Shown piece by piece: positions 1-64,000 of a stretch of DNA of 64,000 bases. Location: contig CM097885.1 in NCBI GenBank assembly GCA_044892525.1, positions 33,730,001-33,794,000 on the forward strand, in the 5' to 3' direction. Each line of letters starts with the position of its first letter. The first letter of the stretch is position 1. A model generated the notes under the pieces. The model was not told the DNA's origin. It did not search any database and saw only the letters and a program-made list of their open reading frames with translations. The stretch is from Schmidtea polychroa. Taxonomy: Eukaryota. A program made the translations under genes and the position numbers.

Positions 1-1295
1 AAAATAATTCATTTCGTTCTTCATTTCTTTCAAACAATAGATCAATATTTTGTTAAATAGAAAACAAAGCATTTTTTTATAATCTGAAAGAAATAAAGAT
101 AAACGAAATTATAATTGTAAACATATCCCATGTGAATGAGATAAAGATTTTCGTGAGTTAAATGAAACTGAAGTAATTTTTAACTAAATCTGTCGTTTTA
201 TTTGAAGTTACAACTTTTCGGTACTAATTATCATTTTTTTCAATTATTCCTTCCTTTGAAAGACCAAGTATTTTAATCTGTATTAGACTCATAAAGGTTG
301 TGAACTGAAACAAAATGACTTCACTAAAATCTAAATTATTTTTCCTGCTGGTTTATTTTTACATTTTCAACAATCATAAATAACATTTAAAGTTAATAAA
401 TATTAATGGGTACTAGCTTTTTAATTTCTATTTAATAACTTGTGTATCCTTTTAATAATTTTTTAGATATATCTCTTACAAAATTATAATTTATCAGTAA
501 AATCTTTTAATTTTTGTTCGCCTTTTATCTGTTTTCTTTTGATGTTTTATTTATTTTCATTATGGCAATAAATGGATTATTATTTAATATTTTAAAATGT
601 GTAATTAATTCAAAAAAATAATAATTTTCGATGTAAATGTTTTGTTTTATACAAATTTATATCTATGAATATTTGGCATGTCCGATCTTTTACGATAGAC
701 AATTTAGCAAGGTGGTTTTTCTGCGACAATTATTTTGATGTTTAGAAGACAAATATTACTGTTAGTATATTTGTATTGTCTTATAATTATATGCGTCGCT
801 GAAATTTAATTTCGCATAATTTACTATCGCGTAAATGGAGTCACGGAAATTCATGTTGCGTAAGATCAACTAAACCGTATATTTATTTTTTTAACCAATG
901 ACAATTGATAAAGTTAATTTAAAGCGAGCCGCAAATTTTTATACCTAATAGACGTGCCACTCTCAACCGAGATAATTATAGCCTCTCAATTGTTCGTCAA
1001 AATTTACTTACCAGTAAAAAAGAATTCAATCAAGATACATCTCTCAAATGTCACGTATATGCTGAATTAGACTTTATACGCTTGAAAATAATACGTACAT
1101 TGTTTTAACAATTTGTACAATGAAATGGATAGTTGAAGGCACAATATACCATAAAGACAATGAATATTTATATTTGAAAATGCCTACCGAAATCATTCCT
1201 TCTGGTTATAAGTTTAAGTTAAAAAATATCTTCAAACTTATTTTGTCTTACTTTTATACTATGGCACCGTGCATCCCCTTTTAATTATTATTTTA

Positions 1296-2895
1296 CACCC
1301 TGGGTTACCCAAACACTGATGTATATATATATGTATATAAATTATTAAATAGCAAAAAATATTTGGAAACTATAGATTAGATTTTATCATAGTAGTCGTC
1401 GGTTCGTTCTTCATTGTAGATTTATCAATTTGTGTGGCGGTGTAAAGTTCTGCAATATAGTGGATAAGTTATGTAAGTTTGACACTGTTCTGCATGGTTT
1501 TTCGTGTCTGATAGATTCCACCCATAGGTGACTAAGTAATATGAGCTTCGTTTTGGCACAGCATCCCAGATTGTTTCAAAACAGAGTCTCTTTGTTTTAA
1601 GTAATCCATTTGATTCATTATCTGCCTTAGAGAGATACAACAATAACAGAATAAATACAAAGTTAAGTATGGACAGACATGATATATAAAGTTGCATTTC
1701 ACATTTCATTGACGCGTGGTTAACCAGGAAAAGCCATGCATAGACCACTTGCAAAACTGGAGTTGGATTGGAGCAAATGTTTGCCCTTTGGAATTACTAT
1801 GGTTTGGAAAGAGCCCATCAATCACTTCGATGACTTCTATTTCTGTATGGTGAATGTGACAGGATTCCAAAAGTAAAAAACATCTCATCCATTAATCTTC
1901 AGCATCATCGCCATAACCTCATTCTTAAAATATTCTGATCCATTCTACACCAAATTTGTCTGCTAAATATGAAACCACAGACCAAGTTTACAAGAAACTG
2001 ATAATGCTCGTGATAATAATTTCACAATAGAAGACTTGAAAGCTCCAAAATTACTCACACAAGATCTTGATGATTTGGTACGAGATTTAGACCTACCCAA
2101 AGAATCTGCCCAAGTTCTCTGCTCGCTATTGCTTATGAAATTCTCTGTTAAATTACTCTCCACTAACGGAAATTCATATGACTATTTAATGGAGAAATTC
2201 CCACAGGAGATTGATGTAAAGTTAAAAGCTAGAATTTTTAGTTTACCTCAAATATCCGATCTCATGAGAGATAGATCCATCATTTATTGAGAGAATGACC
2301 CCTGTTGGGCAGGCCACATAAATAAGTTCCAAGTCTGTTGTGAAGGGATTTCTTCGAAACTATCAATTGGGAAATTAAGGTCGATGTGTTAGAACACTCA
2401 TAGACATATTCAAAGATTGGGTTTATCGAACGAGTGTGAAATTACATTTCCCCCATTCTCACCCTCAAGACTTCCCTGAAAATCACGGCGAAAGACTCCA
2501 TTAAGACCTTTCCGAAATGGAAAGAAGAAATCTAAGTTTCAAGAACATAAATATGATGGTCGATTACTGCTGGTGTTTAAAGCGGTATAAATCGAATGCT
2601 CATAAAAGAGAGTTGCGAGAGATACAGATCCTGCATAGTTCATCCTTCTAAAGATATGAGGGATCTTATGTTTTTATGGTCTTTAATATTTAACTCAATA
2701 TATTAATATCATTCATTATATTGCAATAAATGTACTGACTTTATAAAATTTGAGTTTAATATTAATGCATATGTATTATATATTATATCCTACATTGAAG
2801 TACAATAAATATTTTTTAAAGATATATCGCTCAAATCGTATTTATGATATATTTTTGTTGAACCTTTTACACAAGAAAAAATTTTGGGTAATCAG
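1296..2895 (+). mobile_element. Degenerate Chapaev3 (CMC superfamily) DNA transposon
   Basis: Disrupted motifs LPFGITMVWKEPINHFDDFYFC, DLDDLVRDLDLPKESAQVL, SVKLHF, HGERLH, NMMVDYCWCLKR; partial TIRs CACCCTGGGTTACCCAAA / TTTGGGTAATCAG. Confidence 0.75.
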
Positions 2896-2940
2896 ACACA
2901 CACACAAAATAGCTTTAGCGATTATTTCATTTCCATTTGA

Positions 2941-3233
2941 CTAGGAAAATAGCATTTGCCCAGGCAAAAGCCATTTGGCTAAATCTTTGTTGGGCAAATA
3001 ATTCTAATGTTATTAATTTCGAGGTTATAAAGATATGAAGAAAAAAATTGAAATAACCATTATAATGTATTATTAAACCATAATAATTAACTTTTTTCAA
3101 AGTACCTACCTCTATGTTTTATGTAATAAAAAAAACACGCAAAACAAATTTAAAATAATAGCTAAAGCTATTTGACCAGGCAAATGGCATTTGCCTAGCC
3201 AAATGTTATTTTCCTAAAATTACCATTTGCCTA
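2941..3233. repeat. MITE-like element with repeated and inverted CATTTGCC/GGCAAAT motifs
   Basis: taggaaaatagcatttg at the left end, caaatgttattttccta inverted near the right end; several internal copies of the motif. Confidence 0.45.
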
Positions 3234-3347
3234 CGACATATATATAATATTTTTAATTTTTTAACACGAATCTTCGATTAACCCTTTTCTACAAAATTTT
3301 GAAAAAGCCTGAGGCAAAACTCGTTAATTAAATAAAACTATCTATAA

Positions 3348-3900
3348 CAGTATTTCCCAACGTGGATCCCAAGCTCAACTGGAGGGCAGTTTAAAAATGA
3401 GCAATGTAGTATTAAAAAGGTTGTCATATAGGCTTTATTCAGTGAATAATTTAGTTTGTGAATATTAAAAATTATGTATGTATTACAGGTGGACATTAGA
3501 ATTTAAAATTGATTAGGTGTGGCATAACAAAAAAAATGATTGTGAAATACTGATTTATAGTATAAAATAAAGATAACTGAAATTGCTTAGATACTAATGA
3601 TTCAACGATGGAAAATAAGATTTTACAAATTGAAGATTTTATAAAAATCGAAAAGTCTGCTAGATGAAACATCAATAAAAAGGAATATTGGGAAAGAACT
3701 TTAAAATGAACCAATTGAAAAAAATTGGCTTCACTAATTAAAGTTAAATCTCAATTTTTACGAATAATAGGATAAATACCAACGGAATCTTCAAATAAAT
3801 CATTTGTAGAAGGAAATATATTAATATAAATGGTGGATGTGAACCTTATAGGTCAAACAATGAAAATGACACATAAATTAAATAACAATGACACAATTAA
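3348..3900 (+). mobile_element. hAT (Charlie-like) 5' remnant
   Basis: Starts CAGTATTTCCCAAC (Charlie-type TIR); LDET motif near 3660; very decayed. Confidence 0.3.
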
Positions 3901-5299
3901 ATAGCAAAATTATTTTTATCAAAATTGATGACGTCATTGGTAAGTTAATAAACCATTTCGATGCGAGATACGGATAAATGCGAATCACAGTGCATAGCTC
4001 TCAAGTGCGAGATGCGGATTTATCCCACGTTCTATAAAAACTCGGCTTACAAGTGCGAGGTAAATACTATTGAATAGACCTTTGTTTCTACTTTTAACCA
4101 CCCTTCGGGGAAATTTTTTTTTAACATATACTGAATGTATTACATGTATTATATGTATTATATGTTCACTTAGTTGTTCTAGAATTTTTTATCGACAATT
4201 AGTCTCGCTCTTAAGATCGCTTTATTGGTAAGTGGGGTGTCTTTTTTTCGACCATTAGCTACTGGCATTATAGAGAAATTTCAGGGGGTAAGAAACAAAT
4301 ACAATATATACATAGAACATTTGGTCTTACTCGAATCAATAAATACTCGAAATTCTACGTAGAGGCAATGGTAAATCATAATATTTATATGTACATATAA
4401 AAAAATTCTAATATAATTTTTTTATTTATATTTTTCAGATAAAACCAGAATATTTATTGCATTATTTTTTTATTATGTTCTTTATTAATTAATTGGGGAT
4501 TATAAATAAACAATGATTTTTTTCCTTTCCCGCTCATTTTATCCCTTTTTACTTTTTAGAATTTAATTCTGAAGGTGAATAAAGATGCCGGAGAAAATGA
4601 TTATAAATATATAAAAAAATCACAATTATATCTTTAACTTTTTTGATGACGGATAATTGACACGTTCGTGACTTTTTATGAAATTTTATTTCGCACTTAT
4701 AGGGTTAAACAAAGAAAATCTCCAAAATTATTCTAAAGAAGACTCCTGACTATGAAAATAATTTCTATATTTTTAGGATTTGAAAAATACTCGTTCAGAT
4801 ACTTTTTTGTGACTACAAGAATTTTTTTATTTTAATTTGAAATTTTAAAATATTTTCCTTCAAATAGTTTTATTTTCCTTTTTTCTTCATATACTAGTAA
4901 TTTAAAAACTTTAAAGAGTTTTATTTTTTTAGAAGTTTTTCTGACCAACAACCCCATTTCAGATATATAATGCTTTACCCTATACAAATATTTTTCATAT
5001 ATTCAGATTCGGAAAAATATTCTAAATTATTTTGTTCCCAAACAGGTAAATTAATTAATCTCTCTGTAAATATCAAAACAATTGGATAATTAATTAAATT
5101 TATAATAAATTAATTTTAAATTACTTTTATTTGTTTCGTTTTGTTTTACTAAAAAGTATTTAAAATGACAAATTCATTCGAAATTGAAATAAAAAAATAG
5201 ATTTTATTCTGTTTTATTTATAAAATAATTTAATTACAGAACTTTTGAAATAAGGTAGTAGCTCAATTATATTCTCAACTTTTCATTTATTTCATTGAA

Positions 5300-5870
5300 C
5301 GCGATTCACTGATACTAAAGCTCAACCGCAAAATTTACTGTAATGTTGAGAATTAATTTAATAAAAACAAGAGAAAATTTACTTTCATTGTTGAAGCTCA
5401 AATTGATAATAAAGTTTCATTAAATTTATTTTTCAGTCTTATTATGTTTGTATTTTCAAATTTAGTATTTCTATTTCACAAAAAAACTGGAAATGTTTGA
5501 CGAATTTTATTATTTCCTTTATCTTCATTTTTCTTCAAACTATAGATTAATATTTGGTCTTATATTTAACATAGAATATTGACAGGGTTTAAAATCTGAT
5601 AATGACCAAAAGAAATTTTCGTTTTAATTCATGTTAAAAGTACTTTCCATATTTTTTCCTCATTCTTCTTCAAATGAAACTTTAATTCAGTAAAATTCTC
5701 CATATAAAGAACACGATTTTACTTTTTGTCTAAATTTTCAGTTTCGAAGCCACTTCTTTAGAAGTTCTAAAGAAATCTTCATCAATATTGAATCCTTTTG
5801 CGATTTCTTTCAACTTTATTGTAATACAGTAGGATATCCATTAGCAGAGGCAAATTATCATAATAAAATA
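5300..5870 (-). mobile_element. pogo/Tigger-like transposase remnant
   Basis: Frameshifted fragments such as EEIAKGFNIDEDFFR, WLRN, KSCSLYGE resemble the CENP-B HTH region. Confidence 0.4.
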
Positions 5871-6388
5871 ATATTTATCACTCATTAATTTGATACCTTC
5901 AAAATTCTTTTCGTTTATTTTCAAAACTAATAAAGATCAATTTTCTTCAATATATAACATAAGTTTTTGGCAATGTCTTTTTCAAGAGTTGTTGAAAGTT
6001 TTTGATCTATAATTGTAACAAAAATAAATGAAAAGTTTAGTTATTATTTTATACATGTTTAAAATAACGGAATCATAATTTGAAGTGCAAAAAATAAAAA
6101 AAATATTTATAGACAAATTTTGGTATTAATATATTCTCGAGTAATTAATATGTATAAAAGTTCACTGACGTCAAATATTTACAATTAATTTTGGGTGGCT
6201 ATTAACTGTGCTCTAAAAATTCTAAATTGTGTTCTAATATTACCTGTGCCCTTAAATAATTAAAAGTGAACTTTAAAATTTATTAAAAATTTAATTAGGA
6301 TTAGTAATTTTAAGATTCCATTAAATTTATTTAAGCTTTCCATTATCTATTTTAGGATCTCTCTCTAGTTAAAATTATAGCTCATCTA

Positions 6389-6595
6389 CCGTATTAGCTC
6401 GAATATAACGCGACATTTTTTAACATTTTATTTTTATTAAATAATCGACTCGCGCTAAATTCGGGGTTTAAGTAATGTAATTTAAATAAAGACATTAATT
6501 TTAATTTTTTTATGAGTATTTTTTTTCTAAAAATCTTTATGAAAATTTTGGTGTCGCGTTAAATTCTGGGTCGCGTTATATTCAGGATAACACGG
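6389..6595. mobile_element. Tc2/pogo-type MITE
   Basis: TA|CCGTATTAGCTCGAATATAACGCGAC ... GTCGCGTTATATTCAGGATAACACGG|TA; imperfect TIRs and TA TSD. Confidence 0.7.
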
Positions 6596-7299
6596 TAATT
6601 ACAATTATAGCTCATTTTAAACAACAGCTCTATTAAAATTTTTAGTTTCCAAAAAAAAAATATTTATTTACCACTTTTTCTGACATCATTAATTTACAAA
6701 AAAGACGAAACTCAAACTCAAACTCACCTTTCGACGTTGAGATAATTTTTCCATCTAGAAAGATGACAAATTTTTATATGTTCTTTTTCAATTCTTGACT
6801 AAAATATCAAATTTAAATGTATTTCAATAGCTTTTTAATATAAAAACTATAATTTTTGAGGATTTTAACCCTTATAACACGAAGACGTATATTTACGTTA
6901 AACTTTTATGACTAACTGCCGAAATTCGTATTTCCTTGAGGTACAAAACTATACCCTGCCATTAAATGCGTATGATATATCTGTAGTCACGTTTAAACCT
7001 GATTGCAAGCCAGATTTTTAAGTACATAAAATTTTAAATTAAAATAGTAAAAGTTTTGTTTGAAATAAGTTTATGAATTCTTAGTTCCTATGATGTTGTT
7101 GTAACACGGAGAGATCTTTGTATTTCAAGCTGATAGCGGTACTTTTTATTGCCGTATCAGTTGAGAATGTTTTTACTCACATAAATGTTACAAATGAAAT
7201 AAACATTTTGGTGACTTTCTCACTCAGCACTGAGTATTCGCTTTCAAAGGAAAGCCAAAAATGAGATCTTGATGAGAACGACTGGAATTTAGATTTGAG

Positions 7300-8275
7300 A
7301 CTAGTCAGACAATAGATCGATTAAGCTTTCTTTTTCATTCATTTCAAATTTTATCCTTTGATTTTTGCCGAAAATGGTTCAATTATCCACATATTGCCCA
7401 GTCTGGATTCTTAATCCTTTGGATGGCAGCGACCAAAAGCTTATACGAGCGGCTTTATGTGCTGTCAAACAATAGTTATTACTTCTCAGTTAACATCCTT
7501 CTGTTTCACACACTTATCAAGATTCTGTAACATTTGCTGGTCTTTAGTAAATAGCGTTTGCCACAACACTATTTTCATTTGAAAGAAGAAATGCATTTAT
7601 TTTATCTCGCAGTGTGAATAAGTCTGCAAACTGTCCTTGCAAGGATGCGTTCAACTTGTTTAAAAGATAAAAAATATCAACCAGGTATGCAAAGTTACAT
7701 GACCAGCCAATGTCCGACAAAAGATCTTGAAACTTCGAATTATTTTGCTGCTAAAAGGATAACGTGACTTTTTTGCGCATATCGAACAATCTGGTTAGTA
7801 ATTTGTCTCTTGACTAACACCTTACCTCAGCATAAAGACAGCCAATTTCTTCACAAAGTTTCTCAAGTATTCCAGAATTGAGTGCCTTGTGCCGAATTTC
7901 ATTTACAATTTCACTTACATCAGAGAATGGTTCATGCAGTTCTAGAGATATTTTTTACCACAAGTTGATGACTATGTAAAATACAATGAATGAACCAAAT
8001 ATCTAAATTTCCAGCATCTTTCACTTTTGTACAACGAATGAAAATGCTTACGTTACATCTATGCATATTCCATCACATTTCTGCCATTTAACACAATGAG
8101 CATGGAAATAATCATTAAGTGAATTGAAAATCTCAGAGCTGATTGTTCTACCCGATAATACTAACGAAAAGAGTTCTTCTAACTCGTCCCACAGTCAAAT
8201 TTTACAAAACAAAATAAAATCGCTTCGTTAGTTATGCCTGTTAATTCATCGAGTTGAACTGAATAAGAAACACAT
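7300..8275 (-). mobile_element. hAT Buster/Charlie (ZBED5/SCAND3/FAM200-like) transposase remnant
   Basis: Minus-strand motifs SVQLDE, WFIHCI, AEVRxxSRDKLLTRLFDMR, AYLVDIFYLLNKLNASLQG with stops and frameshifts. Confidence 0.75.
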
Positions 8276-9618
8276 AATTTTTCACCATATAAAATGGTAA
8301 AAGCCCTCATTCTAGGAGAAGAATTTCAGGTTAGCATAAAACTAAAATTTTTTGAAACATAAGAAAAAATGAAATAAAAATCACATATAGTAACCTTATT
8401 CTAGTAAACCACATACCAAATTGTATTTTATAAGAAGATTATTAAGAAGTGATATTGCTGTAACAAATTTTATTATCCAAGACAAATCTCCAACACTCTA
8501 GTAGAGAGATATGGATTCGCTGAGCCAATCCCCACCCACACCCTACTGAGAGCTTTTTTTCTACTATTTATTTCTGCTATTTTTATGTACTTCACGAAAA
8601 ATAGGCCATGTAACCACGGCAACCGGGTGGTTACCATTATAAAAATCAATAAATTGGATTGACCTAAATAAATATGAGTTGACCTACATAAATTTGGATT
8701 GACCTACATAAAATTTGGATTGAAACTTAACTTAAAAACTTAGAAATTTTTTAATAAAAATAAATAAAAATCATCAGTAAAATTATAAAAAATATTTATT
8801 TCAATAATTTTCATAATGAATATTTTTTTCTCACAACTTTTTTTTGTAAAAAAATCTAAAAAACTAATAATTTATGAGACTTTATTTTAATTTTGCACCG
8901 ATTTCGTTTAAGTTTAGTTTTCTTTACATTAAATTTAATAAATCTCTTCCGGAAATAGTTATCTAAAATTACCATATATCTATCAAATTAAAATCAGTAA
9001 AATGAAATTTTTCCAAATTGAACTTTAGCGAAAATCTGAAATTTTTCCATAAACAAATATTTAATAATCATAATTTGTTTGCAATTTCTAACAGGATCAG
9101 ATTGCGAGAGAAACATTTAATAGCGATTTAATAATATTAATTTAACATCGGACTCATTATTAAAATCAGTTTTACTAAATTATTATCCATGATTAGCAAA
9201 GGCAATTAAGATATGTGACATATGTTTTACGCATAGTCCATTCTGTTTAATAGGAATATTCGGGACATTGGAAATGTTGGTCCAAATAATTTGCAGTTCC
9301 GAAGACTTCTTTCCATATTCGAGTCTGCATAAAATAAAATTTACCTTAAGCTTTAAATGTGATAGAAAGATCATTCAAATCCTTTTGCTCTTAACTTAGC
9401 AATTTCGTTCTGTTCTCACTCATTCTTTATTTTTTCACGCTTTTGCCAACGAAAGAAGATAAATCTCTTTTAGGTAGCTTGAATTTCTCCCATTTCCAGC
9501 GTCAAATTCAATGAAACCAAGTTCTTTTCCAAATTCTGAAAACTTTTTCAACGACTCTACTTATTAGTTCAATATCCTAAATGATAAGTTTAACGAAGAG
9601 AAGTTTTGAAGATAATAT

Positions 9619-10701
9619 TGTTGGGTTTTAGATTACTTTAAGTCGGTTCCCTCTGACTCCTAGTGTTCTTTAAATCAAAACAATGAACGACCCAACGTAT
9701 ATTGAAACAACAGGTTCACAATTTATTATCACCACTTTACAATTACTAATCAGAGTTCCGTTTGTACGATTCTCCGCTCGGCGTTGATGCTTGCAAACAA
9801 ATAATATTCAGCTTTTATTCCTTTAGATTCTCTTGACCCACGTTTTCCTCGGTTTCTGTTTGATTTGATTCCTTTTTCACCTTTCCGTATTCCTAATTCT
9901 ATTTCTTCTTTTCCCTACTTTCCCTAATTCGTTTTCGTCTTTTCCTAAACTCTGTTTCTTCGAACCTTAGCTGAGGCAAAATGCCGATTTTCTCTGATTT
10001 TCCCTTTCCTTATATACTCCTCGAAATCAGGATGACAAATGGTTATTGCCGAGCCAATCTTTCATTTGACATTTGCTCCTACGTATTTGCTTCGGCTGTC
10101 ACCCATAATGGTCCAACGAATCCAGATAATAAATGGCCCTACCGGTCTTCCTACGCGCGCTATCTTCTCCTTGCTCTTTTCCCATTAATCATTGTGTCAA
10201 GCTAATGGGCCCAAATCTTCCTTCGGTTTGCTTTTCTTCTTGTTTACCCAGCTCAGGTTTCCTTTATCTCCCGGGTTCTCCATTGGCTCGGGTTTCCCAT
10301 TAGCTCGGGTTTCCCATTAGCTCGGGTTTTCCATTAGCCAATTAATTAATTAATTAACGTTTTCTGTTTTCATACATTTGAATGTTTGTCGACCCTTCCT
10401 AACCATTTTCTGATAAATCCCTAATCATCATCTTGTTAACCATTAGCTAATCTATACCTGTCCCGTTTTTCCCATTCGATTTCGACGATTTTTCTATTTA
10501 TTGATTGTTCTCGGATTTCCGGATTCTTGTCTTTCGTAATTTCTTTTGGCATTTTCTAATACTGTTTCCATCACACTTTCCTTTACTATTGATTCTGTGT
10601 GCGATCCCGCTTTTATTTGTCTTTTTTCTTCGCTTACTTTCTATTTGAATTATAATCCTAAATTTTATTTAAATTCTAATTTTAATTTACAGACCTCAAC
10701 A
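9619..10701 (-). mobile_element. Solo LTR (Gypsy-like), about 1.08 kb
   Basis: TGTTG...CAACA termini, perfect 4-bp TSD ATAT (9615-9618 and 10702-10705), internal 17-bp tandem repeats near 10270-10340; a second copy at 49453. Strand is tentative. Confidence 0.85.
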
Positions 10702-11646
10702 ATATAACCTCCTGGTCTTCAGGCAGTAACGCCTAATGAAATTTGGAGCACTGCGCTAAAAATTATAAAAAGTCTTAAAAATGCTTTCAGAATTTTATTT
10801 ACAAAAATAAAAAATTTATTTATTTTAAAATAATAATAATAACAATAATATAAAAAAAGTAAAAACTAGAATATTTTGATTTTTTAAAAATATTTTTAAT
10901 ACTTATTAATTTAAACAAAAATAATATCATTCTGCCAGCTCCATTGTTCATAATGTATAACATTGGTCTGGATAAAGTTTAACGTAATTACGTTAATTGA
11001 CCCGTCATTCAGATAGGTAAGTTTTGAACAAAATATAATTGTAAAATGGCTTTTATGTTGAAATTTTTAATTTATTATCATTTATCAAAATTTAATTTAA
11101 AATATTTTTGACAGAAATCTTTGAAAATATTAGTTATAAATCATTTTATATTAAAAAAATAGATCATGTAAATTGATTATATTAGTTTTTGACAATCAAA
11201 TTTTTATGATTTTAATTTTTAAAATTTTAATTGATTCAAATTTTAGTTAAAAATTCTTTTCATATTCAGAGTTTTAATATATAGTATTTCCTATTTCAAA
11301 ATGAGACATTTTTCAGCCTTTCTAAAAAACCGAACTAGTTCTTTAAAAGTTTGTTCAAAATAACATTTTTGAGAAAAATTTGAAAATCTAGAATAATACC
11401 TGTTTGATAATTATCTGAACCAATTTTCAGTATAGAAACCTTTTCCAAAGAAGAAATGGTCTCCTTTCTAAGAAATCCCTTCATCAGAAATACCTTCATC
11501 AGTGCTACCATAAGAATATTTTGTTTTAACCGATGAGATTAAATAGTTCTTCATCCAAATTTTCATTTATTTAAAAAAAATAAATGAATATATGTGCATT
11601 GCGATTTTTGCAAAGATCATAAAAAATGGTATAATAATACGCAACT

Positions 11647-11835
11647 GAGCCGTTTATTTCAAAAGTGGGACAAGTCTATTTTTGTTGAGATTTTTAAAAA
11701 TATTAATTAGCTCAAGCAAACAACTTTTGTGTATTTTGTAGTCTTACATTATCTAATAATGTTTATTAAAGATATCCAAAATAAAAGGTTTCCTATACCC
11801 AAATGGGCTTGCTCCACTCTCAAAATAAATAGCTC
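11647..11835. mobile_element. MITE with about 28-bp imperfect TIRs (GAG...CTC termini, Sola-like)
   Basis: GAGCCGTTTATTTCAAAAGTGGGACAAG vs CTTGCTCCACTCTCAAAATAAATAGCTC; flanks AACT/AAGT. Confidence 0.55.
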
Positions 11836-13699
11836 AAGTCATTATTTTTTCCATTCTTTTATTTAATGTTTGTTTTAATTGATGAAAACATATTTTCGGG
11901 ATGTAGTCTGTATTTCGGAAATTAAAAAACCATATTAAAGATTTTAATTCCTAATAAAATTTTAATTAAATTATATGACGACAAACTAATTAAATAATCT
12001 GCATGAAATTAAATTAGTAAATATTGAAAAGGTTTCAAAAAACTAATTTGAACAAGGCAATGTAAACAAACATACTCAAAAAAATGCGTATAATTTTTAT
12101 TTATTTAATTACAAATTATGCTTTTATAAAATAAATGTATAAAATATTTGATTATAACATGAAAATAATATTTTTTAATAATTATTTTAAAAAATATTTA
12201 TAAAATACACCAGTTATATATTTTATTTAAATTATTTAAACAAATGTTTGATTATACACTTGGCAGTAAAGCACAATCGATTATCGATTTAATTCTCCAT
12301 TAAACTTTCAAATTATTTTTTATATTTTTATTTTTATCAAATATAATAAAACCTTATAAAATGACTATAAATTTCCTTTTCGAAACTAATTTAATTTTTT
12401 TTAATGCTTCTAAATAAATGCTTAATAAATAAAATAAATAATAAATAAATACTTATTGTTTAAAAAATATTTGTCAACAGTAATTAAAATCATATTAACA
12501 TAAATGATAATTAATTTTATTTAGATATTTAAAGTAATAAAATAACAAATACCTCAAAAAAATAATTAATTAAAGTATCAATAAAATCTTAATTTTTCCT
12601 CATTGTTCCCGGAAATTACCTCAAATATATTTCCAAAAAATACCCAAACTTTTGATTCCCAAAGCTTAAATATCCCTTATTAGTTGTTCTTTATTAAATG
12701 TCCATCTTTATTTATCCGGGTCATGCATAACAAATATCCAAAAGGTCAGATTGTCCAAAAATAAATATTTAAAAATAATGAAATTACAATAATAATTTAT
12801 TTTCGAAATAAATTTATTCGCAATACATGTTTAAATTATCGCATCAAATATTGGAGTTTGCATATAAATTTATATTGAAATTACACATAATAAAGAAAAT
12901 GCCAATGATATTTGTGACATAACATTTTATTTTTGACCTATAGTCATATTACAAATAAATAAAGTTTATATTAGTCAAAAATCACATTGGAAATGAAATA
13001 AATAGACATAATTATTATGGACAGTATATTTATACATATTTTATAGGATACTTTTATTGGACATTATAAAATTTAATTAATTTTTCAGAATACATTTTAT
13101 CCGTGCGCGCTCATCACCACTGACTGACTATTTTTAATTTCTTTTATTTTAATTTCTTTTAAATCAGAAGCTATCAGCATTTTAAATGCGGTGGAACACT
13201 TCTGTTAATACTTTTTGCAAAATTATTTTAACAGACCAATTGAAAAAATAAAGGCAAAGTGTATAAAAGAATCATTTATTAAAAGAATCACATTGGTATA
13301 TTTAGCAACAATTTTATATTAAAATATATTCACATACATATATATATATATAACAAAATAATAACTTTCTGTTCAAGAAAGTCATCAACAAATTACAATT
13401 TTGAAAGGATATGCACATTATTTGTCGTGTTATTCTCAAAGTGAGCTTTAGGATTTTAATGATGTCCAAGTTCCTCAAATCATTTTTCTACAAAATATCT
13501 CTCACAATGACCAACACGTCATAATCTTCAGATACACATCTCAAAACCTAAACACAAACGAAGTCGAAGTGAATGAACATCTTATCGAATTCAAAGATTT
13601 TGTTGGAAATACTTGTTATATGTTTAAATCTTATAATGTCTAATATTGATAAGATTTTTTGGACCAAATATTAGCATGTACTGACAACAAGAACGTTAT

Positions 13700-14270
13700 T
13701 ATGCAAAGTAAAGGAATATCACTTGATGTCAAAACTATACCTTAAGTTAATAATAATGTTCAAATAACGGATGAGTTTCTAAAGTAGAATTGCAACCTCG
13801 ATTTCCAAAAAAAAATGGAAATCCTTTATAGAACCAAAAATAGATTCCAGAATTTCCATGTTTTACTTAGACTTTATTTAGACTTGATATAAGATTTGAT
13901 GCAATACACTACTAATTGAAATTTTTTCAGGTGAAATATTCCTCAGCAAAATAGCAACATCACTGAAAACATGTTAAAAGTACAAATAATGAAGATCAAT
14001 TTTATATATAGAAAATAATTGGGTGGTTATTGAAAGACTTTCTTCAAAAAAGCTAAAAATTATACATTGAAATAATTTATGTTACCATTGTAAGTTTATT
14101 ATATTTTCAATAATTATCAGTTAGGTTTTTCTAATAAATGTAAATAGTTCTTTATTGCCATTGCATCATATAACTGACTTCTTTATTTGAAACTCTTTAA
14201 GTATCAAGGAGTCCCTAACTATAGAAATAGAAGACCATGTAGGATGTGACTGGGATAACGTAATATTCTA
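13700..14270 (+). mobile_element. Possible Penelope-like RT/GIY-YIG remnant
   Basis: ISLDVK (RT motif, about 13716) and HVGCDWDNV (GIY-YIG C-terminal-like, about 14236); next to hammerhead-bearing repeats at 14405-14692. Confidence 0.3.
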
Positions 14271-14271
14271 A

Positions 14272-14400
<129 letters not shown>

Positions 14401-14404
14401 TTAA

Positions 14405-14692
14405 TATATTGATGTTTTTTGATACTCACGAATTTTCGACACTGCCTATTTCAAATGAATTTGATCATTATTGCATTATTGCGATTGTATATAAAATTAA
14501 CAATATATATATAAAATTATAAAACAATTGATATAAAAAAAAATCATGAAAAAATAGAAAATTTCATATGCGCTGTATTTATAATTATAAATAATATAAA
14601 ATTAATTAAAAATAGCTTGAAGACTATAAATCAGTGATATATCAATGTTTTTGATATTCACGAATTTTCGGAACTGCCTTTTTCAAGTGAAT
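14405..14692 (-). mobile_element. Hammerhead-variant repeat family 2 (PLE pLTR-like), two partial copies
   Basis: Homologous to 18614-18697, 46495-46680 and 56852-56993; minus strand ATTCAC TTGAAAA AGGC AGT TCC GAAA ATTC GTGAAT at 14656-14692. Confidence 0.65.
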
Positions 14693-16791
14693 TAATGAAA
14701 TTAATGAAAATAATATTTAAAAATAATTGAGCAAAATTATTAATTATTATTTTTATATATAAGAATTATCTTTAACTAAACAAGACAAATTACCTATGTT
14801 TATGTCTAAATATTTTTTCTTATCAATAATGTTTTCTGTAATAGAAGTAACTATAAAAATATTATTTTAGGAACATGACAATTAGATGAAATACAAACGA
14901 AAAAAGGAAGTTTCAGATATTATATTTAAAATAACAAAAACGCTTATATTTAATTTGTATATTTTTTCCCACTATTTTAAAGTATAAGCTTTCATTATTT
15001 ATTTATATTCTTTTAATTCTGTATTAATGTCACAATAATACACTATGAATAAATAGTCAACTAATCATATATCAATGGAAACTTATAATAGAAAATAAAC
15101 CATATTTGTTTTTAGTGTCAACGTTGTAGCTGGTAATAGAAATGGAAATTTATTTTTCTAGAAAAAGTATCATTATTATGAAAATAAACGTTATACATCA
15201 AAAAACAATTAAAATTTTAATTAAAAGTTTTGTTAAAATGTATTAATAAATTTAATAATTTAATCCATTTTCTTTTTAATTTTTTTATTTCAATTTTCTA
15301 TGGTTAATATTAATTTTGACTTTAAAAAGAAATGATTTTTTTGGTTCTTATTTTTGAAGTTTTATTTGTTAAATCACTAAGGAAATTAGTAGTAAAATCA
15401 TTTTTACATTCGATCTATTGAAACAAAATATCAAAATTAATTTTTTTATTTAACTAAACATTTTCTCACTGACTTTATTTTCTCCTTTTTCCAAGTGTTA
15501 GTTCAGAAGCCCTTTGAAAAGACAGGGTTGGAAATTTGTGTTAAATAGGAAAAAACTTTTGTTTTTATAGTAAAATATAAATACAAGTAAAAACTGTATT
15601 AATGTGATTCAGTTTCGGTTTTCCAATCATAAACTAAAATTGGCTCACTTTTTATTTTGTTTTCCTTCAAGTTTAATTTTCAGCATTGCACCAATTTTGA
15701 CCCGAAGTAAAATTATTTTTTATATAAGAGAAAAAATATTGCTTAAAATAAAAACATTAAAAATTTTGACTCTTTGCAAATGTATATACTATTAAAATCG
15801 TTGATTGTCTCTAATATGATATAAGTTGGTCTTGTCGACGGCTATTATTTAAGATGCGATAGTACATGATTGCTTAGGTATAACATTGATAAGTCATAAG
15901 GCAGATTCTTGTGTACAAGCACAGAAACCTTTAATAAAAGTTTTATTGAAAAACTCTAAATTTTCTGATCTTAATCACTTTTAACAATCATAACAATGTC
16001 ACATTTAGCTCTAATTAAAACTAAAACAATCTTAACATTTAATTTGTTTATAATGTTGTATTATGCTGGCAAAAACTGACGGACAAACAATATCTAATTT
16101 TATTGCCGTAACTCAGCATGATGTTTCAAAATGTTTGCTTTAAGAACTATTTATTAATATAATTGAAAATATTTATTAGATTATCATTGAAATAAATTTT
16201 ATCCATAACTCACTAATAAGTCAAACATTTACAAATCAGGGCAGATAAAATAGAAATGCACAAAAAATAATCGCCAATTAATTAAAAAAAGAAAAATAAG
16301 TAGGTGACCCCTTATCGGTTATCGCGCACGTAACCTCCCTAGAAAATAGCATGAGTGTTGCGATCATTTCATTTTCCTTTACCGGTTAGTTCGGTTATTT
16401 CTGTTACTTTATTTGTGCTATTATATCATTTTTTAAAAGAATAATCTAGACAGCTTGTCAAAAACAAAATTGAACGACAAGTTGTGAAATTCATAGAAAT
16501 TAAGTGGTAAGTCAACAAAATTTATTAGTAATATAAGATATGTTATACATTTTGAATGTAAAAGAAAATGTTGAAATTACAGATGGGGTGTACGACATTA
16601 GATTAGAAGTATATTCAAGAGATAATGAGTAGGCGAAACTTGAATTGAGGAAATTAAAATGACGAAATTATTAACCGCCAATTGTGGGACTTAAATTGAA
16701 ATGAGATATCTTTGAGAGTTTCAGGAAAGTAGTTTACTTGTGAAATAAATAAGTTAAATTAAAGAAAAATAATATATTTAATTATACAACA

Positions 16792-17773
16792 TGTTGAATT
16801 ATTGGGCTGGTGGTAATATTTAAAAGTTAATAATCAAATTCCTGACTCCAAAACGTGGTTTATTTGATCCACAAAATAACAATTCTCAGACAAAATAAAC
16901 CTTTATTGATTATCACATTTGATAACACGAATTATAACAACACGATCAATTAAAAACTCAAATAGATAATTACACAGAGATTATTATGACACTAGTTTGA
17001 GGAATAGCTCTACTCGTATAATTCCCAATAACTGAACAATCACCAGCTGCTGTTCTGACTCAATAATCGGGTAAATTGAATTGAATTTCTTTTGCTTTGA
17101 CTTGGATTTAATCAGTATACTTTAAACCTTTCTTATTGAACATAATTTTAGCACACCGTTTAATTCCAATATTTTCTTTTCTTTCCAATTTCTAATTTCT
17201 CACTTTTAACTTCTTTAATTTCCAATTTCTCTAATTTTTAATTTCGAATTATTTTCTCGACTATCTTTTAATTTTTCCCTTGACTATTAACTTCTGATTC
17301 CATTAAGAAGACTTTTGCTTTTATAGTCTGCACTTGTCCGACACTTGTGATAATTCATTTTCTTTTCACTCCTGTCTCTCCATAATCTGTACAGCTCCTG
17401 TGTTATCACTGAAAGCTCAACCCTCTGGATAATTTGTCATTTTTGTCATTTCTGCTTCTGGCATTTTCCATACTTTTTCCTATTTCCCACGTTATCTCTG
17501 AAAATTCGGAGACGCCGACTTTGTTTTCGTGTTTTGTTTTTGTTTTTCAAATTTAGAATTCCTTTTTGCTTTCTTACACTTATTAATTATAAGTGACTTT
17601 TCTCCGCTTTATAGTTTAATTTCTTTTGTTTTGTTATACCTTCCTCATTTCTTAATTTTTTGCTTTTCTCTTTTCTTCTCCAAGTTTCAGAATGCTATGT
17701 CAATCACCCTATCGATTTCCCCCAAAATTTTCAATTATTTATAATATTATTTATTATTTAGGCCTCCTCAACA
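16792..17773 (-). mobile_element. Solo LTR (Gypsy-like), about 0.98 kb, second family
   Basis: TGTTGA...TCAACA termini, perfect 4-bp TSD AACA; shares the terminal TGTTGAGG with the 9619-10701 LTR. Strand is tentative. Confidence 0.8.
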
Positions 17774-18613
17774 AACAATTTGCATAACTATACAAAAACC
17801 AATGAAATTGACTGGCTGAACGTGTAATATGAACCCTGAGAAACATGACAACACTATATTATAAAGTAAATGTAAAGAAACAAATTGGTTTGAATTTTGA
17901 ACACGGATTAATTCCAATTAGTAGGTCTTCATAAAATTTTCATATAAATTCCAATTAGTAGGTCTTCATAAAATTTTCATCATTTGAAATAGTACAAGGA
18001 GAAAAGATTAATATATTTTCGAAATTCAATATTTAACAGACAAAATGATCTGATTTGATTGATACCCCATAATAATTCTAGAGGAAGGTTTAATAAAATT
18101 GAGTCAGTTTGAAAGTGAAATACGGATGTTAAGAAATTTCAAAAAAGAAACTCATAAGTTTTATTTCGGATAGAATCACACAAATATAGAGATAAAGTAA
18201 TGAAAAATAGATTCACTGAGGAAGATGATAAAGTTTTCAAAGAGTTAATTCAATAATTATTACCGTCGTTTTAATAATACATACTTGCAAACAATTGTAT
18301 GTCATTAAACCCATAACTTATTTTGCTGTTATTAAAGAAAACTTAGCACCCGAAACAAGGCTAAGCATCCAAATTCATCGAAAATCTCAACATTTATTTT
18401 GTGACCAAAATCTCTTTAAATATGCAAAATGTTTTACGGGACAGGTTTGAATGTTCAGGCAGTACAGGTTGCCTAGATAATTATATTTAATAGAATATTT
18501 CCATAGTAATAACTTTTAATTTGCACGCAAATTTTATTAATAATCTTTGTGGAAGTTTCTTTGGTTTTGTCTCTTTTTGTAATATTTTACCTGACGCTAA
18601 AATCATTTTTTGA

Positions 18614-18695
18614 ATCACTTGGAAAAAGCAGTGCCGAAAATTCATCAAAAAAACATTGATATATTTACTGATTCATAGTCAAGCTTTTTAATAAA

Positions 18696-18697
<2 letters not shown>
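18614..18697 (+). repeat. Family 2 hammerhead-variant repeat, degenerate sense copy
   Basis: tcacttggaaaaagcagtgccgaaaattc...gattcatagtcaagctttttaataaa followed by (TA)n. Confidence 0.6.
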
Positions 18698-18776
<79 letters not shown>

Positions 18777-18781
<5 letters not shown>

Positions 18782-21710
18782 CTGCTTTCCCAAAATTTAT
18801 CAACCGGTTCGCAGTGATATTTTCTTATAAATTTTTTTATTTTTTTAATATTAATATTTCCATCAAACTATTATGGTTTGTCAGAGTAGCAGACTAAGTC
18901 AAGAATATTTAACTATCGTTCATATTCTTTGCAACAATAATGTAATAGGATAAAAGAGAATAAAAAAATAATTCAACGAGGTAAAAATCACTTTTATTTT
19001 ATTTATTCATTTCAAGAGTTACAAAATTTACATAAAAAAAACTGAACATAACAAAAAAATTGTGAAATTGCATATATTAGTAAATATTATTGTTATAAAG
19101 TAATTATATTATTTAAAATATTTCCAAATAGCTAATTGATTTTCAGTATATTCTTTCGGTTTAGATTTTTTAACCCTGGTATCATCTGCCGAATTATGGT
19201 TCCTCAACCAAGTTTTTACATAGGGAACTGCGTTCCAAGTTTCTAATGGACGACCAACAAAGTTTAATGTCATCAAATTTGATACTGTCTGCACTGTTAA
19301 TCTGGCTCTTAAATCAGCAATTATGATGTTCATCAATGAAAATCCTCGTTCTACTTCAGCACTGCTAACGGCAACCGTATTAACCATATTTTTCGCTTTT
19401 TGAATGTTTTCTGCAATTTTACTAATTTGCTGATAGCCATTGTTTATTTAATTTTCATCATAATCACGGAAATCATTCTTATCGATATCAAAATTAAAAA
19501 TTTTTCGAAATTTATCAAAATTCTTTTCGGCCTCTATCCATGGAACTACAATATCTTCAATTTTCTATGTGCTCGGCTCTAGCAAATTGGCTAGCTCATA
19601 AATAATGCTATTATCAATATTTTTTTGTCACTATTTGATCTGAGATGAGAGCAATCCATCAATCTTAATTTCATATTTTTTATGATGCTGTCAATAAGGG
19701 AATCTCTGGGAAGGTTTCCATAAATTCTGTTTTCGACGAAGATAATATTTTTGAATGTTTCAGAGTTTATAACTTCATCCACTTTTTTTTCGTAATGACC
19801 GCGACGATCTTTGAGAATTTGAAAAGCGTTAATTGTTCTTCTAATCAGTTGATCTCCCCTTGCAACATTTATATTTCTAGCTTGAAGAACATTAGATAAT
19901 AGAGAGCACTCCTGTAGGATGTCAATTATTAGAGCTAAATCTACTAGAAAACATTTGTTTTGTAGTCGTTTTGCCAGTCCAGACATTTTTTGGTTAGAAG
20001 AGAACGACGTATACAAAGCAGGGTAGCTCGCCATACAGCAAGAGCATATCTTAGGCTGCATGCAGACCATCTTGGTCCTAACACTCTTCCAATCTTAATT
20101 ATATCAAAACTAAGCTCCTGGGAAATATTATTCAGTTCTTTTTGGTTTTTATTAGATTGATGAAAAATACAATATATTTTGTCCATGAAAACTTTAAAAT
20201 GATTAACCTGTTGTAGACGGTGATTGAGACAGTGCCAAATAATAATATTTGGAAACATCTCTTTCATTCGTACGCTGACTCTAGATTTACAACCGAGCAT
20301 TACGCTAGCACCGTCAGAACAGAATCCTATTAAATTCAGTTTTAAATAATTTGTATCAAATCCAAATAATAATAACAGCAAGCAATACAACCAACAAACT
20401 TTGAAAAATAGTATTCGCATCTTGTGCGTCAAGCTCCACAATATCTACGAATATTATTGGGGATATTGCAGAAGATTCTACTGTAGAAGATTCTACTTTG
20501 ATGAAAACTATAAGCGTTGATTTACTGGAAATGGTACAAATAACAGTACAAATTTTTAGATTATTCTTAATAATCGATATAAACAATTCTTTTTTAGTTT
20601 CTTGCGCGATATGCCCTACTATCTTACTTGCACTATGTCGAGAATGAAGTCCGGTTCCCATGTCCAACCCGTTTTTTACTTGAAGCTCTATTACACTTTC
20701 TATGTCTGTAAACAGTATTGAAGATTCTTGTAGTAGAACTAATAAATTTCTCGTTCATCTTATCGATGCATGATGTAAAAGTTTGTTTTTCAAGTATCTT
20801 GGCATGTTCAACAGCTAGTTTGTGTGCTTTTGATGCAAAATGTTCACTCATTTTTTCCCTTAAAGATGCTTGTTCCACTATTTTGTCTTTCCCCGAAGTC
20901 GTAACTTTACATTTTTTCCATTCTTGAGATATTAGTTTTGATTCCATTTTTAAACAATATTCACATCCCAATTTCTGATTACTGACAAACAGCCCATCAT
21001 ATTTAATTTTAAACTCCTTCAACTGTTTCGCATTCCAACAACTTGGTAAATTATTATTGTCCTCATTTTGGGAACTAGGAATCTCTAGTATTTGTTCCTG
21101 TAAAGTTATTGAAACTGCTTCTGTCTCTGTTATAGTCGACCTGCTATCATTACTTACTGATGTTTCCTCTCTTATTTTTTTCGAGAAATATGTGGTTAAC
21201 ATATTTTGTCTCTTCATCTTCAAAAAATAAAATAGGTATTTCAAAATAAATTATTTAACTTAAAGCATGAAAATAGTTAATTGAACTTACCTTATTAAAT
21301 TTTTTAAAAATCTTCGGTTTTATTAGAAAAATAATTAACTTAAATGTATAAAAACTGAACAGAACAAAACAAATAATAACCGATAAAATGAAATATTTAG
21401 ATTGAACTTTTTCAATAGAAATTAGAAATAGATTTAACTTTTACATATCTATCTATGGTAACTTGATAAAATTTAAAATTTTTTTTATTTTTTTTAAAAT
21501 TAACTGAAAGATTTCTATAAAGTAAAAAATTAGAATCGCAATGAAAACTAGATAAAATTTTCAAACTGTTTATATAAATTTGCACCAAATGGTAAATAAA
21601 TTTTATTTAAATAATTTTTTTTTGCGTATTTTTTTTGACAAAAAAAATAATTTTTTTTCCGCTTATTTTAATAGCCGGTTCGCACGAACCATAAAATTTA
21701 CATCTAACGG
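18777..21710 (-). mobile_element. hAT transposon (KIAA1586/ZNF862-like transposase) flanked by (TA)n
   Basis: TAGGGCTG hAT-type terminus at left; CCGGTTCGCA subterminal motif at both ends; (TA)n on both sides; right TIR missing. Confidence 0.85.
19109..21217 (-). pseudogene. Frameshifted hAT transposase
   Basis: Overlapping ORFs with [28 protein letters not shown] and SSAEVERGFSLMN (hATC dimerisation); ATG at 21217 directly follows a 73-nt GT-AG intron (21218-21290). Confidence 0.9.
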
Positions 21711-24700
21711 TATATATATATATATATATTAGAGAACTAATCTACAATTTTGATATCAATCTTCCGTTAATTTCCTTAAACTAATTATTTGACATCTTTT
21801 TAATTTATATCTGTCATGATTTTATCTATAAATGATTCTCACTGACGCATTTTCTTACATTTTCCAGTCATCTTTTTGGTCTTTGTTGTTCAATATTAAT
21901 TCTATTACTGAATTATTTTCAGATTTTAAATCCTATTATTTCGCCTTTTTGTTTAAATTAAGTGAACTTTCTTATGTCACTAATACTGTCTAGAAAAGAT
22001 AAAACCGTCACATTTCTTCGTAATTCACATAAACAATTAATGCAAAAATTGTTTTCTTTTCAATTTTTGTTAATTATAAACCTGAAAACTTTCTTTGTAG
22101 ATCTGTATTTATATATTTTTCATCTAAAACGAATAATAAATTTGATGAATAAGTGGTTAGTAATCTTATTATTCTATAATTACATTTAAAATTCAATTAA
22201 AAATTAAAAATTACACTTGAATATTTTTTATAGTTCAAACAGTTCATTATATTAACCAAGATGAAAAATATAATCAAATATTTAAAGTTGTTATAAATAT
22301 TTAAATTAAAAAAAAATTATTTGAAATTTAATACTTAAATGATTTTTCAAAATATAAATATTTCAATTAAAATATCAAATGAAATGTAATAAATATATTT
22401 TAATTATTTTTCCAAATTAATTTGGCTAAAACTAAATAGAAGAATTAAAAAGAAATTAACTTAAGTGCGCTGCTTTGTAAATTACTAAGTTATTTTTAAA
22501 TTTTGTTTTTTACCACCAGTGTAATTTCAACTTTGAAATTGAGCATTTTATATGTAGAAAGGGCAGGCGCATTAACAAATATCTCATATAGACTACTGCC
22601 AAGCTCCTCACTAAATAACATTTAAATTTATCCAATTTGTTCGAATGTGATAAAAAGGTTATTTTGTTAATCTGGATCAATATTTTCTTTCTGAGGGTAA
22701 GATCTTCATCTGCAAGGATACACTCAACTTTCATTTTATGCATTGTTTTATAAATTATTTACAAATTTATTTTTAATTTAATAAAATTAATGCAAAAGTA
22801 CTTGTTCACAAAGAACTATTCAGTTAAGTATTGTTGTTAATATTAAACAAGCCTTTTGCTTGTTTAAAATTTAACTAATGCTACCAAGAAATCATCACTT
22901 TATACTTTATTGTTTTTAATGTTAATATATTTTTGGATGGAGGGTGTGTGTTGAAGAAATATTTGAGACCAGATGAGTCACAGGTAAAATCTATTTTGGG
23001 AAAGCTGGAGTTCTTGCGTGTACGCATAAAAATGCACTGCGCTTGTGTTTATATACAACCAAAAATGATAAAAAATAATGATTATAACAATAACTTTTAT
23101 TTAAATAAAATATAAAAGTAATATAATACTTTCAGTGTAGTTTAAATATTTCTGAAAAGTCATAATTTCCTTAGATTTTTTGGGTTTGTCTTTGATTTTT
23201 CTTTAATCAACTTTCCAATTTATCTTTTTTGTGACCCGTTTAATTTCAACTTTACTAATTGTTACTAGTCTTATTAAATTATTCTATTTTTTGATCTTTT
23301 AAGTAAATTTTACTATATATAGAAAATGTTTTGCTTTCTAGAGGAAATAACAAATAAAAATAAATACAATTATAAATAATATAAGAACAGTACAATTGTC
23401 TTAAACCTATCTGACGTTTATAAATAAGGAGGGAAAATTTCTTAATTTTTTGATCTTTGATTGAGTTTTTATTGTGGTAAAAGGTTCAAAATTATCTTTC
23501 TGTAAAATGAATTATTTGCAGTTGCCACAATCCTGAATGTGTTTATGTCAATCTTTAATATAATCCTCAAAAACCATCAAATACCTTTAAGTATAATCTA
23601 TCATTCTTGGTAGGAATTGATAGTAACAATCTTGATGTCAAAACATTTCTGAATAGCAAGTCCTTATACATTGTCCATTGTTATGCTCTGTTAATATTAT
23701 AAGATATAAAATTGAGTTAGAAATTCCCACTCTTCACTTCTATTCACTTCTATTAATACAATAATAAATATTTAAGTATTTAATTCTTAATCTTTGAAAG
23801 GGAAATTAAAATAAAATTCTAATTTAAATTTTTATAAGGATATTTTTAAATAAATTAGCTTTTTGTTTTTAATTCAAATATTTAAAGAATTATTTAAAAC
23901 AAATTATTTAAATATAGACAATGAAATTATGATCTATTTATTGCAGAGACAGATGATAAAATTGACGAATTGTTCAATAGAATATTTAAAAATATTCGAC
24001 TAAAAATCATGAATTTTTTCTCCAGAAAATTATAGGTTTTATTTTAAATCTAATAAAATAATAATTATGAATTATAATCATTGAAGCCACAGCGAACATA
24101 AGCATTCCTTTATGTGCATAAAATTCATGCAAATAAAAGAAAAACAAATTATTGTTATTAAAATTATATTTAAATAAAATGTCAGACAAGCCAGTTTTCA
24201 TTAAAAAATGGTTGACAAACCTTTTTCATCTCAATCAACTTTAGTGATTTTTAAAGAAGTTTTAAATTAATTTTTACAATAAAAGAATATTAGTTTTAAT
24301 CAAATTTGGATCTTGTCAATGTTAAACTTTAAAAATTGAAATAAAAATCTATTATACAATTAATGGAATAATTTTGATGTGGAATTCAATTATCGAATTG
24401 TAAAATTATAAATACACGAGATATCTCAAAAATCAATTAATTAATTTAAAATAATAAAATTATAAAAATTATTATCAGTAAAATATTTTATGTTTTCACT
24501 TTTTCACAATTTCAATAATTTCAATTTTCCTTCCCTTTCAAAAATTATAAATCAAATTAAATTAGACAAATATATAAAATTCTTAAAATAAACCACAAAT
24601 ACTTGACAGTTACAATTATATCACATTAAATTTATAGTTACTTTTATTAACAAAATAATTCTGATTGAAATTATTGCTTTTATAAAAAGAACAATACTTT

Positions 24701-25408
24701 GCTATAAAAATTAAATAATAATAGATTTTAATATAATTTATTTAAAATTCTGGTTATTATTTATAATAAATGATATATATTTATATTCAATATATTAAGA
24801 ATACCATTTATTTTTTTAAAAGGACGACAAAACATCGTAAGATCTATTTATTTTGCCTAGATCATGTTTGGAATTTGGTTTTGAATAAAAATATCAGGAT
24901 TGTAATACATATGGATGACTACCCGTCACCCCCGTTCTTAATCACTACAGACTAAGGTCATTGATTAATAATTAAATAGTAGTATGTATGCAAAGAATGA
25001 TATGTTTGTGTTTGTATTTTCGTATTTGAAGTGGTACATGAAAAACCTATGTTTAAAATGATATGAATGAAAAGTGATGTAATGTAATAATGTACAAAAT
25101 TATTAAATTTAATAAAATAAATATCTTAATTAAAATTTAAAATTTCTTTCATGTTTTAAAATAAAATTCATTTTTTAGTGAAATATATTTTGTTAAAAAT
25201 CTATAAATTATTCAGTTTAAAATATTTTTCAAATAAGCAATTTAAAATCTATATAGTCTTTTTATTGTTACCTGATGATGATGGTGAGTCTGTAGAAATT
25301 TATAATATAAGCAATGCTCGATTGACGTTTTCAAATATTTATATCAAAACCATGTTTTGTTTGTGTTTAAAAATAGAATAACAGTTATTGTAATAACATA
25401 TTTTTTTT

Positions 25409-25750
25409 CGGATGTCTTACACTTGAATTGTATAAACAGCAAATCCCAATAGTAGACTAGTTTAGAGCTTTTGGCTCTTATCAGTTCTATGTAGGATACG
25501 CGAAAATTTCTCTTCATTCCAGGTAAGTATACAATATTGCTGATTAAACTTTATTGCATTCTTTCCCTGGTACACTGAAAATCATATAACTTGCTTATTA
25601 GGTTGGTCACAGAAAATCTGTAAACTTGTAAACATGGCGTATGAAAAATCATAATCACCTCTGCAAACTAAAAAACTAGTCGATACACAGAAATGGTTTA
25701 CAAGTGCGTCCGGTTATTTTTAACATTTTTAACTTATAAAGTAATGTTGT

Positions 25751-25756
<6 letters not shown>
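25409..25756 (-). mobile_element. Retrozyme-like family 1, copy 1 (hammerhead core mutated)
   Basis: Colinear with 37376-37752 and 51907-52160; core at 25449-25490 reads CUGAUAA...UAAA; followed by (TA)n. Confidence 0.75.
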
Positions 25757-25848
<92 letters not shown>

Positions 25849-28770
25849 TATATATATTAAAATAAATATCAAATAAATTATAATAATATTCCGCAAAAAA
25901 GGACATTATTATAAATTACTTTTGATTTTTTTATTTATTCCATTCATTTAAAATGATTTATAAAATATTTTTTGAATTTTTTCGAACCATAGTGGTTTAA
26001 AACTATTTATTTTACTAATATAAAGTAATTTTTGATAAAAATCAAATAACTTTATTAATTTATTTTGCCAAATTCAATTTAACAAATTAAAGTTTTGAGT
26101 TTCCATAGAATATTTGTTTCCATTGTCAATTTAATTCTCTATTAAACCATCTCTATTCTCATTGTTTCATCAGCAAACTTGAATGTCTATCATTTTATAG
26201 CATTGAAACAAAAAATATAAACTTCCACCCAAATAAAAATTTAAAAAATGCGTGACAAATTTCGTTTTAAAAGTTAGCTTTCATTAAAGAAGAAAATAAA
26301 TATTGATATTTGAAAATGTTTCTCAGGAAAATCTGTTCAAAATTCTGAGAGAATTGTTTTATCTGAGTAAATCATCTCTTTAAAAATTTAAAAGTTTTAA
26401 TTTTGTTGGTTTCTAAGTGTTACTTACATCGCTAATCTAATTGTTCACGTAAAAATTAAAATAACAAAAATAATAAACAAATTTAATTTTATTGCTCCAA
26501 AATATCTGAAATTTTATCGATTCGTCATAATTAAATGTCTTCCCTTTAGGCATTTTGAAATTAACTTTTTCTAATAATAATAATTGTTTAATTATATATT
26601 TCAGGATATGCAGTTCTCCATATCTTTCTTACTTTTATTTTATAAATAATAGAATAATAATGTATAATTAATTAGTGAAATTATTCTTTATATATAACAA
26701 AAGCAAGTAATAATTTAGATATTAATATTTATTGGACTATAGATCAAAACAATTTATAAGGTACACGATATTTTGGCACAACCATTATCATTTTGTATCA
26801 ATGATTTCTTTGAAAAGAATTTTATAAAGAATATTTATAAAATTATTTATAATATATATATTTTTTATTATTTAAATTATTTAAAAATTATTTATATTTT
26901 TTTTAAGAATAAAACTCAAATTCTTATATATTGCCAGTTGATATAACTTCATTTACATAATTTATTTTAAAAATTTTCGGTAAGAAATAAGAGGAAATTA
27001 ATTAATTATAAATACAACAGTATAATGTGAAAGCCATTGACGCCATCAAGATGTAAATACTGATATCCTTAAAATTAAATTAAAAAGTTATTTATTTTTT
27101 TATTTTGAAAAAGTTGGCTTAATGATATTGAACTAACTTGTTCTTGACACAAATAACAAATTTTCTTTCCAAGTATTCATTTTCCCTTGCAAGAAACAAG
27201 TTCCAACAGTATAATGTGCCTGACTTATTTCAATTACATAATAAACATATTTTTATAATAAACATATTATTAAATACCTTACAATGAAAGGTTCATTATT
27301 TACTTATTATTTGAATTATTGAAAGTTTTTAAATATTTTTAAAAAATTTGTCTCACTGTTACTTTAAATTTTCACTTAAAATGGTAATTACTTTGTAAAC
27401 TATTAAAAAGGATTTGATTACACTTTATTTATTATTTTTATTAATCTTATATTTTTTTATTCTAAATCATTATCTTTATATTTATAATAAATATTAATAA
27501 TAAATACCAGTTCATAGTCAAACTATTTAATAATAATCTCAATTTAATAATAATTTGGTATATAAGTAAATAAAAACAAATCACTCCAAAAATGATCAAC
27601 TATAATTACTTGTCAACTGTTTTCATTTTTAGTTCTGTTTAAAAATAATATCCGGTAATTCCTTTGATTTTGTTTTGATGTACTGTAAATTAATAATTTT
27701 TATTATTTTAATTTGATATTACATTACGCTATTTGTTTAGTTCTGATATCAACTGAAATAATTGATTTTTGAAATTCTGAAATTAATAAATGAATTTATA
27801 AAATAAACTAATGGGAATTTAAATTAAAAAATTCTTTTTAATACCAATGGCAATTTTCTTAAATAATAAATAAATAAAAATCAATTTTGTTTTGATGACT
27901 TTAGGAATAGTAATCAATCCATTCAATGTCTTCCTGAAAATAATGTTTAATGTAAATATATTTAAATTTAATATCCAATATTATATGGATAGCATTTTAA
28001 AATAAAAGTCCATGAATCTGTCATCACCATTAAAGCTATATTTTCATTTAACTGCATGTTTAATTATTCAATATTTAGCCGAAATATTTTTAATTTACAT
28101 TATAATCTCTTAAAAAGACATTAATTTGAACTATTAATACGAAGATAATACAAGATGAGGGTCGAACCCTTTTAGTAATCATTTACTAGTAATAAACCAT
28201 TAAAATAAAGAATAAACAAATCATTCTTTTATTTCAAAAATAATGATATAAAAGAAGAATTATCATCAAAAAAAAGTTATTATATTATTTTCAATAGTAT
28301 AATTTTCCAGATATTTCTCACATCTTATTTAATCATGTATATTATTTTTATTTGTTAACAAAACGTTATCTACTGACTGTTTAAAGTAATATATTTAAAT
28401 AAAAAGCATCATTTACAAACAAACAAAACTGAAGTGTATCGTAAATTTCATAATACCTTAAAATAAAAAATATCTTTTATATATTTAAAGCTATTCTAAA
28501 TAATTATTAAAATTCAAAAGTATATTCAAATTAATTTAGTATCTGCAATTCAGTTGTTGAAGAATAGAGAAACTTTAATGACTTTCACTAAAAAGATTAT
28601 TTGTTATTACAATAGTGTTAGAAGTGGACTTGAACTGACATCTCAATTAAGAGAAAATCAAAAACAAAAACTACAGAAGTAAATTTAAATTTCCGTATCA
28701 ATTCACCAAAAATTACAGATATAATGACACAAACACTTAATAATCACATTTATGAAAATATACATGTCGG

Positions 28771-29157
28771 CAGGCCCAGCTCAACCTATATGCAGACCAT
28801 GCAATTGGGGCGCTGATAAAAGGGCGCCTTTTCTCTTTCGATTTGAATAATTATATATTTTTCATTTTTTATATTTGTGTGTGTTTAATTTATTATAAAA
28901 AATATTTGAAAACTCTTAATACAAATTCAAATATTTCTTGTGATCTATATTTTATGTATAATATAAACATTTTTTAATTTTTTATAATAGAACTTGTAAT
29001 TATTTTATTTGTTATTTGAATAAATTATTTTACGAGTACAAAATAAAACGTTTTGTCCTTTAAATTTAATTACTTATCTCCCACATGTACAATTTTTTTA
29101 AATTCAAACAAAATGGGCAAATTGCATAGGGCGTATAAAACCATAGAGCCAGCGCTG
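28771..29157. mobile_element. hAT-type MITE
   Basis: CAGGCCCAGCTC...GAGCCAGCGCTG termini; 8-bp TSD CATGTCGG/CATGCCGG (one mismatch). Confidence 0.75.
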
Positions 29158-29230
29158 CATGCCGGTTTTATTAAAAGAATAGAAATAATATTTTCTCATA
29201 TATATGGTAGAATGGCGCCTCCTCCCTAAA

Positions 29231-29308
29231 AATGCAAGCGCCTCGTACAATGCAAGCGCCTCGTACAATGCAAGCGCCTCGTACAATGCAAGCGCCCCGT
29301 ACAATGCA
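29231..29308. repeat. 18-bp tandem repeat x4.3 (AATGCAAGCGCCTCGTAC)
   Basis: Direct repeats seen; lies just before a GACACGACCCTG hAT-like end, so probably a subterminal repeat. Confidence 0.85.
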
Positions 29309-29675
29309 GTTTGTACACTAGACGACACGACCCTGATCCAGATCAAATCAAAAGGCAGATAATTCAAATAAAAAAGTTCAGAAATTCACATTTTAATTAA
29401 AATATTTCAGTATTTTATTGATTATTATTATTAACCCTACAATGCAATAGATCCAAGGAAAGACAATGATATCACAAAACCTTAATATTTGAGGTAATAT
29501 ATCTTAACCGAGATAAATCTCAGTTGAAAGTTCATCATTGTCGAGATTGTTCGTTAAAATATTTTACATTAAAAAAGCGTTGAATTTATTTCCTATATGT
29601 CATGTTAATTAATAAAATTTTTCATTTCAATATTCTAAAATAATTTCATGCGACGACACATGTTAGCGATATTAG

Positions 29676-29779
<104 letters not shown>

Positions 29780-31730
29780 CATAAACAGTTAAAAAGTATG
29801 TATTTTCTTTACTAGAGGTCTTGATGATTTGGATATATAATTTAAGAGATCAGTGCAATAAATTATGATACTTACTTGCCAATTTAATGTGAATTTGATG
29901 GTTTTAGGTAAAGATATTTAATTTACATATGATTCTCGGATTTATACAAAGGTATAAAGCTATCGAATCTCATGACTCGGTTTTGTTTAAAAACAATTTA
30001 TTGTAGTTTTAAAATATCTTTAAAAATATATCTTCAAAAGTAAAAGAATTTATCATTCTTAAATGTCAGATAGTGACAAAATTAATGTGTATAAGTAACA
30101 TATGTTAAGGATTTCTTTTACTAAGATTATTCAATATATAAACCAGTTTGAATGACCCTATTAAACGCTTATGGTGAATATATTCAATTAGTAAATTTCT
30201 TACAAATGTACCTTATGAATATAGAGTATTAGTTTATTCTGTATATCTCATTTGATGTATATATAATAGTGGCACTGACAGAAGCATTTTTTTGCAAAAG
30301 GAGACATTTGTCATCAACTTTTAAATTTGATTTAATCAAATTATTTTTACTTGTTATATGACATATATTTGGTGTTTTAACCCGGGATTTCAAAAACAAC
30401 GATACATCTTTCCCGATGGGAATTCTGAATATCCATTCAATTTTGATAATGACATTGATGAATTATTCATTGAATTACCTAGTTTAGTTCTTTATAGATA
30501 TTGCGCTTTCAAAATCAAAATCAACGAATCTATACAGAAGCGCGCATCCTAGCCATACATTTCTAAGGCATAAATATATACATAAAATTATATAATTTTA
30601 TGACTAATATAAAATAACATGATGTCTATATTTTATTAAGTAGATGTTGACTAAATGTTGATATAGGTAACTGGATACTTTGAATAATATCTTTTGATTG
30701 AAAGAAGACATAATAAAAAGATATGATAAAATAATTTACTATTTTATAACTATTTATTATATTGGAAGAATCAATTTTTGTTCTCTTTCTAAAACATTTG
30801 ATATCCACTAAGTTCAAACAACATTCCAAAAAGACATTGACTTTTATGCTTTTATCAAGGTTGTTGATTTCTGTCCACCATCCAAACCTTTTATAAAAAC
30901 ACTTCTTACTGTCATAAATAATAACATTAATTTTCTGTCTTTTTAACTTTCCTTCAAATAACTTATTACAATTTTAATTATAAATAGAAACCTAATTTTA
31001 AAGAACTTACCCGCATATTTTTTATTGGAACTTAAGTTTGAGATTGGACATGTTATTTTTGCTTATAATATTATTATTATTTTTGTTAAATTCACTTAGT
31101 CTGCTAAAATCATTTTGCGTTAGTAAACCAAAATTCTCAGTTATTTTTCTTTTTAATTTTACCGATTTTAAAGCAACCAGCCCGCATTATTTACATTTAT
31201 AATAAAGTATGGTTACGCGAAACACCTTTTATAAAACGCATAAAAAATTTTTAAAAATTTTCGTGTCAAAAATTGTTGCTAACCATAGAAATATTTCTAA
31301 ACAAAAAATCTTTTATTTTGAAACACTTATTTATTGTTAAATTACTTTTTGTTGTTAGATGATAAAAGATCAATAAAACTTTTAAGAATTAATCAAAAAT
31401 TTTCAATTGTTAGCAAATACAAAAGATAACATTAAAATTATTTAGTCGTTAAATAAAAAGTAAATAAAAAGTATGGAAATAATACAGATAGTACAAACAT
31501 ATTTAAAAAATGTTGAACCTTCAACATGAAATTAAACGCATAATGATTGAAATGATTGTTCAAAATGACTTCAAGTTGGGGGGCTTAAAAATGACAAAGC
31601 AAAAAAATAATATTCTAACTACATAGATGATTTTTATTTATTATTAAATATTTATAAAATAAAAATAGACATTTAATTTAGTAAAATTTAAAAATATAAA
31701 TAAATATTTTAATTAGAATGTTTTCTCCAG

Positions 31731-31883
31731 GACTCACTAATTTTGGAGTTGCAAAGATTGCACACCTACGAAGCTCTTTCGAGCCCAGCTTATCTCGCAC
31801 TCACAACATCAGATTCAGTGTCCTCAGCGTTTCTTCTTAGAAATGAGTTATACCAATTAGCTCAACAAGAAAAGCAATTCAAA
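31731..31883 (+). CDS. TRPC: TRPC-family channel, internal exon A (post-ankyrin linker helices)
   Basis: ttctccag|...|gtaatt, phase 0/0; DSLILELQRLHTYEALSSPAYLALTTSDSVSSAFLLRNELYQLAQQEKQFK matches the TRPC DSLxxSxxRLxxYxALASP region. Confidence 0.93.
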
Positions 31884-32050
31884 GTAATTTGATTAAAATT
31901 AATTTAATAATAAATAATTTTCAAGAGACTTGTTTTTGCTTTTTATAGATATTCTAATATTAGAAATTAGTAAACTTGAAAATATAATAGAAAGTTATTA
32001 TTTAAATATTATTAAAAATAAATTTACAAATATATTCCTGATTTAATAAA

Positions 32051-32090
<40 letters not shown>

Positions 32091-32118
32091 TTAATAATAT
32101 TAATAATGATAATAATAA

Positions 32119-32258
<140 letters not shown>

Positions 32259-32399
32259 GCGGCTTAAATTGCTTTGTTGCTGAAGTGAAAATTTAATTTG
32301 AAATAATATTTTCATAAGAAATAATTTGTTTTACTTTCTAAGTAAGTTAGTTCTAGAGAGAAATATGAAATGAGCTTTGTGCACGAATAGCCTGCAATG

Positions 32400-32690
32400 A
32401 ATTGGATTTAATGGTTGGAAAAACCTACAATGAAATTATTATGAAAAATAAAACAATGGCATTGAATAATTTCCATTCACCACCCGTATCTATTAATGAC
32501 TATAACTATCGAATAAGCCCAATGTTATTGGAATAATTACGTTTAATTTCCGATTTGAAATCTGGCGATTTGAAGCGTCGTTGTCAAATTGAATTGAATC
32601 AGAATTGTTTCTCACTATTTCCGTACTGTAAACAATTGAGCTAATCATATAATAATAATTCATTAAAAATGTCATTACGGTTTCAAATGT
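32400..32690 (-). mobile_element. Possible retropepsin (LTR retrotransposon protease) remnant
   Basis: NVIIPITLGLFDSY, frameshift, then SLIDTGGEW (DTG motif). Confidence 0.3.
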
Positions 32691-32957
32691 CTTTCTAAAT
32701 TATATTTTATTCATGATAATAATCTTTCATTCCACAAAAAAAAACTTGTACCAATTCCAAATTTCAAATAATTATCTTATCTGTTGCGGGATTTAATTGG
32801 TTGATCTTTTAATTGAAAGTATTTTTTTATTATAAAATTCCCTTTCTGACATTCGGGTAACAATTAACGTTTAAATTACAATTCAGATTTATATTTAAAT
32901 TATTTCATGATTAAAACTATCAAACTAAAATTATTTTAATTGATGTAAATAATAATA

Positions 32958-33080
<123 letters not shown>

Positions 33081-33329
33081 TTCACTAAAATTAAAATATC
33101 AGAATTTAATGTTTAATTGAAATTGGGGTATTTTCATGACGCTGAACTTTCTATCCTGACAGCAAAATGAATATAATAAGTACTTTGTTTCATATGCATG
33201 TGGAATAGTAAAATGAATAGTAAGTAAGATGGAATAGTAAGATGAAAAAAGAATATCGACCGACATATATTTACCTGGGAAAGAAACCACAATTCTCGAA
33301 ACAGATAAGATCAACCATAAACCATTCGT

Positions 33330-33680
33330 TTATGCTCAGAAAAACTATTTTGCTACCAAATTTGGTTTATTTTAGCAGTTCATGAAGGCTTTGTAAAAGG
33401 TTGGTGACTGCTTCAAATACATATGTAAAACATTTCCCGGACTGAGCAATGAAAATTGAAGGCATGGATATTCGAAGGTTTTCAAATTAGTAAGCTCATC
33501 AATGATCCCACTTTCATGAATGTTTACAAAGTGTCTACTTGGCTCAGTTACGTAGCAGTAATGGAAGAACGATTATGAAATTATCTAGCTGATAGTAATT
33601 GAAAAGCATGCTTTCAAAACCTTGGTTGTAATAAATGCATAAGAATACACTTTCTTCGGATTCAGTGAATGAAACTTACC
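33330..33680 (+). mobile_element. Chapaev3 transposase fragment
   Basis: QFMKAL...GDCFKYICKTFPGLSNE...KAWIFEGFQISKLIND, frameshifted. Confidence 0.65.
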
Positions 33681-34843
33681 CAAAAATAACTTTTAGATCA
33701 GTAGCAATAAAAATTGTTTTAATCAATGTAAAAATAAAAATTTCGTAACAGAAAATTTCAGATAAATTAAATTTGTAAATGAAATTGTATTTTTTACCTT
33801 CGAGTTTTTTTACAAATAGAAAAAAAATTTATAGTTAAATCTGATGAATATGCAATTGAGAAAATTTATGAATCAACTTAAATGACAGTTATAAGCTTTC
33901 GAATATATTCTGTAAAGAAAGATTGAGATTTAATTCAACAAACATTCAACTTCATTAGAGAGGAGAATTGTCAAAAATAATAACTCAAACATGCAATCAT
34001 ATATCACTTAATATTTTGAGTTATATAAAGACAGATGATTAATTATTGTAATAAAACTTGTTCAATAATTAAATAAATTGACAGAGGTATAAAGCTTGGT
34101 TTTACTATGTTGTATCCAAATATTTATAAGTGAATAAACAATATAACATACAAAATAGGATTTTACAGTAATTTTATTTCCCAGTAAAGTACATAAAAAC
34201 TAGAAATAGAGGAAATATTTTCTCGTAACTTGGTCTATGTTTTTAGCAAACATGTAATTTGTAAAATAATTTGATTGATGTTAGACGCCATTAAATTCAA
34301 GTCTTCTTCCAACATTTATTTGTTAATTACAATTTTAAATTCTCTCGTTTTCTCTGAAAATTTAAACAATTGAGGCGTTCTAATTATTTATATTGATACG
34401 ACAATTGGTCATAAATTTAATTACTTTGATTTAAAATACACTAATATAATTTAATATAATATGATATAATTAGATTTTAATATACAAATTTAACATAAAT
34501 AGTTATTTCAACTTACTGATCACACTTATAACATTTAAACTATATAGTTTCTAAATGAGTTTTGGACTCCTTACTGTTTATATTTGGGATTTTGACTTCC
34601 TAAATTTTCTAAAGAGCCATTTTTAATATTTTCCCAAAATGCTCCATTATTATATAACTGATAATTTATTTTGCTTGTTTTCGTACTTTTTACTCAAATC
34701 AACTATATTATGTCAATATTTTACTGGAGAATTAACAGAGTCATTAAAACAAAAATATTACTATTCTTAAAAATCAAGATATTTTGAATAAATACTAGTA
34801 AAATATAACTGCAAAATGAAAAATAAATTTTTATTTATACTTA

Positions 34844-34932
<89 letters not shown>

Positions 34933-35014
34933 TAAAGTGATGATTAATTGGTAGCGGCATATTTTATTTAAAACAAACATAGAAAAAGGCTTAAATTATC
35001 ACTTTACTATTTTA

Positions 35015-35071
<57 letters not shown>

Positions 35072-37094
35072 TATAATTTCAAGCATAATTTCAAAGAACT
35101 GTAAACAGTAATCTCTATAAATTTTATAATTTGTTAATTTCCTTGCTCAATAAGTTCATTATAAATTATAAATTGTTTCAATATAAACAATTCATTAATT
35201 TAAGATAATAAAACAATATCTAACTTTGAAATTTATCGCTATTTCTTATGTGAAATTATTAAATTAAAAATATATATTTCTAATTAATACATATCATGAA
35301 TAAAATCAACAATTTCATATGCAACAATCTAATAAAACATATTTCTGTTAGATGATTTGGGCCCAATCCTTTACACTTATGATTGGCATTAAAATTTTAT
35401 TGAATTATTGTCTCCCAACTAAACAATTTTATCATATTCAATAAAAAAAACATTAAATATCAATAAAATTATTCTATTTAAACGAATAAATACAATATTT
35501 ACAAAATTTTTAACGACCTTTTACATTTACTTTCTTATCAAATTCTGTCCATATATTGTTGCACTAAATTTTCGACCACATCAAAGTGTTACCTAAAATG
35601 ATTTCCTAAAAACGAACAAGTAAATAGATGCGTTGACTCGGCCACATTGGATCCTAAACCTTTTAAGCTTTATATTGATTTTCATATTTCAAATCACAAA
35701 TTAACAACTTTATTTAAACAAAATATTAAAAGTACAAATTGAAATATTAATTTTGAAACCGTTAATATTAATTAAATTCATCAGCTTACTTATAATATGA
35801 CAAAAGCTAGAAAATTTCAACAAGAATCGTCACGTTAATTCGATAATTATTTATAATAAAATTTCGGGACGAAAATTCCCAAACGAACCCCATAAAACTG
35901 TCATTAATTCAAATATTGACAAACCAATTTACGAACGAAATTAAGCAGTTGAAATATTAAAAAAAAATCAGAAGCCGATATATCTGACAGTTATTAATGC
36001 AAATTGATAAACAATTCCAGTTCTGACTCTTAATTATCACAATGTTACGAAGAGATACAATTTTAATAAATTTATAAATTATAAATTGACAACATGAACT
36101 GACATGAATTCAATATTAATAAAATTTAAATTAAAATTATTTAAAAATTTTTTAAAAATTTGAAAATTTATTTCATTTTTATAAAATATTGTTTATAAAT
36201 TAATTGATAAATCATATTAAATTGCGCATTAAAACATTTTTTATTTATTTTATTATTTTAATTTTATTATTGTTATCTATTATTATTGTTTTAATTATTC
36301 ATATAATATTACTACACCTGTGACTCTCAACGGACACTAAGTGACCTAGAAAGAGTTATAGGTGACAATTTTAAAAAAGTACTAAGGTTTATAGAAGTCA
36401 ATGAAAATAAACAAAATATTAACAGAATATGAAAATAAATCAAAGGTAAATAAATAATAAAGTATTTTGCTTAATACAGATTATCATTTAATTTAATTAA
36501 ATTTTACAAACAAATTCTTAACTCGAAAGTCATTTCGAATATTGAAGACGGCATTTTATCCTAAGAAAAATGGAAAGAAATAATTCAAGTAACAATACGT
36601 AAGTGTTTAAATGACACTGATAAACACAAATATCTACTTCCTTTTTTCTTTTTTAATAATATATTATGTGATTATAAGAAAAGGTTAATTAAAAATACGA
36701 AATGAAAAATTAATAAAGTATAATTCTCGCTATTATTTTCATAGTTTCACATACATTAATAAAGTAAAGTACTATTACCAATAATTATGAATTACTAATA
36801 AGAATTTTCAAGATAACAGTTTCATTATATTCATATAAATTCCATCCTAGCATTGTTTATAAATGATCAAATAATAAAACAAACTAACAAAATTTAAAAT
36901 AAAACCAAAACAGCTGGAGACTAAAAGAAACAATACAATTGTTTTATATGACTTATTTTAATAACAAAAATAATACAAATAATTAACTTACACAATAAAG
37001 AGTTTATAATAAACTTTTACTGCAAAGAAGTAAACATTAATAATTCAAACATCGCTTTATTTTTAGCATTATATTATAATGGAGTTAATGTTAA

Positions 37095-37374
<280 letters not shown>

Positions 37375-37375
37375 T

Positions 37376-37752
37376 ATAAAGTAATGGTGTAAAATTCTTT
37401 TTTGTCGGATGTCTCACTTGAATAGAATAAACAGTACACGCTTTATGATACCTAGTGCAAATCTCAATAGTAGACTAGTTTCGAGCTTTTAGCTCTCATC
37501 AGTACTATATAGGAGACGAGAAGATTTGTCTTCGAGCCAGGTAAGTATACAATATTACTGATTCAACTCTATTGCATACTTTCCCAGGTACACTGAAAAT
37601 CGCATCACTTGAAAATTAGCTTGGTCACAGAAAAAATCTGTAAACTTGTAAACATGGCGTATGAAAAATCATGATCACCTCTGCGGGCTAAAAAATTAGT
37701 CGATACACAGAAACTATTTACAAGTGCATCCGGATTACCTTTAGCATTTTAT
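37376..37752 (-). mobile_element. Retrozyme-like family 1, copy 2 (near full unit)
   Basis: About 380-nt unit between (TTA)n and (TAA)n; contains an intact hammerhead. Confidence 0.8.
37467..37508 (-). ncRNA. Minimal type I hammerhead ribozyme
   Basis: AUAGUA CUGAUGA GAGC-UAAAA-GCUC GAAA CUAG UC/ UACUAU: perfect 6-bp stem I, 4-bp stem II, GUC cleavage triplet, palindromic ACUAGU stem III. Confidence 0.88.
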
Positions 37753-37812
<60 letters not shown>

Positions 37813-37847
37813 TATTATTATTATTATTATATATTTAAATTTTATAG

Positions 37848-38024
37848 GAAGAATATACGACTCTTGCTCGTCAGTGCATGCAATTTGCAAAAGCTTGCGT
37901 TGACCTGTGCCGTACGAGTGATGAGGTAGATTCACTTTTGAGTGGAACTATCGTAAAAAACAATAAAGTCGTTCGCTATCCTTTAGCAACAGTAAAATTA
38001 GCTATGCAATGTTCAGAAAAAAAG
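37848..38024 (+). CDS. TRPC: TRPC-family channel, exon B
   Basis: tttatag|...|gtataa, phase 0/0; EEYTTLARQCMQFAKACVDLCRTSDEVDSLL...PLATVKLAMQCSEKK resembles TRPC EYxxLxxQCKQFAxxLLDxxR...LxRLKLAIK. Confidence 0.93.
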
Positions 38025-38084
38025 GTATAATGCGATATAATTTTCACTAATTTTATTGAATATATTTATTATAATTTTTTTCAG

Positions 38085-38249
38085 TTTGTTGCTCACTCGA
38101 ATTGTCAACACCAGGTTGAAAATAAATTCTATGGAAAATTACTTTTCATTAGAGATTTCAATTTAACAGAAAAAATCAAATTTTTCAGTTTATTAATACC
38201 AAGTTTGCCTATCTTGTACATGATTTATATTTTCTTTCCAAATACAAAG
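38085..38249 (+). CDS. TRPC: TRPC-family channel, exon C (pre-S1)
   Basis: Follows a 60-nt GT-AG intron; FVAHSNCQHQVENKFYG...YIFFPNTK|gtaagc (TRPC FVAHPNCQQ motif); phase 0/0. Confidence 0.93.
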
Positions 38250-39672
38250 GTAAGCTTTTATAAAAAATTATTCCTTGATATTAGAAAATTTTTTAATTTT
38301 ATTTTGTTTGATAGAATCAGATAAAAAATACATAATCAATGTTTAGTGTAAAATCAAAACATATTTTGTGAAAGCAGTTTGGATATTTATATGTAAAATG
38401 ATATAAAATGATATAAAATATTATAAAATGATATAACTATAAGATATTAGACTAATAAATTATTTTTTAGAAAATAATTTATAATAAGATATCTATTTAT
38501 TCCTATCAGCAGGTTAATAATATTCATTAGTAAAGTTATTGATCAAATTAAAAATAAACCCAAATATACCTTCGAACCTTTTTTAAAATATAGTTTTACA
38601 GTAATATGTAAATTTAGAAATTGAAATTTGTGACATGAAAGTACAGGCGTCAAAATTTAATAACATATTACAAAACTTTGGCATAAACATAAAGATTGAT
38701 TGCATGAGTTGATAAATATTTATAAATTATTTTCTTGCATTTAATGCCTTATAGAAAATGTTATACGTGGTTCATTTAATTACTGCCAAGCTTTCTGTTT
38801 TTATTACTAAAACAGTTGTTCAGGAGTTTTCATTGAAAAACATTTGAAAAAATATTAAAAAAATAATATTGTAAGCCAATCTACTCAATATTTTCTTATC
38901 AACAATTTACCTGTCTGCCTGAACATACTTTGGTCACGCAATTAAATAAAACTTTATATAAACAAATAAATATTAATTATTTTAAAAATCGTTATTTTAT
39001 TATTCAAATAAAAATTACAACGTTAAAAATAAAAACGAATTAACTCGTATTTATAATTTTTGTTTTATTTTTTGATTATTTTAAATTTTGATTTTAAAAT
39101 TTCATATTTTTTATTTTTTTTAAAATTTAAACTATGACTTAAATGTTGATTGGAACAAAAATATTCAAGAAATAAAGCAATGTGGAATAAATTGAATCAC
39201 GAATACCAACAGTAAATCCTGAAATAAAGGTTTTAAAATTGAAAGTTCTATTATTTATTAACATTTCTAAAAGTAATAACAGAAATAATTTTTAAACACT
39301 TTCGTTGCGTTTACAAAATCTTGCAAACTATTGATGCATCATAGATGACACATGTCGCTAATAACGTACTAATTAAACTGAATAATAATTATATATTATG
39401 GAATACGGCTAAATTATTAAATACAATGTAATTATTATACAATATCAGTAATTTAAGTCACCTAAAAGATTGGGAATTTAAGAGACAATTTTTTGGGTAA
39501 GACTTTCAGAAGATGACTACTAACATATTAACTTAATTTTTCTTTTCCATATTTTAATTAACGTTAATTAACGATGAGAAAAATCTAAATTAAGTAGATA
39601 CGGAGTTTATTACCTTTTTTTACAGGGATGTCTACAGAGATGCATACCCTTTGAAGTACTGAATCAAAGCTT

Positions 39673-39742
<70 letters not shown>

Positions 39743-40035
39743 GAAAATGTATATGATGACATTTGAAAATCAAAAGAAGTTCTTATAATATTATAATGTA
39801 TATATGTAAAACTTTCAAGTCTATTTCTATTTTTTTTAATAAAAAATGTCTATAGAAGAAAACCATGTTTAAGCAGATTATATAAGCTGATTGTAAAAAG
39901 TGAAATAGTCAAATTATTTTCAAAAATGAATTAATAATTTAAATATAAACAAATATAATTTTTTTTATTAAATTTTATTTTCTCTTATTATTTTATAATT
40001 GTTTCACTTAATTGCTTTAAAATTTGTAATTTTAA

Positions 40036-40107
40036 CACGTTGAACGCCGCAATGCTAAGAAACAAATGTATTGTGCATCGTGTAAGATTCGCACGGCGTT
40101 CAACCTG
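40036..40107. mobile_element. 72-bp miniature piggyBac-like element
   Basis: TTAA|CACGTTGAACGCCG ... CGGCGTTCAACCTG|TTAA; 14-bp TIR with one mismatch, TTAA TSD. Confidence 0.75.
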
Positions 40108-40862
40108 TTAAATATGAATAAAAGTAAAATACTGCTGAGTGTCTCAAATCAACAAAAAACTGAGCCAGAATGATTTATTTTGTAAGATCTTATTTAGTCA
40201 TATTAAATTTATCCAACTATAAATATTTCGTAGCTATTATAAGATTTGATTTTTTCAATTTTTTAGATTTGGTTTTAAAAAATTTTAATAATACAATTTT
40301 AATTCAAGTTTTTTTGTAAACATTTTTATTTCTGCAATTATTTGAAATATTGAACTCGTGTTGACCTTCAACTTAGAATTTTTAAAACATTTTTTATTTT
40401 AATTTCATATCTTCAATCATGAAGGTCTTTAATTTTGTTTTTCACTAAAGAGAAAAAATACATTGTTTAGAGGTTCATGTAGAATTTTAAACTTACTATA
40501 GGCTCTGTTGGAAATTGTGTTTCATAAAAACAGTGATCAATAATTGAAATGTCAAGTTCCTGCTTTTACTCAACAAAGATCTCTATATTTAAATCTTCGT
40601 AGCAAATATATCGGAAGCATTTTTAGGGGCGATCTGACTGAAAACTTAGTCAGTATTTATACCAATATTGTGTTCTCATAACTCGCTATTTAAATCATTA
40701 TGACAACAAAGTTATTCCTCAAATATTAATATTATTGTTGTTTTTAGGTACTTGTATACTTTTAAATAATCTTTCAAAATAAATTAAGATTTACAAGAAA
40801 AGATAATAATGATTTCACAAATTTGCCGACATGCTAATACAGTAAACAAAAACAGTAACTGG

Positions 40863-41163
40863 CGCCTCCTAAATCTATAGTTAATTTTTTTATATAATTA
40901 TTTTAATTAAATTTTAAACAAATTTATTATTATTTCATTAATCTTATTATTATTAGAATTCCATCATCAAGAATAATAAAATATTAAGCCATAAAAATTC
41001 AAACATTTTATAATAACAATAAATAACTATTTAAGCATAAAACTGTTATACGGTGCTCGCCGTTCGCCTTGTAGCAGACCAAAGTTTTGTATCATAAAAA
41101 GAATTTTTTATATCGTATTACATTTGACTTAAAAAAATTACTGAGTTATCCATTTAGGAGGCG
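40863..41163. repeat. MITE-like inverted repeat
   Basis: CGCCTCCTAAAT ... ATTTAGGAGGCG perfect 12-bp inverted repeat. Confidence 0.5.
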
Positions 41164-43137
41164 AAAATAGAAAACATATTTTATAAATATTGAAAAAATT
41201 GGTTTGCCTCAAGTGGAATAGCGCTCACTGTATATTGCCATATATACCGAAATTATTATATTATGCTTTAAATACAAATTTTAAATAAATTAAAATTATC
41301 AAATGAAAATCATCATGGATTAGGATTATTACAAATTGTGAAAATAAATTATTATTTATAAACAAAATAAAGTAAATTTATATAACAATATTGTCATATA
41401 GATGTCAAAAGCCAAATATTAGAATCATATAAATGTAAAATATAATTTTTCTAATTAAAATATTATCTGAATTATTATTTTTTAAATTTAATTTGAAATT
41501 ATTTAACATATAGATAAATAAATTCGTAAATGGAAATAGATCTATGCGTAAAAATGATAAATGATTCAAGTGACAAGGATGTTTTATATTTTATTAATTT
41601 TAGATTCCAGTTCCAAAAGGTCATGCCATGAGCTTCTCAGAAATGATTTCCAATAAAATGCCGGTAATTAAAAATTATTTCAATTATTATATTTTTATTT
41701 CAAAATAAATCATACTATTAAAACAATTTAATTTAAAATGTAAATATCTTTGACATGATTTGTGAAAATAGTTAGAAATCTGTTAAAATAAATGATATAA
41801 ATAACTTTTTATAAATCTAATATTGCCAATAAAATAGGAAAATTTGAATTTAATTTCCCTTTAGTTATTTTTTCAGTCATATTATTTAATGCATAAAAAA
41901 TTGGAAATACATAAAACAGAAATTCTTGTAAATACCCAATAAAAACAAGTGAAACTTTAGGACATTTTTAAAATTTTATTGATAGATGAAAATAAAATTT
42001 ATTTATTGTAAATTTTATGGATTAACTATAAAATAAAATAATTAGAAATTCTTTTATATTTATTCGTTATGCCTTGTACGATAAATGTTATAATTTATGT
42101 GTTATCGGTCTTTGTTAAAATAATTATTTATTTATAGCAGATTTAGTTTTGTCTGCTTAGAAATGTTTTTTTAATATTTCTGATGAATATTTCACATTAT
42201 TTTCATTCTTTGAAAACATAACATTGAGTTATTATAAACAAAATATTTTATAATAACGTCAATAATAATTTTTTCAATTTTATTCAAAGTACTTTGATAA
42301 TACTCTGTTTCTGGATTTATTTAAATATTATCATACTTTATATATAAAAAGCATAAAAATTAATATGTAAATGACAGTTGAATGTTGAAATTAAAGCATT
42401 TAAACTTCTTGAAAAGATTTCAAGTAAGCATCATATATTTTAAAAAATTGTGATATATAAAAATTGTGAAAGTAGATAATCATAGATTTTAGTTTCAAAT
42501 GTTTGAACCCTTCTGAAGAATAGTTTATCAAGAATTTTATGAAGAAAGAAGTTTTGATAAATCTTTATTGTTTTATTAAAATAGTATGTTTTCATTTGTT
42601 GTAATTTTAACAAAACCATTCCTTGATCATCACCATCTATAAATATAGTCATTTAAATATATATGATCCGCGAAAAGACTTCACAAAGAGAATCTTCCTC
42701 CCTTGGAACATTTTTACCTTACCAAAATCAGTTAATTTTATCATTTCTTATTTTATAATATTTTCCAGTACATTAAAAATTCTATTTAAAAAAAGTTTAT
42801 AATCAAAATCATTCATCCACATCCAAATTTATAGAAACTATTTATTTTCCATAAAACGCTTACCAGTCAAAAATATTAAAATAATTTTTTTGCATTAATT
42901 AAATGTTTTGATAGAATTCAATCTCGTTTTGTCTAGAATTGATATAAAAACTGACTGTAGGCCATTATTAACTGTTAAAATAATTTTTTAGATATTTATT
43001 CTTTATGAATTATTATTAATTAATATTTTAATTAATATGAAAATAATAATAATAATTGATGAAAATAATTATGATAATAATTATGATGAAAATATTTATA
43101 ACCATCTGAAAATTATACATTTTCAATATAAGTTATT

Positions 43138-44132
43138 TTAACAGATATAACTAAGTAAATTGAACTCATTTAAAGCATGACGTTGATATCGTCCTATTCG
43201 TTCATTAGATCCCTTTTTTCTGTAACATGTTGGTCTTTCTTGGGAATTTGTCAAGAATCCTTGTATCATTGGCAATTCTTGTTCATCATCGGCGATTATT
43301 AATAGATTATATTTCCATTCAACTTCAAGAGAATGTGAAGATAATGTAACGAAATAGCCAATCAGTGAATATTTGAAATATCCAGCGGGATCATAAATCG
43401 TCAGTAATTTAGTTAAATCTTATGAGAATTTTTCATTCGAACATGAAGCATTGAGAGATAGAAACTATATTTTTGTGTGATTCAATTTAGGAATGAGTTT
43501 AGGTCCATCGTTTTTAGACACGAGTTTTGGGCAGTTTCCGTTAATATATCTTGCAATTGTTGATGCCTGTTCTACATTTACATATTTTGAAATTTTGAAT
43601 ATAGATTCACCGCATAGATATATCGATTTACGGAGTTGAGATTTTGAACTTTCTTAAAGTTCATCATAACATTTATGTGAAGAGAATTCTTCAATGAGAA
43701 ATAAGAAACGAATGCTGTCACGGTTACGAGATGTTAGAAATAATAATTTATATTCGAAACTTTAGCTGAAATTATCTGATGTAAATTCCTCTTCTTCATT
43801 CTCTATCAAATGATATTTCAATTGAAATGCAATAGATTTAAGAACGCATTTATCATCCGTTTGTAAAGGTCCATTTAAATTAAATTGATAGATGTTAGCA
43901 CGAAACTTTTCATCATTTTTCAAATCTTTTAACAAACCTTTAATTAAAAGAGTTTTCTCACAACCTCTTTTACCAATAATCATCATTGAAATACTTTCAC
44001 CGTGTAAATAAGCATTTATGATACTGTGGATAATTCTACTTTTATAATTTTCATATCCAAAGAAATCATGATTTGAGGTATAGATCCTACTACGCAAGGA
44101 TTTACAATTTTGTACATGAAATTTGAATTCAT
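43138..44132 (-). pseudogene. ORC4: Intronless ORC4 (origin recognition complex subunit 4) pseudogene inside a TRPC intron
   Basis: LHGESISMMIIGKRGCEKT...NLNGPLQTDDKCVLKSIAFQL matches ORC4 LHGESNSVLIIGPRGSGKT...HLNGLLQ; the same frame continues through a Walker B-like FLIEEF to DEQELPMIQGF with four premature stops; ATG at 44132 is out of frame; Walker A G>E. Confidence 0.85.
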
Positions 44133-44830
44133 ATTTTAAAATATCGAAACTAATTCAATAAATTTTGAAAGCAAATAACTTTTATTATAATTACGAAATA
44201 AAATTTAGTTTATTCACCAAAATCAGGAATATTTAAACAATTCTTCCGAAGTCAATATTTAAACAATTTTCACAAAATTCATTAAATTTTCAACATAAAT
44301 ATAAACGACAGCAATCATCATTAGTGGAAACCAAATTAAATTAAATTTTTAGGTTCCATTGTTATCACCACAACAAATGGAAACCAGAGGGTGCAAACTG
44401 CTCAATCATCCAAAACAAAGCGGATTAGTTGCAATTATCATTTATGAATAACTGGTATAGTCATAAAATTCTATTCTAAAATAAAACTTTGAACTTCCCG
44501 ATGTTTTAAGTATATATTTATGAATATACTTTAGCATTACTACAATTTTTCACATTCATTATATGACTAGAAGAAAAGAAATAATTATTGAGCATTATTG
44601 TTTCAATATTATTAATTTTTACAGAATTTCAGCAGAAAAATAATTTATTTTTTAATAACTTAAATATCGATAACTCAAGAGAGTTAGGGTTCTGAAATAA
44701 AAAGTAATAATACTGAAATTGCCAATTAAAAAATAAATATTAATTTTACCGTGTAGGTTTGATTAGTTTTAATGATATAAAATATGATAAATACCAAGGA
44801 CTCAATAATCCAATATCTATTTCAATTTAC

Positions 44831-44877
<47 letters not shown>

Positions 44878-45872
44878 AACTTTAAGCTAGTGGCATATTT
44901 TTTTTCTTAAAAATCTAATTGAAAGAAATGTCTAGATTAAAAAAAATAATTTATTTCAATTTATAAGTTCGTTAATTACAATGTTTTTTGTAGGATTATT
45001 AAATATTCCCTGGTAAAACCTATTTTTACCGCTGGCTCGTTAGTTTCTGTTCTCTTTTTATATATCTCTAATGTTGAAGTTATAGCTATTGATAAAATGA
45101 ATTAATCTTTTTACTTCGCAAAAAATCGTATTAAACAAAATATTTATTTTTTCTCTAATTTAATCTACAAAATCTTAACAATTATAATTTTTCTTTATAC
45201 TAATTTATTTTAATTGGTAAAACAAAAGTCTTCTAAATTTTTATGGATTCATATTACTATTAATTTTGAATATTAAAACAAATAATAACCTCAATAATAT
45301 TATATACCTATTGCCGGCCAAGGAATATTACATTTAAAACAATTTGCATTAAAAAACTTAAAACAACATAATTACTTAATTAGTATTTTTATTTTCACTT
45401 ATTATCTGTATTATTTTCAGTATAAAATGTGATGTTATATTCGATGCAATTTACAATGGTAAATTAATCAATTCTCATAGAAACTCGTTTTCATCCGATT
45501 TCACCCTCGATTTCACAAGGCTATGTCCAACCCACTAAAGAAATTAATAAATATATTTTTCCACATTTGTTGCATTTTCAATTCTTGTACATCTTTTATG
45601 CTGTTAGTTAATATTTAAATAAATAAAAATCTTTTGAACGGAGTTCGGTGGTTGGTAACCTTTAATCTGATGTTTTAGGTTTTCATTGTTTTATTTCAGT
45701 TTAGTATCTTCAGTTTAGAAAAAGGAACATCAATGCATATGCTCCTTTTGCATTTAGTCCACAATACAAAGTTGGAAGGTCCATACACAGTATATATGGA
45801 TGTATGAGAATGACGACAATATGTTTCTAAGAAAAATCTTTGTCATGCATGCTGTACTTGTACATTGAGGCT

Positions 45873-46058
<186 letters not shown>

Positions 46059-46164
46059 GAGTATTAAAACAATATTAACAATATTAACAGAAATAATTTT
46101 TTAGATATTTTCTAACTTATATTAATATTTTAATTTTATAACTACATTAAATTTAATTGACTAG

Positions 46165-46393
46165 GTTGGATTGTTTTTACAATGTCCCGTCATCAAATTC
46201 GTTGGACAAATGTATTCTTATTTTTTGTTTTTATTCATGATCACAGTGGCCACATTTCGACTTGACATCGAATTCCAAACATCAGACACGGATACATGGA
46301 CTGAAAAAGCAAATACAATCTTTAAATATGATTTCCGGACGAATACACGAATTATTTCACCAATTCAAGTTGCTCTTATTTTTTGGATATTTG
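46165..46393 (+). CDS. TRPC: TRPC-family channel, exon D (S1 to start of S2)
   Basis: ctag|VGLFLQCPVIKFVGQMYSYFLFLFMI...ALIFWIFG|gtaaat; phase 0/1. Confidence 0.92.
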
Positions 46394-46494
46394 GTAAATT
46401 TTTCAATTATATTACTTTTTAATATATTTAATATATATTACATTTAAATATAATTTTCAGCATCATTGAATCAGTATATATATATATATATTAA

Positions 46495-46680
46495 AAAGTG
46501 AGCTTGAAGACTATAAATCAGTAATATATCGATGATTTTTGATACTCACGAATTTTCGGCACTGCCATTTTCAAGTGAAAAAACATCGATATATTACTGA
46601 TTTATAGTCTTCAAGCTCTTTTTAATAAATTCAATGGAAAAAAAATCAGTAGTGAAATTGGTATAAAAAAGTTCTTATAA
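46495..46680. mobile_element. Family 2 repeat, inverted (foldback) pair between TA tracts
   Basis: gagcttgaagactataaatcagtaatatatcgatg is inverted around the hammerhead-like core; AATAAA in the + arm. Confidence 0.7.
46546..46578 (-). ncRNA. Variant minimal hammerhead (U3-A8 core)
   Basis: UCAC UUGAAAA U GGC-AGU-GCC GAAA AU UC/ GUGA; stems I and II pair; AAUU palindromic stem III. Confidence 0.6.
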
Positions 46681-49452
46681 TATATATATATATAAAAACA
46701 TAAAATGCAAGAGGCTGAAAGTTTTGCGCTTAATGATTTGTCAAACAATTCCATTTTCAATATTTAACTATCGACTTCCAATTATATTTCTTGTTCAATA
46801 TGATCATTTGCAGAACCAAGAAAATCAATCCTAAATATTGGTTCCAAGCTGATCAGTGGTGAACTGATGCCATCTTTGAAAACTGTTATGATAAAAATAT
46901 ATTGTATGAGGATTCAATTTATGACTTATTTGGAACTTCACTATATACCCAATATTACTAAGTAATTATTATATGTTGGATGTTAGAATGAATGTGTTTG
47001 CTGAAAACAACCTCTTTCAATTTTTATATTAAATTTTGCAATTTAACAAACATTTTTCATGTAAATATTAATTAATTGAAATTTAAAAAGATATTCTGAT
47101 GTGATTTGCGTAGTCTTTTTCAAGTTAATTACATATATAATATTTTATAATATTTAAAATTTATATTTAATGGACTGATGATTTATCTATATCTTGCCCT
47201 ATTTAGTTTGCAGATTCTGCTTAAGTTAAACTAAATCAAAGAAGACATATTCCGGGATAAACACTTCCGGCAAAATCAAATGCGAAATTATTTACCTTCT
47301 AAATTTCTATAAGGAAAAATAAAAATTCCTCCATAACAAATATAAACTAGTTAATAACTAAATTAATAAAAATATTCGTAGAATAATGAAATAATTTAAA
47401 TTTATGCATTCTAAAACTTCAGAAAATTATATATTAAACAATAAATTAATTAAATTAAAAATAAATCAAATAAAATATTACATATATATAATTAATTTCA
47501 TTTATAATAACAAATATTTGAAAATCAATTATAAAATAGTTCCTGATGACAGTTTTATGAAAACATAAATTCCGAAATCTTTACTATTTTAAACAAATTA
47601 TATTTATAAATTTATTTTGTTTACAATTCACTGACCAAAACCAATTTTTGATTTATTGTATTAATTCGTAATAGTTATTTAATGTCTGATTTACAAGCAA
47701 GATTAAGCAGCTTTTGTATTTACAGGAGTGATTTAAAAATAAAGTTAAAATATAATGAAAAATATTTTTTCTAATTTCAATTTTTCAAGTAATTGATAGT
47801 TTTGATAACTTTAAAATACTTTTCGGTATTCATTTCTGTATTTGTTTATTAGAAATACATAAGTAATGAAGAGTTATTACCATTTAGAATTTAAATATAA
47901 AGAGACAAAAGGTAACATTCTTTTGATTTTAGGACGATGATATTAAAACAACTTAATCATAACATTTTTATTACATTTAGTTGATCACATTTGCTAAACC
48001 ACAATGAATATTTAACCAATAATAGAAAAAACTATAAAATCCCCTGAAATGTATCTATAAGTTAAAAATATTTATGTTGAGGACTCAATATTATTTTGAT
48101 TGCTCAACCTTCACTAGTGGTTCCTATATAAATTACTGACAACAAATCTGTTTAAAATATTTATTCAATATCAAAAATTACCAAATAACAATCAATTCTT
48201 TCAGTTCAATAACTTGATCGATAATATTTCAAGAAATTTGAAAATATGTGCCTGTTATGTCGTTCTTATTTGTTGTGAATATATGCTATATTATTCGTGC
48301 TTAAACTTTGTGTAGAACGTTTTGTCTGTTCTATTTTATTATGACCTTTTTCAGCTAATCTTAGATAGGTTTTATTAAATTTTATTTTTTTAATAAGAAA
48401 GCTAATTAAAAGATCTTTAAATATTTCATTCTTTAATGATAAAAAATGACATTTTTGTTGCTTGCACATTTTTCTTGTTTTGTTTCTTCTTTTCATTGGT
48501 GTTTTTATATGCAACAAATAACATAGGATATATAATTTAAAAGTAAAACAATTGAATAAACGGCAGCAATGTGAAAAAGACAGTTGTATACTGAGATAAC
48601 TTTTTAGAATTCTGAATTTTAACACTTATTATTATTAAAAAAAATTTAGATTTTATATTTTTTAAATTAAGGAAATGTTTATGTAAAGTGATTGGAGGAT
48701 AAATCAATTTTAAATATTTCTGAAATTTTTGAATTACCCATATTATGGGTACTAAGTACGAAGTGCTTAAGTTTTAACCGCGCTACTGTCTCTAATATCT
48801 ACAATTTTATCAAAGTTTTCTTACATCTTGTTCAAACGTTAATTTTCTTTTGAATCACTAATTAACGGTACGTTGAAATAATAAAGAAACCCAATGAATG
48901 TAATCATCACAAAATGACATATATAAATGAACAAATTTGAGTTCGTTCATGCATTGGTGATTATTATAATTTTATTTGTAAACAGAAATATTAAGTAAAA
49001 AAGATTTAAATAAACAAAATCTAAAACTTCAATTTGGTTATTTATTTAAAATCAATTTAATTGACGAATATTTTAATAGAAATTAATTAATATTTATGAG
49101 TCGAGTTAATCTATTTTTGTTAAAGATGTTAATTTCCTCACAGTATTGAATAAATAATTTTAATTATCCAAACAAAACAAATGACTGCCATAAATTATAA
49201 AAAAGTAATATAAATCAAATTATAATCAGAAAACCTTTAGTAAAATAGATAAATTAATTCATTTTTAAAAATAAAATTTTTCTTTCTTATTTTCTTTTAT
49301 CCAAAATATAACTTATGCATATCCTTTTTTGAGGTATTAATATTCAATACAGGTCAATTTTATTTACAAACTGTTAAAAAATACATGTCAAACATCTATA
49401 AATCTTTTGGGTAAAAAACAATGTCTTGTAGTAATAATTAAAAGAAATAAAA

Positions 49453-50052
49453 TGTTGAGGTCTGTAAATTAAAATGAAATTTAGGTTAATAAGTGAAGAG
49501 AAAAGACAAATAAAAGCGGGATCATGCACAGAATTGATAGTAAAGGAAAGTGTGATGGAAGCAGTATTAGAAAATGCCAAAAGCTATTACGAAAGGCAAG
49601 AATTCGGAAATCCGAGAAAAATCAATAAATTGAAAAATCATCGAAATCGAATTGGGAAAACGGGACAGGTATAGATTAGCTAATGGTCAACAAGATGATG
49701 GTTAGGGATTTATCAGAAAATCGTTAGGAATGGTCGAAAAGCATTCAAATGTGTAAAAACAGAAAACGTTAATTAATTAATTAATTGGTTAATAGAAAAC
49801 CCGAGCTAATGGGAAACCCGAGCCAATGGAGAACCCGAGAGATGAAGGAAACTCGAGCTGGGTAAACAAGAAGAAAAGTAAACAGAAGGAAGATTTGGGC
49901 CCATTAGCTTGACACAATGATTAATTGGAAAAGAGCAAGTAGAAGATAGTGCGTATAGAAAGGCCGGAAGGGCCATTAAATATCTTGGTTCGTTGGACCA
50001 TTAGCAGATACGTGGAAGCAAATGTCAAGTGAAGGATTGGCTCGGCAATAAC

Positions 50053-50056
<4 letters not shown>
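49453..50056 (+). mobile_element. Truncated LTR, inverted relative to 10038-10701
   Basis: Begins TGTTGAGGTCTGTAAATTAAAAT; colinear reverse complement of the 9619-10701 LTR; ends at an (ATT)n tract and a family 3 element. Confidence 0.85.
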
Positions 50057-50084
<28 letters not shown>

Positions 50085-50085
<1 letters not shown>

Positions 50086-50294
50086 AAACAATAAAGTGAT
50101 AATTTAAGCCTTTTGCTGCAAATAATGTATTTAATGAAAAAATTTTCGACTATAAGATAGTCCTTGAGATTGACAAGGACTAACTTATAGTCGGAAATAT
50201 TTTCATTAAATACATTATTTGCAGTGAAAGGCTTAAATTATCACTTTATTGTTTTAAATAATAAATGCTGATACCAAGAAATCATCACTTTATA
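50085..50294. mobile_element. Family 3 head-to-head palindromic hammerhead-variant element in (TTA)n
   Basis: About 80-bp arms around GAGATTGACAAGGACT; homologous to 51675-51795, 55840-56052, 34931-35015 and 22845-22904. Confidence 0.75.
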
Positions 50295-50295
50295 A

Positions 50296-50362
<67 letters not shown>

Positions 50363-50417
50363 ATCTTATTATTATTATTATTATATTTATTATTATTAAT
50401 GAAAATTATTTTTTCAG

Positions 50418-50708
50418 GGCAAATAGTTATGGAATGCTGGCAGGTATTTACTCATGGGCTCAAAAGATATTCTCAAAGTTTTTATAATATTGCTGATACC
50501 TTTTCTTTGGGGCTTTATTTGGCTTCATATGCTTTACGTTGCATAGTCGATTATAAAATTAACGCAGCAGACGCGTTTTATTCAGCAGAACTGAAAATCG
50601 CAAAATCTATGATTTTTAATGAAACACAATTTTCTGCTGGTTCTAAAGAATATTTTGAATTTAGAAATAATCTTCTCAAGTCGGAAAATACTTATTGGCT
50701 GAGAGGAT
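50418..50708 (+). CDS. TRPC: TRPC-family channel, exon E (S2-S3 and long S3-S4 loop)
   Basis: ttttcag|GQIVMECWQVFTHGLKRYSQSFYNIADTFSLGLYLASYALR...YWLRG|gtaagt; phase 1/1. Confidence 0.92.
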
Positions 50709-51174
50709 GTAAGTTATTATCTAATTTTATCTTTAAATTTATAAAGATTTGCATATAATCATAATAATTTATTTAAATTTTCATATTAAAATGAAATTTA
50801 TCATTATCTGTGCTACCACAATTTACAAAAAAGCGAAAATACGAAAATAAACGAAAGCTTTTAACAAATTTTGTTTTAAATGATTAACAATAAGATTAAT
50901 ATAATAAAATTAGTAACTTTATAATCATTTTATCATTATAATAGTGTGATAATCTTTTTATGTTTTCAAAATTCTAAAAAATCAGAGCCGAAAATTTGTG
51001 TTAAGTAGAAAACATTAACAGAACTAAATTAAAAAACCTAAATGTAGATAAATGAAATAATAAATAAAAACAAATCAAATATGAAAAAGATAAAGGTTAT
51101 TTGATAAATTATTTCATTTTTAATAAACCAATAAAAAAGTTAATACAAATATCTTTTATTATTTAACTTTGAAG

Positions 51175-51359
51175 GTCGTCTATGGTGGTCACCTTATGAT
51201 CCCGAATTCGTGTCTGACTGTCTATTTGCTGTTGCAAATGTTATGTCATTCTCTCGAGTTACATATCTTATGCCAGCATGGGAAGTTTTGGGTCCACTTC
51301 AAATTTCATTAGCTCGAATGGTTTCTGACATTATTAGATTCATGGCACTTTTCAGTTTG
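51175..51359 (+). CDS. TRPC: TRPC-family channel, exon F (S4, S4-S5 linker)
   Basis: gaag|CRLWWSPYDPEFVSDCLFAVANVMSFSRVTYLMPAWEVLGPLQISLARMVSDIIRFMALFSL|gttagt; hallmark LGPLQISLxRM; phase 1/0. Confidence 0.95.
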
Positions 51360-51674
51360 GTTAGTTCAATCCTTTTTTAAATTTTAATAATAAAAAATAA
51401 TAATAATTATTTGAATATTTTACAAAATGTCATTTTAGTATTTTTTGACAATTTGTCAATGATGTTCCCAAATTGTAAAGATGAGTTGAAATGGTGGGTT
51501 GTAGATTAATTGGAGACATAATGGTCCGTCTCAAAGGTTGTCGAGGGCGTTTGCGGTTAAATGATTATAATTATATAATTTGAAAAATATTTGAAAAGAA
51601 AGATGAAAAAACTAATGATCTAATAAGAATTTTTTATCTAAGCGAACAAGACCTAATAATAATAATAATAATAA

Positions 51675-51794
51675 TATAAAGTGATGATTTCTTATTATTT
51701 ATTATTTAAAACAAAAAAGTGATAATTTAAGCCTTTTGTTACAAATAATGTATTTAATGAAAAACTTTCGACTATAAGATAGTCCTTGTCAATC

Positions 51795-51795
<1 letters not shown>
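51675..51795 (-). repeat. Family 3 single arm in (TAA)n
   Basis: Minus strand AGA TTGACAA G GACTAT CTT ATAGTC GAAA followed by the family tail. Confidence 0.7.
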
Positions 51796-51884
<89 letters not shown>

Positions 51885-51906
51885 TAATAATAATAATAAT
51901 AATAAT

Positions 51907-52160
51907 AATGGATTAAAATATATTTTTACGGATGTCTAACAATAAAATAAGATAAACATTACAAGCTCTGTGATACCCAGTGCAAATCCCAATAGTAGAC
52001 TAGTTTCGAGCTTTTGGCTCTCATCAGTACTATGCAGGAGACGCGAAGATTTCTCTTCGCGCCAAGTAAGTATACAATATTGCTGATTCAACTCTATTGC
52101 ATACTTTACCAGTAACACTGGAAATCACATCACTTGCAAATTCGCTAAATCACAGAAAAA
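51907..52160 (-). mobile_element. Retrozyme-like family 1, copy 3 (partial)
   Basis: Colinear with copies 1 and 2; follows (TAA)n. Confidence 0.78.
51992..52033 (-). ncRNA. Minimal type I hammerhead ribozyme
   Basis: AUAGUA CUGAUGA GAGC-CAAAA-GCUC GAAA CUAG UC/ UACUAU; differs from the 37467 copy only in loop II. Confidence 0.88.
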
Positions 52161-52909
52161 GATATCTTTATTAAAATTATTAAAATTATTATTGTTGTTA
52201 TTGTTATGTACACACAAGCACATCTTTTGTCTCAATACAGATTTTACTGGTGGCTCGGCTGAGCTCAACAATTTCTCATCGACACAGCACAATTCAATAT
52301 AATTAATATTTATTTATATAACAACATAAATACTTTAACAGTCTTGGTAAGAATTATTATAAATTGCTGATCAAAAGTATGTACGTAAAATCGTTGAAAA
52401 CCTAAAGAAAAAACCAATTATGTATTATGTTTGAATGAAATTTATAATATATTAGTTAGTAATATATTTATACTTGTCAATGTTACCAAAAATATAGCTA
52501 ATGTTATATAAAGTATACTAATAATTATAAAATATTGCGAAATAGTTTATTTAAATATATTTCGAAATCCTGCCAAGTTAACCTCTTCAAAAGTTTCTAC
52601 AAATAAAATTGTCAAAATATTTTTTTAAAATTCTGCCAAATTTTATTAAATTAATTTAAAATTACCGAAACTTTAGTCAGCCACATGTTAAAATTAATTG
52701 GTCGGTTAAATATTTTTTAAAGAGATGAGGGATAGATATGACATACTATAATATAAAAATATAAAAGAAAGTAAACATATTAAAGGTGATCTAAATTTAA
52801 AGATTTAACTGTTAGATTCCAATTTGTTTTGGCAAAATTATAGAATTTAAATACTTCAAAATTAATTTCATTTTTTACTTGAGGTTTTATTTGAAGTCTT
52901 ATTTTTTAG

Positions 52910-53043
52910 ATTGTCGTTGCGTTTGTGGTCGGCATGACAAATTTATATTGGTATTTTGCGAAGATAATCGTAAACGTAAATCAGTTGTCGAATTCTCCAG
53001 AATTTTCGTTGACATTAGACAGTGCCATTCCAGCTTTCCAAAG
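52910..53043 (+). CDS. TRPC: TRPC-family channel, exon G (S5 and turret)
   Basis: tttttag|IVVAFVVGMTNLYWYFAKIIVNVNQLSNSPEFSLTLDSAIPAFQ(S)|gtttta; phase 0/2. Confidence 0.9.
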
Positions 53044-53098
53044 GTTTTAATTATAGTGTGAATAATATATTTTTTTATTAAAATGTCATTGATTTCAA

Positions 53099-54190
<1,092 letters not shown>

Positions 54191-54278
54191 TAAACGCATT
54201 TTTTAAAAGGCGTTATTAATAAAAATTTATTTATTCTATTAATTTATTATAATATTAAATAAACAAAAAATAAAATAA

Positions 54279-54343
<65 letters not shown>

Positions 54344-55687
54344 CTTTATTATTAAATATTTTATATAACTTATTATCCATAATTTTATAACATTAATTGC
54401 TACGTTTGATTTTCAATTTGCTGAAATCCAATAAAACTAGGAATTATCTCTAAAATTAAAATTTAAACAAATAAACAAAAGTATCAGTCACACAAAAAAA
54501 CGAAAGTAAACAAAATCACTTGTACAGATTCATTGGATATTCTTATCTGAAATTTTGTTCTAACTTTTTGATAGAAATAGTTTCATATTATTTTCAATTT
54601 GAAATATTTCTGTTTTCTCATTAACAAAATATCCTATGTAAAAAAATTTGATTTCCAATTAATGCCTGTAACCTAAAAAATCGTAAATATATTTTTTTCA
54701 ATTTTGTTTATTAAGACTAATTATTTTTGATTATAATAAAATTGCAAATAATATAAAACAATAATAATATTAATCAAATTAATAACAAGATACACCTTAG
54801 GTGCAACATTTATTAAGTTATACTTCTATTATAAAATAGTTTGGGAAATATTTGGGATGCTCTTCTATTGATATTCTTTTTTATTTTGTACGATATTTAC
54901 ATTCTGTAAATATGAAAGTACCAATCTTTAGGTCTTTGTTTGTCGGTCAATGTACTAACAAAATAAATTTGGAAATAACAAGCAATATTCTACAAATTCT
55001 TCCTCGATACATATATCACAATATTGAATAGGAATTACAAGAATAAAATATTTTTTATCTAAACTCACTGATTTCCCAATTAAATATTTACACATTAATT
55101 GTTAGACTGTGTGGAGTATTAATTGTAGTCATTTAAATTAATTAAAGATTCGAAATTCACAATATTCAAACAAAATGATTATTATAAGCGTACAATATCT
55201 AGAGCAAGAAAACATCATTCAACAATCATTCTATTAATTTAAATTATATAATTATATTATAATTATACTTACATTTAAATTAATAATATAATATTTACAA
55301 TTATTATTAACATACCATACTTATGAAATTCTAAATTAATACAACTTAAAAGATACCGTAATCAACGGTCTACAAAGATCTTTAACAAAGCCAGGTAAAA
55401 AAAAGAAAATTATCAAAAAATATTATTAAAAATTAAAATAAATGACAAAAAAGAAATTTCAGACTTACAGAGGAAATTTCCATGATAAAATAACTCTTCA
55501 AAAGCAGAAAATTCAATCTTCAACATAACATTTTGTTAAATCTTTTGGAATATTTTAATTTCTTTATGGAATGTAATAATTTACTGCAAATTATATTCAT
55601 AGATAATTTTTTAGAATAAAATAATCATCTGCTGAATCATATTTATTGAAGTAATCTTTCCAAATTAATGTATTTTTCCTTTTATTG

Positions 55688-55826
<139 letters not shown>

Positions 55827-55839
55827 TAATAATAATAAG

Positions 55840-56050
55840 TATAAAATGATGATTTTTTGGTAGCAGCATTTATTCTAAAACAATAAAATGATAATTTAAG
55901 CCTTTTGCTGCAAATAATGTATTTAATGAAAGAATTTTCGACTATAAGATAGTCCTTGTCAGGAGATTGACAAGGACTATCTTATAGTCAAAAATTCTTT
56001 CATTAAATACATTATTTGCAGCAAAAGGCTTAAATTATCATTTTATTGTT

Positions 56051-56052
<2 letters not shown>
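55840..56052. mobile_element. Family 3 head-to-head palindromic hammerhead-variant element in (TAA)n
   Basis: Near-perfect arms of about 85 bp (55877-55961 / 55968-56052) with the junction at the hammerhead 5' boundary. Confidence 0.8.
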
Positions 56053-56107
<55 letters not shown>

Positions 56108-56851
56108 TATTATAAAATATTATGATTATAACAGAAAAATTTCAAAATATATCGTAAAACGAATGTACAAATGGTGCTTTCTTATAATTAAATCTTTGCA
56201 ATGTATGTTTAATTATTTGTTCAAAAAATAAATATTAATAGAAAAATGATAAATTGACCTTTACGAAAAGAGTCTATAGTATAGGCTATTTTGTAATTAG
56301 GGTGATTGATAATTATATTTCTAATGAAAAATATAAATAAATGAATTGCACAAATTTATTTATGTTATATAGAAACAGTAACTGGATTAAGTCAATCTGA
56401 CGATGTTGTTGATAGTGAGTTGCGGCATATTGAAATGTTGACATTTACATATGTTTCAAATATGGGCGTCTAACTTTACAATTGAGATTTAAATAAATAT
56501 TTTTTCAATTGATAAAATTTCATATGAATTGCGCTCTATTTCAATGCTCACTGGAAATATTTATATCAAATGATAATTTGAGTTCGTTATAAATTTATTA
56601 TATCCGAGGCTATTGTTTTGTTACAATAAAAAGTTCAGTCAAGCATTACATTATCAATTGTCAATAAAGTTATGTAATTTCAAATTCAATTTCGTTTCAA
56701 ACCGACTTTTTCATTGAAATGTTTATTAGTAAAAATTACAAAATAAATTTAAAAGACAATTTTATTTCTAAAAAAAATATAAGTTTCCTTAATTGTTAAT
56801 TATTTTTTAAAATAAAAACAAACATTTATTTAAAAAATAATAAATAAAAGT

Positions 56852-56993
56852 CAATTGAAAAAGGCAGTGCCGATAATTTGTGAATATAAAAAAAAACCGA
56901 TATATTTACTGATTTATAGTCAAGCATTTTTTTAATAAATACAATGTCAATTGAAAAGAAAGCAGTGGTAAAATTTGAAAATAGTTCTCATAA
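56852..56993 (+). repeat. Family 2 repeat, degenerate sense copy
   Basis: tcaattgaaaaaggcagtgccgataatttgtgaa...gatttatagtcaagc...aataaa; tail matches 46620-46680. Confidence 0.6.
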
Positions 56994-57119
56994 TAATAAT
57001 AATATTAATAATAACAATAATTTTATTAGTAAAAATTACAAATTTCCTTAACGTAGACTTAACTTTTTGAGGAAAACAAACATTTTTAATTTTCTTTTAA
57101 TAATAATAATATATAATAA

Positions 57120-57578
57120 ACGTGAATATCAAGATCAACTAAAGGGTTTGTATGTGGATTACGAGATGCGATTTCAAGATCTTACAGAGTTTAAAACACT
57201 TTATTTTGGTACCATTTGCAATCTTTAATGAGGATGAGGAGATAGATTTTGTAATGCATGAAGAACTTCTTTAAATGAAGGCTGATTTACAAGTAAGTTC
57301 TTCACATGTCTTTGGTCAAACTAACAAATTATTATTAACTACCCAACAGTTTTCAAATGTGAGAAACCGTTACTGTTAAGTTAGTCGACCCCGTATATAG
57401 TAGGATCTGGATTTAGTAAAATTCTTAGTATTTTAATAAAAAAAAAGAAATCGATGTGATATAGAAATAAATGGAAATGTAAGACTAAAGTGCCTAGCTA
57501 CGATCCTGGTCTCAATAAATACATCTTGTTTACATATTTTTTATTATGTGTGGGGAGTTACTATTTTATGAACCACTG
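57120..57578 (+). mobile_element. hAT (Charlie-like) 3' remnant
   Basis: Decayed C-terminal motif TPYIVGSGFSKILSILIKK...RCDIEINGNVRLK and terminal GAACCACTG. Confidence 0.55.
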
Positions 57579-57754
57579 TGCTAGAGTTTATAATTATTTT
57601 AAAATTTATTAAAACGTAAAATATTAAATATCTTGTTTAAACAAGCATTGTACTTGCCCAATTTCAAAATAAACGGGTAATTTAAAAAATATATAAAAAC
57701 AATATTATTTACTTAATTTTTGGTCATCTTTGATCTGATTCCTTTTTTGATAAT

Positions 57755-57915
57755 TCATTAATTTTCATTATGATAACAGAAAAAAAAATTTTCCATTCAA
57801 CACAAATTTTCGATACTGTCTTTATCAAGTGCAATAACTTATTGATACAGATAGTGCCGAAAATTTGTTTTGCATTGGAATTTTAATTTAGATCTTTTGT
57901 CATAATGAGAATAAA
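57755..57915. repeat. Degenerate head-to-head palindrome with a hammerhead-variant core (related to family 2)
   Basis: Minus: CAC TTGATAA A GAC AGT ATC GAAA ATTT GTG; plus: TTGATACAGATAGTGCCGAAAATTTGT; flanking arms inverted. Confidence 0.45.
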
Positions 57916-60813
57916 TAAAATATTAAATGACTTTAGTTTCACTTTATTTTTAGAATATTGATAATGATTCATAAATTGAGATCAATTGAAAATAAAAGCG
58001 ACGGAGGTAAAAAAGAATCAAAAGTCACTAAAATAAACATTAAATTCTTTTTGAGGAAAATGACACAAATTCGATAATCAAATAGAAAATGATTGAATTT
58101 GAAATTTAATAAAACAAATTAAATAAATGAAATAATAATAATATTTCAATTGGTTACAGTAATAATTTTATTTTTTTATTTTTTGTTTTCAATGGTACTT
58201 TTAGAAAATATCATTTTTATGATATATTTTTATGAAATATTTATAAATGTTCATAGTTGAAATTCACAATTATCCGGATTTAGACTTAATATAAACAAAT
58301 AAATAAGAAAAGAAAAGCTGTTATCAGATATGATATCAGGAACTTTGAAATATGGCTTCAAAGTTGCTCAGAAAGTTCCGTAGTTTTCATTAGGTCAATT
58401 GTCTTATTCATATTAATACTACTTGCATTGAAATCATTAAATGTTAATTTTTTATAATACATTTTAATTCATAAAAAGCTTGGGTTACTCAATTATTCTC
58501 ATTACCCTTACTATCAAAATATCAAAATTGTTTCTAGAAAGATTTTCCACTGAAATTTGGTCTTCCAATTAAGGAGAACTGTTTGTTTAAAAACAGAATT
58601 TTATATTTAAATTACATAAAATTAATAAGTAATTATTAATTAGACAAGTATTATAATATCAGTTTTATAATATAAAATATATTTAATGCAGGATATTCTT
58701 ATAAGCTCTATAATATAGAGGCTACAAAGCCATATTATAAATTAACTCTTAATAATGTCTGCGATAAAAAATTTAAATAATTTCTTTAGACTTTAAATTT
58801 TAATTTAACTTAATTTAATTTTTTTCATTGATTATTCCAATTTATATTTTTTTCACTACTATTTTATCCTAAAACCATTTGCTTTTATTTATTTTATTAT
58901 AAATTGTATAGTAGATATTTTATTTATTTAAAATTAGATTAAAACAATCCGATAATTTTAATATTAATTTTCGTATTTCTGACTAAGAGTCACTAATATG
59001 TATGGGCAAATGCGTAGAGCTCTATAAATATTATTCTACTTATATACAAATTTAATCTGGCAAAGGATTTGTAATTAATTAAAAGTTATAAATAATTTAT
59101 GAACAAGCTAATTGAGCATGAAACCTAGATAAGATTTATAGAAGAATATTTCTTTTCTAACTATTTCTAGATTGAATTCATTATTTTTACAAATTTTGAC
59201 TTTTCATTATTGATAATTATTGATAATTATTGATAATTATTCAACTAATTTGTAAAATTACATGTGAACTCTCTCAATTATGTTAAAAGGAGCATCGAAA
59301 AACATCAAATTTGATTTAATTATAAGTTTAAAACAAAAATAGACATGAAAATAATATAAATTTCTCCAGTAATAATTATAAAAAAATAAAAATAAAAATA
59401 TTTAAAGATAAAAAAATGAAATTTAAATTAATTTATTGTCATCTAATTTTCTCTAATTGATGATAAATAAACAAGAGTTTATTAATATTTAATGAAATGT
59501 GTTGTTTAAGTGATTATAGGGTCTTTAGTTTATTATTATTAATAAATCATAATTTATTAAATATTTTAGTTCAATCATTGAAGCTCATAAATTGTGAAGG
59601 GTGATAATTTATTAATACAACCATTCAGCACACCAGTCCTGTACACCATTAATGGTTAGAATGAGCTTCTCCTATTTTTTATTGAACAAAATTGAAATTA
59701 TCTATTTCATCCATTCTCTAAATGTATCCCAATTAAATATCTAAATTAATTTATATTATATATGAGAAAAATATTTATCACTGAAGAAATTATTTATTAA
59801 AAATTTTATATTTAAATGGAAATCTCCTCAAAGTTTTGTTAACACAAACCGACCGTTGTATATTGACATTAATAAGTAGATAAATATTTGGACATGTTTC
59901 ATCTTTTTATTAAATTAAATTAAATTTTAAACCTTCAATGAAAATATATATATATATATTTTTAAATATTCATTTTAATGAAAATGATAATTATTGGAAG
60001 TCATAGTGATAGCATTAATATGAAAAATTACAACGTATAATAACATTTATTAAAAAACAAAACTAGATAAAATTTGATAATTGTAGAAATTCCACAAGTT
60101 AAAATGATAATTATTTAATTAAACAATAAAAAACAAAACTCGAACAATATCAGAGAATATTAAAGGTTTTACTTTAATTAAAAGATTAATTAAATAAAAG
60201 GTCAAAATAGAAGTATAAGAGAGATGATAAAATGTCTTTAAAATAACCATTTGTCTAAATATAATGTAAAAGAGATAAAGTTTATGGGAAATATTAATTA
60301 AATTTATAATGGATATATAACGTTCAATCAGTTTAAACAATATTTCAATGAAATTATAACAGTTAAAAATATCACAAACATTTTACAATAAATACATTCT
60401 TAGTATCTATTTTTAATTATTTGAGGTTATATAAGATCAGAAGCTATATTAAATCAAATAAATTAAAATAGGCGATCTTTAGATCTTTTTTTATTCGGGA
60501 AAACTTGGAGATAAATATATAAAAAATCTTCTAATAATTTTGGAAATAAAATATTTTCAAATTGAAAGAAGTTCCTAAAAGGTGTAGATGTTAAAATTAG
60601 ACCTTATTAATTACTTATCGTCAGAGAGAAAAACATTACTCATATTTTTGTTATATGGATTAAATTAATATTTAATTCATATATTGTAATTTAAAAGTTT
60701 TTATTGTAAAGAATTTAAAATTAACATAATTTAAAATTGTTTCAATAATACTTATTTTTTTTGAATTATTTCTTTTAACTATTTTTTATTTTATAATTTT
60801 ATAGAAATATAAC

Positions 60814-61900
60814 ATGGCGTCACGAGCAAACAAAGAATACTTACAAGAATTTCTATTTAATGAAAGTCTCTCAAAGTTGAAAGTCTTCAAGAGATACGGT
60901 AACGAAACGATTGAAAAACATTTGAAGAAAGTACAAGATTTTGTAAAGCAGTTCGGGAAACATAATTTAGTAACAGCAGACGAAGAAAAGGAGGTTTTCC
61001 TAAAATACTTCGAAGAAGATGTAATAAAGGAAGTAGACTGCATGGCAGAGAAAGATGCAGAAACGTCAATAGATAAGATTACGAAACTACTGAGTGAAAA
61101 GAAGTCGAAAACTTCGGTTATAGTCAATATATTAAATGATACAATATAAGAAAGAAACGATAGTACCAAAAGAATACGATTACGATGTATGGCGTACGAC
61201 TGACACTAGGAAAGAATGATGAGTCAAGCTTTTATCGAAAGGTTACGGCATAATTTGCTTTCAGCAGCCCTGAGAATTAGACAGCCGAAAATATTAGAAG
61301 AAGCTGTGGAAGACAAAGGTATGAGAACAGTGGAAGAAGGACATCAGCTGAAGAAGAACAGTTCCTCAGATCAACGAACAATACAAGAGAAATACAAAGA
61401 TTGATGCAGATTATAGAAAATTTGAAGGCGCAAGGAACACGGTCTGGAAACGATGTGACTCTTACACAAGAATGGCGGATCGTAAGTGTTACAAATGTAA
61501 TGAACTAGGTCACATAGCCCGATTCTGTAAGAAACAAGAATGGATAAAACCAAAAGAGGAACGAACTTGTTACCAGTACGGCAAGAAAGATCTCATTTCA
61601 GCTAATTGCCGAGGTAATATGAACGGCGCAAATAGTGGAATGAAATGTTTTGAGTGTGGTGTAGCGCACCAAGCGAGATTCTGAGATAAAAGGAACAAGT
61701 TTAGGTATCTCCAAGAAGAATGCGAGGAAGATATAAGAACTGAAATTACAGATACAGTAGATTCAGAAGAACAGAGAAATAACTGTGCCGCAATGACAAA
61801 GGATAGTTGGAGTGAGCAAAGAACAGCAAAGATGATAAAAGGTCTTTCGACAAAACCAACATTGGAAGAGAAATCTGCTAACTTTATCTTATTATATAAC
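60814..61900 (+). mobile_element. Gypsy-like gag pseudogene with CCHC zinc knuckles
   Basis: CYKCNELGHIARFC plus two decayed knuckles (CYQYGKKDLISANC, CFECGVAHQARF); broken into several ORFs by stops and frameshifts. Confidence 0.8.
60815..60828 (+). promoter_or_regulatory. Primer binding site, probably tRNA-Ser(CGA)
   Basis: TAACA|TGGCGTCACGAGCA: LTR-like CA end followed by TGG and the complement of a ...CGTGACG-CCA tRNA 3' end. Confidence 0.55.
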
Positions 61901-62339
61901 AATTTGACAATCATAGGAATATAAATTGATGTATATAGAATTAGAGAAGATTTGGTTGAAAAATTTAGCAGGTTTCTTTATGGAGACCTTATAAGGAGAC
62001 AAAATAGTTAAATATTCTTAATTAGTAAAAGTTGGATTAAAAAAACTAATTTAAAATGATTATTACCAGCTTGGTCCAAAGCCGCTAGCAGTTAGAATGA
62101 TTAAATACATGTAAATTCGTTAATTTTGAGACATTTATTCGTTGCAATTAATGAAATTGTGATTATATTACGCAAACTTTTTATGGAATTATAAGTTTAT
62201 GATTTGCTGAGTATTTTCCATTCAGTTGTGGACACAGATAGTCAGAAATGAATTCAAATGAAAACCAAACAATATTTTTATTCTTGTATTTCATATATTT
62301 ACAATTTGTTGGTTTTATTATCTTTTTACTCTCTTTATA

Positions 62340-62570
62340 CTATCTTCACTTTGTATATATGTTTGAATGTTTGTATGAGCCACCCGAATCTTGAGACGGG
62401 AAATTAACAAACTTCCCGTGATTGAATCGAGCTGAAATTTTGCACATAGATTCATCGTCTGGAACAATGTATTCTTTCAAAATTTCAGAAAGTACTATAA
62501 TTAACATTTTTGATCACCAATCCCAATGGAGGAAGGTTAACCTCTAAAATTTAAACTTTTAACGATTTTG
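62340..62570 (+). mobile_element. Possible non-autonomous Helitron/Helentron-type fragment
   Basis: GTAT/GTTT-rich tract followed by GAGCTGAAATTTTGCACA, a layout typical of such elements; ends unresolved. Confidence 0.3.
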
Positions 62571-63477
62571 TGAATTTTTTAAATATTTTCACCACTGACT
62601 AACTGAATATTAATAAATATTAATAAAAAATATTAATAAAAAATATTAATAAAAAATATTAATAAAATGTTCTTTTTGAATTAATTTCTTAACTATGTGA
62701 GTTTGCGTAATATTAAATATTTCATAGCATTGAGCACGCATATTGAATTTTTAATTTTAGAGAATGTAAAAAGTAAAATATAGAGAGTTTTAAAAACTAT
62801 GTTTTTACGATTAGTGTTTTTCTTTTAAATTATATTTATTCAAATTGATTGATGAAAATATTAATTGCATCTTATAACTTCATCAACAAATTGCAGAAAC
62901 ATTTCAAAATAACCTTTGATAAAACCTTAACAACTACTATGAGATTATGAAAAGTATTAAAAATATTAAATATTATTAAAAATAATAAATGATAATTTAA
63001 TTAATCAACTATTGAAGTATCCCTTCACCTTGCTGAAATTGGTATTTTATATTTTATTAAATAGAGAGATTTATAAAAGAAGGTGGAATAATTATTGAAA
63101 ACTTAAGGACGCCTAAACACATTTGAAGTCAGGTAAAATAATTATATTGATATGAGTCTATTAATCACTAGAAATCAAGGAAATAACAGAATAAAATAAA
63201 ACATATTAAACTGTTTCAAAATAATTTAATTAAATAATTAAAAACCTATACAATTAATTTATAATTAACAATAATAATAAATGAGATTTTATCCTGTGTC
63301 TTACTGTTTTTTGTATACAAATATCTTTGGAAATTTAAATATTTAAAGTTTTCCGTTTTCATTATTAATCTTATATTTTTATTATATTTATCTAATGTCT
63401 TTTATTAATGCATTGAAAAAGCAAATAAATATTTTAATAAAAACAAAGATCTTTAATTATTTTTTATTAATAATTAG

Positions 63478-63721
63478 TACCGGAAGTACATTTCACACGT
63501 TATATTGGACTCTTTTCGGTCAATCATCTAACAATTCTACTATGATAGACGGAAATATGGGACTAAGCTATCCTGGACAATCAACACTTCATGTTTCAGA
63601 TAGTTCCTTTCTAATTAGTACGGTGGGGAGCTTTCTGTATGGAACATATTGTGCAATTGTTATTATTATTCTTCTTAATATGTTAATTGCTATGATGAGC
63701 AAATCGTTTGATGAAATTCAA
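63478..63721 (+). CDS. TRPC: TRPC-family channel, exon H (pore helix, filter, S6)
   Basis: aattag|TGSTFHTLYWTLFGQ...VGSFLYGTYCAIVIIILLNMLIAMMSKSFDEIQ|gtaaga; LLNMLIAMM S6 motif; phase 2/0 joins exon G in frame. Confidence 0.95.
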
Positions 63722-63971
63722 GTAAGATATTATTTTACCTGTGTAAATTTAATAGAACTTATACAGTTGATATTTATTTGTCATTATAATTTATATACGG
63801 ACTGCTGCTGGGGGACATTTGTTGACAAAACACATTCAATATTTCTTTGATATTAGTTATTATTAGTTAAATGTTATTTAATTAGATTAATTAATACCAT
63901 TTTAACACAAGTATTTGTATATATGATCACATGTAACTAGGAAAGATGCAGACTCAACATTAATCCAAATT

Positions 63972-64000
63972 CTTTCTTTTCTTTACTCTGCAGCCAAATC
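63972..64000 (+). other. Probable splice acceptor of the next TRPC exon (exon would start at 63994)
   Basis: Long polypyrimidine tract ending ctgcag; only 7 nt of the putative exon are in the window. Confidence 0.35.

Follow-up and report, generated by a model that had tools for sequence, protein, structure and literature searches.

The repeat at 37374..37757 of the window (the whole 64,000-nt stretch of DNA that was analysed) probably belongs to a retrozyme-type family that is moved by a Penelope-like element (PLE), and we put the probability of this reading at roughly 0.8. A non-LTR retrozyme is likely, and is a better fit than a solo pseudo-LTR (pLTR) of a PLE. The complete route, in which a tandem transcript gives rise to a circle that a PLE copies into microsatellites, stands at about even odds.

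Copies of the repeat and their surroundings

The window is AT-rich, with a GC content of 19-30% per 2 kb. Self-comparison with a word size of 7 gave three copies of the repeat, all on the minus strand, and no fourth copy in the 64 kb. The pairwise identity was 84.8-86.4%; copy 2 is 86.4% identical to copy 1 over 294 nt and 85.2% identical to copy 3 over 256 nt, and copies 1 and 3 are 84.8% identical over 178 nt. The initial annotation had described three copies in one orientation, each abutting a microsatellite, and both observations were reproduced. The shared orientation, antisense to the host gene, is expected by chance in 1 of 8 cases and was set aside as evidence.

Copy 1 (25398..25760, minus strand) is one unit long, is opened at another point of the unit (about 37397 in copy-2 numbering) with a terminal overlap of 1-4 nt, and has a 23-nt deletion behind the ribozyme. 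It lies upstream of the first matched exon of a TRPC-like gene. Copies 2 and 3 both lie between matched exons of this gene, and are intronic. Copy 2 (37374..37757, minus strand, antisense to the host gene) is also one unit, running from 37374 to 37750, and is either 4 nt short of the period or has a 6-nt terminal repeat (TTATAA) combined with a small deletion. Copy 3 (51910..52160, minus strand) is truncated at the 5' end, has its 3' end at about copy-2 position 37385 and retains an intact hammerhead. The start of copy 1 had to be moved to the left, from 25409 to about 25398-25401. A 21-mer that had been reported at the start of copy 2 and the end of copy 1 was found there with 20 of 21 letters identical, or 22 of 23 when extended.

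The TRPC-like channel gene is on the plus strand and is represented by seven exon matches between 31728 and 63724, with best hits in flatworms. One exon shares 76-84% identity with named proteins of trematodes, cestodes and monogeneans, and about 68-73% with most of those from molluscs, annelids and brachiopods. A flatworm is accordingly the likely host, and the evenness of the distances suggests a free-living one. The end of copy 2 is followed, after about 100 nt, by one of the exon matches.

All three copies adjoin a microsatellite of period 2 or 3. The RNA 3' end of copy 2 meets a (TTA)n tract at 37091..37374, and its RNA 5' end meets (ATA)20 and then a short (ATT) run in inverted orientation (37754..37830), so that the microsatellites on the two sides have opposite orientations. 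For about six repeats the 5' tract (37754-37830) then returns to the other orientation, which may reflect a small inversion at the 5' end created at insertion. A (TA)51 tract (25756..25857) lies at the RNA 5' end of copy 1, and a (TAA)38 tract (51795..51909) at the RNA 3' end of copy 3, where a half copy of the hairpin family described below also adjoins it. Such tracts, with 10 nt added, make up 4.2% of the window, which gives a chance of about 6e-4 for three randomly placed copies. A partial repeat in the 3' flank of copy 1 had a score of only 26-27 and was left as chance.

The unit was regarded from the outset as non-coding, and no frame of at least 100 aa was found inside any copy. Among the frames that overlap the copies the only Pfam match was sub-threshold (E 0.006) and concerned a frame consisting mainly of microsatellite.

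The hammerhead ribozyme

A strict type I hammerhead descriptor matched twice in the window, in copies 2 and 3, compared with no match in each of 100 block shuffles, in agreement with the earlier assignment of a type I hammerhead to the minus strand of two copies. The ribozyme of copy 2 occupies 37467..37508 on the minus strand. Its stem I pairs 37508-37503 with 37472-37467 (AUAGUA/UACUAU), the core CUGAUGA is at 37502-37496 with C3 at 37502, stem II with its 5-nt loop is at 37495-37483 (GAGC/GCUC) and the core GAAA is at 37482-37479. The palindrome ACUAGU, which had been proposed as the stem III region, is at 37479-37474. With C17 at 37473 the cut is predicted between 37473 and 37472, exactly where it was first placed. 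The hammerhead of copy 3 is intact, with C3 at 52027 and C17 at 51998 on the minus strand. A loose descriptor gave one further match, at 11487, with stems of 5 bp and 2 bp (shuffle mean 0.07). The core CUGANGA, the GAAA and the UH cleavage site are present in copies 2 and 3 and fail in copy 1, where the hammerhead is predicted to be dead because of two core changes (G8 to A and G12 to U) and a mismatch in stem I.

Helix I is 6 bp long; helix II, of 4 bp, directly follows A9; and helix III has 1-2 bp with a palindromic loop. Exactly such helices are covered by the definition of the canonical metazoan type I hammerhead in Cervera and De la Pena 2014 (PMC4209133). The 'minimal' hammerhead of PLEs, as described there, has a longer helix II, a shorter helix I, an extra nucleotide between A9 and 10.1 and little or no helix III, and the PLE example listed for the planarian S. 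mediterranea in the supplement is of this minimal type. Judged from its helices, the ribozyme appears to be of the canonical metazoan type and not of the PLE minimal type. The term 'minimal' used in the initial annotation was therefore abandoned. The canonical type in turn favors a retrozyme over a PLE pLTR.

The best Rfam model was Hammerhead_HH9 (RF02275), with 25.3 bits (E 3.5e-4 on 377 nt) and 23.9 bits. Since these scores are below the gathering score of 52, the unit is outside the Rfam HH9 family. Loop II aligns with the HH9 loop, and stem I continues past an internal loop in the fold of copy 3; both features bear on a possible tertiary contact between loops 1 and 2. Across the family, 23 polymorphic positions lie outside the ribozyme and none inside 37465-37508 (p about 0.04, among 40 of the 46 table rows), which is suggestive of conservation of the ribozyme. 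Folding of the three-copy alignment was uninformative: the covariation term was unfavorable (+1.89), and the ribozyme helices showed no compensatory changes.

Folding of the ribozyme strand

The double hammerhead, when forced, had energies of -18.6 and -18.8 kcal/mol, compared with about -2 for two monomers with helix III closed and about -13 for two open monomers. On the basis of this difference, cutting is predicted to depend on the dimer, and a lone monomer is predicted to cut poorly. The core was mispaired in the unconstrained folds of all three copies. When the core was held unpaired, the double hammerhead formed on its own in copy 3; copy 2 was still without it when its core was held open. 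Circular folds of the ribozyme strand had z scores of -3.9 for copy 1, which is clearly stable, and -1.6 for copy 2, which is not (60 shuffles each), compared with -1.7 and -0.2 for the opposite strand.

Abundance and head-to-tail continuity

A count of the unit genome-wide had been suggested as a check. When copy 2 was aligned at 80% likeness to contigs of four of 18 public runs of the organism (X1, X2, X5 and X7), matching contigs numbered 2,488, 6,905, 3,086 and 259, all four runs being positive; the small-share runs X8-X10 were left aside. So many distinct matching contigs indicate that the repeat is a large, varied, high-copy family. The summed depths, which are not copy numbers, reached 0.9, 3.0 and 1.1 million in X1, X2 and X5.

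The unit was also claimed to be circularly permuted or derived from head-to-tail arrays, and the permutation was borne out. Copy 1 itself contains a head-to-tail junction, and the contigs gave a head-to-tail period of 380-381 nt. A back-going joint from 37750 to 37378, with eight letters between, had a depth of 1,979 in X1 (38-68 for the long pieces listed). At least five back-going joints were present in X2, two of which run through the breakpoints of both copy 1 and copy 2. In X7, a run that may be of RNA, a junction contig had a depth of 915, and the contigs cover the whole unit and reveal neither RNA ends nor strand; neither the coverage nor the junction is counted as a sign of transcription or of circles. 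On this reference a circle would in any event produce no joint at the cut site. No head-to-tail joint was present among the joints listed for X5. Furthermore, loose ends behind 37750 enter the unit's own start in at least 11 contigs each in X1 and X2, and the share of contigs that continue into unlike sequence is 0-0.01. The window holds monomers only, and the organism's contigs are too short to span two ribozymes. The end of the unit continues into its own start, and this is head-to-tail continuity, not an array of two ribozymes; no locus with two ribozymes in succession was seen, and all of the joints could derive from monomers that were opened at other points.

Copy 2 differs from nearly the whole family at 17 positions (by count, in 40 of the 46 rows), and for this reason appears to be a decayed copy. 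Near the ribozyme, copy 3 has the majority letters where copy 2 deviates. The three copies in the window are probably dead-end offspring of the family.

Two other positions of the unit stood out in the contigs. At 37427, 29 contigs of X1 exit the unit, and the sequence that follows is unlike it (agreement 0.55, median length 255 letters). These exits could mark a second cluster of 3' ends, 30-50 nt short of the main one and resembling a PLE tail, or else a break in the alignment caused by an indel. At 37683, 23-31 contigs each in X1, X2 and X5 go on with related but different sequence, pointing to a subfamily. A motif search of metagenome and viral contigs gave 0 matches, which says little since these collections are not animal genomes.

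Insertion ends and proposed route of spread

In copy-2 numbering, copy 1 has its right end at 37396 and its left end at 37398; the letter at the middle position is supplied by both flanks alike, and the overlap may be up to 4 nt. The length of copies 1 and 2 deviates from one unit by about 6 nt at most; their openings are about 23 nt apart, so that the 5' end moves with the 3' end. Unit length in two of three copies has a chance of about 0.003 under uniform truncation, a value that comes from three copies only, with ends blurred by AT-rich flanks. The terminal overlaps are only 1-6 nt long and the ends lie within microsatellites, the criterion for a target-site duplication being more than 4 bp. 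The 3' ends of the three copies are 75, about 88 and 99 nt behind the cut, the values of 99 and 75 belonging between them to copies 1 and 2. The anole PLE is reported to start reverse transcription 85-92 nt behind its ribozyme cut (+26 vs +111-118; Frangieh et al., PMC11167929).

The following route is proposed. Arrays, or read-through across them, would provide a multimer RNA. Neighboring ribozymes are predicted to pair through ACUAGU and to cut after GUC as a double hammerhead, and by analogy with coral, mussel and axolotl a host ligase would close the monomer into a circle. Circles are described as the main RNA form in these three animals, the ones tested (PMC7229834). A PLE endonuclease would nick (TA)n or (TAA)n; a bias to microsatellites is typical of several PLE clades (PMC8557442). 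On the circle, the RT would prime within the AT-rich linker, at a distance of 75-100 nt behind the cut. Copying that ended at its own start would leave the permuted one-unit copies 1 and 2, and copying that ended earlier would leave the 5'-truncated copy 3.

A reverse transcriptase that went once round an RNA circle would yield one-unit copies, and a linear multimer combined with microhomology could also leave them. Because circles are expected to give cDNA longer than one unit in the published model (PMC4209133, PMC7761336), the stop at one unit is a step that we infer. In vitro, ribozyme cleavage is dispensable for the anole PLE, uncut RNA is its main template and the priming site is not homologous to the target (PMC11167929), and these results count against parts of the circle model. 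The more specific idea, that exact one-unit, differently permuted monomers are the footprints of target-primed reverse transcription round a circular RNA by a PLE enzyme that stops at its own primer and has a 12-nt end word as its signal, is correspondingly tentative and, on our estimate, has the odds against it.

The possibility was considered that the template is instead a linear read-through transcript of a tandem array, copied by the same PLE helper, with the junctions falling in the microsatellite-like AT-rich linker and the ribozyme being a passenger or a processing aid. Both breakpoints are indeed in the linker, where alone the unit is similar to (TA)n or (TAA)n, and the terminal overlaps are short. 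The acceptance of uncut RNA by the anole PLE points the same way, as does the finding that only one of nine Xenopus retrozyme dimers was cleaved in vitro and the other eight were left uncut (Li, Clavereau and Pollet 2026, bioRxiv 10.64898/2026.07.22.740005). The joint shift of the 5' and 3' ends by about 23 nt is not explained by a linear template as such, although target matching could produce it. The good preservation of the ribozyme across the family also argues, weakly, against a linear template, and the predominance of circles in the three tested animals (PMC7229834) does so as well. A linear template is the main rival reading, if a rather unlikely one.

It is improbable that the copies are solo pLTRs or internally deleted stumps of an autonomous PLE and not a self-propagating RNA. 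The clustering of three 3' ends 75-99 nt behind the ribozyme is PLE-like, the bias to microsatellites would be expected, and among 57 Xenopus retrozyme families there are 24 with matches in Repbase, where PLEs account for 21 of the 22 entries concerned (Li et al. 2026). However, the end of the unit leads back to its start with a period of 380-381 nt and no intervening frame, and the ribozyme is canonical, in contrast to the minimal type described for metazoan PLEs (PMC4209133). The initial annotation had suggested a search for an autonomous element with RT and GIY-YIG domains; a Pfam search of 91 of the 133 frames of at least 55 aa, including all 51 within 4 kb of a copy, revealed neither domain in the window. 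Similarly, no RT-GIY-YIG frame next to the unit was found among the loose ends listed in the organism's contigs, though an exit into such a reading frame could hide outside these. Descent of the unit from a pLTR is itself compatible with the retrozyme reading. Even less probable is a spread at the DNA level, by which a satellite-like array would shed one-unit DNA circles that integrate at fragile microsatellites by microhomology, without reverse transcription. An integrated one-unit circle should also yield permuted unit-length copies with short terminal overlaps, but this route leaves unexplained the conserved ribozyme, the confinement of the breakpoints to about 25 nt of a 381-nt unit, the 5' truncation of copy 3 and the better fold of the ribozyme strand. 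The reading as a retrozyme moved by a PLE is retained in what follows.

Comparison with known elements

Animal non-LTR retrozymes have been described in coral, in mussel (350-390 nt) and in axolotl (330/350 nt), and platyhelminths are already among the carriers of retrozyme-like repeats (Cervera and de la Pena 2020, PMC7229834). The families of Li et al. 2026 range from 51 to 972 bp, with dispersed monomers and homology to pLTRs; a family is called 'active' there if two or more units follow one another and each has a complete hammerhead. The present family resembles the animal non-LTR retrozymes in that it is non-coding, of similar size and below 50% GC, with a canonical type I hammerhead, head-to-tail continuity, dispersed monomers and a PLE as the proposed helper. 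The unit of 380-381 nt, with a GC content of 0.35 and 0.31, is inside the retrozyme bounds of about 150-450 nt and less than 50% GC, and no long terminal repeats are visible in the 381 nt. The weak palindromic helix III is shared with HHR_Amex1 of axolotl, and most of the tested invertebrate ribozymes are said to cut as monomers (PMC7761336).

There are also differences from these retrozymes. No sequence relative of the unit was found beyond the organism's own runs. Exact one-unit permutations at microsatellites are absent from the accessible parts of the published descriptions that were compared. Moreover, circles are known from coral, mussel and axolotl, and in the present family arrays, cleavage and circles are predictions. 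The accessible text of PMC5680766 and PMC6155905 names no planarian, and neither planarian retrozymes nor permuted monomers of unit length were the subject of any paper in the literature search; supplementary family lists may still include the family. The unit is probably another example of the animal non-LTR retrozymes, for which the link to PLEs is already in print.

The canonical metazoan type I hammerhead (Rfam clan CL00010, best model Hammerhead_HH9) shares with the unit the full core, a helix I of 6 bp, a helix II of 4 bp and a short palindromic helix III, and loop II can be aligned with that of HH9; the helix III loop of the unit is shorter than the one in HH9. Sm-alpha of S. mansoni is cited as a flatworm example of the canonical metazoan type I hammerhead. 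The pLTRs of endonuclease-bearing PLEs are comparable in their 3' ends shortly behind a hammerhead, their 5' truncation and their microsatellite or AT-rich targets (PMC4209133, PMC8557442, PMC11167929). Unlike them, the unit closes on itself and is without an RT-GIY-YIG frame, a long helix II, a short helix I or an extra nucleotide after A9.

A hairpin family with a shared 12-nt word

A second repeat family in the window consists of hairpins of about 220 nt. The full copies, at 50080-50295 (minus strand) and 55835-56056 (plus strand), have near-perfect arms of 86-90 bp between (AAT)n tracts, and partial copies are at 34925-35015, 51670-51795 and 22860-22928. One arm has a tail of about 40 nt. 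The turn lies at roughly the same place in both full copies, so that the hairpin may be spreading as a unit. A search for a hammerhead core in this family was negative. The inverted arms and the tail are reminiscent of PLE insertions, for which an inverted copy with a 30-40-bp tail has been described (PMC8557442).

A 12-nt word at the junction of the ribozyme unit (37375..37386, and also 25735-25746, plus strand) is identical in 11 of 12 letters to the terminal word of the hairpin family. The exact word occurs six times, compared with 0.13 expected, always in the ribozyme and hairpin families, whose repeated copies are not independent. The post hoc chance of the match between the families is 3e-4, or 0.03 without the microsatellite-like letters. 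The word is a candidate end signal for an enzyme common to both families. Since copies 1 and 3 end short of it, and the ribozyme unit and the hairpin family have no other homology beyond the 12-13-nt word, it is treated as a lead only.

Other features of the window

A third short repeat family is represented at 14402-14693, 18615-18708, 46475-46682 and 56848-56995; several copies are near (AT)n and some are internally inverted. An inverted pair of about 600 nt, 86% identical, is at 10038-10636 and 49490-50056. Several overlapping broken frames at 19109-21250 (minus strand), which had no hAT-type Pfam match, resemble a decayed hAT-type transposase. A P-loop ATPase fragment at 43762-44154 (minus strand), antisense in an intron of the channel gene and with weak Pfam matches only, may resemble an origin-recognition subunit. 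At 60805-61684 (plus strand) there are broken gag-like frames that include a zinc knuckle (PF00098, E 8e-6). Rfam matches to rhtB at 55930-55999 stem from a palindrome and were rejected. The tRNA scan of the window found none, and a bacterial promoter scan is not applicable here.

Significance

The main value of the family lies in its insertion footprints, as the step from circle to DNA has so far only been proposed for retrozymes and PLEs. If the tentative account of the one-unit copies is true, these footprints would be direct evidence for that step, and the 12-nt word would be a helper-specifying motif of the kind that animal retrozymes reportedly lack, according to the 2020 review PMC7761336. 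The end word shared with the hairpin family could lead to the helper element. Moreover, since a single genome has very many copies, the way in which their 5' and 3' ends vary together would discriminate between circular and linear templates.
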